Virus record (IMG/VR): IMGVR_UViG_3300038954_000199
Reading direction: 5' to 3' (one strand)
Length of the DNA: 56,393 bases
Origin: an uncultured virus (IMG/VR IMGVR_UViG_3300038954_000199)
Lineage: Duplodnaviria > Heunggongvirae > Uroviricota > Caudoviricetes
The position numbers were made by a program, and so were the translations under genes. Of the stretch, positions 1 through 56,393 are shown in pieces (within the stretch, counting starts at the first letter, position 1; each line of letters opens with the position of its first letter). The notes beneath the pieces were generated by a model, which had not been told where the DNA came from, made no database searches, and saw only the letters and a program-made list of their open reading frames with translations.

Positions 1-384
1 CCGACATTATCATTTAACGGGTTCTATGTATACGCGAATATTGCTAATGAAGAAGACCTTCTTGAATCAAGAATAGGATCAGAACTTACTGACGGTGAGA
101 CGGGAGTTGGTTCCTCTGCTGGTAGAATAGCAGGTATTCAATTGTTGATGTCTCTAGACCAGCAAAACATACCGTTTGATATTGTTGTTCGTCATGCATA
201 CCCCTCTACAATAGGATCTGCTCCAGGACCAAAAGTTTCAAATTCGGATTCTGCTTCTGGTAACATTGTTGGAGCCTATAAAAACTGTACGATTAGTGGA
301 ATGACGGTTCCTATCAATATAGGTACTGCTGCTATATCGGATAGTGGTAATATTTCGGTAGGTTACGTATCTAGCAAAGCATAA
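1..384 (+). CDS. Partial (5'-truncated) probable tail tube protein, C-terminal part
   Basis: Frame 1 is open from base 1 to TAA at 382-384, so it is longer than the listed 142..384 ORF. It has a beta-rich end (FDIVVR...YKNCTISGMTVPI) and lies just before the chaperone pair and tape measure. Confidence 0.5.
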   Translation, partial: PTLSFNGFYVYANIANEEDLLESRIGSELTDGETGVGSSAGRIAGIQLLMSLDQQNIPFDIVVRHAYPSTIGSAPGPKVSNSDSASGNIVGAYKNCTISGMTVPINIGTAAISDSGNISVGYVSSKA

Positions 385-420
385 TACGTAATTGTTTTTG
401 AATTTGGAAAGGATGAGCAC

Positions 421-1098
421 ATGGCTGGTGAACTTAAGGGTTCTCATAAATCTTCTGATATACTTTTCGATCTGACTCCTGAAGACGACAAAAATCTTCG
501 GGAGTCCGATCTTCTTGATCTCGTTAATCACGGACAATTAACAGATACTATTGATATTCCTGGTTTACACGGGTCCGTTTATCATGTCAGAGTCTCGTTA
601 CTTTGGGATGATGATTATATTGATATATTAAAACGCACTACTAATTATTCTAATGATCCTATCTTACGAGTTAAGCTGTTAAGAAAGCTTAAACTTCATA
701 CGGCAATTTCAGGTATTAACGATAAAGATTACAGTGACAAAAATGATCCTCGTGCACAACGAGAACTGTGGTTGATTTTAAGTCGGTTATCTGACACTCA
801 TATTGAGTATATAGATAAAAAATATGGTGAGTTAGAATTCACAAGAAATATGGATGTTATGGATGCAATGCAACAGATAACAGAAAAGTTTGACAAGACA
901 TCCCCAAATAACAAAGAAGAAGATGAACAAGAAACCAACCCGATTGATGAACATGTAGCAATGTTTCAAAATCAGGGTCAATCAGAAAAGAAAAAACCGG
1001 AAGATTTAAAAACAAACAAATCGGATAAACAACAAGATGACTCAGAAATCTCAAAACCCACTAAACAGAAAGTAGTTTCGGCTAAACAAAATGAATAG
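421..1098 (+). CDS. Putative tail assembly chaperone
   Basis: GAAAGGA Shine-Dalgarno (SD) before the ATG, acidic low-complexity C-terminus, and position between tube and tape measure. Confidence 0.5.
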   Translation: MAGELKGSHKSSDILFDLTPEDDKNLRESDLLDLVNHGQLTDTIDIPGLHGSVYHVRVSLLWDDDYIDILKRTTNYSNDPILRVKLLRKLKLHTAISGINDKDYSDKNDPRAQRELWLILSRLSDTHIEYIDKKYGELEFTRNMDVMDAMQQITEKFDKTSPNNKEEDEQETNPIDEHVAMFQNQGQSEKKKPEDLKTNKSDKQQDDSEISKPTKQKVVSAKQNE

Positions 1099-1486
1099 AG
1101 ATAGGTATAATACTGGTGGAGAATTAGAAACATTAGATCTAAGTGATTTAATTGTTCAGTGGAAAATAATGAGAGGTTTAGGATATAAGAGTTTATTTGA
1201 TCCTGAATTTAGAAGAGAAATAAAGAATCCTATAAGACGCGCAATTTACTATAGAATTGTTTTAGAAGAAGAGTATGAAAATCGTAAGTTTATAACTAAT
1301 CTATTAGACAGCGTATCAGATAAATTAGGTTATTTTTCTGACCCTGAATTGTATAAACAGTATCAAGGCACTAAAAAAAGAAAAGAAAATAAAAAAACGC
1401 AGGACGAGTTTGAGAAGCAACAACGACTACATGATTTCTCAGGTAGGGCAGAAGAGTTATCTCAAATAAAAGAAATACTTAAATAG
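1091..1486 (+). CDS. Putative second tail assembly chaperone
   Basis: 131 aa helical, charged ORF overlapping the previous gene, directly upstream of the tape measure gene. Confidence 0.4.
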   Translation: MNRDRYNTGGELETLDLSDLIVQWKIMRGLGYKSLFDPEFRREIKNPIRRAIYYRIVLEEEYENRKFITNLLDSVSDKLGYFSDPELYKQYQGTKKRKENKKTQDEFEKQQRLHDFSGRAEELSQIKEILK

Positions 1487-1530
1487 TAACCTACTACAGG
1501 GTAAGCCTCGGGGCTTTTAAACGTCACAGT

Positions 1531-4290
1531 ATGGCAGAACAAAATTTAGGAAATATGAATGTCGGTCTTGATAAAGATACGGCAAGAATGTTAGAGGATG
1601 TCGTGCAGAGTTCTTTACTTGTTGCGGAATATATGGAAAAGTCCGGAGAGAATGCTAAAAAGATACAGGAGAACTTAACTGATATTAGTAGTGACCAACG
1701 GGCGGTAGTTGAAAGTTTAAGGAATTATCAAAATATTTCTTATTCTATTTTGCAAAGTATGCAAAATGTGAAAGATGTTAATTCTTCGCTATTGGAAGTG
1801 CACAAAGGGATAACAGAAGAGCAGACAAAACAAATTTCAACAACGGAACGTCAAGTTCAACTCGATCAGAAAAAAAGAGAACAGGCTGTTAGAGATGCTG
1901 AAAAAGAAGGACAGAAATTATCAAAGGCTGTGACAAGTCCATTCGATGCTTTATCAAAAGGAGTTATGTCCAAATTGCCAGGTGTAGGTCAAGCTGCAAT
2001 GTTGGTAGGAGGAACCCTTGTTAATCAAGCTTCTAGGTCAGTTTCCCAAATGCGAGACATTACAAGAACAGGTGGAATGGGAATGGCTGAAGGAATGGGA
2101 GTCGGACAAAGTATTCAAACGGATCTTGCAATACGAGCTGCTGAATTGTCGATCCCATTTTTAAAGGAAAGTTACGGTACAAAAGGACAATTAGCTGCTG
2201 GTGCGGGTACGATGTTCGGATTAGGAGGTATCCGAGGAGAAGAGTTAACTGAGATGATGGAACGGTTACCAAAAGCTGCATATGAGGCAGGGGTATCTTT
2301 TGACGAGGCATCTATGATGATGGCTAAATTAAATAGAGTATTGGATACAACTCCAGATAAATTAATAACGTCCTTTGAAAATATAGCAGACGCTGCACGA
2401 GAAGCAGGTGCAAACGTATCCGAATGGGAAAAATTTGTAGTTGATGCAACTGTAGAAAATGCTAAATACGGTGCAACAGAAAAACAGATACTTAAGATTA
2501 GAGAAGCCACCTACACAGCGGAAAGAGAAGAACTTATAACTAGACAAGAATTAAACAGTCTAATATCAAAAGCATATGCTGCTAGACTTAATGAGAAGGA
2601 AATTATTGAAAGATTAAATGAATCTTTTGAAGTATCTGAAAAACGTAATATTGGAGTATCAGAGCAATTAAACCTTCGTGCTGATCTCGAAGCCACGTTA
2701 CTTCCCTTATTAAAGGACTCCGTAGATGCCCATGAATTGACTGGAGGGGTATTAGTAGATTATGCTGAAAAAGTTGGTAGGGGTGCTAGAGAAACAAAAA
2801 CTCTTACCGGGGTTGTTTCTGAACTTTCTCCTATTATGGGAACAACAAAAGATTCCTTAAAAAGCATGGTTAATTTCGCAGATGAAGTGGAAGGATTTTC
2901 ACGCTCATTTGGTTATAACTCGGAACAACTATCAAAAAGTGCTTCGGAAGTCTCTAAAACTTTATATGTTTTGACAAAAGACCAAGAGTTAGCCTATTCT
3001 GGAGGGATTTCAATTACTAAAGAATTTGCAAAAGAATTACATGAAGGAACAGTAGGTGTAAACGAAATAACTGGACAAATTTCTAAATTATCAGAAACCT
3101 TTAATATGTCAGCAGTTGCTATAATGGACAATATTAAAAATGTTAAAGTGTTGAGCAATGCATTTGATGTGTCAACGTCAACAGCACTTAAATGGCAATC
3201 TGGTATGGCTGATGGAATGCAAGAATTATTTACAGATCCCTCCACGTCTTTTAAAGCCGCTAATCAAGCATTGGCAGCTACTATACCTCTTCTTAAAGAA
3301 GGTAAAATGCAATTAGGAGATTATTCAAAAGTATTACGAAATCAAATGGATGTTTATCATTTGAGTGGGACAGAAGCAACCACTCAATTTAATACGCTTG
3401 CACATATAGTTTCTAAAACAAATGTAAGGATGTCGGAATTATCGTCTCAAACCGAGCAATTATCTAAAATATCCAAACAATTAGGTGTTGACCAAACAGC
3501 TACAACATCATTACTTGTAAGATTTAATGAAAACCTTCGTGATGGTTCAGCAAGTTTACAAGATTTAGAAGCAATCATGAAAGGTAAACGAGGTGCTGCT
3601 CCTGGACCTAGTTCAATGCTTATACAGCAATTGTCCGGTATGGGAGGACCTCTTGGCGAGATGTTTTCAAGAGAAGGTCAATTAGGAGGTCAATACGTTC
3701 TTCCAGAATTAATAAGGACCGCTACGGAAGGAACGCTTCCTAATCGTGCTGTTAGAGAAGCTCTCGGTAGAGGTAACGTATCCGGTGGTGAATTTTGGGA
3801 ATCTTTAGGTGGTAGAGAGCAAGTATTAAAACAATTGGGAAGTATGACTTCAGGTATAATAAATGATCTTGTTCCTGGAGAGACGGAAGCTCAAAGAGTA
3901 CAAGCATTTAAAATGATGTCTCCGGATTTATTAGGCCAACAATTACAAGCATATGGACCGGGTCTTCTAAAAGCCTATGACCTTTTTAAAGGAGAGGCAT
4001 CGATAGAAAGTTTAAAGGGTACGTTACCCGAAACACCTGATCCAAATGCACCTATTAAAGTAACGGCAACGAATACTAAAGAAACAGTTAATCAATTAAA
4101 GTTACTAAGAAAAGAACTTACTAATTATTCTACGGGATCATCTGAAACTACAGGAGAAAAATTACTTAGAACTGTTAGAGGAGCAAGAAAGGATATTGTA
4201 GGATTGTTACCAGGTGGGAAACCCTCGGACATCTTTGGACCTGGTACAAACCCGGATCCCCCTATAAAAATACGTACTACGGGACCATGA
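1531..4290 (+). CDS. Tail tape measure protein
   Basis: 919 aa, helical, Ala/Gly/Ser/Glu-rich, with repeated (F/Y)GV-type helical units; canonical position before the hub genes. Confidence 0.8.
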   Translation: MAEQNLGNMNVGLDKDTARMLEDVVQSSLLVAEYMEKSGENAKKIQENLTDISSDQRAVVESLRNYQNISYSILQSMQNVKDVNSSLLEVHKGITEEQTKQISTTERQVQLDQKKREQAVRDAEKEGQKLSKAVTSPFDALSKGVMSKLPGVGQAAMLVGGTLVNQASRSVSQMRDITRTGGMGMAEGMGVGQSIQTDLAIRAAELSIPFLKESYGTKGQLAAGAGTMFGLGGIRGEELTEMMERLPKAAYEAGVSFDEASMMMAKLNRVLDTTPDKLITSFENIADAAREAGANVSEWEKFVVDATVENAKYGATEKQILKIREATYTAEREELITRQELNSLISKAYAARLNEKEIIERLNESFEVSEKRNIGVSEQLNLRADLEATLLPLLKDSVDAHELTGGVLVDYAEKVGRGARETKTLTGVVSELSPIMGTTKDSLKSMVNFADEVEGFSRSFGYNSEQLSKSASEVSKTLYVLTKDQELAYSGGISITKEFAKELHEGTVGVNEITGQISKLSETFNMSAVAIMDNIKNVKVLSNAFDVSTSTALKWQSGMADGMQELFTDPSTSFKAANQALAATIPLLKEGKMQLGDYSKVLRNQMDVYHLSGTEATTQFNTLAHIVSKTNVRMSELSSQTEQLSKISKQLGVDQTATTSLLVRFNENLRDGSASLQDLEAIMKGKRGAAPGPSSMLIQQLSGMGGPLGEMFSREGQLGGQYVLPELIRTATEGTLPNRAVREALGRGNVSGGEFWESLGGREQVLKQLGSMTSGIINDLVPGETEAQRVQAFKMMSPDLLGQQLQAYGPGLLKAYDLFKGEASIESLKGTLPETPDPNAPIKVTATNTKETVNQLKLLRKELTNYSTGSSETTGEKLLRTVRGARKDIVGLLPGGKPSDIFGPGTNPDPPIKIRTTGP

Positions 4291-4347
4291 TCCGCCGTAT
4301 GAGTATAGGTGTGTAGTAAACTATAAAAACAATAATACTACTATTCT

Positions 4348-5151
4348 ATGAATTATAACACAATACTAAAAGAATCAGTATTTAAAGCGGGTCGTGCAAT
4401 ATGGGCTAATATGCATACGGCTGTTGTAATACCAATTAATAACATATTTAATTTTAATTTTTTTGGTAAAGATGCCGGGACACTTACAAAGAAAGGAACT
4501 ATTTCTCCTGGGGATACAAAATCAAATATCGAATTTCTATCTCGGACATTGTCATATAATTTAATTAGTTCTGTTATTCAATCACCGAATCTAGGACTTG
4601 AAGCTGCGGTTTCTGAATTAATGTTTATTACGGGTAGTTATTGGTATTATAAATTTCTTATTAATCCACAAAATTTTTCATTATCAAATACCAAATTACA
4701 AAACATATCTGAAACTTCTGATATTACTATAATAAATACTTATAGAAATCAAGCCCCAACACTTAATCTATCTGGTATATCCGGATGTACTCTACCACGA
4801 AAATTCATGCAAATTTCAAACACTGATACGGAATTACCGACAGAAAGCTTTTCTAGATATCCAAAGCTATCTGCTGCGTGGGTAAAATTCAGGCAGTTAG
4901 AAAAATTTTATAATGATATAAATTCAGATGTTGTTCTTATGTATGATATGGATTTGTATGTTGGTAAGTTTGTTAGTTTTAATTATAACCAAGATGCCAA
5001 TAATCCATGGGTAATAAATTATGATCTTCAAATGAGAATTTATCCTGGAATGGTTTTACATACTACAACGGTTTACGACTATGCACCATTTTTTAATAAA
5101 ATGGTTGAGAGATATGCAACACAATTTTCTAAAAATTTTGAGGGAAAATGA
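4348..5151 (+). CDS. Tail tube initiator / baseplate hub adaptor
   Basis: FLINPQNFS...LNLSGISG...YVGKFVSFNYNQDANNPWVINYDL pattern typical of tube-fold initiator proteins that follow the tape measure. Confidence 0.6.
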   Translation: MNYNTILKESVFKAGRAIWANMHTAVVIPINNIFNFNFFGKDAGTLTKKGTISPGDTKSNIEFLSRTLSYNLISSVIQSPNLGLEAAVSELMFITGSYWYYKFLINPQNFSLSNTKLQNISETSDITIINTYRNQAPTLNLSGISGCTLPRKFMQISNTDTELPTESFSRYPKLSAAWVKFRQLEKFYNDINSDVVLMYDMDLYVGKFVSFNYNQDANNPWVINYDLQMRIYPGMVLHTTTVYDYAPFFNKMVERYATQFSKNFEGK

Positions 5152-7478
5152 GTTTTGTAGAACGACAATCTCCGGAAGCAACCGTTTATGCGTATATACA
5201 AGATCCTGTTTATGGATCACAACAACGTAAATTGGTAGAAATATTAGGTTTTAATTCCGTATCGGCTACAATAAGTATGTCTGGACCAGGATCAGCAAAT
5301 ATTACTATTCCTAATTATAAAAGTAGTTTAATTCGATATGTATCTTATGACTCAATAAAGGAATTGGAAACAGAAGGTCGTGGAAAAGAAACAACTGATC
5401 GCAACATTTCCAATAGAATAGCTTCTACCACCACACTATTTCCTTCAGTTTGGCGAGATACGTTAGTAGATACTGTTGATCCCAAGTCTTCAGGTAATGC
5501 GGCAAAGAACACTATTAAGAGTAGTCGATCATTTGGTAATGTGGTAAGAGACACTAATAGTATTGACATAATTAAAGATAAATATATAATGCATTCTGTG
5601 CCTGTATTTAATACTATGGACCCGATATTTATTGACTTTAAGGGGCAAGACGGTTTTTGGTATGCAGGATTTACGGGGTTAATATCAAGAGTGGTTGATG
5701 ATTATACAAAAACAGGGAATCAAAGCATAACGTTAGTTTGCGGTGATCCTACAATGTTATTCGATAACATTTCTCTTGTAAGTGGTTGGAATAGATTAGC
5801 AGTTTCAGAACAGCAAACAAATTTAAGTGACTTTATTTACAGCACTGAATTTAATGTTCAGGCTAGTAAACACGCTGCGTTTAAAACGATATTTCAAAAA
5901 TATGATAGTGTTGTGGATATAATACTTGCAGTTGTTGATACTGCACAAAATTTGTGGAGACTTGATGATCAATTTGGGGAAAATATCGGTGTTACAGCTT
6001 TTAAGTATGACACATCAAAAGTATATGAATATAATGGTATTTCAGCACGTAGAGGATCTGCACAAGAAGTTAGTGATATTGAAAACATGAACCCGGAGTT
6101 TTTTAAAGATGCCTATAAGTTAAAAGAAAAACACTATATCTATACCGGGGAAAAGTTGTACAGTCGAACACCTTTTGAGGGGAAGAAGTATATATTTGTA
6201 GATCCTCTGATTAAAGAGTTCGATAATATTTTTATTCATAAATTATTATCTAATAGTTTATCACTTTATAAAGATTCCTTACAATCTACAGATGCTGTAT
6301 TAAATGACTTGGCTGCAAAAATGTTATGTTATAAACATTTTGATGCAAACGGTAATTTAATATTTGAATTACCTCGATATAACGCGTTTCCTAATTTGTT
6401 TGATTATGGTGGTAGATCTACCGCTTCGGTAATACGTCATCAAGCACCAAAAACAGGCCGCCCGCCAAAAAGAGAACCAAGAAAAACTACTGTGTCAGAA
6501 GGGGAAACCGAGAAATCTGTAGCTACTAGAAGTAATACCACCGTTACTAATTTAAGAAATCTAAATAATTATCCAAATGGGTCGGCGTATGTTAGAAGGC
6601 AACGTCCTGATGGTTCATATATCACTAGTTTAAAAGAAGGTGCTGAAGTAATCGTAGGAACTACCATAACAAAAAAATATAAGAAGGAAAAAGCAAAATT
6701 TCTATCGGTTCAACCTAAAGAAACTATTCACCTTACGGGTTCAGAAGACACGGCTATTGTGATACCTATTCTTGGTGAAGATGGATATATTACTGTTGAC
6801 CAAAAAGAATTGGATGAATACAGTTGGTATACGCTTAATTTTCACGGTAAAAATTATATGATATCTCATGATGACTTTATATCATTTAACACCTCTCAAG
6901 ATGAATCTAAAGTATTTACCGTTGCTGCTACTGATACAACCTATCCTTATATGGAAAAAGTTTCGGATAATCTAAGATTTTCTACACACTCTCTTTATGG
7001 TGTTGCCGTAGCTAATTATGATTCACTCGCTAAATACGGTGTTAGAAGATTTCAAACACAAACATTGTATAACGTTATATGGCCCACACCATCTCATATA
7101 ATCGGTAGTAGAGTTTTATCGTATCAAGCTAAAGCAATACTGGACAGAATGAATGCCCAAGTAGACTCTGGTTCCATACAAGTTAAGCACAGACCGGAAT
7201 TACAAGTAGGACGTACATTTATAAATCAGTTACGTATGAAGTCATATTTGATAATGTCAACCACAAATTCATGGTCTCCCGGAGGTGAACATTCTACTAC
7301 TCTTAATGTGTCATATGGTCATCCTGTATATAAAGCGTTGGAGATGCCATGGACAGCCATATTTTCGGAGCCTGATGTATTTGGGTTTAAGAATGGACTA
7401 GCTAGTTTTACTACAATAAAGAATGTACGTGAAAACGGGGAATTAAAACCGGATGAAGAGCTAAAGGATGTAGAGTGA
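5148..7478 (+). CDS. Baseplate hub (gp27/gpD-like) with LysM-like insertion
   Basis: GSANITIPN, FTGLISRV, KYGVRRF, RPELQVGR and HSTTLNVSYG are hub-like motifs; ATGA overlap with the upstream gene. Confidence 0.7.
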   Translation: MSFVERQSPEATVYAYIQDPVYGSQQRKLVEILGFNSVSATISMSGPGSANITIPNYKSSLIRYVSYDSIKELETEGRGKETTDRNISNRIASTTTLFPSVWRDTLVDTVDPKSSGNAAKNTIKSSRSFGNVVRDTNSIDIIKDKYIMHSVPVFNTMDPIFIDFKGQDGFWYAGFTGLISRVVDDYTKTGNQSITLVCGDPTMLFDNISLVSGWNRLAVSEQQTNLSDFIYSTEFNVQASKHAAFKTIFQKYDSVVDIILAVVDTAQNLWRLDDQFGENIGVTAFKYDTSKVYEYNGISARRGSAQEVSDIENMNPEFFKDAYKLKEKHYIYTGEKLYSRTPFEGKKYIFVDPLIKEFDNIFIHKLLSNSLSLYKDSLQSTDAVLNDLAAKMLCYKHFDANGNLIFELPRYNAFPNLFDYGGRSTASVIRHQAPKTGRPPKREPRKTTVSEGETEKSVATRSNTTVTNLRNLNNYPNGSAYVRRQRPDGSYITSLKEGAEVIVGTTITKKYKKEKAKFLSVQPKETIHLTGSEDTAIVIPILGEDGYITVDQKELDEYSWYTLNFHGKNYMISHDDFISFNTSQDESKVFTVAATDTTYPYMEKVSDNLRFSTHSLYGVAVANYDSLAKYGVRRFQTQTLYNVIWPTPSHIIGSRVLSYQAKAILDRMNAQVDSGSIQVKHRPELQVGRTFINQLRMKSYLIMSTTNSWSPGGEHSTTLNVSYGHPVYKALEMPWTAIFSEPDVFGFKNGLASFTTIKNVRENGELKPDEELKDVE

Positions 7479-9007
7479 TTGAACAAGAGTCCTCCTTCTT
7501 AAATAATGTTCAGACTGGTCTTGTAATGCATGAAGAGGGCATTATAAGAGGACGTAATATAATAGAATTATCGGGTCTTACTCCAGAATTGGGTGCTGCT
7601 CCTGTTAACGGACCTTCTGGGAATAAAGGTCAGTATATATGGGATGGAACATATGTAGTAGAGCTAGATCGCGGTTTTACAATTGATGGTGTATATCATA
7701 TGTGCCAAGTAGGTTTTGCTGGTCAAGATCAAGCTGTTTTGTGTTGGGGCGAACGTGTTACTGTTGGGTGGTTAAATAGAAGGAATATACAAATACCCAT
7801 TATAATAACGGACAATACACTTGACTATTATAATAAGTTATTATTAAGTAGAGGCCATTTGCTTGATTACGGTGAACGTATTATACGATCAGCTATGGCG
7901 GCTAGTCCTGGAGCAAATGGGGACTATCCTTTTTCAGACAACCAATTTAATAATCCAAAAACACAGTTAACAGAAAATAATGATTATGATGAAAGTAATG
8001 CTAAAGTAGTAAACCTACCAGGGAGTGAAACCTTTTATGATAAATTTGGTAGAATCATAAATCTCTCCCGTCAACCAAATAATGAATTTTTAGAAACTTT
8101 TGGGAAAACGGATTCTGGTCAAGATTATATTGATGATCTTGATACAATTGATGAACAAGATTCTTACTATGACCAAATATCTTCGGATGAATCCGATCCG
8201 ATAAATCCGGAAGAGCCGTTTGCACCAAAAAGAATTAATCTTAATCAATATCAACAAAATATAAAAGATTTTAAAATTGTTGGGGACCCCGATTCTACCC
8301 GAACAGTTAGACGTGGACTACTACCAAGATTTGATAAATGGAAATTTTTACCGATTGTTATTAGGAAATATGAAGAGAACTCCGACGGGGTGGTAGAATC
8401 TACCACTTATTCTGAAAAACAAGAAAGAAGTAATACTGTTATTGGTGACACTATTACGTATGGTTATACACGGACAATAACAAATAAAGGTGATATTAAA
8501 GAGTTTGTTCCTCGTCATGTAAATCGTCGTATTGTTGGCGATAAATTAGAATCTTTAGGAGGAAATTACGATTTTAAAATAAAAACAAATGATAGACTTA
8601 GTGATGGTTCCACAAACCCAACAAATTTGATTCATCAGGAAATGCTTAAGGATGGAACATACAGGTTAAAAGTAAATGAGAATGTTTCGACAGAAACATC
8701 AAACTTCAATACGACTATTTTACCATCTGGAACAACATCAGTTACATCTAATGAGAAAATAATTATATACTCAGATAAAAACATATATTTAGGTGGGGAA
8801 GAAAGTTCTCAGTCTATATTACTGGGAGATACTTTTAAGTCGTTATTTGAACAATTAGGTGATGCCCTTAATAATTGGGTTCCTATTACAGGAGATGGTG
8901 GTGGTGCTCTAAAGACGTTATTAACATCTTTTCTTACTGCTTATAATACCTCTAAAACTTCTGGCCAACCTAATTATTATTTGTCTGAAAAGCAAAAGGT
9001 GGTATGA
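7475..9007 (+). CDS. Baseplate central spike (gpV/gp138-like)
   Basis: N-terminal OB-like WGERVTVGW; C-terminal IYLGG...ILLGDTFKSL...GDGGGALK as in myophage spikes; follows the hub. Confidence 0.65.
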   Translation: MIEQESSFLNNVQTGLVMHEEGIIRGRNIIELSGLTPELGAAPVNGPSGNKGQYIWDGTYVVELDRGFTIDGVYHMCQVGFAGQDQAVLCWGERVTVGWLNRRNIQIPIIITDNTLDYYNKLLLSRGHLLDYGERIIRSAMAASPGANGDYPFSDNQFNNPKTQLTENNDYDESNAKVVNLPGSETFYDKFGRIINLSRQPNNEFLETFGKTDSGQDYIDDLDTIDEQDSYYDQISSDESDPINPEEPFAPKRINLNQYQQNIKDFKIVGDPDSTRTVRRGLLPRFDKWKFLPIVIRKYEENSDGVVESTTYSEKQERSNTVIGDTITYGYTRTITNKGDIKEFVPRHVNRRIVGDKLESLGGNYDFKIKTNDRLSDGSTNPTNLIHQEMLKDGTYRLKVNENVSTETSNFNTTILPSGTTSVTSNEKIIIYSDKNIYLGGEESSQSILLGDTFKSLFEQLGDALNNWVPITGDGGGALKTLLTSFLTAYNTSKTSGQPNYYLSEKQKVV

Positions 9008-9312
9008 TGGCTCTTAACAAAGCAGCGTTTAAGACATCATTAAAATCTGCGCTCAAGTCGCAGTTAGATGAATTGTTTACTTACGGAGTAGATAATTATT
9101 CCGGTGATAATAAAACGGCTATTCTTAATTCCGGATATGCCAACGCAGAACGTTGGTCCGAGTCCTTGTCTGACGTAATTAGTAATCAAGTTGATACATA
9201 TATAAAAACAGCAACGGTTACTGTTCCGAGTGGAATACCCGTAACCACCGCAGGTACGGCGGCAGCTCAGACAGGAACTACAACAGCACCAGGAATAGGA
9301 ACAGTTTCTTAA
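9004..9312 (+). CDS. Small spike-associated (tip-like) structural protein
   Basis: Helical N-half plus Thr/Gly-rich C-terminus (TVTVPSGIPVTTAGTAAAQTGTTTAPGIGTVS); lies between spike and gp25-like gene. Confidence 0.45.
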   Translation: MMALNKAAFKTSLKSALKSQLDELFTYGVDNYSGDNKTAILNSGYANAERWSESLSDVISNQVDTYIKTATVTVPSGIPVTTAGTAAAQTGTTTAPGIGTVS

Positions 9313-9325
9313 AATAATTAATTTT

Positions 9326-9805
9326 ATGGAAACACCGAAAAAATATTTTCAGTTAGTTAATTATGAAAACCAAAATGTATTAGATATTGTTTTTGGTGAG
9401 AGCAATTCGTCTACTGATGAGTGGTACTACTGTGATTGGGATTTAGATGGAAATGGTAATTTAAGAACAATCAGCAGACAAGATGCTATGGTACAGTCTA
9501 CTCTTAAAGGCATATTTACAGAACGGCAAGATAGCGGGTATGGAACAAACATTTTTGATCTCATCGGTGAAAAAGACATTATGGTGAAACGAAGTTCCTT
9601 ATTAATGGATCTCACTATATCTATCTTAGCTATGAAATCATTTTCGGATGTCGAAGCAGAAAGACAAAACCTTTCTGAATACGATAGAATATTAACTGTT
9701 AGTTCTTTGTCGGTTAATGAAGAAGATGGTAGTCCTGATGTTACTAGAATAAAATTATCTCTTGTAAACATGAATGAGGATACTGTCCCAATTAACGTAG
9801 TGTAG
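9326..9805 (+). CDS. Baseplate gp25/gp46-like sheath-initiator wedge protein
   Basis: DWDLDGNGNL...QSTLKGIFTE...YGTNIFDLIG pattern; immediately precedes baseplate J. Confidence 0.65.
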   Translation: METPKKYFQLVNYENQNVLDIVFGESNSSTDEWYYCDWDLDGNGNLRTISRQDAMVQSTLKGIFTERQDSGYGTNIFDLIGEKDIMVKRSSLLMDLTISILAMKSFSDVEAERQNLSEYDRILTVSSLSVNEEDGSPDVTRIKLSLVNMNEDTVPINVV

Positions 9806-9811
9806 GATTTT

Positions 9812-11407
9812 ATGAGAAATTTGGAACAGATAAAATCTAAAATAGTCTCGGATATATTAGATATCAATGATAGTATCAGGTTGGTAGAAGGTGATACGCA
9901 ATACGATGTTATCGTTTCTGCTACAGCATCACAGTTTTATAAATATGAGGTGTTATTAGAACTTGAAGACCGGACAAGAACATTATCGGGATATCAAGAT
10001 ATTATTAATGATGAATCCTTTAAAACAACCGTTGCCGATATTTTAGGCTTTAAAGAAGATGGTACAGCTTATACAGTAGACGACGTTAACGATCTTATAT
10101 CGGATAGACTAACAGCTTATGTAAGTAATTGGGGAGTATCCAGAGGAACAGGATCTTCTGCAAGCGGTACGGTCAGATTGTTCTTATCTAATCAAGATAC
10201 CGTTTCTTGGGATAACAGTACTAAATTTACAAGTAAATCCGGGCAAGAATATACACCGACAAGTTCGTCTTCTGATATTACGCCGGTATTTGATACCAGT
10301 ACAGGATTATATTATGTCGATATATCGGTAGAGTCCGATTCTACCTCCTTAGAGGCTAATGCGACTGTAGGATCAATTACTACAATGGATCCTAAACCCA
10401 CCAATTTTAGTTATGTAACAAATCCGTCGGCATTAAATGGTGGGTCTGATTCTGAATTGGATTTAGATTTGATAAATAGGTCAGAGACTATTTGGGCATC
10501 AAGAGTTAACGGATCCACACAAGCATTTGAACGAATAGCCGAAGCAGAAGATTATGTAGAGGATGTAATTGCACTTAATGAAGATGATCCTGATAATGAG
10601 ATATACTTAGGATCTGTCTGTGATGTGTTTACGCAATTTTCCTCGGACGATACAGAACTAGTAGAAGAAATCTTTTATTGGCCAGGAGAATCTGAAAATG
10701 CGGATGAAGAACAATTTGAATTTACTCCAACTAATCAACCTTTGTGTTCAACTCCAACACCAACAGTATTTATCTATACTACGGCAGGAGTAGAATCTCA
10801 AGTTGTGCCTGATGGAACAGATACAATTGTTTCGGTAGTTACCGACACCAACACCTTTTCAGGTTCCGCAAAAGCAAATAATAAGATAAGTATAAAGATG
10901 GCTTTAAATACTACTAATTACCAAAGAAAAATAAAAATATTATATACCTATGATAAGAATCCATACAAACTTCAAAGTGTCTTTGATGACTCAGAAGAAC
11001 GTATGATTGGTCCGTCTCCACTTGTTAGAAAAGCAACTGATGTTCCAGTAAGGGTTATAATCGAACCACAAATTGCATTTGGATATGTAGAGTCCGATGT
11101 CCAGTCAACAATAACAGATAATATTACAGCCTTTTTTAGCGGGGGAACAACTAGTTTTGGTAGGCAGTATGCACGAAAAGAAATTGGTAAAAATATTAAT
11201 CACTCTGATATTGCAGATATTGTTTTGAGAACAGAAGGAGTTGTTTCTTATGATACCGATACGTTCTTTGTTGTAAATACTTTGACGGGTAGTTTAAATG
11301 ACCCAATAGAAATAAAAAATAATGAATACACAACATTAAATGATGTTCTGTTTTCATATAGTTCAACTAGTCTCTCTAACTTTACAGCCTCGTCTGGAGG
11401 TGTTTAA
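9812..11407 (+). CDS. Baseplate J-like (gp6/gp47) wedge protein
   Basis: WGVSRGTGSSASGTVRL, VTNPSALNGGSDSELDLDLINR and GSVCDVF are baseplate-J motifs. Confidence 0.85.
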   Translation: MRNLEQIKSKIVSDILDINDSIRLVEGDTQYDVIVSATASQFYKYEVLLELEDRTRTLSGYQDIINDESFKTTVADILGFKEDGTAYTVDDVNDLISDRLTAYVSNWGVSRGTGSSASGTVRLFLSNQDTVSWDNSTKFTSKSGQEYTPTSSSSDITPVFDTSTGLYYVDISVESDSTSLEANATVGSITTMDPKPTNFSYVTNPSALNGGSDSELDLDLINRSETIWASRVNGSTQAFERIAEAEDYVEDVIALNEDDPDNEIYLGSVCDVFTQFSSDDTELVEEIFYWPGESENADEEQFEFTPTNQPLCSTPTPTVFIYTTAGVESQVVPDGTDTIVSVVTDTNTFSGSAKANNKISIKMALNTTNYQRKIKILYTYDKNPYKLQSVFDDSEERMIGPSPLVRKATDVPVRVIIEPQIAFGYVESDVQSTITDNITAFFSGGTTSFGRQYARKEIGKNINHSDIADIVLRTEGVVSYDTDTFFVVNTLTGSLNDPIEIKNNEYTTLNDVLFSYSSTSLSNFTASSGGV

Positions 11408-13635
11408 TGGCGCTTACAACACTTTATAGGAATTATACAGTAATTGTTCAGGATTCTGACAGTCCGTATTATCCCAAGAATGATCTTGAACTTCTTCTTT
11501 ATGAAGGTCGGTTAGAAATTAAACCGGATCCAACGGACTCTGGAAATAACGCTGTTTTTCAGTATGGAACTACCACAAAAGCAGTTCGAGTTCAAGATTC
11601 TGATGGAGCAAATGTATCTGCAACCGCAATTGATTCTACCTCCCAACCGGGTGAATACAAATTTACAAGTTTGGATTTAGATGCAACGACATCTGGAAAT
11701 TCCGGAACAACATTATATAGTGTAGTTGCTAGGCCAGTAACCGATAGCGCCACCAATAGTTTTGAGCGTGCCTCTGTTATTGTTGATCGTACAGATATAA
11801 GTGATCCCAATCTTAAACAATTGGTTAAGGCTTCTGTAGGTTCTACTGATTCAATAACTGATAATATGGCAATTGCTGGAGGAACAGTTACATTTGAGCA
11901 ATATGAACACGATGATAATGGACCGAATCTTCAACATGTTAAAATAACTAATATTTCTAGCATTGTTACAGAACTTAGAGAAGACGTTTCAACGGTCCCC
12001 TCGTATGCATCGTCAACAAATAAAGAACGTCTTATTGGTAGATTCAATGTTTTTTATTCTACAACCGACGGTTCAGAATATTTGACCTGGACAGAAGTAC
12101 CTGCATATAGAACAGATGATGACTCATGGGTAATACGATTGCAAGGTGATGAATACAATATATCACGATCACATGATATAGGAAGTGGACCAACAGACAT
12201 AAATCTAGGCGGAATATTAACCAGTCTTACCATTTCGTTATCGTATGCTGAAGGTAATATTCACATCAGATCATTTGATTCCACACCGTCTACTACTTTA
12301 CCGGGGGTAGATGCTACTAAAGAAAAAGTTTGTGTTCATTCTTTCATTGATGGGAGCGGTAACAGAATTGTTGGTGTTGGTAAATGGTCTTATTCGGATG
12401 CTTCTAATACACCATCATATAATTTGGATGTTAAGGGTGATGTAGGAATAAGAGCTAATATTACAGGTGGTAACACTCAATTAAGTATTACTCCGACGAC
12501 GGTAGCTTTGGGTCCGGATACATCTTCGACATTGCATTCTTTATCTTTTTCTAGTTTTGGATCAATTTATACACGTGCATACGTAAATAATCGTAATAAA
12601 TTAGATTTATCAAATAGTAATACTTATTTAGGATATGATTTATCTTCTTATCCATATGTTCATGTTGATTCAACCTCAACCAGTTTGAAAACTTCTGCAT
12701 ATACTTATTTATCTTTGAATACATCAGATGAAATAACTGCCTATATAAATGTAGGTTCATCGGCTAAAAAAGTATTAGAGTTAAAGGTAGCCAACCAAGA
12801 AATTGGTTATGACTTAGCAGGAACAAAAACTTCTTGGTCGGCAACTACTAATTTATTAAAAGCAACGGTTGTGAACCAAATTCAAATTCAGGGAACAGCG
12901 TCATCACTTATAACTGGGGTAAATATTGCTACTTATCCTAAAATAACATATTCAACTTCTTATATTAGGGTAGGAGCTTCATCAAGTTCATATTGGGAAT
13001 CCGTTTATAATGATGGTGAACATTTACGTGCAAAAGTTAATGCAAAAACGTGTCTTGATTTAGATGCAGAAACAGATGCAGTTTTTTCGTCACCATTTGC
13101 AAAAATTGGATATGATATTGATACGGGTTATTCTGCTAAGTATACACCTAACGACCATTACGTTTATGAAGGAACGACGGAACGGTTAAAGATGACTTCG
13201 TCTTTGACAAAATTATCTTTAGTTAATGGATCAAACTCATCTTATATGGAGATGGACTCAGAAAGTTGTACCTTATATGGAACGGATGGGTCTACTACAA
13301 CAACGGTTGTTTTTGGTAATACTAATTCAATTACAACCAATACGGGTATTGATATTAATATGACAGGATCAACAGAAAACTTCGATGTGTCTCTAGGCCC
13401 GTTGTCTGTTTTTAAAGTAGCGTTTTCTACAGGAAATGGTTTTTATGTGAGACCGTTACTTTCCGGGTCCTTTGCCAATAAAACGGCGATACAAATACCG
13501 CACTGTGAAGTAGCAAATAATCCAACTGATCCGTCAGAAGTTACAGGATCTATGTTTCTAAATAATAATTCTGGTACTCACAGAATATGGGTGTTAACAA
13601 GTGAAGGGTGGAAATATATATCATTATATTCATAA
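11407..13635 (+). CDS. Tail fibre / baseplate-attached fibre protein
   Basis: 742 aa Ser/Thr-rich beta protein with VGVG...PSYNLDVKGD fibre motif and a C-terminal GSMFLN...IWV...GWK knob. Confidence 0.6.
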   Translation: MALTTLYRNYTVIVQDSDSPYYPKNDLELLLYEGRLEIKPDPTDSGNNAVFQYGTTTKAVRVQDSDGANVSATAIDSTSQPGEYKFTSLDLDATTSGNSGTTLYSVVARPVTDSATNSFERASVIVDRTDISDPNLKQLVKASVGSTDSITDNMAIAGGTVTFEQYEHDDNGPNLQHVKITNISSIVTELREDVSTVPSYASSTNKERLIGRFNVFYSTTDGSEYLTWTEVPAYRTDDDSWVIRLQGDEYNISRSHDIGSGPTDINLGGILTSLTISLSYAEGNIHIRSFDSTPSTTLPGVDATKEKVCVHSFIDGSGNRIVGVGKWSYSDASNTPSYNLDVKGDVGIRANITGGNTQLSITPTTVALGPDTSSTLHSLSFSSFGSIYTRAYVNNRNKLDLSNSNTYLGYDLSSYPYVHVDSTSTSLKTSAYTYLSLNTSDEITAYINVGSSAKKVLELKVANQEIGYDLAGTKTSWSATTNLLKATVVNQIQIQGTASSLITGVNIATYPKITYSTSYIRVGASSSSYWESVYNDGEHLRAKVNAKTCLDLDAETDAVFSSPFAKIGYDIDTGYSAKYTPNDHYVYEGTTERLKMTSSLTKLSLVNGSNSSYMEMDSESCTLYGTDGSTTTTVVFGNTNSITTNTGIDINMTGSTENFDVSLGPLSVFKVAFSTGNGFYVRPLLSGSFANKTAIQIPHCEVANNPTDPSEVTGSMFLNNNSGTHRIWVLTSEGWKYISLYS

Positions 13636-13657
13636 ACTGTTTAACAAAGGATGAACG

Positions 13658-14011
13658 ATGAGAAAAATTACGCTGACACCAACAGAATCAAAAATCATGT
13701 TTGATGCCTTAGATCAAGGATCACCACAACAAGGTCTTACTGTTTCTGAAATAAGAAAGGCCTTGCCGGTATTAGATAAGATTGAAGAAAGTGCTGAAAA
13801 AAGAGTTGTTAATACTCAGAATGGACCAAATGAAGTATTAGATTTTAAAGAAACTATTCTTGAGCTTAAAGAAAGTGAATACTCATACTGTCTACAAAAA
13901 GTAGAGAATTCATCTGGTTGGGTATCCGCAACATTTGGTAGACACATTATTAAACTTATTGATAAATTAAAAGAGTCTCCTATTATTGAAGAAGAAAAAG
14001 GTGGTAAATAA
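13658..14011 (+). CDS. Putative tail fibre chaperone
   Basis: Small helical acidic protein directly after a fibre gene; AAAGGA SD; loosely similar to 21151..21597. Confidence 0.4.
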   Translation: MRKITLTPTESKIMFDALDQGSPQQGLTVSEIRKALPVLDKIEESAEKRVVNTQNGPNEVLDFKETILELKESEYSYCLQKVENSSGWVSATFGRHIIKLIDKLKESPIIEEEKGGK

Positions 14012-14322
14012 TGAAGGCTGGAGATATTAAGAAATGTCTAGAAAAAGCTATTCTTTCACAGGATAGAAGATTTGATCCGAAATCTTTTAATATTCATGAT
14101 AATTTTATTCTTAGTGCATTTAGTGCATATAGAAATGGGGAATCTTCGGAATACATTAAAACTTTGGTAGAATCGTTTATAACAACAGAAGAGTTAACTG
14201 TTCATAGAAGAGTTGCTGTTCTTAGAATGATTAGAGACGTTTTAACAGGTCTTTCTAAACCGGGAATTACCGATAAAGAAAAGACTAGATTAAAATCCCT
14301 GTTGACGGCATATTTTATATAA
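14011..14322 (+). CDS. Hypothetical protein
   Basis: 103 aa ORF with TAATG coupling inside the structural operon. Confidence 0.6.
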   Translation: MKAGDIKKCLEKAILSQDRRFDPKSFNIHDNFILSAFSAYRNGESSEYIKTLVESFITTEELTVHRRVAVLRMIRDVLTGLSKPGITDKEKTRLKSLLTAYFI

Positions 14323-14334
14323 TAAGGATGACTT

Positions 14335-17300
14335 GTGGCTCATTTTACTTATAGTACAACTACTCCTAATTTACCCAGTTATCTGTTTGAAGCAGACCTT
14401 GTATCATATATCATTGTTCCTCAAAACTTCACGGTAGTTCCTACTAAAGATGGAACTGTGGAGCTTCATTGGGAAAAACATAGAAACACAGGTAATGCTA
14501 CTAATGACCTTTATACAGAAATTTATAGAAGTTCTGATCTTAATGATTGGACTTTATTACAAACCTCTGCATGGTCTACTAATACATATACAGATAGTGA
14601 TGTAAAAGTTAACTCTATTTATTATTACAGATTGAGATTTGTTCGAAAAGAATCCGATGTTATAACGAATACATCAGAGTATACCTCTCCATTATCAGCT
14701 AAAGTTGTTACTCGATTAGGATTTGAGCCACGAGACACGTATTCTAATAAGTTTTTCAATTATTTAATTGACAATCTTCCTGGAACACGAATATACGATC
14801 ATACAAACGCGGCCTATTTTTCATCTAACAAATATTATTTGTGGCAAACAACTTGTAAAATACTGGAAAGTTTTAACCTGTATGTAAACGGGTCTCTCGC
14901 CCACAGTGAAGACGAAGATACTACAGCCTTATATGCTAAAAGACCCGTATCTTTTATATTGGACAAAAAACATTCAAAGCTGACAAGTTTATCTGATGGT
15001 GCATCTGGTGAAACTATACAAGTAAATTCTTACTTAATTTACACTTTCTTAATGTCATATGCTACACAATTTTTAACATTGTATGAAAAATACTTTCAAG
15101 TGGTAGCTGATAAATTTATTGACTACTCCCAAATATATACAAAAGGATTTAAACCTGTTGTATCTGATCAAAAAGACATCTCTGTAGCAGATATCTGGTA
15201 TTCTTTTGGATCATTAATGAATTTAAAACCATTACGGTCACAAAGTACTTCTCAAGGAATTAAGAAGTACAAAAATATGTTAAAAACCAGTTTTTCTAAT
15301 CAAGACAACGTTGGAAAAATAAAAGGTATTAATCAAGCCTGTGACAATGTTTTGGGAATAACTAATCAAACAATTTTTGAATATCATAAACAACATTGGT
15401 TTAAATCAGATCGGGAACAAAAATTATATGTGATCCCTTCGGGGGTAGCTGAGGGGGTAGATCAGTATATTGGGTATGTTAATCCAAGTAGTGGATCAGT
15501 GTCACCAGAAAACGCTTTAGAATACACCTTAAACGATGATAGATTTTGGGCAACGGTATGGTATACTCAAGATAGTTCTTCAACAACAGGAGAATTAAAT
15601 GTTACCGGTAGTTCACCAGGATCTCCTAATACATATTTGTTCAATGTTAAACTTCATCCAACAGGTGTGACCACGGCAAACGATGTTATAAATTTATTTT
15701 CAGCAGATCCTGTTGGTAGTAGTTTATTATCAGTAGAAAATTCTGGTTCGAGTCCGGGTACGGGTACTTTTCCATATATTAGTGGCGGATATGATGGAAT
15801 GTTTTTAAGAATGCATAGTCCGTGGATAGGATGGGAAGACACAAACCTTAAATTGTACAACAAAACATATCAATTAAAGGATACGTCTGAAACACTTATT
15901 ACTGATGAAGACATTTCTAATTTTAGTTGTACGATATCTGAAGAGGACCCGTCTGTAACACTTCTTCCTTCCGGTCAGACGATAACAGGAACATTCTCTG
16001 AATCTACAAATTGGGAACGAATGGAATGTAATGATCTACTTATTGTTAGAGACGATAATTCAGAAGGTGTGAGTTATTTTAAGACGAGTATTGTTAAACC
16101 TTCATTTACCGGAGAAAAAAGAGTATTATTTAAAATTAATATGACTACCAATTTAAAATGGATTAAGAGAGCCTTATTAAAGATATTTATTAATCATTCA
16201 TCGGAAGCTGGTTATTTACGACTATACAGGATAAGAAAAAAATATAGCACATCAAAAGTATGTTGGAATTATAGAGATAGTGAAACAGTTAGTTCTGGAT
16301 ATGAGTGGAATAACACAAATTTAGAATATGATTCTGCATCTAGTACCTGGGTTACTACAGATTGGGAGGAGGACGGCGCAAAAGCGGATTCCGATGCCGT
16401 GTTTTTAAAAGAATTTGCAATACCTAAAATTGATATTGATTCACCGACTTGGGCAACAATGGATATAACTGACGTAATAAAAAATATATATAAGTATGAA
16501 GTATCCAGATTAGATATGGGAGAAGATCCTGAAAATATTTTGGAAACAGGATTCATGCTAACTGCTGAAGGTTTTTCAAATCAATCTATAATTAGTATAA
16601 AAGGGAATACAGATTCTACCCTAAAACCTAAAATTTATTGGGAGCGATTAAATAGAGGTTTTTATCAAATGCCTCCTAATAGTACAAAATATTTTTATAT
16701 TGATGGAACAACAAGATATGGTAGACTTCTTGTTAAAGATTCTGATAGAGAACCGATAAGTTATGTAAAAACAGTTCATGAAAAAATTAGACAGGAAGAT
16801 ATAAAATTTACTTCCGATGTTCAAATTAAAGTGTCGTCTGTTCCAACAGACTTTTCCTCGGATTCTATTTTATATGGAGAAACTTCAAAAGCAGTAGGAA
16901 CAATATCCTCTATAACAGAAAATACTTTATACGTTTCTATGGATATTAAAAATTTTGAATCCGGAGAAACAATAAGATTACTTTCCGATGAATCCGTTAC
17001 TACTACGATATCCTCCGTTTCCTATACAGGTAATAAATATGTAAGACTTTCACGAGTACCGGAATCTACGTCCATTATAAGAGTATACCACACAGGGTCA
17101 GAGTCAACACCAGCCACATACCCATCAGAATATCCAATGTATGAGTCTTGGGAAGAAGAAGGTGATGGTATTGAACCCGTATTCTTGTCTTCCCCTAGTG
17201 GATCTCTTAATAGTTTCGCTTCCAGAGATAATAACGAACTAAATGTTATTCATCTTAATTCTTCTGATCCGGTTTCGGATATAGGTGATGTTATAGTAAC

Positions 17301-17652
17301 ATATCAATACCAATATGATTATATCTTATTAGGTAGAGCACGGTCTGATAGTGATAGCGTATACAGAATTGAAGGATGCAATAGACTTGGAAATGGGTTG
17401 TACTCTCAAATAGAAAATGACTATTTGTATCAAACAGATCTAATGTTACCAATGCCCTCTACGGGCCAATTGGTAGATATTTCAGGAGATACTACTATAA
17501 ATGATTATTCTGATTTTAATCTTAATGTTTTAGGTAACGCAATCGGAAATATTCGTAAATATAATGGGATGGTAGATATATTTAAATACAATCCTGAAGA
17601 TAAACCATATCAATTTGGTCATCTATATCATTCATTCTTAAAAAGGTATTAA
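14335..17652 (+). CDS. Large baseplate wedge protein with FN3-like and DNRLRE/CBM96-like domains
   Basis: N-terminal FN3 signature (VELHW...EIYRS...YTDSDV...YYYRLR); wedge-like GKIKGINQA; central RVLFKI...RALLKIF...VCWN...WATMDITDVIK...GFMLT...PKI. Confidence 0.6.
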   Translation: MAHFTYSTTTPNLPSYLFEADLVSYIIVPQNFTVVPTKDGTVELHWEKHRNTGNATNDLYTEIYRSSDLNDWTLLQTSAWSTNTYTDSDVKVNSIYYYRLRFVRKESDVITNTSEYTSPLSAKVVTRLGFEPRDTYSNKFFNYLIDNLPGTRIYDHTNAAYFSSNKYYLWQTTCKILESFNLYVNGSLAHSEDEDTTALYAKRPVSFILDKKHSKLTSLSDGASGETIQVNSYLIYTFLMSYATQFLTLYEKYFQVVADKFIDYSQIYTKGFKPVVSDQKDISVADIWYSFGSLMNLKPLRSQSTSQGIKKYKNMLKTSFSNQDNVGKIKGINQACDNVLGITNQTIFEYHKQHWFKSDREQKLYVIPSGVAEGVDQYIGYVNPSSGSVSPENALEYTLNDDRFWATVWYTQDSSSTTGELNVTGSSPGSPNTYLFNVKLHPTGVTTANDVINLFSADPVGSSLLSVENSGSSPGTGTFPYISGGYDGMFLRMHSPWIGWEDTNLKLYNKTYQLKDTSETLITDEDISNFSCTISEEDPSVTLLPSGQTITGTFSESTNWERMECNDLLIVRDDNSEGVSYFKTSIVKPSFTGEKRVLFKINMTTNLKWIKRALLKIFINHSSEAGYLRLYRIRKKYSTSKVCWNYRDSETVSSGYEWNNTNLEYDSASSTWVTTDWEEDGAKADSDAVFLKEFAIPKIDIDSPTWATMDITDVIKNIYKYEVSRLDMGEDPENILETGFMLTAEGFSNQSIISIKGNTDSTLKPKIYWERLNRGFYQMPPNSTKYFYIDGTTRYGRLLVKDSDREPISYVKTVHEKIRQEDIKFTSDVQIKVSSVPTDFSSDSILYGETSKAVGTISSITENTLYVSMDIKNFESGETIRLLSDESVTTTISSVSYTGNKYVRLSRVPESTSIIRVYHTGSESTPATYPSEYPMYESWEEEGDGIEPVFLSSPSGSLNSFASRDNNELNVIHLNSSDPVSDIGDVIVTYQYQYDYILLGRARSDSDSVYRIEGCNRLGNGLYSQIENDYLYQTDLMLPMPSTGQLVDISGDTTINDYSDFNLNVLGNAIGNIRKYNGMVDIFKYNPEDKPYQFGHLYHSFLKRY

Positions 17653-17653
17653 C

Positions 17654-18208
17654 ATGATTATAGAAGAAGAAAGACAAATATCAACAACACAGTTCCATAA
17701 AGGTTATGATGTAACAGCGGATATGCTAAATGCTATGAGCCAATATTTAAATAGAGAAATAGCAGACCGAACAAAAGACCTAATGGACTATCCAGGGTTT
17801 GCGTATGGATTTAAAATCGGTGCTATTTCCGGACAAACAATAACCATTACTGCTGGTAGTGGATTTGATCAAAGTGGTAGACGATTATATCACCCTGCAT
17901 CTAAATCTTATAAGATAGCATTTCCTTCTTCTGGGACAGGAATTACTACGGGGTATCTTTGTGTCAAAGCGTATGAAAAAGACATTGATTATAGAATACA
18001 TCCTTATACAGGAGAAAGGCTTCCTGTAGAAACATATGTAGGTCTTGAATTTTTTATTGATTTTAATACTTATACAAATTCACAGGCAAAAATATATCCT
18101 AGTGATAATAATGGTCTTGTTTTGGCTAAACTTACTGTTTCTGGTGTGAGTTACGAAGCAGATCAAATAAATTTCAGATCTCCGTTCATAAAGATGAAAA
18201 TAGGTTAG
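17654..18208 (+). CDS. Fibre-anchor/adaptor protein
   Basis: FHKGYDVTADMLN...YPGFAYGF...ITAGSGFDQSGRRL resembles N-terminal anchoring domains of contractile-system fibres; has a split paralogue downstream. Confidence 0.55.
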   Translation: MIIEEERQISTTQFHKGYDVTADMLNAMSQYLNREIADRTKDLMDYPGFAYGFKIGAISGQTITITAGSGFDQSGRRLYHPASKSYKIAFPSSGTGITTGYLCVKAYEKDIDYRIHPYTGERLPVETYVGLEFFIDFNTYTNSQAKIYPSDNNGLVLAKLTVSGVSYEADQINFRSPFIKMKIG

Positions 18209-18216
18209 GGGGAAAT

Positions 18217-20124
18217 GTGGCTACATATAGAGGATTTACAATAAATGAGCAGGGTGATCCGGCACCATGGGGAACTACTGAAAACTCACTGTTCAAATCT
18301 ATATTAGATTTTTTACCTCAGAGTTCCGATTCTTCAATTATAAATAATGAGGAGCATAAACATTATAAGCTATATGATACTGGTGGATCATTAGCAGTAT
18401 CGGTAAATGCTACGGGCAATGTAACTGTTAGCGGCATGACTGTTGCGGGGTTTGTTAAAAACGATGCTTCCGGGGTATTGAGCGGTGGAAACTCTATTGC
18501 TGTTGGTGATCTACCGGCACATGCGACTACACACGAAAGCGGTGGCGTTGATACTGTAGACCACGACAATCTTGTAAACTTCGTTGGAAACAAGCATATC
18601 GACCATACGTCTGTTTCGCTTACTGCGGGTGATGGGCTGACTGGTGGAGGTGATATATCCTCGAGCAGGTCTTTTGCCGTTGGTGCTGGTACGGGTATTA
18701 CTGTTAATGCCAATGATATTGCGATAAAAAACGCAGGATCTTTGACAGACGGTCGTATCACGTATTGGGACGATGAAAATGGTCAGCTTGCAGATACCGA
18801 GGCATATTGGGATTCTGTAAATAGTCGGTTTGGAATCGGCACAGACGCACCCAACTATTTCATTGACGCACAAACGTCCGGAGTTGCCCGTTTGCTGCAG
18901 CTTAAACGCACGGATGCCGGGTCGGTTTATCAATTATTTACGGATTCAAGTGGCGATTATTGGTTGATCGGACATGAGAGTGGAAACAATTTTATTTTAA
19001 ATTACAACGGTTCTGAAAAGGTTGTGTGGACTTCAGACGGCGATTTTGGACTTGGCGGCAATCCTAATCGGCGCGTTGAAATTACAGATTCGTCAACTGT
19101 CTATGTAAGATTGACAAATACTGATACAACCGTTGAAGCCGATCAAGTTATTTCCGCGATTGAATCGTATTCATCGGACGCCTCCACGAACTGCGCGGAC
19201 GTCTGGAATAAAATTGAATTTGCGGCTGCTGGCGACCATACCGCAAACGACCATAAAACAAAAACATCGTTTTATAACTCTGACGCTACGAATTTACGTG
19301 AGTCAATGCGTATTGACCAGGCTGATGAATCCCTATCCCTGTATTGCAGCAACACGGAGCAGATTGGCATCGAGTGGCGAAACATGAGCTATGATAAATT
19401 CTCCGCCGGAATCCGCCTTATTGACGGAGGAGGGACTTGGGCGAAATGGGGTCTTGGTTTTTATACCGGCGACGATGACGATAATTCGACAGACGCCAGT
19501 TTGCGTATGTCTATTATGCGTGATGGAAAGGTTATTATCGGTGATACCAGTTCGTCGTACAAATTCAAAGTCCAGGACTCCTCGGACTCTACGAACCTGC
19601 TTGCAAATTTCGAAAACCCAAATACAGGAACATCTGCCGCCGGTGAAATACGCGTGAACGCAGAAGGCAATCATGCGTTTATTCGTGCTTACGGTGATTC
19701 GCATTCGACCGATGCTTATAATGTTGATTTTGGTGCTGCGGACGTTGGACCATTCTCAGCTGTTAGCATTGTGTCCGGTGGGATCCGGAGAATAACGGCT
19801 TACCGCAGCGGCAATATTGTAATCAACGAAGATGGAGAAGATACAAATTTACGAATTGAGGGCAGCGGTAACGCCAACCTGTTATTTTGCGATGGCGGCA
19901 ACGATAGGGTAGGCATCAAGACAAACTCCCCGCTGGCCGAACTTGACGTTAACGGTTCGCGAGTGGTGCGGTATGGCGGTTATGACTATTTCTTAAAAAA
20001 CGGCGCAAGTGCTTTAGCAGAGAATGGGAACTGGCGGACTTATGTTGATGCGTCTGACGATCTTGTCACAGAGACACGTATTGGTGGCTCCTGGACGACA
20101 ATACAAACATTGAGTGCGAGCTGA
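18217..20124 (+). CDS. Tail fibre (receptor-binding) protein
   Basis: AGDGLTGGG, RFGIGTDAP, RMSIMRDGKVIIG and RVGIKTNSPLAELDVNG are fibre-shaft repeats. Confidence 0.8.
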   Translation: MATYRGFTINEQGDPAPWGTTENSLFKSILDFLPQSSDSSIINNEEHKHYKLYDTGGSLAVSVNATGNVTVSGMTVAGFVKNDASGVLSGGNSIAVGDLPAHATTHESGGVDTVDHDNLVNFVGNKHIDHTSVSLTAGDGLTGGGDISSSRSFAVGAGTGITVNANDIAIKNAGSLTDGRITYWDDENGQLADTEAYWDSVNSRFGIGTDAPNYFIDAQTSGVARLLQLKRTDAGSVYQLFTDSSGDYWLIGHESGNNFILNYNGSEKVVWTSDGDFGLGGNPNRRVEITDSSTVYVRLTNTDTTVEADQVISAIESYSSDASTNCADVWNKIEFAAAGDHTANDHKTKTSFYNSDATNLRESMRIDQADESLSLYCSNTEQIGIEWRNMSYDKFSAGIRLIDGGGTWAKWGLGFYTGDDDDNSTDASLRMSIMRDGKVIIGDTSSSYKFKVQDSSDSTNLLANFENPNTGTSAAGEIRVNAEGNHAFIRAYGDSHSTDAYNVDFGAADVGPFSAVSIVSGGIRRITAYRSGNIVINEDGEDTNLRIEGSGNANLLFCDGGNDRVGIKTNSPLAELDVNGSRVVRYGGYDYFLKNGASALAENGNWRTYVDASDDLVTETRIGGSWTTIQTLSAS

Positions 20125-20567
20125 TGGGACGAAAAACTTTATCAAGCGGAGATTCGTTTACGTGTACTGATCTGGAAGTTGGATCTGACACCGGGACGTT
20201 TGACGTTAAATTAAAAATTGCTGAACTCTACATGAATGCGACCATAGAGCTTGAAGAGTCAGATGAATTTGAATGGGACGGTAACGTTGCGGCGGGAGAC
20301 TGGAACAATCTATACACTCCAACCGTTGGCAGTAGCGAGACCGGGTACATAATGGTGATTGACGAAAAGGACGACGGCAGCTATGACATGGCTTACGTCA
20401 AATACACCGAGGCCGGAGGCGGTAGCGTGACGCTTGTCGTTGAAGAAGCAAGTACGCGCGTGCAGTTTCAGGACAATTCCGGAACCATACAGATTGCAAA
20501 CAATGTTAATCCGGGCGCGGGTCATTGGCTTAAGGCGTATACTCGAATAAGCGTGGGGACTGACTGA
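20124..20567 (+). CDS. Fibre-associated beta protein
   Basis: TGATG-coupled acidic beta-strand ORF within the GC-richer cassette. Confidence 0.5.
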   Translation: MGRKTLSSGDSFTCTDLEVGSDTGTFDVKLKIAELYMNATIELEESDEFEWDGNVAAGDWNNLYTPTVGSSETGYIMVIDEKDDGSYDMAYVKYTEAGGGSVTLVVEEASTRVQFQDNSGTIQIANNVNPGAGHWLKAYTRISVGTD

Positions 20568-21139
20568 TGCCTGTAAAAGTTCATGGCGGCGTAAAAGTAA
20601 CAAGCGATTTGGATCAAGGCGACCTTAGCGATTTCGCTTTTGCAGATCACACCGATTATAGTATGTCATATACTCCTGACGTCGGCGAGTGCGGCATAAT
20701 TAAAATTGATACGGCATATTACGGGGAGGCCGAGTTTCATTGTCTTGATTGTGGAGTTGTACTTGATACGTATTCCCATTCAGACACAGATTGGGCGTAT
20801 TATTTTTATCATAAAACAGACGCGACAACTGTGGCGTTTAAACGATTTCGATCAAAAAATAGTGCAGACCCTGTTATTGACTGTCTTGAAATAACGTATA
20901 GCAGCTACGGCGAGTTAGTAGGCTATACGGCCAGCATATCTTTGCAAAATGACAGCGGTGATATAAAAACTTTATCAAGCATGGGCGATCTGTCGGGTGA
21001 TTTGCCACATAGTGAAAGGACGGAATTATTTAAAATTAGCGATGGTGGCGCTCATGACAATCACAACGGAAGGGGGGATGGGGAAAATGGTGGAGAGTAT
21101 GGATTAATATTAATAAAGCGATTTAAAAAATCATCTTAA
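20567..21139 (+). CDS. Fibre-associated protein
   Basis: TGATG-coupled; loosely resembles the previous ORF (YTPTVG...GYIMV vs YTPDVG...GIIKI; FQDNSGTI vs LQNDSGDI). Confidence 0.5.
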   Translation: MPVKVHGGVKVTSDLDQGDLSDFAFADHTDYSMSYTPDVGECGIIKIDTAYYGEAEFHCLDCGVVLDTYSHSDTDWAYYFYHKTDATTVAFKRFRSKNSADPVIDCLEITYSSYGELVGYTASISLQNDSGDIKTLSSMGDLSGDLPHSERTELFKISDGGAHDNHNGRGDGENGGEYGLILIKRFKKSS

Positions 21140-21150
21140 AGGAGTCCAAA

Positions 21151-21597
21151 ATGTCGAAGGTTTACGAAATCAAATTGACGAAAAAAGAATCGGATGATGT
21201 GATTGAAAAACGCAGGCAGGAGCACCTAGATCATTATCTGTATGAATACAAAATGAATAAACGTCAAGACGATGCGGATGTCCCGCCGGAGCACGTGCAA
21301 GAAAAAATCAAAAATCAAATCGTGTCAGAACGGGAAAATGAAAAAACGATTCTCAAAGCGTTGTTTCAAGCGTTCGCGACCGACAAAGAAAACGAGAAAG
21401 ACCTGTCCGTTTTTAATGAGATGCTTGACAATATTCGGCAGGTTGACGATGCGGAAGATAGTGTACGGCTGACAAAACAGGACAGCGAGCGAATCCGTGA
21501 TACGTTTAAGAAAATGCCAGTGCAGTTCAAAACGCAGTGTTTTCGGTATCCGAACCTGATGAAACAGATTGAGAAACCTGAAGAGGTAGATGTTTAA
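21151..21597 (+). CDS. Putative tail fibre assembly chaperone
   Basis: AAGGAG SD; helical, charged protein closing the fibre cassette. Confidence 0.45.
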   Translation: MSKVYEIKLTKKESDDVIEKRRQEHLDHYLYEYKMNKRQDDADVPPEHVQEKIKNQIVSERENEKTILKALFQAFATDKENEKDLSVFNEMLDNIRQVDDAEDSVRLTKQDSERIRDTFKKMPVQFKTQCFRYPNLMKQIEKPEEVDV

Positions 21598-21644
21598 TAA
21601 CTTTTAAATCTGTAACGGGAATAACTTTATAGTGGTTGATTAAA

Positions 21645-24600
21645 ATGGGATATGGAACATATTCATATGGAACAAATGATTATGGAGAAGATTCATCAAG
21701 TTCAAGTAGTAGTAGTATGAGTTCCTCCTCGTCATCTTTTTCATCAAGTTCTTGTTCAAGTAGTTATTCTAGTAGTTCATGTTCTTCTTCATGCTCAAGT
21801 AGTTATTCTAGTAGTTCATGTTCTTCTTCATGCTCAAGTAGTTATTCTAGTAGTTCATGTTCTTCTTCATGTTCAAGTAGTTTTTCCAGTAGTTCATCCT
21901 CCTCTCCAAGTGACTCGGGAATACGATATTATGTTTCTGATGGTGCAACGGCAACGTGGGACGATCCTCTTAATTGGGCCTATATATCTGGGGGTTATGG
22001 TGGTGCTGGAGTTCCAGATGCAACCAATGATGTTGTTTTTGATGCAAATTCTCCTGATTGTGATATAAACATAACAGATGCAGCAGCCTTAACAGTAACA
22101 ACCGAAAGTGATTTTTCGAACACTATTAGTTTTACAGTAAGTAATGCTAAATTGACAATAGAAGGTGATGGAGATTTTAGTTATGGTACTCTTGCTTTTG
22201 GAACTAATAATGCAACTCTAATTTGTAATAATACGGATAGTGGAACACTTACATCGTTTTCTACAGTAACCGCAGGCGATGGAACAGTTTGTGTAAAAAG
22301 AACAAACGAACTCGCGGCAAACAGCGTAACTTTTTATAATTTAGAAATCGGAGACAATGGCTACACGACAGTATTTTTAAGTTCTTCACTAAATTTTACA
22401 AATAACTTTACATTAAAAGAAAATTCCACGTTTGATGGAAATGGAAATGTAATTAATTATACAGGAACACCAAGTAACAACGAAATAATTACTTTTGAAA
22501 GTGGCTGCTCGTGGACTGATTCCGGATCGCTTACGCGAATGTACCTGGATCCTGCTGGAAGTGGCACCGCTACTATAGGTGGTGCTGGTATGACAAGTAC
22601 AGCGGACGCAAAATGCAATTTATGGTTTCCTTATGATAATAGTAATACTATGACACTTCGTCAAAGTGCTGATAAAGCTTGGGATTATATTTATTTTGAA
22701 GGACCATCTTTTACGTATGAGACTGATGGGTATGACTTAGAATTAGATGGAGGCGGGATTGGTAGTTATGTAGATGATGGAGAATTGGACCTATCTGGAG
22801 GTACTGGCGGAACGTCTACAGTGACAGTAGGACCAACTGATGGGCTTGATATTAGTGGTACCCTAACTCAGGGTGATGCAATATTAAACGTTACTAATAC
22901 AGACTCAGACAGTTTAACTTGTTCCGGTACATTTAACGGGGGAACAGGTAATATAACTGTTTATGGCAGTCTTGGTGTACATTTTGGTAGTTTTGTACAA
23001 GGAGCACAGACTATTATTGTTTACAAAGATCTGGTTGTGAACGGCGATTATTTTACAAAAAACGCATCTGGATTAATTAAAATGGAACCTTCTGGTGCTG
23101 TGCAGAAGTTAGATATAGCGGATACTGTCGATCTTGGTAACATTGAAATAGACGCCGGATATAATGAAGTGCAGACGACTGACTCGACAACTAATATTAA
23201 CGTATCCGACTTTACGCTAACCTCTGGTACGTTTACACACGATAGCGGTAATTGGTTTAATATTGGCGGATCATTTACGTTAACAGATGGAACAATGTCG
23301 GTCAGTGATAATATGGAGATAGATGGATCTATCTCCATGAGTGGTGGTACGTTAAACATAAGTAGTTCCCCTAACATAATATTTAATAACTCTTTATCCT
23401 TATCAGGAACATCTATATCAGATAGTACTGGTAATTGGTTTTATGATCCCTCTGGAGGTGGGGGAGATAATATTGATTTTAATGGAGAAACAGTACATAA
23501 TCTGAATCTTGGTAGCGATAATGATCCAAATTCCAATATAACTGGAAATGTTGTCGTTGATGGAACACTTAGTATAACAGACAATGTAACTGTGACGGTT
23601 ACTTCGGGTGTAACTGTTGAAGCCGATGCTATTTCTTGGAATGGAACATCAGGTAATTTAATAACACTACGAGCATCTGGAGCAACTCATTGGTATTTAA
23701 TTTGTAATGGTAATTACGGGAGCAACTCTGTATCATATGTAGATGTACAGTTATGTGATGCTTATGGATCCCCGTCAGATCCTACAGGACAAACAATTGA
23801 TGCTACTGATGGAACAAATACGGACTCGGGTGATAACTTAAACTGGGACTTTGGATCTGGGGCGTCATCCTCATCCTCTTTTTCATCAAGTTCCAGTTCA
23901 TGTTCGAGTAGTTTTTCTAGTAGTTCCTGCTCCAGTAGTTTTTCTAGTAGTTCCTGCTCCAGTAGTTTTTCTAGTAGTTCCTGCTCCAGTAGTTTTTCTA
24001 GTAGTTCCTGCTCCAGTAGTTTTTCTAGTAGTTCCTGCTCCAGTAGTTTTTCCAGTAGTTCATCCTCCTCTCCAAGTGACTCGGGAATACGATATTATGT
24101 TTCTGATGGTGCAACGGCAACGTGGGACGATCCTCTTAATTGGGCCTATATATCTGGGGGTTATGGTGGTGCTGGAGTTCCAGATGCAACCAATGATGTT
24201 GTTTTTGATGCAAACTCATCCAGGTCCTGCCCGTTAAACTCTAATGCAAATTGTAAATCTGTTACATTTTCAAGTTATTCCCATACTCTAACTACCAATA
24301 GTAGAACGTTAGAGATAGAAGAGGCTTCTAGTATTGTTGGAGGAACAGTTGATATATCAAGTGGAACAATTATACTAAAAGAAAGTTCTACGATAAGACC
24401 TTCAAGTGTTACTACAGGAGGCACATGGTCCTTTGAAGCTTCATCCACATTAACTATAAAAGTTGATCGAAATACAAATCTAGGTAATGTATCGGTATCA
24501 GGTGCAGGTACTTTGGTAGTAGATCAAGATGCAACCAATGGTGGGTTATTATGCGATTCTTTAATTTCTACTACTGACATTGAATCTACATCTTCTGCCT

Positions 24601-25607
24601 ATATTGATGCAGAAGAATGGATATTAACCAGTTGTTCTTTAACTGCTGGATCTAATGTATATTTTAGAGGTAGTGCTACGTTTGATACGGTAACCGTAGG
24701 TTCCACAGGAACATTTATTATAGCTGCTGATGGAGTATATGATTTTGATGGTGCTACATTTCCAAATATGTCCACCGCTTCCGGTGGAAAAACAGTATCA
24801 TTCCAATCAAACTTTTCTACCTTTGGTACAATGACCCTAAATGATAATGATGATATTTCATTTTCTACATCAGGAACATTTAATTTTAATACTATAGACT
24901 GGACAGGATCTTCCGGAAATCTAATTACGATATCCTCATCGGGTATTGGTACATGGGCTTTAGATGTGGATATAGCTAGCCCTACAGTATCATATATAGA
25001 TGTTACAAACAGTAATGCCTCATTTGGAAATTCAATTGATGCTACCGACGGGACAAGTATCGACAATGGTGGAAATACTAACTGGCTGTTTCCTTCTTCA
25101 TCAAGCAGTTCATCAAGTTGCAGTTCAAGTCTTAGTTCATCATCAAGTTGTTCGTGTTCTTTATCTTGTTCATCAAGCTCGTCCTTTAGCTCTTGTTCTT
25201 CAAGTTCTTCTTATAGTTGTTCATCGAGTTCTTCCTATTCTTCATGCTCATCATCAGTATCGTCGTGTTCAAGTTCCTCCTCGTTTTCATCAAGCAGTTT
25301 CTCATCGTGCTCATCAAGTTTTTCATCTTGTTCTAGCTCGTCTGTTTCCGGTTCCAGTTTTACAGCACGTTTTCATGAGAGAACGACAATTGAAGAAGAA
25401 GAAGGGATCGTTTATTATTCAAACGCCAACATAGAAGATTTTCTATATGCACCATTTAAAGGTGTTCCAAGATATATATTTAATAGAGGATATCCAATAG
25501 ATGAAAATGCTGGCGATAGATATGAAGAACTAACCAGAAATGCTATTGGTAATCATTTTTTAACTATGATTAAATATCCTGGAATAGTTGATAGAAGGAA
25601 TGTCTAA
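21645..25607 (+). CDS. Giant adhesin-like virion protein: two beta-helix modules joined by Ser/Cys tracts
   Basis: ATG at 21645 lies in the listed 21636 frame. Three poly-Ser/Cys tracts; two modules starting RYYV...W...NW...P...VVFDANS and ending IDATDGT..D.G.N.NW.F; Gly/Thr/Asn-rich passenger-like repeats. Confidence 0.7.
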   Translation: MGYGTYSYGTNDYGEDSSSSSSSSMSSSSSSFSSSSCSSSYSSSSCSSSCSSSYSSSSCSSSCSSSYSSSSCSSSCSSSFSSSSSSSPSDSGIRYYVSDGATATWDDPLNWAYISGGYGGAGVPDATNDVVFDANSPDCDINITDAAALTVTTESDFSNTISFTVSNAKLTIEGDGDFSYGTLAFGTNNATLICNNTDSGTLTSFSTVTAGDGTVCVKRTNELAANSVTFYNLEIGDNGYTTVFLSSSLNFTNNFTLKENSTFDGNGNVINYTGTPSNNEIITFESGCSWTDSGSLTRMYLDPAGSGTATIGGAGMTSTADAKCNLWFPYDNSNTMTLRQSADKAWDYIYFEGPSFTYETDGYDLELDGGGIGSYVDDGELDLSGGTGGTSTVTVGPTDGLDISGTLTQGDAILNVTNTDSDSLTCSGTFNGGTGNITVYGSLGVHFGSFVQGAQTIIVYKDLVVNGDYFTKNASGLIKMEPSGAVQKLDIADTVDLGNIEIDAGYNEVQTTDSTTNINVSDFTLTSGTFTHDSGNWFNIGGSFTLTDGTMSVSDNMEIDGSISMSGGTLNISSSPNIIFNNSLSLSGTSISDSTGNWFYDPSGGGGDNIDFNGETVHNLNLGSDNDPNSNITGNVVVDGTLSITDNVTVTVTSGVTVEADAISWNGTSGNLITLRASGATHWYLICNGNYGSNSVSYVDVQLCDAYGSPSDPTGQTIDATDGTNTDSGDNLNWDFGSGASSSSSFSSSSSSCSSSFSSSSCSSSFSSSSCSSSFSSSSCSSSFSSSSCSSSFSSSSCSSSFSSSSSSSPSDSGIRYYVSDGATATWDDPLNWAYISGGYGGAGVPDATNDVVFDANSSRSCPLNSNANCKSVTFSSYSHTLTTNSRTLEIEEASSIVGGTVDISSGTIILKESSTIRPSSVTTGGTWSFEASSTLTIKVDRNTNLGNVSVSGAGTLVVDQDATNGGLLCDSLISTTDIESTSSAYIDAEEWILTSCSLTAGSNVYFRGSATFDTVTVGSTGTFIIAADGVYDFDGATFPNMSTASGGKTVSFQSNFSTFGTMTLNDNDDISFSTSGTFNFNTIDWTGSSGNLITISSSGIGTWALDVDIASPTVSYIDVTNSNASFGNSIDATDGTSIDNGGNTNWLFPSSSSSSSSCSSSLSSSSSCSCSLSCSSSSSFSSCSSSSSYSCSSSSSYSSCSSSVSSCSSSSSFSSSSFSSCSSSFSSCSSSSVSGSSFTARFHERTTIEEEEGIVYYSNANIEDFLYAPFKGVPRYIFNRGYPIDENAGDRYEELTRNAIGNHFLTMIKYPGIVDRRNV
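21756..21872 (+). repeat. 39-bp tandem repeat x3 encoding Ser/Cys/Tyr linker
   Basis: Unit tcaagtagttattctagtagttcatgttcttcttcatg(c/t) starts at 21756, 21795 and 21834. Confidence 0.9.
21876..22048 (+). repeat. 173-bp exact direct repeat, copy 1
   Basis: Identical to 24042..24214 by direct comparison. Confidence 0.92.
23907..24041 (+). repeat. 27-bp perfect tandem repeat x5 encoding SSFSSSSCS
   Basis: Unit agtagtttttctagtagttcctgctcc at 23907, 23934, 23961, 23988 and 24015. Confidence 0.95.
24042..24214 (+). repeat. 173-bp exact direct repeat, copy 2
   Basis: Identical to 21876..22048. Confidence 0.92.
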
Positions 25608-26173
25608 TGTCGAGTTCATCCAGTTGTTCATCATCCAGTTTTTCGAGTTTCTCCAGTTGTTCATCATCAAGTTCGTATACGGGCTTCTCGGCTCCGTCCC
25701 TGTCCGTCACAGACGGAAATTTTGAAGTATTGGCCCATGATACATCTAATAACGTTATCGTTAATTCTGGGGTCGGATACGACGGTTATGGAAACAGATT
25801 GTCTTTAGATGTTCGTAGAAAAATACAATTAGACTTTTCAGATATTTTGGGATCTTTTGCATACCTATGTATTAGACGACGTACTGCACCAATCTTAATA
25901 GATTATCAAGATCACCCATATTATTGCCTTCCAAAAGCAACCAAACGAGCGGTAGATGTTGAATTTTACTTAACAGAAGATATTGTCGGTATTAGTATTG
26001 ATAACGGATATGGATATTATCCGGCACTAGACGACAATAATATTATTAATGGATTAGTTCTTGCAAAAGTATATAAAAACGCATCGGATAAGCCGGATAT
26101 TACTTGGAGATCTCCAATGTTAGCTGTAAAAGACGGTACTTTTTTTAACTTAGATGGATTTAATGTGGGGTAA
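25607..26173 (+). CDS. Poly-Ser/Cys-led paralogue of the C-terminal two-thirds of 17654..18208
   Basis: Shared motifs: G.G(F/Y)D..G.RL, YLC, DY..HPY, (L/V)EF(F/Y), YP...DNN...GLVLAK, RSP. Confidence 0.7.
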   Translation: MSSSSSCSSSSFSSFSSCSSSSSYTGFSAPSLSVTDGNFEVLAHDTSNNVIVNSGVGYDGYGNRLSLDVRRKIQLDFSDILGSFAYLCIRRRTAPILIDYQDHPYYCLPKATKRAVDVEFYLTEDIVGISIDNGYGYYPALDDNNIINGLVLAKVYKNASDKPDITWRSPMLAVKDGTFFNLDGFNVG

Positions 26174-26175
26174 TT

Positions 26176-26445
26176 ATGATAATTCTTAAAATGCCTGATG
26201 GAGAAGAAAAAAAAATTAATTTACCGACTACAGAAAAAGAACAAAAATTATATGATTTGTGGAAAACGTCAAAAAATAAAAAAATAACTTTGGTGGTAGA
26301 TGGTAGTTCGGTAGAGATAAAACTTTGTGATATATTAAATTGTCATATTGTAAAAAATAATGAGGATAATATAAATAGGTCAAGATCATATGTAGGCTCT
26401 GATAATGATGTGCTTGATTTTTTAAAAGATATGTTTGGAATGTAA
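26176..26445 (+). CDS. Hypothetical protein
   Basis: 89 aa ORF ending the + strand operon, just before a terminator hairpin. Confidence 0.6.
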   Translation: MIILKMPDGEEKKINLPTTEKEQKLYDLWKTSKNKKITLVVDGSSVEIKLCDILNCHIVKNNEDNINRSRSYVGSDNDVLDFLKDMFGM

Positions 26446-26475
26446 AAAAAAAGAGGCAACAAAAGTTGCCTCTTT
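26444..26475 (-). terminator. Intrinsic terminator at the convergent strand switch (possibly bidirectional)
   Basis: Perfect stem aaagaggcaac/gttgcctcttt with a 4-nt loop; the A-run at 26444-26452 gives a U-tract on the - strand. Confidence 0.8.
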
Positions 26476-26510
26476 AAGAGAAGTGTCCAAAGACCAACTT
26501 TTACTAATTT

Positions 26511-27470
26511 CTAGTTCCCAATTAACACGTCGCAATCCAGATCAAATTCTCCTACTTTTTTGCTTAGTCTTATATAGACTCGTTTCTCATCGTATTCCGA
26601 ATCATCGTAATATTGTACAAAATATTCGTACTCCCAACTTGGCATCAATCCTCGTACTTTTTTTGCTTCTCTGAATTGCGAATCATTAAGTGTGCGTTTT
26701 TCTGATTCTTTGCAAACTACATCATCTATTTCAGGTAGATGATACTTAGATGTATCAAGATAGACTACTAAGGGAGTTTTTAATAAAGATTCACATTCCG
26801 CCGTCTTCAAAATGTAAATCGCTTCAGCCATTGGCATCACATCTTCAGACCAGCGCTGTTTTTGTGTTTCTGTTCCGACTTTGTTAATTGCTTCTGTCAA
26901 TTGTTTGTGTTTTCTCTCTTCTCGTTCCTCACGTTTTTTTATTGATGCATCAAGACGATTTCGTTCATCTCGTTCGAGTTGTTCGTGTATATGTTTGTAA
27001 TTGTTTTTAAGTTTTTGAAATCGTTCTTTATGATCACCTGTCAAAAGAGACACCGGTAAATTCTCAGACTCATTGACAAAATACCGGATTTCCCTGATGG
27101 TCAAAGAAATTACTTTTGTTGGGTCTGTCTTTGTAAATCTTTTTTCGAAAAAAGATAACAGTTTTTCGGCTTCATCTATTTTTTCTTCTCTCTCTCTTTT
27201 ACGATCAGCTTGATAGAAAGCGTAAAAATCTTCTTCATCAATCAAAGAGGCAACCGGATATATAAGCTCATCCGTTCCCTTTGTGTAGTGACCGTGTTCT
27301 GTACGGAGATGCAGTGACCCGTTATGATACACATGTACCTCGTTAGGGGTTTCTTTTAGAAGGGGAGTAAGATCTACCGAGATGTTTCGAGTCTTGTGAG
27401 CAGGTTGTCCGTCTTTTGCGAGTTCTCGTTGCAGTTCATTTGTGATGCGGTACGTGATTTCCGTTTTCAT
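26511..27470 (-). CDS. Hypothetical protein (coiled-coil, probably early)
   Basis: 319 aa ORF with GAAAGGA SD, preceded by a structured leader. Confidence 0.75.
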   Translation of the reverse strand: MKTEITYRITNELQRELAKDGQPAHKTRNISVDLTPLLKETPNEVHVYHNGSLHLRTEHGHYTKGTDELIYPVASLIDEEDFYAFYQADRKREREEKIDEAEKLLSFFEKRFTKTDPTKVISLTIREIRYFVNESENLPVSLLTGDHKERFQKLKNNYKHIHEQLERDERNRLDASIKKREEREERKHKQLTEAINKVGTETQKQRWSEDVMPMAEAIYILKTAECESLLKTPLVVYLDTSKYHLPEIDDVVCKESEKRTLNDSQFREAKKVRGLMPSWEYEYFVQYYDDSEYDEKRVYIRLSKKVGEFDLDCDVLIGN

Positions 27471-27483
27471 GATAAGTCCTTTC

Positions 27484-27577
27484 TGCCGAGGTTTCCGGCA
27501 ATGGTTGTGCTGGTTTTTCCAGCTTGTTGTCCCGGAGTTCCGGGGTTAGTTACATAGTTACATAGTTACAAAGTTAC
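27484..27577 (-). promoter_or_regulatory. Structured leader: 8-bp tandem repeats followed by three GC hairpins
   Basis: On the - strand: about four (T)GTAACT(A/T) units, then CCCGG-aact-CCGGG, GCTGG-aaaaa-CCAGC and TGCCG-gaaacct-CGGCA, separated by ACAAC-containing linkers. Confidence 0.6.
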
Positions 27578-27630
27578 TACTTTATTGTTTTCGTCAGACG
27601 TGAAATCGAATAGATTTTTTATTGGGGTTG

Positions 27631-27816
27631 TTAACACAATGTTAGCAACCCACCCTTTTCCAAAAAACCCTCTTTTTTGGCGCGATATAGTATAGCATCT
27701 ATTGCGGTGTTCATACGATCACTTGTCACCCGGAATCCGTACTTACCAGTCCCAAATGATGAGGGGCCTGCATCTTGTATGTCTTCTGGATTTGTCAGAT
27801 TTACAAAGTATACCAT
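27631..27816 (-). CDS. Hypothetical protein
   Basis: 61 aa ORF with a GGAG SD. Confidence 0.5.
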   Translation of the reverse strand: MVYFVNLTNPEDIQDAGPSSFGTGKYGFRVTSDRMNTAIDAILYRAKKEGFLEKGGLLTLC

Positions 27817-27840
27817 GGTTTCTCCGTTGTCACTCAGTTG

Positions 27841-28944
27841 TTATTGAACAATAATCTTGATCTTTTTGGATACCAAGTTGTTTTGTAACACACCAAAGTA
27901 GATGCCGGGTACTGAGTGATTCCAATTGAATCTACCACCCACAGTTTTTGATATAATTTGTCTACCTCTTATATCATATACGGTAAAGTTTGCTTTATTG
28001 TGATGGGTTTTGAATGTAAAGGAGCGTCCGGGATTAGGATACACTGACAGTGTATTTGATAGTGTATTTGTGTTTTGTGTAACAACTTGGATTTTGGTAG
28101 GATTTTCTGGTTTTATTGAATCTTTGTAAGTATTCCAGTGGTCGATTACTCCTTGTACAATGGAGTCGGTTTCTGTAAGATAATCAAGAGTAATTAATCT
28201 TTCTGCACACATTTTTCCAGGAAAAAGTACTTCCTCTCTATTTTTATCCCAGGGCCAAGAGTAATGTGAAAACGGTGTATAACCACCTAACACCAAAGAA
28301 TCGGGATCATCTTGAGAAACAGAATTTAGTTTAAGTGTATCGGTAATAATGTCCCCAATGTGCGATCCATCTACATATATATAATTTTTATAAATAACGT
28401 AGTAATCCCAATCACCTATTCTGTACCAATCATAGTATTTTATAAGTAATGAGATATAATGCCAATTATTATTATGTATACTTGATTCCAATGAATTTAT
28501 ATAATAGGTATTTACAAATTGCCCGTCGGATCCACCATGTTTTACTTTGAAGGATTTTCCTGTAGACGATACTGATAATTGAACATAGTTTTTATAGTGA
28601 ATGATTGGGTAAAATGATTCTCCCAAAGTATCTGCTGATTCTTGATAAGTTTTGATCCAGCCATCAAATAATACAGATCCAAAACGTCCAGAGTTATATC
28701 CTAATGGATATTTAACTTTGCAACTAATACTACCACCATGACCAATGGTATCGTCGAGTGTTGCGAGGTCAAATGATGATCCTGTTGGACTTGTGGAGTC
28801 AATATATTCACTTCCCGGATAGGGACGTGTATAGTATGATCCAACAATTTCCATATGTTCATACTCTGAAAAATGCACTGCTGATACAGACACTACAAGT
28901 ACCGTAATTAACGTAATTAACGTAATTAACGTAATTAATCTCAT
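27841..28944 (-). CDS. Secreted LamG/ConA-like protein with T9SS type A-like C-terminal sorting domain
   Basis: GGAGG SD; signal peptide ending VSVSA; central NNWHYISL...IYVDG...LVLGG; C-terminus SVYPNP...VYDIRGRQI...PGIYF...KKIKIIVQ. Confidence 0.75.
   Translation of the reverse strand: MRLITLITLITLITVLVVSVSAVHFSEYEHMEIVGSYYTRPYPGSEYIDSTSPTGSSFDLATLDDTIGHGGSISCKVKYPLGYNSGRFGSVLFDGWIKTYQESADTLGESFYPIIHYKNYVQLSVSSTGKSFKVKHGGSDGQFVNTYYINSLESSIHNNNWHYISLLIKYYDWYRIGDWDYYVIYKNYIYVDGSHIGDIITDTLKLNSVSQDDPDSLVLGGYTPFSHYSWPWDKNREEVLFPGKMCAERLITLDYLTETDSIVQGVIDHWNTYKDSIKPENPTKIQVVTQNTNTLSNTLSVYPNPGRSFTFKTHHNKANFTVYDIRGRQIISKTVGGRFNWNHSVPGIYFGVLQNNLVSKKIKIIVQ
28903..28938 (-). repeat. 9-bp tandem repeat x4 (LIT) inside the signal peptide
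   Basis: cgtaattaa x4 on the + strand. Confidence 0.95.
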
Positions 28945-28992
28945 ATTTCCTCCGGGTAAAATTACCTTTAACTTTCCTTTTCATCTACCAAT

Positions 28993-29022
28993 AATATACA
29001 TTAATACACTTGTTAAGTGCAA
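28993..29022 (-). promoter_or_regulatory. Putative sigma70-type promoter for the T9SS-cargo gene
   Basis: TTGCAC-18 nt-TATATT. Confidence 0.5.
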
Positions 29023-29041
29023 GCGTTTTTATAATTATTTT

Positions 29042-29911
29042 TTATTCGGAGTTTTTTGATATCTCTTTTATTATTGAATAGCATTCCAGTTCTTCTAATA
29101 ATTCAAAGAGATCGGTGCTATGCACAGGAGGTTTTTTAAGCTGGTCTATGTCAACATTGATATTACAATTTGTAGCAAGAGTTATAAGTGTTCTATCTCT
29201 TTCAATATGTTTTTGTGCATCCTCAAATTTTTTACGTTTTGTTTTTGTTAGCTTAATTAAGTTATTATAAATATTATCTAACGATCCGTATTCAGATAAA
29301 AGGTTTATTGCCCCTTTCTTTCCTACCCCTGTTATTCCGGGGACGTTGTCCGACGTATCTCCTAGAATTGTTAGATAGTCTACTATTTGTTCTGGGTAGA
29401 CTCCAAATTTATTATATATCCCTTGTCGATCTAGGATGGTAGCTTCATCATTTCCTACGGACTTACCAAGGTCTAACATCGTGGTAGATTCATTAACTAA
29501 TTGTGCAAGGTCTTTATCTTTAGATACAATTGTTACTTTCCCTTTTGTTTCGGATTTCTTTGCCAGTATTCCAATTACATCGTCTGCTTCCAGGGGTCTA
29601 AATGCCGCAGTATATATACCCCAAGTTTTTAATAGGTGATAAGACATTTCTAATTGTGGTGTAATATCATCAGCATGTTTTCTATTTGCTTTATATTCGG
29701 GATAAAAATCTTTTCTCCATGTTCGATAAGGTGGATCAAATATAACACCTATATGCGTAACTGGATAATGTAATAATAATGTTGTTACTATCTTTGCCAT
29801 TCCCCAAGTAGCACTTGTATTTACACCTTTACTGGTAATTAATGGATTCTTTGCAAATGCGTGGTGATATCTATAAACAATTGAATGTCCGTCAAGTAGA
29901 TAAAGATGCAT
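29042..29911 (-). CDS. 5'-3' exonuclease / flap endonuclease (stand-alone PolI N-terminal domain)
   Basis: LLDGHSIVYR, YKANR, EADDVIG, SKDKDLAQL and the H3TH motif GDTSDNVPGITGVGKK. Confidence 0.95.
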   Translation of the reverse strand: MHLYLLDGHSIVYRYHHAFAKNPLITSKGVNTSATWGMAKIVTTLLLHYPVTHIGVIFDPPYRTWRKDFYPEYKANRKHADDITPQLEMSYHLLKTWGIYTAAFRPLEADDVIGILAKKSETKGKVTIVSKDKDLAQLVNESTTMLDLGKSVGNDEATILDRQGIYNKFGVYPEQIVDYLTILGDTSDNVPGITGVGKKGAINLLSEYGSLDNIYNNLIKLTKTKRKKFEDAQKHIERDRTLITLATNCNINVDIDQLKKPPVHSTDLFELLEELECYSIIKEISKNSE

Positions 29912-29913
29912 TG

Positions 29914-30549
29914 TTATCCTTCTGTAAGAAATCTTCTTTTATGTTTTGGAAACTTTCTTGAAAATTTTAGTACTTTACTAAGATACATAAGGTACTGAGT
30001 TAATTCCAGATCATTTGCTTTTTTAAGTCTTTCGACGGCATTATAAAATCTAAAGCTAAGCGGCCTTGTATTAGGTGCTCCGTCTCTCCAGTTTGCTAAA
30101 CATGATATTCTTTCACAAATTTCTTTTCCGGGTACTCGTCTTTCATATAACATTAATATTTCATATTGTTTTTTTGTAAGAGTTTTTTTTAGTTTTATAT
30201 CTATACTTGTTCGCTGTTTAAAATCTAGTAAAGCCAATATAGCAATAAAAACATATTTAAGGCGCTTTTTTCTTTGAGTCATTGCTGAAGAAGATAATTT
30301 TTTACCAAATGTGTTTTCGTGCATTTTTGCTTTAATAATATTATTTTTACAAGTATCTTCTGGATTTTTATATAACGAAAATAAAAGACATTCTTCTTTT
30401 GTTAAATGATTTTCGATTTTGTTATATATTCTAGTCATGTCATCAATAGACATTTCATAACTAGATTCATCCGAAAATAAGGATAAATCCTCTTCTGGAT
30501 CTTTATCTATGTATTGTATTAAATCTGAGTATCGTTCGATTCTTGGCAT
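29914..30549 (-). CDS. Putative DNA-binding protein with sigma region-4-like HTH(s)
   Basis: LTKEECLLF...SSSAMTQRKKRLK and LTKKQYEILMLY...KEICERI resemble sigma4/LuxR helices. Confidence 0.4.
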   Translation of the reverse strand: MPRIERYSDLIQYIDKDPEEDLSLFSDESSYEMSIDDMTRIYNKIENHLTKEECLLFSLYKNPEDTCKNNIIKAKMHENTFGKKLSSSAMTQRKKRLKYVFIAILALLDFKQRTSIDIKLKKTLTKKQYEILMLYERRVPGKEICERISCLANWRDGAPNTRPLSFRFYNAVERLKKANDLELTQYLMYLSKVLKFSRKFPKHKRRFLTEG

Positions 30550-31079
30550 AATAATAAGGGCATTTGAGTTATATAACTATATTGGTCACAAGTAAAGCGT
30601 ATAGTTGCAAATTCTTTATCAACCTTTTCAACGTACCCCCTCCATTTTTTAAATGTACCGTGAGTAATTTTAACAGTCATTCCTTCATGTAATACAGGTC
30701 TTTTATTTGATGATTCACAAACTTTTTTTATGGCTTTTACATCAGTTTCTTTAAGCTTTGTAGATTCGTCCATCATCATAAAAGTAACTGTTGTAAGGGA
30801 TGCAAATCCGTCATTTAAACACAAGGGATGTTTAGATCCTATAAAAAAATATCTATCTGTTAAATGAATAACAATATCTCTACCCGTTACAGGATCTTTT
30901 ACAGTTGTTGATGGTATAAGAACAGCATCTATTTTAGTTTTTGGAACAATTGTGTTTTTTATATATTTTACAAAAAGTTTATAATGTCCTAAATAAATAC
31001 CTGTATACCAGTATAACAAATCATACCCTGTAAAATTAAGGTCAGTATGAAATTTTTCTTGTTTTTTTATTTTTGACAT
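30519..31079 (-). CDS. NusG-family transcription elongation/antitermination factor (NGN-like + KOW)
   Basis: N-terminal WY...VLIPS...LTDRYFFI...LKETDVKAI; C-terminal KOW LHEGMTVKITHGTFKKWRGYVEKVD. Confidence 0.75.
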   Translation of the reverse strand: MSKIKKQEKFHTDLNFTGYDLLYWYTGIYLGHYKLFVKYIKNTIVPKTKIDAVLIPSTTVKDPVTGRDIVIHLTDRYFFIGSKHPLCLNDGFASLTTVTFMMMDESTKLKETDVKAIKKVCESSNKRPVLHEGMTVKITHGTFKKWRGYVEKVDKEFATIRFTCDQYSYITQMPLLLCQESNDTQI

Positions 31080-31086
31080 TACTAGT

Positions 31087-31115
31087 AAAATAATATAAAT
31101 TTACTAAAGTATCAA
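31087..31115 (-). promoter_or_regulatory. Putative sigma70-type promoter giving a leaderless NusG-like mRNA
   Basis: TTGATA-17 nt-TATTTT with 7 nt to the ATG at 31079; no SD. Confidence 0.45.
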
Positions 31116-31119
31116 ATTT

Positions 31120-31743
31120 TTATACAATCTCGACACTATAGTGTTTTTCTTTTTTTGTTAAGTCTTCAATATCTACTTTTAGCGTTTCTTTTTGTTCTTC
31201 TAGTATTCCTAAATCTTTTGCAAGGAGATCTTTTTTAGCTTTTACTCGTTCTTCTATTTCTTTTTTACTCATCTGTTCTGGGTTTATTAATGCGGCGTAC
31301 TGTTTTTTGTATGCCTTCAAAGAAGTATTTACATTCGATATTATATTTGGCAAAATGTCAGAAAACAAATTTCCCAGTTCGGTGCGGGACTGTTTTGCAT
31401 CTTCCAATACTTTTGTTATATAATTAAGATATTGTGAATGTTCTTTAACTAAATTCTTTAAAATATCTTTATTACATATAACATCTATCTTTAATAGTTC
31501 AATAAGATCCTCTGTTTTTTGTATGTTAGATATTTTGTTTTTGTATCCTTTTATTTTTTCTGTTATAAGTTTTAAATCTTCCTGTTTTGATTCTTTCACT
31601 TCTTTTATGTATGTTATATAGTTCCGTATAAAGTATCCGGACAATTCCTTAAAGGCCTTCTCTCCAGGACACGTTAACCAAAGAGGAAGTTTTTCTTTAA
31701 AATGGTTATCTTCTTCTAAAAACGTCTTTAGTGTTTTCATCAT
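31120..31743 (-). CDS. Hypothetical coiled-coil protein
   Basis: 207 aa; AGGAG SD; Lys/Glu heptads. Confidence 0.65.
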   Translation of the reverse strand: MMKTLKTFLEEDNHFKEKLPLWLTCPGEKAFKELSGYFIRNYITYIKEVKESKQEDLKLITEKIKGYKNKISNIQKTEDLIELLKIDVICNKDILKNLVKEHSQYLNYITKVLEDAKQSRTELGNLFSDILPNIISNVNTSLKAYKKQYAALINPEQMSKKEIEERVKAKKDLLAKDLGILEEQKETLKVDIEDLTKKEKHYSVEIV

Positions 31744-32050
31744 TCTCTCCTAAAAATTTGTCTACTTCTTCAATTAACTTTGCTATATATGTGATTGTTT
31801 TATCCACTGTTTTTTCAGGTTCCCTGCCATGTATATTTTTAATGTACTCTGTAACCTTTTCTAAATATCCTTTTGCAAAACATTCGTATTTATAGTATTT
31901 ATTTCTTAAAGCAAACGGTCTGGCACATCTATCTAATGTCTGTTCTTTCTTTTTTAATACTCTATTTATGTAAACTACTAGTCCTGCTAAATCCTGAGAC
32001 GCTAAAAATGTCCCAATAATATGAATCTCTTCATCCGACAGTTTACTCAT
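31706..32050 (-). CDS. Hypothetical protein
   Basis: 114 aa ORF overlapping both neighbours in the operon. Confidence 0.6.
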   Translation of the reverse strand: MSKLSDEEIHIIGTFLASQDLAGLVVYINRVLKKKEQTLDRCARPFALRNKYYKYECFAKGYLEKVTEYIKNIHGREPEKTVDKTITYIAKLIEEVDKFLGENDENTKDVFRRR

Positions 32051-34205
32051 AGGTTATAGTTGATACTCCATTATTCATTTCTACTGTTATAGTATCCTCT
32101 ATTACTGTTTTAAGTCGGTCGTTATGGCTAATAATAAGTTTTTGTCCTGGAACTTCATCTAGTAAAAAGTTTAATTCTCGTAGACCACTTTCATCCAGAG
32201 AATCCGCAATTTCATCCATGAAGAAGAAGTCAAAAATATTATTTCCTCGTTCTTTTGTAAGCTCTCTTAAAGCCATACCAACACAAGATCCAACTCTACT
32301 ACGTTGTCCCTTAGAAAGCAAATTAAAGGGTAATAAAGCATCATCTCTATATACGGTTACATTAAACTCTTCTTTATACCCTCGGCCTTCTTCTAAATCT
32401 TTCTTAGTAATATTAGATTTCAATTTTTGCGTGTCAAAATCTACTCGCATATTAACTTTAAGTCTTGATAGATATTCATTAACTTTATCTTCAAAATCAG
32501 GTAAGAAATTATCAATAATAGTCATTTTTATTTGTTTAAATCCTAATTCCCAAAATCCAAAGACTTCTGCTTCTTTTTTCTTTGTGGCTACAGACTTTTT
32601 CAAATTGTTGACTTCTTCTTCTACTTCTTTTATTTTATTAATGCTGGATTGATAATGACCGATATTTAATGTTATCTGTTCTGACGACTTAGATAGATTA
32701 TTTATTTTTTCTTCTGCTTCTTTTGTATTAAAATCCCCTAATGATTTAAGTTGTTTTTTTAGCTGTTCCAATTCCTGTTTTAGATTACTTACTTCTGTTT
32801 GTGCTTCATATGACAGGTTATTGTATTTGTTTACTAATTCTACATTTTTATTTTTTAAGGATAAAATATCATTTTGAAATTCTTCGGCATGTATACTATC
32901 CAGTTGTCGCTTAGAAGAAATATACTCTGTGGTTTCGTTATTAATATTTGTTAGTTCTGTTCGGAGTTCTTTCTGTCTTTGGTTTTGGGAATTAATAGTT
33001 CTTGAGATTTCTACCTGTTTCGATTTTTTTTCGGAATAGTTGGATTTAAGTTTTTCTATGTCCACTTCAGTTAATATATTGTTTTGTATCATTAATGTAG
33101 AAGAACACTTTGGACAAACAAACGGATTTGTTATTTGTGTAGATATAGTTGTTAAATCGCTATTCAAGGAACTTGATTCTGAGTATAATTTATTTATCTT
33201 GTCGGCAACTGTTAATTGCTCCTGTTCAAGGTCTTTTTGAACTTTTTTATTCTTATCATACTGTTTTTCTAATTCAATAACTTTTTTATTTAATAGGTCG
33301 TATTTAACTTTTTCGTGTTCCTTTGTTTTTATGTTTTGGTTATTAGTATTTATTTCTCTTTCAATATTATCCAGGTTAGCTATTACAGATTGTCTTTTAT
33401 GATTAAGAAAATTATCCTTTTCTGAAATTATCTTTTCTAACGAGTCTTTATTAGAATTATTTAAAATGTTCTGTTGTAGTATTTTTATTTCTTCTGTTAT
33501 TTTATTACGTTCTTCTTCATTTGCTTTTATCTGTTCTTCGTATCCCAGGATTGTATTTTGTTTAAGATAATCCTCTTTGTATATGATGTCTTCAAGTACA
33601 GGAGAAATTTTATCTAATATGTCTTTTTTCTTTTTCTTTGCCTCTTCAGAGGCTATTGAATATCTATTGAGTCCCAAATATCTTTCAATAATTTCAAATC
33701 GCTGTTTTGATTTTACTTCTTTAGCCATAAATCCTTTTACAGTATCAGAACTAAAGTAACAGGTATTTATAAAATCATTTGCTATTTCCATTGCTTTTAA
33801 ACGCGGAGATATGTTTAGAACTTTTAACAACTCCTTTTGTGTTTCCATATCGGTATCACAAGTAATATCTTTATACCCATATCGAACCTTTAAATATTTA
33901 GTACTTTTACTTCTACCTCTTTCAATTACTAAATCAATGTCGCCATTTGTAAGAGTAAGTGTCGCACTTCCTTTTTTCTTTCCCCTTCGAATTACATCAA
34001 ACGCATTTTCCTTCTGAAATACTTCTCCCAGTAACACCCAAAATATAACATTCAATATATTAGACTTTCCAGCACCATTACTGTCTGCACCGGACTCATC
34101 ATTATTTACACCAAGGATTAATGTTTTATAAATATCATTAAATACAATTTGAACACCATCTCCAAAACTATACAGATTGTTAATTACTAAACTTTTCAGT
34201 CTCAT
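32043..34205 (-). CDS. sbcC: SbcC/Rad50 (gp46-like) SMC ATPase
   Basis: Walker A NGAGKS, coiled coils with CPKC zinc hook, signature LSKGQ, Walker B FFMDE, ISH. Confidence 0.95.
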   Translation of the reverse strand: MRLKSLVINNLYSFGDGVQIVFNDIYKTLILGVNNDESGADSNGAGKSNILNVIFWVLLGEVFQKENAFDVIRRGKKKGSATLTLTNGDIDLVIERGRSKSTKYLKVRYGYKDITCDTDMETQKELLKVLNISPRLKAMEIANDFINTCYFSSDTVKGFMAKEVKSKQRFEIIERYLGLNRYSIASEEAKKKKKDILDKISPVLEDIIYKEDYLKQNTILGYEEQIKANEEERNKITEEIKILQQNILNNSNKDSLEKIISEKDNFLNHKRQSVIANLDNIEREINTNNQNIKTKEHEKVKYDLLNKKVIELEKQYDKNKKVQKDLEQEQLTVADKINKLYSESSSLNSDLTTISTQITNPFVCPKCSSTLMIQNNILTEVDIEKLKSNYSEKKSKQVEISRTINSQNQRQKELRTELTNINNETTEYISSKRQLDSIHAEEFQNDILSLKNKNVELVNKYNNLSYEAQTEVSNLKQELEQLKKQLKSLGDFNTKEAEEKINNLSKSSEQITLNIGHYQSSINKIKEVEEEVNNLKKSVATKKKEAEVFGFWELGFKQIKMTIIDNFLPDFEDKVNEYLSRLKVNMRVDFDTQKLKSNITKKDLEEGRGYKEEFNVTVYRDDALLPFNLLSKGQRSRVGSCVGMALRELTKERGNNIFDFFFMDEIADSLDESGLRELNFLLDEVPGQKLIISHNDRLKTVIEDTITVEMNNGVSTITYE

Positions 34206-35257
34206 TCAGTCTCCTCCGCTTTCTCTTGAGCACTCTTGGCAATTTCCAATCCCGCAGTAAGGTACGTTTTATCTTTGTTTTTATCTTTTACAAAGGAGTA
34301 AATATGATCTTCCATTTTTACCGTCTTCAACTCAATATTTTTTTTATTACCATCCACTCTTTTTTCATCAATAATAACTTTTAATGCCTTTTTAAATCTC
34401 TTACTAAATTTGTGTTTATCAATAGACCTAATCCATTCGGTAGACCCAACAAGATTAAATTTTATAAGTATACCTTTATCTAATAAATATTCAGGTATTT
34501 TATTTGACAGATATAAGTTATCAGCATCATCTTCTTTAATATTTATGACATACATCTTACGTTGAGGTATTTCAATGTACTGTACACTCATTTCATTCGT
34601 ATCAACGATACCAAATACTTTTTTGTTGGAGACCTCTCCAAAATTACATTTTACACAAGATCCTATATACCCAAAAAATTTACGGAATTCTTGAAATTTG
34701 TGTATGTGTCCTAATAAGGTTATATCAGATTTAAATAAATTTTTTGATAGACCATGTCTCATATTTGTATTATCAGGTGCTAATTGCGCACCAGAAATTT
34801 CTAGGTGACCAAATGTTATATCACTCGGTTCTATACATTCTGAAATAAATTCATGATTCCCATAGGGTAGATATAATATTTTTTTATCGTCAACAAATTC
34901 TGTTTTAGGTTCTGATATTATTTCTATGTTTTTTGGTATAATCTTTTCATCACTTGAAAAATTATATGTTAAACCTGTTCGATCATGATTACCTATAAGT
35001 ATTTTTATAGGCACTCCTAATTTTTGAGAAGGTGATAATTCTTCCCAAAACAATCTTTTTAACCATTCTGGAGGATTAATTGCATCAAATACATCCCCCA
35101 AAAAAACAATCATAGCTTTCAGTTCACAGGCATACTTTATACAGATACGTAATGCTTCTAGTTTATCTTTTAATCGAGTATTTATACCGTCATGTTCAAT
35201 GACACCCAAAGGATCGGTACGTCTTAAATGTAGATCACCAATTGTTACAATTTTCAT
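34202..35257 (-). CDS. sbcD: SbcD/Mre11 (gp47-like) nuclease
   Basis: GDLHL, GDVFD, GNHD and LGHIH metallophosphoesterase motifs; adjacent to SbcC. Confidence 0.95.
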   Translation of the reverse strand: MKIVTIGDLHLRRTDPLGVIEHDGINTRLKDKLEALRICIKYACELKAMIVFLGDVFDAINPPEWLKRLFWEELSPSQKLGVPIKILIGNHDRTGLTYNFSSDEKIIPKNIEIISEPKTEFVDDKKILYLPYGNHEFISECIEPSDITFGHLEISGAQLAPDNTNMRHGLSKNLFKSDITLLGHIHKFQEFRKFFGYIGSCVKCNFGEVSNKKVFGIVDTNEMSVQYIEIPQRKMYVINIKEDDADNLYLSNKIPEYLLDKGILIKFNLVGSTEWIRSIDKHKFSKRFKKALKVIIDEKRVDGNKKNIELKTVKMEDHIYSFVKDKNKDKTYLTAGLEIAKSAQEKAEETE

Positions 35258-35258
35258 G

Positions 35259-35471
35259 TTAACCTCTAAAAGTTATTCTACCACGGGAAAGATCATAAGG
35301 AGAAACTTCTACGGTAACGTTATCTCCTGGAACAATTTTTATAAAATTCATTCGTATTTTTCCAGATAAGGTTGCTAAAACCTTATGCCCGTTGTTTACT
35401 TCAACAATAAAAGCATTGGGTTTAGTATCAACTACGGTTCCTTTTAATTCAATAGGTTTTTCTTTTGCCAC
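35259..35471 (-). CDS. infA: Translation initiation factor IF-1
   Basis: [13 protein letters not shown]...[35 protein letters not shown]; the likely start is GTG at 35471, overlapping the polymerase TAG (TAGTG). Confidence 0.97.
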
Positions 35472-37990
35472 TATTTGATCCCCCATTCTTTATAAATGTC
35501 AATATCGGCTTTCATTTTAACACTAAAATCTTTGTGTGGGCTACATTCCATAGTATCTACCATTAAGTTTGATACATAATCTACATAGTCATTTCTTGTT
35601 TCTGTTATAATACTATCATAAACAGTAAGGACTATTTTTCCTGGAATATTGTTTTCTTTAAGGTGTTTATGAATACGTATTAATGCTAATATTGTTATAT
35701 CCGATGCGGTAGATTGAATAATAGAATTTACGGATTGTCGTTCGGATTTAGCTTTTATGTCCGAATCAAAAGAAAATATTCCTGGTAGATATCTAGTTCT
35801 TCCGAAAATATTTTTTACGTACCCTTGTTTTTTAACATATTCATGAGTATCCAATATCCATTTTTTACAGTTTGGAAATCTACCAAAAAAGGCATTCATA
35901 AAATCTTCTGCTTCTTTAATTGGTATGTTATATTCCATAGCAATAGATTTTGCACCTCTACCGTATAGTAGTCCAAATACGGTTCCCTTTGCTGCCTGTC
36001 GCATTCCTTTAACAATAGGGTCCTCTAATATATTAAGTTTATGTATAAATGTATCATATGGTATATTGTTAACTTCAGAAGCAACTAAGCTATGGACATC
36101 AATTTCGTCGGAGTCAAACGCACTTTTTAATGTTTTGTCATTTGCATAATGAGCAAAACATCTGACTTCAGCTTGAGACAAGTCACTTTGGATTAGATAG
36201 TTTCCTTCTTCTGCAATGTACATTTTTTTAATATCGGACTCTCTAGGGATATTCATTAGGCCCTTACTTGATGGTCTACCTGTTTTAGTTCCTACAGGAC
36301 GTATAGACATATGTACACGGTCATTCTTATCTATGTTACGCAAAGGGTTTTCCAAATAGGTAGATGACATTTTTTTAAGATGCCTGTGGTCTAAAATAAG
36401 TTTTGGTACTATATGTTTATTTCCCAGTTCACCTAGAACTTCGTTATCTGTACTAACTTTTCCGGTGTCCGTATTTTTGTTTGATGTAAGACCCAAATGT
36501 TTAAATAATACCTTAGCTACTTCTGGAGCGGAAGCAACATTGAATTTTATATTAGCGTGTTGATAAATATCCTTTTCTATTTTCTTTGACCGTTCTGTAT
36601 ATTCTGTAATCATTTTTTCTGCTAATAGTCTATTGTACTTTACACCATAATATTCAAAATCTTCACAAAATTCCATAAGTGGTACATAAAAGTTAGTCAT
36701 AAACTTCATACGTTCCGGATCACTTAAAAATTTATTATAATGGTCTTTTGTTAATCTATAAGTGGCGTCACAGTCACCACAACAATAATCGGAAATTGTT
36801 TGTAGTGATGCGTTGGTAGAGTTAGAACCACTGTTTGTTTCTTTTTTCCATCTTTCTGAATATCCTAAAAGGTCAATATAATTATTTTTAAGAACGTCTA
36901 ATGCATTAGATGTGTTTTCATTTATTAAATATGCACTACACATAGAATCCCAGGACAAACCATTAACTTTTATTTTAAGATCTTTGCGTATCATAACGGT
37001 ATCAAAATGAGAATTGTGCGCACTTTTTTTTATATGTTTGTCTTCTAAAATTGGTCGGATTAAATCTATTACCGTTTCTCTTGATATATCTTTATCATCC
37101 CAAAAAGGAACCAGATTAGTACTCATAAGAGGCTTCACAAAGAATGGGATATAACACGATACGCCTTCATCAAGACCGATTCCAAGTCCCAATACATAAT
37201 CTTTCCAGTTAACCCCCGATGTTTCAACATCAAAAGTCATTACCTTACGTTCTTTAATTAAGCTCAAAACCTTCTCTAACTTTTCCCTATTATCTACCAC
37301 CCGATACTGATGTTCAATGAACAAAATGTTGTCATTACTTAAATCAACGGCCTTTTTAATATGAGATACCACTTCCTTTGCAATTACAGATAAACCAAAT
37401 TTTGTATTAACGCCCCCATTTCTTAAAACATAAGAAGGATGATACGTTGGGATCATATATATCCTATTTGTATGAAAATTACTGTGGGGATATAAAGATG
37501 GTAGTCCTACTCTATCTGTTATTTTTTGTTTTTTTACTTCTAAAGCATTTAGGGCCGTAGATCCCAAAGGTATAATTACTTTAGGTTTTACTAAGTCAAT
37601 CTCTTCGGATAAGTATTTAAAACATGCTTTCATCTCTTTGGGAGTAGGCTTACGATTTGTATACCCAGATTGTTTAGGTGAACTATTAGTTTCCTCTCCC
37701 CATAGTAATGTAGGGGTATCATCTTTTTTTACTTCACCTTCGCAGGGCCAGCACTTACACACATTTGTTATATATATGTCCGATCTTTTTAAACCTGCAA
37801 GTTCCAATATATTATCAAGGCATTTACCAGAGTTACCAACAAATGGTTGTCCGGTATATGCCTCGGTCATTCCAGGAGCTTCCCCTACCAACATAATATC
37901 TGCTTTTGGGTTACCCTTACCTAACACCACTTTAGTGTTGGGTGGCCGGTTACCTAATGGGCAGATCTTACAGTTTTTAGGATCTACCAA
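35471..37990 (-). CDS. polA: Family A DNA polymerase with N-terminal family-4 uracil-DNA glycosylase and 3'-5' exonuclease
   Basis: UDG: CKIC, GEAPG, KCWP, KAC, HPS. Exonuclease: FDVETSG, HNSHFD, YCCGD. Polymerase: [26 protein letters not shown]. Confidence 0.95.
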
Positions 37991-39151
37991 TTATGCCCCA
38001 GCTCTAAGTGCGGTAAAAAAGAATAATCTAGTATCTGATTTAACACCAATCCATTCGGCATAGTCTGCTTTTTCTTTAAGCGGAGACATAAATAAAGTAA
38101 CCTCTTTTTCTGGAAATATTTTAATAAGCGTTTCTAAGTGGGTGAAGAAAAACTTACCTCCAATTATAGTATCTGAGCGGGACACTTCAGCATCCACATA
38201 GACCAGACCATCGGCTCCCGTTAAAGAATTGTTATCTTCTAAAGAAACATAACCTTCCGGATTAAACTTAACAAAATATTTATCCGACTCAACAATGTCT
38301 CGAATTTCCATCAATTTTTCAGAAAAGTCTTTAATTGAAATTTTAGCAGATGCTGTTGTTCTACCTATTTTATTTTCAATAGTTTCAAATATATTAAAAA
38401 TAGCATCCTTTGGAAATTTTGTTGATAACAAAGATTTAGTTATTGTCATATTATTAATTTTTAATACAACTTTTTGTTTATTTGTCGTCATTCCTATAAA
38501 CGCTTCTTTTTCTTTAGTTTTGCTAAGACACGTGGAAAACAGGTCTGTTGAAAAAACCAAGTCTTCTGCATTTTCAAACAATTCACCATTACGAATATAA
38601 AGTGCAGCAATTCGGTCACTTGATACCATTCCCTTATTGGTAAATAATGTCCCAGACAATTCTTCATATTTACCAGATAATGATGTGATTAAAAACGAGT
38701 CATTAAGATTTTTTACGACTGTTTTTATCGGTATTGGGTTTTCTGACAATTGTATTTCTGGAGCATCGGTCCTGGAAGCAACGTAAAAGGATAAATCAAA
38801 CCGTCTTTTTCCTTCTCCTATTGCAACGGTAGATTCGGATATTACAAAGGTAACTTCTTTTGATGACCCCTTAACAATAGACGATAACTTCTTTGCATTT
38901 ATTTTATAAGACTTGTCTAAATGATCAGACATTTCGCCTTCTATCACTTCAATCGGTATTTGTTCACAATAAATACTATTGACTTGGTTAGACAATACTA
39001 AATTCATTGTAGAAGGAGTTAATGTAATAGCAACATCATTAGAGGCTAATACCGTTTGCTTACCGAGTCCGATAGACTTAACATTTACTACGTTTGTAAC
39101 CATATTGGTAGAGTCAACCAATTGATTCTTTTTAACTTTAAATTTAATCAT
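37991..39151 (-). CDS. Divergent DNA sliding clamp (DnaN/beta-like)
   Basis: 386 aa; MIKFKVKKNQL, INAKKLSSIVK, ELSGTLF...VSSDRIA and KSLLSTKFP follow the beta-clamp layout; lies between polymerase and clamp loader. Confidence 0.7.
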   Translation of the reverse strand: MIKFKVKKNQLVDSTNMVTNVVNVKSIGLGKQTVLASNDVAITLTPSTMNLVLSNQVNSIYCEQIPIEVIEGEMSDHLDKSYKINAKKLSSIVKGSSKEVTFVISESTVAIGEGKRRFDLSFYVASRTDAPEIQLSENPIPIKTVVKNLNDSFLITSLSGKYEELSGTLFTNKGMVSSDRIAALYIRNGELFENAEDLVFSTDLFSTCLSKTKEKEAFIGMTTNKQKVVLKINNMTITKSLLSTKFPKDAIFNIFETIENKIGRTTASAKISIKDFSEKLMEIRDIVESDKYFVKFNPEGYVSLEDNNSLTGADGLVYVDAEVSRSDTIIGGKFFFTHLETLIKIFPEKEVTLFMSPLKEKADYAEWIGVKSDTRLFFFTALRAGA

Positions 39152-40535
39152 TGTTTACTCCTGTATTTATATTTACGATACTGTTCATAACTTCCGGATA
39201 CCCTTGAATTGCTTTATCTAAATCACAAGATAAAATATAATAGGTATTAACAACTAAAGAAGGATCTGTTACAAGGTCTATGAGTGTTCCTTTGTTATTT
39301 TTTATTGTTACTCTGCTAAAATATCGATCAGACTGTGCAATACTTCCTTTACAGACATCTTTAAATGCGTATACTTTAGTATGATCCAAAGATTGTGGTG
39401 CATTCTGTATTTCTTTTGGTTCAGTCTTAGATTCCATCTTAGGTTCTTTTTTAGACTTCTTTGTTCTTGTTTGGGTTTTAAAATTATTTACCGAGGCTAT
39501 TAATTTTATTGTTATAAGGTCAATGGTTAATGAATACTCCATAGGATATTCTTTTATAAATTTTAATTGATCATAGAAAAACTCTATCCATGGCGCAATA
39601 TTATTTCCTATTTTTTCTTTTTGTGATTTAAGTAATTTTTTTAGATTAGCATCTTTAATTTTAAAATCCATAACCATATTACGAAGATGTTCTAACAATG
39701 CTGTTAGTATTTGTTCTGGTCCTACTCCTAATCTCATCCAACCCTTAGTCATATTTGACGCATTATTTATATTACCTTCTAAAACACTATTAAAATAAGT
39801 CATAACTGTATTAGGGTCAACTGTTTGATATATAGTTTTTATCTGTTCGGTTGTAATGTTGCCTGATCGTATAAAACCTTCAAGAATTGATTGTGCATCT
39901 CGTAGACTTCCAAAAGCGTTTTTTGTTATTAGTTGTACCGCTTCATCTTCAATTTCTACATTTTCAGACGAACATATCTCCTGTATCATATTGGTAATAA
40001 CTTTATCCGATACTCCAGGAAATTGCATGTGTACGCATCGACTTTTAATAGTAGCAATTACTTTTTGAATCTCAGTAGTACAGAATATAAACAAGATGTT
40101 TTTAGGAGGCTCTTCAATTGTTTTTAATGCTGCTTGCCACGCTTGTTTTGTTAATGCATGACACTCATCTATAACAATTACTTTATAATTGCCATCAGGA
40201 ACAACGTAAGCAATTGTTCCCATAAGCTCTCTAATATCATCTACCTTCCCACTTCTTGCACCATCTAATTCTAATAAATAATTTGAATTGTCTTCTAAGA
40301 TAGCGCGACATTCTAAACACTCACCACAAGGTTCAATATCATCTTTTTTTTGGCAATTAAGTGACATTGCTAATAATCTAGCACAAGTGGTTTTTCCACT
40401 ACCCTGTAAGCCGGAAAATAAATATGCAGGAGGTATAATTTTAGATTTAAGAGCCGATGTTATATTAGAGACGGCGGTAGCCTGTCCTCTAACTTCCGAA
40501 AACTTTGTTGGGCGAAATTTCTTTGTTATATTCAT
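39144..40535 (-). CDS. dnaX: DNA polymerase III gamma/tau-like clamp loader
   Basis: KFRPTKFSEVRGQ, AYLFSGLQGSGKTT, C...PCGECLEC zinc module, VIDECH, TIKSRC, GSLRDA. Confidence 0.95.
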   Translation of the reverse strand: MNITKKFRPTKFSEVRGQATAVSNITSALKSKIIPPAYLFSGLQGSGKTTCARLLAMSLNCQKKDDIEPCGECLECRAILEDNSNYLLELDGARSGKVDDIRELMGTIAYVVPDGNYKVIVIDECHALTKQAWQAALKTIEEPPKNILFIFCTTEIQKVIATIKSRCVHMQFPGVSDKVITNMIQEICSSENVEIEDEAVQLITKNAFGSLRDAQSILEGFIRSGNITTEQIKTIYQTVDPNTVMTYFNSVLEGNINNASNMTKGWMRLGVGPEQILTALLEHLRNMVMDFKIKDANLKKLLKSQKEKIGNNIAPWIEFFYDQLKFIKEYPMEYSLTIDLITIKLIASVNNFKTQTRTKKSKKEPKMESKTEPKEIQNAPQSLDHTKVYAFKDVCKGSIAQSDRYFSRVTIKNNKGTLIDLVTDPSLVVNTYYILSCDLDKAIQGYPEVMNSIVNINTGVNND

Positions 40536-40539
40536 AAAA

Positions 40540-40737
40540 TTAAGTTTTATTAGCTAAATAAATAATATAGTTCCTAATTCGTTTTTCAGTATCATGTATA
40601 ATATCAAGTTTTTTATTGTTGTAGTAAACAGGATTTGGATAATTTCTATCACTTGAAGGACAATATGGACCAGCTTCCGCATCATCCAATTGCTCTACCA
40701 TGTCTTCTAAAATTCCATATAGATCATCACTCTTCAT
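40540..40737 (-). CDS. Hypothetical protein (65 aa)
   Basis: A GGAGG SD at 40747-40743 favours ATG 40737 over the listed 40806 start. Confidence 0.5.
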   Translation of the reverse strand: MKSDDLYGILEDMVEQLDDAEAGPYCPSSDRNYPNPVYYNNKKLDIIHDTEKRIRNYIIYLANKT

Positions 40738-41809
40738 TTGATCCTCCAACAAAAACTTTTTTAATTTCCTCATTTTCATCCACGAATTTATTGAATGCCT
40801 CAGCACCGTGAATTTTGTCGTCTGGAAGAAGTCGTGATTTTATCCAACCTCCCGCTTTGTGTGCAAGACCTTTTTCAATGGCAATAGTAAGGTAATCAGT
40901 AATTCCAACTTGGTCAATTCCACCTTTGAAGTTAAGTAATAGCTCACAACTTTTTTTAGGAGGGGCTACCTTGTTCTTATCGGAAGTAACCTGAACCTTT
41001 TGATGTGTAATATTATTTCCCTTTCCTTCAAATCCTCGCCTTTTAACCATTAATTGTATACAAGAATGGAAATCTAAGGATACACCTCCAACAGAATACC
41101 ATTCCAAAATAGGACGTGCTCCTACCATTTTTGTACGTTGCTTAGCATGATTAATACACAGTATGGTAGTAGGTGTATGACGTAACTTAATATGCCGGGA
41201 ATCCTTTGATAACTTTCCCTGACTATTTTTAGGCGGGTAGAAGAATCCATCTGTTAGGGAATCAAAAAAGCCTGTTAGAAAAGAAGCGCGGGCAAGATTA
41301 TCTTTCATTGTTCGGTCTTCTATGTTTTTTTCTTTGACAGACTTTGGTTGAGTAACAGCAACGGAATCAATAATAATAATTTCTGGAGGATATTTACTAG
41401 CTAAATCAGCATGTATCTGATCTGCCATGTTTTCTGATCCCCACACCTCTGGAAGAAATACTCTGGATAGATCTAAACCCATAGACTCACCCCAGGTATC
41501 CGTCCAAGAAGATTCTAAATCATAAATCTTTACAATAGCATCTTCCTGTTGTTTTTGAACCGCAGCAGCAAGATGTAGAGCCAACGCCGTCTTTCCTGAA
41601 CTTTTAATACCATACAACTCAACAATCCTGCCTTTTGGTAATCCTCCGATACCCAAAACAGTATTATCGAATATATCAAGACCTGTTGAATAATATTCTA
41701 CTGGTTCGTTGGTAGAAGCAACACGACCGCCATCTGGCCTATCCGCTGTTCCTCCATATTTCTTCATTATTTTTGCTTGCTCTGCCAATTTTTCTGATAA
41801 GTTTGCCAT
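40727..41809 (-). CDS. recA: RecA/UvsX recombinase
   Basis: STG...LGIGGLPKGRIVELYG..SSGKT, IIIDSVA, GG.SLDF, KNKVAPP. Confidence 0.95.
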   Translation of the reverse strand: MANLSEKLAEQAKIMKKYGGTADRPDGGRVASTNEPVEYYSTGLDIFDNTVLGIGGLPKGRIVELYGIKSSGKTALALHLAAAVQKQQEDAIVKIYDLESSWTDTWGESMGLDLSRVFLPEVWGSENMADQIHADLASKYPPEIIIIDSVAVTQPKSVKEKNIEDRTMKDNLARASFLTGFFDSLTDGFFYPPKNSQGKLSKDSRHIKLRHTPTTILCINHAKQRTKMVGARPILEWYSVGGVSLDFHSCIQLMVKRRGFEGKGNNITHQKVQVTSDKNKVAPPKKSCELLLNFKGGIDQVGITDYLTIAIEKGLAHKAGGWIKSRLLPDDKIHGAEAFNKFVDENEEIKKVFVGGSNEE

Positions 41810-41833
41810 GGTAAATCCTCGTTTTGATGTTAC

Positions 41834-41859
41834 AAAGAAAGGGGGGATAATTCCCCCCT
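41834..41859 (-). terminator. Intrinsic terminator/attenuator between SSB-like gene and recA
   Basis: AGGGGGGA/TCCCCCCT stem followed by a U-rich TTCTTT run on the - strand. Confidence 0.75.
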
Positions 41860-41862
41860 AAC

Positions 41863-43071
41863 TTACCAAAGGTTTGGTTTCTTCAGCGTCTGCTGTTCTT
41901 CGGGTTGTTCTGGAGCCTGTTGCGGGGCCTGCTGTTTAGGCTGTGCAACCAAGTTTGTTTGTCCCGTAGCAGTACTTACATTACTTTCTGGTCTTGTAAT
42001 GGGTACCTCCTGTGCTGATTGAGGAACACCCTGATTCTGCACTGGGGGGTGCTGTTGAGGAGATTGTTGGGCCTGTTGCTGGGGAGCCTGTTGCACCGGT
42101 GCCTGCTGTTGCGGAGGAGCCTGTTGTACTGGAGCCTGCTGTTGAGGATAAGGGTTTTCTTGAGGTACGGGGTTCGATTGAGGTATTGCTTGCATTTGAT
42201 TAGGGCTTGGTACGCATGTATTTAACCCCTGTGTTTGTATATGACTATTTAACGCCTCAAAATCTTCCTTATCATTAAAAAATAAAAAGACGGAAGGATT
42301 ATTTTTTTCTCTTCGAGACAAATCCAGGGGATTTTCCTCCATAATCTTTTTAAGTTCTTCTATACTAACGGGTTTATCAATAGATTCTAGTTCCCAATCG
42401 GTACTTTGTATGATTGCTAAATCTTGTGCCGAAAAGAATTGTTCTGGATTTGGAACCGGATTATTTTCGACATCCAAGTAATCAACCGAGATTTTACCTT
42501 GAACTTGACTTTCAATTGGCGAGACCGAGTACTCAGGATAACCCGTTTTATCGTTTGTTCCTTTTGTAATGCTAACATCATACATATACTGTAGTCCATT
42601 AAACAGCATACCTGGAGTTGTAGGATGAGGTTGCGTAGATATTTTTTTAATATCATTTTGAATGGAATAATTAGCTTCCAAAATGATTATTTTACCGGCA
42701 TCCAAGTTTCGGGATCCTACTTGCAGTGTTCGGGGGATTACTGCAAAGTCATACCGATTTTGTTTCTTTATTAGTGACCTGGCCCGACTTTCATCTGCAT
42801 TACGCATTTTTAAATGTTTTTTCTTAAGCGCAACATCAACTTGTGCTAATTCATCTAACGGTGTTCTTGAGTCTTTGTCAACTGTGACTAGTTTCCACGA
42901 GGGTTTCATCATCTTAGTGTTTTGGTCTTCAACCATAGTTGGCCAAATATGGAAGTGACGGTTGATAGGTCCGGAAACAATCCTACATACAAATGTTCCT
43001 CCCATTGGAATATCTTTTGGGCGGATTCTTTGTACGAACGATGTGTTAACTTTGTTCTGGCCGATTTTCAT
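41863..43071 (-). CDS. Putative ssDNA-binding protein (gp32-like) with Gln/Pro-rich tail
   Basis: AAGGAG SD; YDVSITKG...PEYSVSP motif; lies between a UvsY-like gene and recA; long QAP/QQP tail. Confidence 0.6.
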   Translation of the reverse strand: MKIGQNKVNTSFVQRIRPKDIPMGGTFVCRIVSGPINRHFHIWPTMVEDQNTKMMKPSWKLVTVDKDSRTPLDELAQVDVALKKKHLKMRNADESRARSLIKKQNRYDFAVIPRTLQVGSRNLDAGKIIILEANYSIQNDIKKISTQPHPTTPGMLFNGLQYMYDVSITKGTNDKTGYPEYSVSPIESQVQGKISVDYLDVENNPVPNPEQFFSAQDLAIIQSTDWELESIDKPVSIEELKKIMEENPLDLSRREKNNPSVFLFFNDKEDFEALNSHIQTQGLNTCVPSPNQMQAIPQSNPVPQENPYPQQQAPVQQAPPQQQAPVQQAPQQQAQQSPQQHPPVQNQGVPQSAQEVPITRPESNVSTATGQTNLVAQPKQQAPQQAPEQPEEQQTLKKPNLW

Positions 43072-43092
43072 GAAGGGCTCCTTTTTAAATGG

Positions 43093-43821
43093 TTAAACTG
43101 CATCACTTTTTGGAGAAATGTTATCTGTTACTCTACGAAGAAGTGTTTGTAGATGCATTCCGCGATCTTTTAATGTGTCTCTCAATTCTAAAAAGACTTT
43201 TTCATTTTCTTCCCAATCTGAAATAAGTTCTAAGTTACTTTTGTATTCTGCTTGATAATTAGTTATAATGTGATCTTCAATTTCTTGTAATGTTATTTGT
43301 CCTAAATCTTTTCTTAACCTTGCATTTTTATCTGCTATTCTTTCTGCACGCAATGAATCCCGAGCTTCTTTCCGTTTTTCTGATAACCATAATTCATGAT
43401 ATGCTTTCCACTTTCTGTATTCTCTGTGTGCGGCAATATAAGCACAAAAACAGGTCATCCTATATGCCGCACACATTTCTAAAGCTCGTTTTAATTGTGT
43501 TTCTGAAAAGTCAGCTAAATCTTCTTCTTTGTTAATTCTTATTAATGTGTCACATAATACTTGAAATCTTCTACCATTCAAAATTAAATCAAAGTTAAAT
43601 AATTCTTTAGGAGGTTTAGGATCTGGATTATGATCATTATTACACATTGCATTACCGTATTTAGATGCTATTTTAGGAAAAGTTATGCCTTGATTAGTAA
43701 ATTGTTGATTCATCCAATGTTCTTGAAATTTGTTATCAAAGTCATTTAAAGCTTCTCGACGTTCTTTTGGAGTCAGGTCATTTAAATTTTTAGTGCTACT
43801 GGTATTTTGTTTTATTTTCAT
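43093..43821 (-). CDS. UvsY-like recombination mediator (putative)
   Basis: C-terminal long helices (ITLQEIEDHI...LKDRGMHLQTL) and position next to SSB-like and recA genes. Confidence 0.45.
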   Translation of the reverse strand: MKIKQNTSSTKNLNDLTPKERREALNDFDNKFQEHWMNQQFTNQGITFPKIASKYGNAMCNNDHNPDPKPPKELFNFDLILNGRRFQVLCDTLIRINKEEDLADFSETQLKRALEMCAAYRMTCFCAYIAAHREYRKWKAYHELWLSEKRKEARDSLRAERIADKNARLRKDLGQITLQEIEDHIITNYQAEYKSNLELISDWEENEKVFLELRDTLKDRGMHLQTLLRRVTDNISPKSDAV

Positions 43822-43883
43822 AAATTTAATAAAAGGTTAGTTAAAAGTTTTAAGATTTGATAAAAAGGTAAAATAATTCAAAA

Positions 43884-44843
43884 TTAATTTTCTCTAAGGG
43901 TACTAATAATACTGGTCGATTGTTTTAATAAATTAAAGTAGTCCAATTTTGTTTTTTTGTGTTTTGTAAAGTAGTCTACATTATCTTCTTTATCCCCCAT
44001 AAAAAAAGGCCAGTTAATTAAAAATACGTTTATGTTTTCTTCCCACAATTTTTTTCCTACATTAATTGACGCAAATCTACCCACAGAATCGTTATCATAT
44101 GCGAGGTAAACAATTTTTTTGTGAAATTCTTTATTAAACTCATCCAGCCACCCATTTGCTCCGGATGTTTGTGTTATACCGTTTATACCATGTTGTTGTA
44201 AAATAATAGCATCTAATTCCCCTTCTACCAAGACAACATAGTTTTTATTTAATGCGTCCCACGGAAATAACTGAGTTACTGCTCCTTCTGTTTGGTATTT
44301 TTTATGAAATTTTAATGAAACAAACTTTCCGTTCTTATTGTATATTGGAATAGTAATTGCGCCTTTTAAATAACCTATTTTATATTTTTTAATTGTTTCT
44401 ATTGTTAATCCCCGGTCTTTAGTCAGCTTTTGTATTGCAAATGGTTGCCGGAATAAAAATTCGTGGGCAGTATCCACTCGGGATTCCTCAACAGCCATAT
44501 CCAATTCTGACATATGTTTTTCTTCATATTTGCTTAGTCTATTAAGATGTTCTCCTTGAGCATTTGGAACAAAATTAAATGTATATCCCTGTTTATTTTT
44601 TTGAACTATAAATTCCTCTGGACCTCCCTTTGCTCCACAGGCAAAGCATTTATAATGTCCTGATATAATGTTAATACTTAAATTAGGTGTTTTGTGATCT
44701 TCGTGAAATGGGCAGAATGCCTTATACCAGGGAAATTTTCTTTTCTTAACATTTCCCAATATTTTTGTATAAAACAACAGGTAATCCTCTCTAGGATTAT
44801 ACTCTTGTTCTATTATATTCATTCCTATTTTCACAGAGTTCAC
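43884..44843 (-). CDS. dnaG: DNA primase (CHC2 zinc finger + TOPRIM)
   Basis: CPFHEDHKTPN...YKCFACGAKG; LVEGELDAI; AYDNDSVG. Confidence 0.93.
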   Translation of the reverse strand: MNSVKIGMNIIEQEYNPREDYLLFYTKILGNVKKRKFPWYKAFCPFHEDHKTPNLSINIISGHYKCFACGAKGGPEEFIVQKNKQGYTFNFVPNAQGEHLNRLSKYEEKHMSELDMAVEESRVDTAHEFLFRQPFAIQKLTKDRGLTIETIKKYKIGYLKGAITIPIYNKNGKFVSLKFHKKYQTEGAVTQLFPWDALNKNYVVLVEGELDAIILQQHGINGITQTSGANGWLDEFNKEFHKKIVYLAYDNDSVGRFASINVGKKLWEENINVFLINWPFFMGDKEDNVDYFTKHKKTKLDYFNLLKQSTSIISTLREN

Positions 44844-47020
44844 TTCATTCCTTTAGTTTTGACATATTCTATATGACCTAGTCGAGCAATATCTTTTACG
44901 GCGGATTTCACATCTGACCATTTTTTATCGGTCATTGCTTTATGTCCCATATTTTGTGCCATAATAAGATCTTTGCAATTATATATTCTACGACCTATTA
45001 AATCTAACGTTGTTACTTTACCAACACCTGGAATAAGTAACAATTCCAATCCTTTATTTCCTAAACCATATTTTAATCGTGTTGGTAGCTCATAAATAAT
45101 ATCTGTGTTTTTCCCATTAAAATACCCGCCCATTTTTGCAAGCAGAACTATTGCTTGTGCTATACGTTCCGAATCAAATCGGTATTTTGATATAACTGCT
45201 CGAACCTCTGGTTTATTACGTTGTATAATATTGTCTTTACCTCTAAGCATATTGTAAATAGCATAAGCATGTTTCATAACACCTTTTTTCATTGGAAGAT
45301 TTTTTTCAGGAATACCATAAGACAGCTCTACCTCTTCTTCCTTCGTAAGATTAATACCCCAATCACTGGAATTTATAACCGTGTTTGCAAGAGCCCAAGA
45401 AATTTGAGATTCTGTTGGAGGTTTGTCACTTAAGACCTTTTTTAGGTTAGATACCCATCGGGCAATATCAAAGGGATTAATATAAAACCAACTGGATATA
45501 CGTGCAATAGTTGTGGGGCGATATAACTTAGATAAATCTTGAGTTAACGCACCACATTTAACAAGTTTTTCCAAAACATACAAAACAGTCTCTTCAAGCT
45601 TATCAATAGGCATCTCCTCAGCCGACCATGCTTGATGATACGCTAATGATCTTTCAAACCATTTAATTGCTGTTTCTTTATATGTAACATTCCCCTCAAC
45701 AATTTCTGATACAAGATGAAAGGATAAAGACGCTATATCGTTTATCTGAGAAGTAATACGTGGAACCTTTTTACAAAAATTTATCTCTTCCGATCTATTA
45801 TTTTTTGATATTAGTATGTGGGCATCACCTTTATCATCTAACCCAACTCTACCGGCTCGACCGGCCATTTGGATAATGTCAAGTGCTAAGACTAACTCTC
45901 TACCTCTATGCATACCTACAATTAATACTCTGCGAGCGGGTGTATTGATACCCCATGCTAATGATGATGTTGATACTAAAACACGAAGAGATCCGGGCTC
46001 TCTACTCTTAAAGGATTCTTCTATATTAGCTCTTTCGGTTCTGTTTAGATCTGCATTATGAAATTTTGCAGGGATTTTTGCATCATTAAGTTCTTTTAGT
46101 ATCTTTCTTCCTGTTTTTTTACTATGTACAAAAACAATAAATTTATCTTTGTGGTATCGTTGTACAATAGATATAGTTTTTGTTATTTTGTTTTTTTCTG
46201 TTTCATTATAAAATCTACCCTGATTATAATATTCATAGTTCCAATTTAGGTCAACTGGTCGGTAATCACTTTTTATAACAGTAGTCTGTTTTGTATTAAG
46301 CTTAGTTAACCACTCTCCTAGATTTCGTACATTGGGCATAGTCGCCGATAAAAACACAACTCGACATTTTGGATTTACGGCTGTAAATTTCATCAAAGCC
46401 ACTTCCAAATTACTACCTCTTTCAGGTACCGTTAATAAATGACTTTCATCTACAACAATAGTTCTAATATTGTGTAACCATTTATTAATCTCTCTATTAT
46501 TCCGTCTTATACGGCTACCAAGCATTTCCGAAGACATGCAAATAATTTCTGCCTTTGACAGTTCTTTTTTACGTTCTTCAGTTAACATGTAATCACCAGT
46601 AAGAATACTTAGGTTATACTTTGAAAAAGTATGTGAAGGGTTCGTCCAATCCTGCTGCTTTTCAGATGCTAATGCTTTTAACGGAGATATATACGCTACA
46701 ATAGCGTGGGGGTCTGTTTTTCTCTGTTCTTCCAAAACATATGAAAAGATTGTTTCTGCGATAACGGTTTTCCCAGCAGAGGTTTTACCACAAACAATAA
46801 CATTGTTATCTTTTTCTATCTCGGGTAAAAACGAGGATTGCATGGGATTAAAATATTCAAAAGGAAAAGACATATATGGAAAGTTATCGGACCGTACGCA
46901 CTCTTCCTGTTTTGCATTTGGAGGTAATCCAGTAAATTTATATTGTGGGGTCGGTTTAGTGTTTGTAATTGTAGATTGTTCTGTAATGTTTTCTGGAGAA
47001 GCCATAACACCTATTTTCAT
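44840..47020 (-). CDS. Ski2/Hel308-like superfamily 2 helicase
   Basis: FNPMQ, TSAGKT, SPLKALASEK, VVDESH, LSATMPN, RPVDL, STSSLAWGINTPA, QMAGRAGR; C-terminal HhH IPGVGK. Confidence 0.93.
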   Translation of the reverse strand: MKIGVMASPENITEQSTITNTKPTPQYKFTGLPPNAKQEECVRSDNFPYMSFPFEYFNPMQSSFLPEIEKDNNVIVCGKTSAGKTVIAETIFSYVLEEQRKTDPHAIVAYISPLKALASEKQQDWTNPSHTFSKYNLSILTGDYMLTEERKKELSKAEIICMSSEMLGSRIRRNNREINKWLHNIRTIVVDESHLLTVPERGSNLEVALMKFTAVNPKCRVVFLSATMPNVRNLGEWLTKLNTKQTTVIKSDYRPVDLNWNYEYYNQGRFYNETEKNKITKTISIVQRYHKDKFIVFVHSKKTGRKILKELNDAKIPAKFHNADLNRTERANIEESFKSREPGSLRVLVSTSSLAWGINTPARRVLIVGMHRGRELVLALDIIQMAGRAGRVGLDDKGDAHILISKNNRSEEINFCKKVPRITSQINDIASLSFHLVSEIVEGNVTYKETAIKWFERSLAYHQAWSAEEMPIDKLEETVLYVLEKLVKCGALTQDLSKLYRPTTIARISSWFYINPFDIARWVSNLKKVLSDKPPTESQISWALANTVINSSDWGINLTKEEEVELSYGIPEKNLPMKKGVMKHAYAIYNMLRGKDNIIQRNKPEVRAVISKYRFDSERIAQAIVLLAKMGGYFNGKNTDIIYELPTRLKYGLGNKGLELLLIPGVGKVTTLDLIGRRIYNCKDLIMAQNMGHKAMTDKKWSDVKSAVKDIARLGHIEYVKTKGMK

Positions 47021-47055
47021 AAAAAATCCTCATGATTAAAAATCAATGCGAAACT

Positions 47056-47084
47056 AATATAAAGATATTTTAAAAAAATGTCAA
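47056..47084 (-). promoter_or_regulatory. Consensus sigma70 promoter for the helicase/primase operon
   Basis: TTGACA-17 nt-TATATT, followed by a GAGGA SD before ATG 47020. Confidence 0.75.
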
Positions 47085-47335
47085 CCCCTTTTTATTTTTT
47101 CCTTTATAATTTCTTTAAGTCTTTCGAATATTATATCATGTTTATTACCAGAAACAAATAATTGTCCATCTACGAGTATTCGTACTTCTCTGTTGTATCC
47201 TTTATTGCCTTGATTATCAATTAACTCGTAGGTAACGGCACCATCTGTTTCGGACAGCAATCCTACTAATTCAAGTAACATTTTTTTAACACTAAATGTC
47301 ATGTGATCTGCATACTTTACAATTGTCTTACTCAT
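47081..47335 (-). CDS. Hypothetical protein
   Basis: 84 aa ORF with AAAGGA SD. Confidence 0.65.
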   Translation of the reverse strand: MSKTIVKYADHMTFSVKKMLLELVGLLSETDGAVTYELIDNQGNKGYNREVRILVDGQLFVSGNKHDIIFERLKEIIKEKIKRG

Positions 47336-47336
47336 A

Positions 47337-48644
47337 TTATGTCCTTTCTTTTTCTCCCATAGGAGTAATTAGTAAAGTTTGTTTATGGGTAATTAAAAAT
47401 TGGTATATTGTTCCTTTTACGCCGTCTCGTTGTTTTGCTATTTCTATATCTAACACATTATCATTGAGGTCTCTATTATAGTACCCTTCTCTATACAACA
47501 TGAGGATCAAATCTGCATCCTGTTCAAAATGACCACTTTCTCTCAAATCCCCCAAGGTAGGTCGTTTATCAGATCGGTTTTCTGGACCTCGGTTAATTTG
47601 TACTAATAAGCAAACATGTATTTGTTCTTCTTCTGCTATCCTTTCAATCTCTCCAAGTTTTTTTGCAATATTAGCGACTCTATCCCGTGGAACATTAACA
47701 TCCGTTAGTCGATCAAACAAATCAACAAATACAATGTCTGGAGTAAGTCCTGCTCTTTTAACTCTTCTTATTGCCCGTTTTATATCTGCTACAGACGTAT
47801 CCCGTGATGGTACACAAGCATAGTTCCATTCTTTAACTATTTTTTCAGTGTTCTCTTTTAAAATACTTATATTCGGATCATTTATATCCATCTCTCTAAT
47901 TCTAACTATGTCATTTAAGGATATACCCGTCATAATGGAATCAATACGATCATGCTCAGAAGTAAGACCTTGTTCCGGACAAACGTTTATAACACCTATG
48001 TCATTTGAACACATATTAATTATGATATTTGTCTTGAAAAAAGACTTTCCCATTGATGTCCGTCCTGCAATGACAGATAATTTTCCAGGTGCAAATCCTA
48101 CAGATAAAAATTGATCGAAGTCCGGCCATCCAGAATACACACCTTTTGAATAATACCGTTCTTTTAAACCCTTCTGACGACGTTCTAATAATTCGGATGG
48201 CAATACGACATCGAGTTTATTCGTATCCGGATCTACGTGCATCAAACTATCTTCAATGTTATCTATAAGTTCATCTGCATTTATCTCTTCATTGTTAATA
48301 TTTGACAGTGTGTTTTGGATAACAGAATTCAGGCGACGTCTTTTACCCAAATCAATTACTTTTTTTATTGAGTACTCAACATCGGGGTAGACTTCAAAGG
48401 GTTGTTTATATAAGGCATCTAAATATTGTAGATGATTCTCTGAAGCGTTTGATATAACATTCCTCACAGATGCAAAATTAACAGACGTTGTGCCGTTTAA
48501 TACAAAGTTTTTTATAATTTCAAAAACTTGTTTTTTAAACGGATGCGAAAAATTGTTACTAGAACAATTATCTATTATATAGTCTACAGAGTCATTTTTT
48601 AATAAATGTAATAATAGGGAGTCTTCGCCGTCTTGGTATATCAA
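47337..48644 (-). CDS. dnaB: Replicative DnaB-like helicase
   Basis: IAGRTSMGKS, VFVD, QINRGPENRSDKRPTLGDLRESGHFEQDADLILMLYR, IAKQRDG. Confidence 0.96.
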   Translation of the reverse strand: MIYQDGEDSLLLHLLKNDSVDYIIDNCSSNNFSHPFKKQVFEIIKNFVLNGTTSVNFASVRNVISNASENHLQYLDALYKQPFEVYPDVEYSIKKVIDLGKRRRLNSVIQNTLSNINNEEINADELIDNIEDSLMHVDPDTNKLDVVLPSELLERRQKGLKERYYSKGVYSGWPDFDQFLSVGFAPGKLSVIAGRTSMGKSFFKTNIIINMCSNDIGVINVCPEQGLTSEHDRIDSIMTGISLNDIVRIREMDINDPNISILKENTEKIVKEWNYACVPSRDTSVADIKRAIRRVKRAGLTPDIVFVDLFDRLTDVNVPRDRVANIAKKLGEIERIAEEEQIHVCLLVQINRGPENRSDKRPTLGDLRESGHFEQDADLILMLYREGYYNRDLNDNVLDIEIAKQRDGVKGTIYQFLITHKQTLLITPMGEKERT

Positions 48645-48652
48645 TCTGATCC

Positions 48653-49417
48653 TCAGAGAATAAGTAACTGTGTTGCACGTTTAATTTTGCTTAATATACT
48701 TTGGTCTATTTCGGTTTCCCATGCCCAATCATCATATGGTATAACAGATGACAAAATAACTGGCTTACCATTCCAAGTCCTTTCTTCAATGATTGCTTCT
48801 AATTTGGAAGTTATCCAATTTGGTGCGGATTCCCTACCAAAATCATCTAATAACAAGATATCATAAGTAAGAGCCTTACTGGTGTTTTCTTCACTTCTCA
48901 AAAAATCAAAAAATAACGCACTTGTTTGAAAATGATAATTACTTATTTTCCCCAATTCTATAAGTGCTCGTACAATACCCCACATAATGGATGTTCGTCC
49001 TTTACCGTGTGTATCAGAATACACATATAATCCTTTTGTATTTGGGAAGTCTGCTACAAAATCAGTAATGATATCTTTAACTTCCTGAGAAACCTTTAGA
49101 TTCTTTAATTCAAAATCTTTGAATTTAGGTGGTATAGGATAGTAACGTAAAACATCAATCTTCTTTTGCTCTAGTCGTCGTTCTGTTTTATAGTCACAGG
49201 TAACATTTTTAATAAGACCAGATAGGATCTGGTCTTCTGAGTCCCAAGCTGCACGATAGCCCGAACATTGCTGACATTCTTTTTTTCTACAGGATTCTAG
49301 TCGTTGGAAAACCGTAAAATATTTCCAAACATTCTTTTCATTTATTTTTGTAAATTTGTTTCCGGATAACCAATCTGCAAAACCCGGTATTTGATTATAA
49401 TATTCTAGACTAGGCAA
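48653..49417 (-). CDS. DnaC/IstB-like helicase loader
   Basis: IPPKFKDFEL, KGLYVYSDTHGKGRT (variant Walker A), LLLDDFGRE, IIEER...KPVILSS; adjacent to dnaB. Confidence 0.8.
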   Translation of the reverse strand: MPSLEYYNQIPGFADWLSGNKFTKINEKNVWKYFTVFQRLESCRKKECQQCSGYRAAWDSEDQILSGLIKNVTCDYKTERRLEQKKIDVLRYYPIPPKFKDFELKNLKVSQEVKDIITDFVADFPNTKGLYVYSDTHGKGRTSIMWGIVRALIELGKISNYHFQTSALFFDFLRSEENTSKALTYDILLLDDFGRESAPNWITSKLEAIIEERTWNGKPVILSSVIPYDDWAWETEIDQSILSKIKRATQLLIL

Positions 49418-50144
49418 TTATTTCTAAACCTTTTTTGTTTAATCTGTTTTTACAAAAATATTTGTTTAATGACTTATTAGGTACACCAAGATCTTTTCCT
49501 AACCTTATTCGTATTTCTTTTTGTAACATCCGTACAATAGAACTCTTATCTTTACCTTCTACATCAATATCTATTACTTGGGGTATTTTACCTAATTGAT
49601 TCCAAAAACTATGTATGTCCGGACTATTATTTAAAATTTGAAGTATTTCATTCTTAGATCGAGAATTTAAAGAATCTTTTATAATGTCAACTGTATAAGC
49701 ATACTTAAATATTTGGGTGGTAGCATTAGGTATTACTTTATAAACATAATCATTAATAACCAAAATATCCGGATTTTCAATGAACACTTTTTTTAAGTAG
49801 GTCATTAGATTTATATATTCTCCCAAAATAGTAGGTCCGGATTTAGTTTCTTTATATTTCGTAACCATTAATGGATTTCGTACCATGTGATATTTACCAG
49901 TACGTTTAATATACTTTATGTAAAAACAATAGGGGATATTATTTTCATCTAATACTTTTGCTGCACGTATTATCTGTGTCTTTTCTACTCCCGTAAGACT
50001 CTTCCATTCAAATGGTGGATTAAGGTGAGCGTTAAAACAATCCCAAAGAGGATGTGATTGACCACTACCATAGCAAGCATTAGTCTTTATCTTAGACTCC
50101 GATTTCGGTATATTTATAATTTGATTGAGTTCATGAAATGTCAT
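49410..50144 (-). CDS. Hypothetical protein (possible replication organiser)
   Basis: 244 aa ORF at the head of the loader/helicase operon. Confidence 0.6.
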   Translation of the reverse strand: MTFHELNQIINIPKSESKIKTNACYGSGQSHPLWDCFNAHLNPPFEWKSLTGVEKTQIIRAAKVLDENNIPYCFYIKYIKRTGKYHMVRNPLMVTKYKETKSGPTILGEYINLMTYLKKVFIENPDILVINDYVYKVIPNATTQIFKYAYTVDIIKDSLNSRSKNEILQILNNSPDIHSFWNQLGKIPQVIDIDVEGKDKSSIVRMLQKEIRIRLGKDLGVPNKSLNKYFCKNRLNKKGLEIIA

Positions 50145-50153
50145 TGAGTTTTA

Positions 50154-50182
50154 AAGATACATATAATTTAAAAACAATGCAA
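50154..50182 (-). promoter_or_regulatory. Putative sigma70-type promoter (near-leaderless)
   Basis: TTGCAT-17 nt-TATCTT with 9 nt to ATG 50144. Confidence 0.5.
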
Positions 50183-50334
50183 ATTATTTTTGATCTTTTT
50201 TAATAGCAAAATATTAAAATGTTCCGCTACCATTAAAAGTACTTTTTAATTCTCCTGCTAACAAGTATCTACCAACAGGAGGGTTTTTCATATACTATCA
50301 TATTTAGAATATGTCAAGTGATTTTTTAATTATT

Positions 50335-50379
50335 CTGCCAATTCATCCCCGCCGCAAGCGGGCTGGGTTTTCTTGGCAG
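50335..50379. other. GC-rich nested hairpin resembling an IS200/IS605-type end
   Basis: Outer arms ctgccaa/ttggcag, inner cccgc-cgcaa-gcggg, context AATTCATCCCC...GGGTTTTCTTG. Confidence 0.4.
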
Positions 50380-50624
50380 TTCCCTATAACCTCTACCACT
50401 TAATTTTGAATATTAATAGTTTTAGTAACTTTAGTATCTTTAGAATATCTTTAATTACTTTAATAATATTAATTATAGTTTTTACTACTATTAATTTTTA
50501 AAGATATAATGTTATAATGTATTTTTTATTAACTACTTTTTATATTAATGTTCATAATAAATATGAGTAAACCAATAACACTACATGTATTAGAAAAAGA
50601 GAAAACATGCACTCTTATATATAT
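50380..50624. other. Very AT-rich non-coding tract with degenerate 9-11-mer repeats; candidate replication origin
   Basis: tttagtaac/tttagtatc/tttagaatatc/tttaattac/tttaataat at about 50420-50468; part of the largest non-coding gap in the window. Confidence 0.45.
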
Positions 50625-52355
50625 TTAAAAAAGAGAGATTTCAGAACCACCGGCTGAAAATAAGTCTAATGGATTAGAATATCTACAAACTCTACTGTTT
50701 AATAAAGAATCCTTTTTTGAAGGATTATCTTGTATAATTCTATCACCATTTTTAGAATACTTTATTAGCGGATCGAAATCTACCCATGCTTTTGGATTAG
50801 ATGATGGATTACATACACCATTTTTCCAAATTGCAAAGGCTTTTCCAATATCTGATTTCTTAGATGTGTACGTCTTTAATTGTCCTTTGATTGGAACAAA
50901 TCTCGGATTCTCTAATTTTTCATTAAAGACCGGAGATACCGCTCTCCACCGTTTTATAAATTTTGGACTCAATCGTAAGACGCTACACCTCTTAGATTTC
51001 TTCCATTGGAATCTTTCAGAGGAAAAAGCGTTACCTTCTTGTCTGTAAACTGCTTTATTAGTAATTTTAAATTTTTTAAGTTTTTCTATTTTATTTAATG
51101 TAGTAGAACTAAAATGCCCTAACATGTCTGGAGTTAATCTAGTAAAATTGAATCGTTTGTATAATGTGGTAGATCGTTGTTCATAACTTATTTGAGTTTT
51201 GGGTGCTACCAACACATTCTGAGCTATTCTCGTACGACATATAGGGTAATTAATAGACGATATAAAGGTTTCGTATAGAAAAGCCCTTTGATTAAATCCT
51301 GAGCTATTTAAAAGGCTTATAAAGCCTGTATCCACTTTGGCAGTGCGTGGAAAATGGATATCGAAAAATGGTCTCCATGTTCCGTGCATTTTTATAGCTT
51401 CTTCTGGGTCGATGTTTTTAGTATCAAAGGTTATTTTAGTACTGATGTATTTTTTTGTGCATACTTTTCTAATATATTTTGGTTGATTACCTTTTTTTGC
51501 TCTGGCATTCCAAGCTGCTTCTGCTTTTGAGACATATGTTTGTTGAGACCGTAATTTAATAATATTGTCTTTTATATCTTGTGGATATTTTGGATTACCT
51601 TCGATATCAATCATTCCGATTTTTTGTAATTTTAATAGTATAGACTTTACTTTTTTCTTTGCTCTACCTCTCAAATAGGCTTTGAGAAATTCACATACAT
51701 GGGATGCTTTAGCAATTGGAAATCGTCGGGATTTTTTCATGTATGTCATAATAGCAAAATATAAATAGAACTCTGCTATGTGTCTATTTCGTAGAGTTAC
51801 CATTGCAAATATAGAATCAATATATGCAATTGATCTTGTTTTTGGAAGATCATAAATGGTTTTGTTTTTTGTACCGTGACACAAATTTGATACGGAAGAG
51901 TTGCGAAACCTACCCATTGTTAAATGTTTGAGTTTGGTTCCGTAATGGTAATCGTCCCACACATCTTTTATATTTTGTTCTTCTTGATAATAATCTTTGA
52001 ATGTTTTGTGTGGTTTTGTTCCCTGTTTACAGAATTTTTGAATATCTTCCTCGAAATCCATATTCCATTCGTTATAATCATGGTCCAGATATACTTTTGA
52101 ATCAGAAAAGTAGTCTTGTTTGTTTAATTTTATTTTTCTGCGGGTATTTCGGGAAGCACTTACGGATTCGAAACTTTCAAGAACATTGTATGAAAAGGTT
52201 TCTTTTTGGATTATTTTATATTTGAAATCATATATTTTGTTTAGCTTATCATAATGATCATCGAATGAATACAGATATACCGGTCCATATTCTGTAATTA
52301 TGGACAGTCTATAGTTATTATTTTTGGGTTTTATATCAGCTATTTCGCCGATCAT
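50625..52355 (-). CDS. Large basic protein with OB-like N-terminus and winged-HTH-like segments (putative initiator/origin-binding protein)
   Basis: Lys/Arg-rich; KVKSILLKLQKIGMIDIE and ICRTRIAQNVLVAPKTQISYE resemble wHTH helices; adjoins the AT-rich tract. Confidence 0.4.
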   Translation of the reverse strand: MIGEIADIKPKNNNYRLSIITEYGPVYLYSFDDHYDKLNKIYDFKYKIIQKETFSYNVLESFESVSASRNTRRKIKLNKQDYFSDSKVYLDHDYNEWNMDFEEDIQKFCKQGTKPHKTFKDYYQEEQNIKDVWDDYHYGTKLKHLTMGRFRNSSVSNLCHGTKNKTIYDLPKTRSIAYIDSIFAMVTLRNRHIAEFYLYFAIMTYMKKSRRFPIAKASHVCEFLKAYLRGRAKKKVKSILLKLQKIGMIDIEGNPKYPQDIKDNIIKLRSQQTYVSKAEAAWNARAKKGNQPKYIRKVCTKKYISTKITFDTKNIDPEEAIKMHGTWRPFFDIHFPRTAKVDTGFISLLNSSGFNQRAFLYETFISSINYPICRTRIAQNVLVAPKTQISYEQRSTTLYKRFNFTRLTPDMLGHFSSTTLNKIEKLKKFKITNKAVYRQEGNAFSSERFQWKKSKRCSVLRLSPKFIKRWRAVSPVFNEKLENPRFVPIKGQLKTYTSKKSDIGKAFAIWKNGVCNPSSNPKAWVDFDPLIKYSKNGDRIIQDNPSKKDSLLNSRVCRYSNPLDLFSAGGSEISLF

Positions 52356-52693
52356 TATCGAATACGATCTCGAATCATGTTTTGTATTCCCAGTTTGTGT
52401 GCGTGTAATCCGCTTTCAATAAGATGCTCAATAGTTTCTTTTGTTCTATCTATACCCGCGTTTTCAAATGCTTTTTTTAACTTCTTATTCGCGTCACAAC
52501 TCTTTAATATATATCCCGTGGCATATGATTTCTTTTCTTTATCCGTGGCGTGCAAACTTTTAGCTATAGATAAACCGTCTTCGATCAATCCTTGTATACG
52601 TTCGGCATTTGCTAATAATGACCTATTACGATGCTCAAGATAAATCTTTGCTATGTACACTAACAAAGCAACAATAAGTGTTATAAGTTCCAT
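52355..52693 (-). CDS. Holin-like membrane protein (LL-H family pattern)
   Basis: Single N-terminal TM helix, then KEKKSYA...AGIDRTKETIEHLIESGL. Confidence 0.55.
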   Translation of the reverse strand: MELITLIVALLVYIAKIYLEHRNRSLLANAERIQGLIEDGLSIAKSLHATDKEKKSYATGYILKSCDANKKLKKAFENAGIDRTKETIEHLIESGLHAHKLGIQNMIRDRIR

Positions 52694-52717
52694 TATTAAT
52701 CCTTTGTTTTTAAATCG

Positions 52718-53140
52718 TTAATCTTCTATTTGTGGAGTTGCTGCTTCTCTTTCCAGGTAGACAAATGCGGTGGTAGACACGGCACAATCCAAGGCTTTTT
52801 GAAAGTTTGAGTATTTGTGAATAACTTTGAAGACTGCGAGAAGAACATCTTCTTTGCCTAATTTTATTGTTAAATCTTTTATTGTGCATTCTTCAATACA
52901 GGCGAGTTCTTTATCAGAAGGGTCTACCACTTTCATTGTCCAAACGCCGGACTGCTCACCACATTTTATGGATTCCCAACAATTTGTTTGGAATATGATA
53001 TGTTCCAGATCTTTTGAGTAGTTTGAAAATACTCCTGGTCCGATAATAGCAGTGAATTGCGTAGTTACTGAGGAGTCTTCTTTTTTCTTATCTTCAATAA
53101 CGGCGGATTGGTTGATTCGTGCATTCAAATTGATTTTCAT
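52718..53140 (-). CDS. Hypothetical protein
   Basis: 140 aa ORF with GAAAGG SD. Confidence 0.65.
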   Translation of the reverse strand: MKINLNARINQSAVIEDKKKEDSSVTTQFTAIIGPGVFSNYSKDLEHIIFQTNCWESIKCGEQSGVWTMKVVDPSDKELACIEECTIKDLTIKLGKEDVLLAVFKVIHKYSNFQKALDCAVSTTAFVYLEREAATPQIED

Positions 53141-53167
53141 AATAAGCCTTTCAGGTTTTATAAGGTT

Positions 53168-53476
53168 TTAGTTTTGTCTGTATTTGGAACCATCTGAATT
53201 ACCGGTAAATTCTGATGCTTTATTGATAGCGGGTTTTATTTTAAGTACACGTCCGCCATACTCTATAGCTTCTCCGTCTATGAACTTTGTTACTTCTTTT
53301 TCGGGTACTACTATAAATGCAAATCCACGAGACTTTCCGGTTTCTCGGTCGATAACAATGTTAGCCCGGAGTACTTTACCCACGTCCCGAGTGAGATCTT
53401 CTTTTAATTCTTCCCATTTTGTGCTGTACGGTAAATTACCTACGTATAATTTTCGTACTGGTGAGGTAGTAATCAT
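53168..53476 (-). CDS. Single-RRM RNA-binding protein (bacterial Rbp type)
   Basis: RNP-2 KLYVGNLPYS; RNP-1 DRETGKSRGFAFI; GRVLKIKPA; AGGAG SD. Confidence 0.93.
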   Translation of the reverse strand: MITTSPVRKLYVGNLPYSTKWEELKEDLTRDVGKVLRANIVIDRETGKSRGFAFIVVPEKEVTKFIDGEAIEYGGRVLKIKPAINKASEFTGNSDGSKYRQN

Positions 53477-53497
53477 GAAAACTCCTGATTATTTAAA

Positions 53498-53869
53498 TTA
53501 CTTTATTATTAAATTTAGTGAATTATGTTCTTGTTTTTGTTTTAGGTATTCATGTAAAAATCCTTGTATATTAAATAGGCAGGCGCAAGCCAAATCCTCT
53601 GTTGAGACTATGTCACCGTTGTTATATATGGTTATTCCTTTGTAAGACCTCCATAGGTCTATAAAGTGTCGAAATAATGATTTAATATAGCACTCTTTAG
53701 GAACACCTTTTTTCCAATTGTCACTACTTCTAATATTGCCGTCTGCTTGATATCTGTGTTTTGTCATATATTCAGCGAATCTAGGTATTACTAATTCTGA
53801 TAAAAAACCGTCATAATCAGGTTTGGATTTGTCAGTATCTCTTGTAGCACCGGTTTCAAAGGTTCTCAT
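53498..53869 (-). CDS. DUF5664-like dATP/dGTP diphosphohydrolase-domain protein
   Basis: FETGATRD..KPDY, DNWKKG.P, SLFRH and EDLACACLFN match the family pattern. Confidence 0.75.
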   Translation of the reverse strand: MRTFETGATRDTDKSKPDYDGFLSELVIPRFAEYMTKHRYQADGNIRSSDNWKKGVPKECYIKSLFRHFIDLWRSYKGITIYNNGDIVSTEDLACACLFNIQGFLHEYLKQKQEHNSLNLIIK

Positions 53870-53871
53870 TT

Positions 53872-55227
53872 TTAATCCTTTATTGAGTTTACCAAACGAG
53901 CATATTCGGAATTGTGTTTTGTTAGGTAATCCACGGATCGTTTTATTATCTCAAGCTGTTTGTCATTCATATTGAATGAGGTTGGTAGAGAATTAAATTT
54001 TTTGTATAAATCACTTTTTAAGTGTCTTGGAGATATTTCGATTAGATAAGGTTTTTCAATCTGTTCTAGGGCAGGATCCATTCCTGTCTTTTTTGCTTGT
54101 TGAGCTAATTTCCATACATCATCTAAATATTTTTTAAGTTCTGAGATCCGTTCGTTGGATAGAATGTTCATTGCGGTTGTTGTCGTGTAAAGTATAACAT
54201 CTATACTAGTTGGGGGACTTTGTTCTGTACAAGAGGAATCATATTTTATTGTACCGGCATCTACTACCAGAACGATTAATTTTTTTAGGGGTTTTTTAGA
54301 ATTATTAATGGCTCTGTTTATTATTCCATTTGTTTTACACTCATCTAAAATTCTTTTAATTCCTGTGTTACCGGCAATTCCACCATCTTGATTGTGTATC
54401 CATTTATTTTTTTTGTTGTTTAGGAAATCTCGTAATTTAAGATAAGTGTAGTTGTCAATTTGTTTTTGGTTTCTGTAAGCTCTTTTGTAATTGTAATCTT
54501 TAAGAAGTGAATCCTGTGGTAGTGTAGACCCGTAATTTTTAAGTGTCATTGCTGGGAACGCTGCAGGAAATGCAGAAGATGCGGCGCAAGCATATCCAAT
54601 GGGATAAGATTTTGCATCAGACGATAAATATTTAAAATGGTTTGGGTATACAAAGTGAGTACCTTCAGCGAGAAGAGTTGAATTTATAAATATCTTTGGG
54701 TAAGATAAAGATCCAAATGTTACATGATTGAATAGTTTATCATAATATTCAGAAGCTAGATTTACCCTTGAATAATATGGAGAGAGTAAATAAGGCCAGT
54801 TCCAAGGCCAGAACATTCTAAAAACCAAAGATGCTTGAATATTAGTTTTTACAATGTTATGAAAATCTTCCCAATTATAACGGTATATTGGTAGTGCTGC
54901 TACTACGAAGGAACCTCCGGACACACCAGACGCAATATCGACTTCCTGAAGAAGTGTTTGTTGTTTATAGGATACCTGGGATAACTTTTTCATTACATAA
55001 TATCCCATGGCCATTGCTCGGGATCCGCCTCCTGAGAATGTGGTCGCAAACATAATTTGGGGATCTTGTGTTGTATCTCTATATTCAATATCTTCAATAT
55101 TTTCAATATCTTCAATATTTTCAATATCTTCAATATTGTCAATCGGTATAAAGTCTATTGGTTTATTGTATTTTGGTGTACAGCTTAACAGTGCTATTAG
55201 ACATAATGATAGTAATTTTAATCCCAT
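53872..55227 (-). CDS. Patatin-like phospholipase, predicted lipoprotein
   Basis: Lipobox LLSC at Cys16; oxyanion SGGGSRA; nucleophile GVSGG; ASSAFP; catalytic DGG. Confidence 0.9.
   Translation of the reverse strand: MGLKLLSLCLIALLSCTPKYNKPIDFIPIDNIEDIENIEDIENIEDIEYRDTTQDPQIMFATTFSGGGSRAMAMGYYVMKKLSQVSYKQQTLLQEVDIASGVSGGSFVVAALPIYRYNWEDFHNIVKTNIQASLVFRMFWPWNWPYLLSPYYSRVNLASEYYDKLFNHVTFGSLSYPKIFINSTLLAEGTHFVYPNHFKYLSSDAKSYPIGYACAASSAFPAAFPAMTLKNYGSTLPQDSLLKDYNYKRAYRNQKQIDNYTYLKLRDFLNNKKNKWIHNQDGGIAGNTGIKRILDECKTNGIINRAINNSKKPLKKLIVLVVDAGTIKYDSSCTEQSPPTSIDVILYTTTTAMNILSNERISELKKYLDDVWKLAQQAKKTGMDPALEQIEKPYLIEISPRHLKSDLYKKFNSLPTSFNMNDKQLEIIKRSVDYLTKHNSEYARLVNSIKD
55084..55143 (-). repeat. 9-bp degenerate tandem repeat (about 6 copies) encoding IEN/IED tether
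   Basis: Alternating ttcaatatc/ttcaatatt on the + strand. Confidence 0.9.
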
Positions 55228-55457
55228 ATTAATTGTGTTCCTGTTCGTTTGTTTTCAAATATTCTTACAAAGACGGCTTCTACGTCGTGTGCATAAGGAC
55301 CATTTATTGAGATTGTCTGAATCCCGAAATAATCTGAGAATTTATCTTCGATTCCATTATCTTTAAGCGCTTGTTGTAACGATTCTCTATTAACGGAATT
55401 AACATCATCATTATTTAATTTAATTCCTAATTTATTTATCCATTTATAATTTGTCAT
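55218..55457 (-). CDS. Hypothetical protein
   Basis: 79 aa ORF overlapping the patatin start. Confidence 0.6.
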   Translation of the reverse strand: MTNYKWINKLGIKLNNDDVNSVNRESLQQALKDNGIEDKFSDYFGIQTISINGPYAHDVEAVFVRIFENKRTGTQLIWD

Positions 55458-55496
55458 TTCTTATCTCTTTCAATATTTTTTTATTTTTTTGGTAGG

Positions 55497-56078
55497 TTAA
55501 AGATTTATGTCTACTACCAATGGATCAGAGTAGGTCGTGTTTTCAAGATCAATGGTTGTCTCTTGATCTTCTACTCGGACATCAATAGTTCCTTCATCCA
55601 GTTTGATAATACCATTTGTATAACCGTTTTGAATGCCGTCAATGTAAATGGGAAGGTCCTGCTTTTTTCCTTCTTTGGTAGCTTTTACAAATAAATACTG
55701 CATATTGGTATCCTCTATGTTAATTAATGGTTGGTCTCCAGTTTTCCAGGGATTATCGAAACTAACACCTATTTGTTCAGACCAATTTCTTGTTTTTGGG
55801 GTATTCTTTTGGTTTCTCCAAGCAAACCAGTGTCGTATTACTTGATGCATATCGTATAATATACGAGCATTATCACTGATTTGCGTATTTACGATTCCAT
55901 AACTTGCATTATTATTTAATTCTGGAAACCACGAATTTTTAATATCTAACATTCTTTCTCGGGGTAATTTATGAAATTCCTCCAGTTCTTGTACTTGTCC
56001 TGCGTACAATCGTGAACATATATCACACATTCTTGATATTAACTTAGCCTGTTTATCAGTTATGGTTAACTTTATCAT
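55497..56078 (-). CDS. Hypothetical protein with C-terminal PEGA-like domain
   Basis: C-terminal PIYIDG...GYTN..IKLDEG...VRV; internal GAGGA-7 nt-ATG at 55703. Confidence 0.6.
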   Translation of the reverse strand: MIKLTITDKQAKLISRMCDICSRLYAGQVQELEEFHKLPRERMLDIKNSWFPELNNNASYGIVNTQISDNARILYDMHQVIRHWFAWRNQKNTPKTRNWSEQIGVSFDNPWKTGDQPLINIEDTNMQYLFVKATKEGKKQDLPIYIDGIQNGYTNGIIKLDEGTIDVRVEDQETTIDLENTTYSDPLVVDINL

Positions 56079-56393
56079 TAATTATTACCTTTCCAGCTAG
56101 CAATTGGCAAGTGACAGATATTACAAACTACGTAAATTCTGTGCTTATCTTCTTTTTTTGTAATGCTACAAATTTTTTTACAATTAAAACAATATTCTGT
56201 ACCAAAGATAGTTTGAAAAGACCGTTCTATTATGGTTAACTTTATCATTAATTATTACCTTTCCAACTAGCAATTGGCAAGTGACAGATATTACAAACTA
56301 CGTAAATTCTGTGCTTATCTTCTTTTTTTGTAATGCTACAAATTTTTTTACAATTAAAACAATATTCTGTACCAAAGATAGTTTGAAAAGACC
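56060..56393. repeat. Tandem duplication with 170-bp period at the window end
   Basis: 56060..56223 matches 56230..56393 except g/a at 56096/56266. Confidence 0.93.
56078..56248 (-). CDS. 56-aa zinc-ribbon-like protein (not in ORF track)
   Basis: Translated by hand: MIKLTIIERSFQTIFGTEYCFNCKKICSITKKEDKHRIYVVCNICHLPIASWKGNN; two CxxC motifs; TAATG coupling. Confidence 0.5.
   Translation of the reverse strand: MIKLTIIERSFQTIFGTEYCFNCKKICSITKKEDKHRIYVVCNICHLPIASWKGNN

Follow-up and report, generated by a model that had tools for sequence, protein, structure and literature searches.

The question raised by this locus is whether a tailed phage encodes a protein that is carried to the outside of its host by the host's own type IX secretion system (T9SS), and what such a protein would do there. 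The DNA analyzed (56,393 nucleotides from an uncultured virus of the Caudoviricetes, here called the window) contained an intact ORF of 367 amino acids on the minus strand (positions 27841 to 28944), the product of which, P0001, comprises a probable signal peptide, a putative LamG-like core, a linker, and a T9SS type A C-terminal sorting domain (CTD). In a second assembly, made from a tidal-flat metagenome (run X1), positions 25000 to 32000 were recovered in one contig with 0 differences from the window; run X1 is possibly the source sample, and its assembly is thus not independent of the window. Residues 1 to 22 (28879 to 28944, minus strand) were predicted to form a probable Sec signal peptide, with cleavage after V-S-A as judged by eye. 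Hydropathy peaked at 2.84 within the first 30 residues, no 19-residue stretch after residue 30 exceeded 0.86, and the signal region was free of Cys. By hydropathy, this pattern fits an N-terminal signal peptide both in P0001 and in the ortholog described below and supports the Sec signal peptide that had been claimed in an earlier, sequence-only reading of the locus. The h-region, with its Leu-Ile-Thr repeats, was encoded by a perfect tandem repeat of 9 bp in four copies (28903 to 28938, minus strand), which was identical in the X1 contig and absent from the ortholog. A Thr/Asn/Ser-rich linker (approximately residues 277 to 300; 28045 to 28116, minus strand) preceded the CTD, and the ortholog also contained a Thr/Ser-rich stretch. 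Single-protein homolog searches with P0001, including searches of viral contigs, produced no match; a search of INPHARED with the P0001 CTD returned four records, which is at chance level, and in a search of public runs the tidal-flat metagenome was the one run that contained this DNA, with no RNA data sets listed as carrying it.

The CTD (27844 to 28044, minus strand) matched TIGR04183 over residues 301 to 367 at 33.3 bits (cut-off, 23) and matched PF18962 at 24.5 bits (E = 3.4e-5), which is under the cut-off of 27. In an Atlas structure search, its predicted model had TM scores of 0.75 to 0.83 to PF18962-rich clusters (10 of 10 among the matches listed), and the Ig-like beta-sandwich fold of CTDs was thus found in predicted models. 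When a profile was built from P0001 and its ortholog, the first PDB match was 8glj_D, a true T9SS CTD chain (E = 2.5e-6). The glycine of the beta3-beta4 loop (G327) was invariant, and the CTD closed at the last residues of both proteins; this loop glycine is needed for the secretion of RgpB (PMC11285876). P0001 carries a type A T9SS sorting domain, as the sequence-only reading had claimed, with TIGR04183 above its cut-off and an Atlas fold match: of the two HMM searches which that reading had proposed, the one with TIGR04183 was positive but the one with PF18962 fell short, and HMM and structural matches, the lack of which it had named as grounds against itself, were both found.

The core (residues 23 to 276; 28117 to 28878, minus strand) is probably a LamG/concanavalin A-like beta-sandwich, as suggested by Atlas features and models. 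Aromatic residues (W, Y, F, and H) made up 20% of it, its features scored 0.96 to Laminin_G_3 clusters in the ESM Atlas, and its Atlas model (pLDDT, 0.60) had TM scores of 0.57 to 0.67 to LamG/pentraxin models. These results make the LamG core of the sequence-only reading plausible, but tests at the sequence level gave weak matches or none. An hhalign comparison of profiles, made against 17 LamG domains from bacteria, was weak (probability, 30%; E = 5e-4). A custom LamG HMM scored 1.3 bits on the P0001 core, inside the shuffle range (maximum, 8.8), and 9.0 bits on the core of the ortholog, just above the shuffle maximum of 5.4. The P0001 core had no Pfam, PHROG, or PDB sequence match, the PF13385 profile matched neither core, and the Laminin_G_3 HMM search that had been put forward as a check gave no match. 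AlphaFold2 models from one- and two-sequence input had pLDDT values of 32 and 33, too poor to use. Lectin activity of the core is what we infer from this putative fold.

An ortholog was reached through a neighboring phage-specific gene, which led to three metagenome contigs and from there to G174, a linear IMG/VR record of 90 kb (49% complete according to CheckV). Because the ortholog was reached via a neighboring clade marker, the blank single-protein searches did not mean that P0001 was a singleton. A protein of 242 amino acids encoded at 43093 to 43821 is such a marker. Replication gene order was the same in two of the three contigs; L244 and L245 were clade members ending before the cargo slot, and L005 was rejected as a clade member, being an unrelated phage. 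The gene orders of G174 and the window were colinear (of the 53 window ORFs, 41 had a match, with a median identity of 51%), and directly after its exonuclease gene, as in the window, G174 encoded a protein of 369 amino acids with a hydrophobic N terminus and a CTD that was over the cut-offs of both TIGR04183 (40.7 bits) and PF18962 (37.5 bits). Residues 82 to 367 of P0001 aligned to this protein with 28% identity (pairwise E = 2e-14), and the core-core alignment score of 97, compared to a mean of 16.6 and a maximum of 38 in 200 shuffles, indicates that the two cores are homologous.

Identity between the two proteins was 37% in the CTD and 27% in the core, and the cargo pair was the second least identical among the 41 window-G174 ortholog pairs. 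When viral contigs were scanned with the alignment of the two proteins, G174 was the only match. In 409 genomes, drawn from three samples at the phylum level (of 167, 121, and 121 genomes; one unpublished genome, G165, is counted among them but supports no other result here), matches were confined to the CTD region and no cellular ortholog of the core was found. Taken together, the two sequences indicate a conserved, fast-changing gene of a single phage clade, of which P0001 is a long-standing accessory gene. Retention of the layout while the sequence drifts is what a binding protein engaged in a conflict would be expected to show; the low identity of the cargo pair fits relaxed selection too, and two sequences cannot separate these readings.

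The P0001 gene shared the strand of the replication genes, at a distance of 1.4 kb from the convergence with the tail operon, and was thus opposite to the virion genes, which confirms the earlier statement that it sits outside the virion operon. Its upstream neighbor, annotated as a 5'-3' exonuclease (29042 to 29911, minus strand), was 63% identical in G174 and served as the synteny anchor. A Shine-Dalgarno (SD) site, GGAGG (28949 to 28953, minus strand; duplex energy, -9.5 kcal/mol), preceded the gene, and AGGAGG preceded the ortholog. A candidate sigma70-type promoter, TTGCAC-18-TATATT (28993 to 29022, minus strand), agreed with the consensus at 8 of 12 positions; it was not among the sites returned by a consensus scan, which totaled 15 compared to 15.5 expected in the window, and scores of at least 8 were reached by 114 of 224 candidate window sites. 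The gene's own sigma70-like promoter, as described in the sequence-only reading, was therefore not above chance in the window alone, but a better site, TTGACA-17-TATCTT (10 of 12 by manual count), was present at the matching position in G174, which restores the claim in part. No Bacteroidetes-type promoter (TTG..TAnnTTTG) was found upstream of the P0001 gene, and five such sites were found elsewhere in the window.

The genes downstream of the cargo gene differed between the window and G174. In the window, an ORF of 61 amino acids with its own SD site and no family match (27631 to 27816, minus strand) was located 24 bp past the cargo gene and is possibly cotranscribed with it. A different gene took its place in G174, directly after the cargo gene (L346:1768-2262, plus strand), encoding 164 amino acids with a signal-peptide-like start and no notable family match. 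The intergenic region at 27471 to 27700, before an orphan gene of 319 amino acids, contained several hairpins and a direct repeat of 8 bp in four copies (27547 to 27577); Rfam families and tRNAs were absent from the window, this region included.

The window as a whole comprised a long minus-strand replication block, with ORFs annotated as Pol A, DnaB, primase, RecA, clamp loader, and SbcCD-like proteins, facing a plus-strand tail block; the P0001 gene was at the end of the replication block, after the exonuclease gene, facing the end of the tail block. Baseplate_J was over its cut-off in the window tail block, a sheath domain and an amidase were found in G174, and the clade is accordingly annotated as one of large contractile-tailed phages. 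Window neighbor proteins mapped to a larger contig of 118,393 bases. Other ORFs of the replication strand included a phage IF-1 right after the DNA polymerase (35259 to 35471; TIGR00008, 98.7 bits compared to a cut-off of 61.15; 72% identity in G174), a NusG/UpxY-like antiterminator kept in G174 at 37% identity (30519 to 31079), and a single-domain RRM RNA-binding protein with no match in the G174 record (53168 to 53476). A family A DNA polymerase with an N-terminal uracil-DNA glycosylase domain was encoded at 35471 to 37990; the polymerase ORF of L245 had 1,322 amino acids, compared to 839 in the window, perhaps through an insertion. A patatin-like phospholipase with a lipoprotein-like N terminus and a short tandem repeat (53872 to 55227, minus strand; approximately 59% identity in G174) is predicted to be another protein that the clade directs to the envelope. 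On the plus strand, the tail-end proteins encoded at 21636 to 26173 contained long repeat tracts rich in Ser and Cys as well as an internal duplication (the G174 counterpart had 2,554 amino acids, compared to 1,323), and four tail-block genes at 18217 to 21597 had higher GC contents (0.41 to 0.48), atypical codon use, and no match in G174, which points to a recent insertion. The end of the window (56060 to 56393) held a 170-bp tandem duplication, 99% identical, that may be an assembly artifact. In G174, ORFs annotated as an Acb1-like 2H phosphoesterase with a fused ART-PolyVal domain (L352:2012-4528, minus strand) and as an Apyc1-like protein below its cut-off (L348:10211-10831, plus strand) are candidate antidefense genes.

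SD cores preceded 18 of 41 window ORFs (P = 2e-10; 25 of 48 with hand-picked starts) and 34 of 63 G174 ORFs (P = 4e-21), compared to a background of 7 to 8%. Bacteroidetes are without SD sequences, and the ribosomes of Bacteroidia do not read them (PMC7797042 and PMC9976891), and SD use in both phages therefore suggests that the host is probably not a member of the Bacteroidia. The host is probably an SD-using lineage of FCB type outside that class, as judged from translation signals; Chlorobi, Ignavibacteria, Rhodothermia, and Fibrobacter are not mentioned in PMC7797042. Across the pooled CTD-bearing viral loci listed, SD cores were as frequent as the background (64 of 798 ORFs, compared to 7.2%). 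They reached at least 40% at 14 of the 131 listed loci with five or more ORFs, including L119 and L170, two false matches without a CTD, and L142, beside a terminase match, was another SD-using CTD locus. SD use thus appears to be a minority pattern among CTD-bearing viral loci and not unique to the window and G174.

Genomes of KSB1, Zixiibacteriota, Gemmatimonadetes, Eisenbacteria, and "Cytophagia" each contained 35 to 150 TIGR04183 matches (five of five genomes). SprA, PorV, and PorU were over their cut-offs in all five candidate-lineage genomes (three of the TIGR04183-rich set and two others), and GldM was matched in none of the five in a search that was run without a positive control. Genomes G001, G002, G003, G053, and G066, which contained SprA, PorU, and 11 to 35 PorV-family matches and, by the same uncontrolled search, no GldM match, possibly have a T9SS with another motor or none. 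The five genomes with SprA, PorV, and PorU are candidate lineages, not the host, from a sampling that leaves out Fibrobacterota, Cloacimonadota, Calditrichota, and Ignavibacteria. The 167 genomes searched from the phylum to which G001 belongs contained no prophage relative, and G174 tRNAs matched the five candidate genomes weakly. IF-1 matches (best, 66 to 77% identity) were spread over many phyla, and the nearest CTD style (best, 38 to 41 bits in all three genome groups) pointed to no host. Three partial matches of 34 to 39 bp in run X1 were rejected as CRISPR spacers since their flanks were unlike.

Searches of IMG/VR with two strict degenerate CTD patterns (at least 120 stretches and 99 stretches) yielded at least 221 ORFs in at least 68 clusters at 60% identity. 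The motif was 61 to 80 residues from the C terminus in 39 of 41 cluster representatives of the first set (among the matches listed) and 55 to 92 residues from it in 98 of 101 ORFs of the second. PF18962 was matched by 25 of 27 scanned representatives, with 24 over the cut-off. Among 53 neighboring proteins at 14 CTD loci, a PHROG match was found at 11 loci and a lysis, head, or packaging gene at 5; other surveyed CTD loci may be host DNA. These counts suggest that viral contigs commonly carry CTD-tagged genes. The LamG profile and the core of the phage pair matched none of the 221 surveyed ORFs, many of which were truncated, and the LamG profile misses P0001 too. Viral CTD proteins with cohesin (two clusters) or dockerin domains were also seen (L154:2324-4240, L138:3944-5860, and L194:3956-4576).

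Phage genes of this kind have been described before. Bellas (2020) reported three T9SS cargo genes in Cryophage and proposed hijacking of the host T9SS and superinfection exclusion (PMC7468147), so that the novelty implied in the sequence-only reading was too high. Like P0001, the Cryophage cargo has a type A sorting domain at the gene end and varies between relatives; its cores are annotated as endoglucanase, GH39, and PA14, whereas that of P0001 is probably LamG-like, its host is inferred as Bacteroidetes, whereas that of the P0001 phage is probably outside Bacteroidia, and its variants come from phages whose cores are 99% identical, whereas the P0001 gene was kept at approximately 51% protein identity (PMC7468147). 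De Jonge (2019) reported T9SS sorting-domain ORFs near crAss-BACON genes in gut phage contigs (PMC6949934). These are likewise phage CTD proteins, one of them joined to a BACON repeat, a putative carbohydrate binder, but they are from gut phages and lie beside the head module, and the passages that describe them propose no mechanism (PMC6949934). RgpB, HBP35, and mirolase share with P0001 an Ig-like CTD of approximately 70 residues and the beta3-beta4 glycine, and they have a signal peptide, as P0001 probably does, but they are host proteins whose export has been shown, whereas P0001 is phage encoded and its export is predicted (PMC11285876). T9SS CTDs can be incompatible between species, so heterologous tests may fail (PMC11285876). 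The earlier statement that no characterized example is known held, in that no experimental study of phage-encoded T9SS cargo was found in the openly accessible literature, supplements aside.

T9SS-type export is the best reading of P0001, given the HMM and fold matches of the CTD and the retention of both the probable signal peptide and the CTD in the ortholog, and to this extent the interpretation offered in the sequence-only reading stands; its lectin and its superinfection exclusion are further, conditional steps. How the domains of P0001 are laid out, the family and fold of its CTD, the conservation of its position, and its fast divergence are shown here; the following course is drawn from what is known of the T9SS. 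Host RNA polymerase would transcribe the gene early, from its own sigma70-type promoter, and the signal peptide would take P0001 via Sec into the periplasm. Host SprA-PorV-PorU would then read the CTD and cut it off, leaving the LamG-like core at the surface or in the medium. There, the core would find its ligand among the glycans or proteins of the host surface, with the receptor used by this phage or by its competitors as the likeliest candidate, and receptor binding would block superinfection or the readsorption of progeny. In flavobacteria, resistance to double-stranded DNA phages typically goes back to mutations in the T9SS (PMC12781566), and T9SS-dependent surfaces therefore matter for adsorption, which favors this course. 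The Sec and T9SS steps are likely; once export is granted, blocking of a surface receptor by the core has about an even chance. For the reading as a whole, in which a LamG-like core exported by the T9SS blocks the phage receptor, we would put the probability at roughly 0.4. The Llp protein of phage T5 is a small lipoprotein that binds FhuA. By analogy, Llp and P0001 may both be early, envelope-targeted proteins with a proposed receptor block, and they have no common sequence or route.

Exported P0001 could instead serve the infected cell or the niche of the phage through adhesion to sediment particles, aggregation, or glycan capture. A bacterial protein of the same layout does exist, a LamG-plus-CTD protein of 378 amino acids in G001 (L371:1192-2328) that resembles P0001 in size, domain order, and N-terminal leader, and the annotated endoglucanase, GH39, and PA14 domains of Cryophage cargo (PMC7468147) also favor such a use. 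However, the G001 protein has a clear PF13385 match, where P0001 has none, and in an hhalign comparison its core could not be matched to that of the phage pair (probability, 1%, from the CTD only), and the P0001 core was without a cellular ortholog in the 409 genomes. The large replication module and the lack of a detected integrase among the window ORFs scanned, in records that are partial, suggest a mainly lytic phage, which would have little time for functions that benefit the host, and this use is unlikely. It is improbable, too, that P0001 works by occupying PorV or SprA as a decoy, so that less host cargo is displayed and receptors are lost indirectly, with the core as bulk only. The flavobacterial T9SS mutations that give phage resistance (PMC12781566) would suit this reading as well, but a decoy would not need the 250-residue core with shared motifs that was kept in both phages.

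Export itself would fail if the host had no working T9SS or if P0001 were periplasmic and its CTD were simply an Ig-like domain, in which case the core would act on the envelope or block DNA entry. Many phyla outside the FCB group would be compatible with the SD and sigma70-type signals, many of the top IF-1 matches were from Bacillota or Desulfobacterales, the P0001 CTD is under the PF18962 cut-off, and a profile drawn mostly from non-Bacteroidia CTDs had FlgD as its best PDB match, so the fold family has other uses. Against this, in both phages the CTD occupies the extreme C terminus and has its loop glycine, its sequence is closer between the two than that of the core, and the two-protein profile matched a true T9SS CTD chain before any other; a CTD that does not serve outer membrane export is rather unlikely. 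Least probable is that the gene is a neutral passenger from the host or encodes a virion decoration protein. Its place at the junction of converging operons, where neighbors differ between the two phages, and the presence of LamG domains in viral protein clusters (Atlas) would suit such an origin, but the gene is intact and syntenic across a median protein identity of 51%, its codon use and GC content are typical of the phage (index, 0.70, in the midrange of 48 genes), it is on the strand opposite to the virion genes, and its product has a probable signal peptide.

Metagenome studies have suggested since 2019 to 2020 that phages use a host protein secretion system to remodel the exterior of the cell that they infect, and T9SS cargo as a kind of phage protein had been reported before; new here are the evolutionary support from G174, in which layout, position, and promoter were kept while the sequence drifted, and the extension of such cargo to a probable host outside Bacteroidia. 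The P0001 phage is a poor test system, with no cultured host and two sequences, one sample. The abundance of the class in viral contigs lowers the surprise of P0001 and makes the class worth testing. It is quite unlikely that every part of a more specific reading holds, namely, that the clade infects an uncultured SD-using phylum of FCB type with SprA, PorV, and PorU and no recognizable GldM and exports through that system a long-retained, fast-evolving protein of lectin fold that masks the phage's own receptor. If true, it would be genetic evidence that a reduced T9SS exports cargo and would reveal a route of superinfection exclusion that has been proposed before and never shown.
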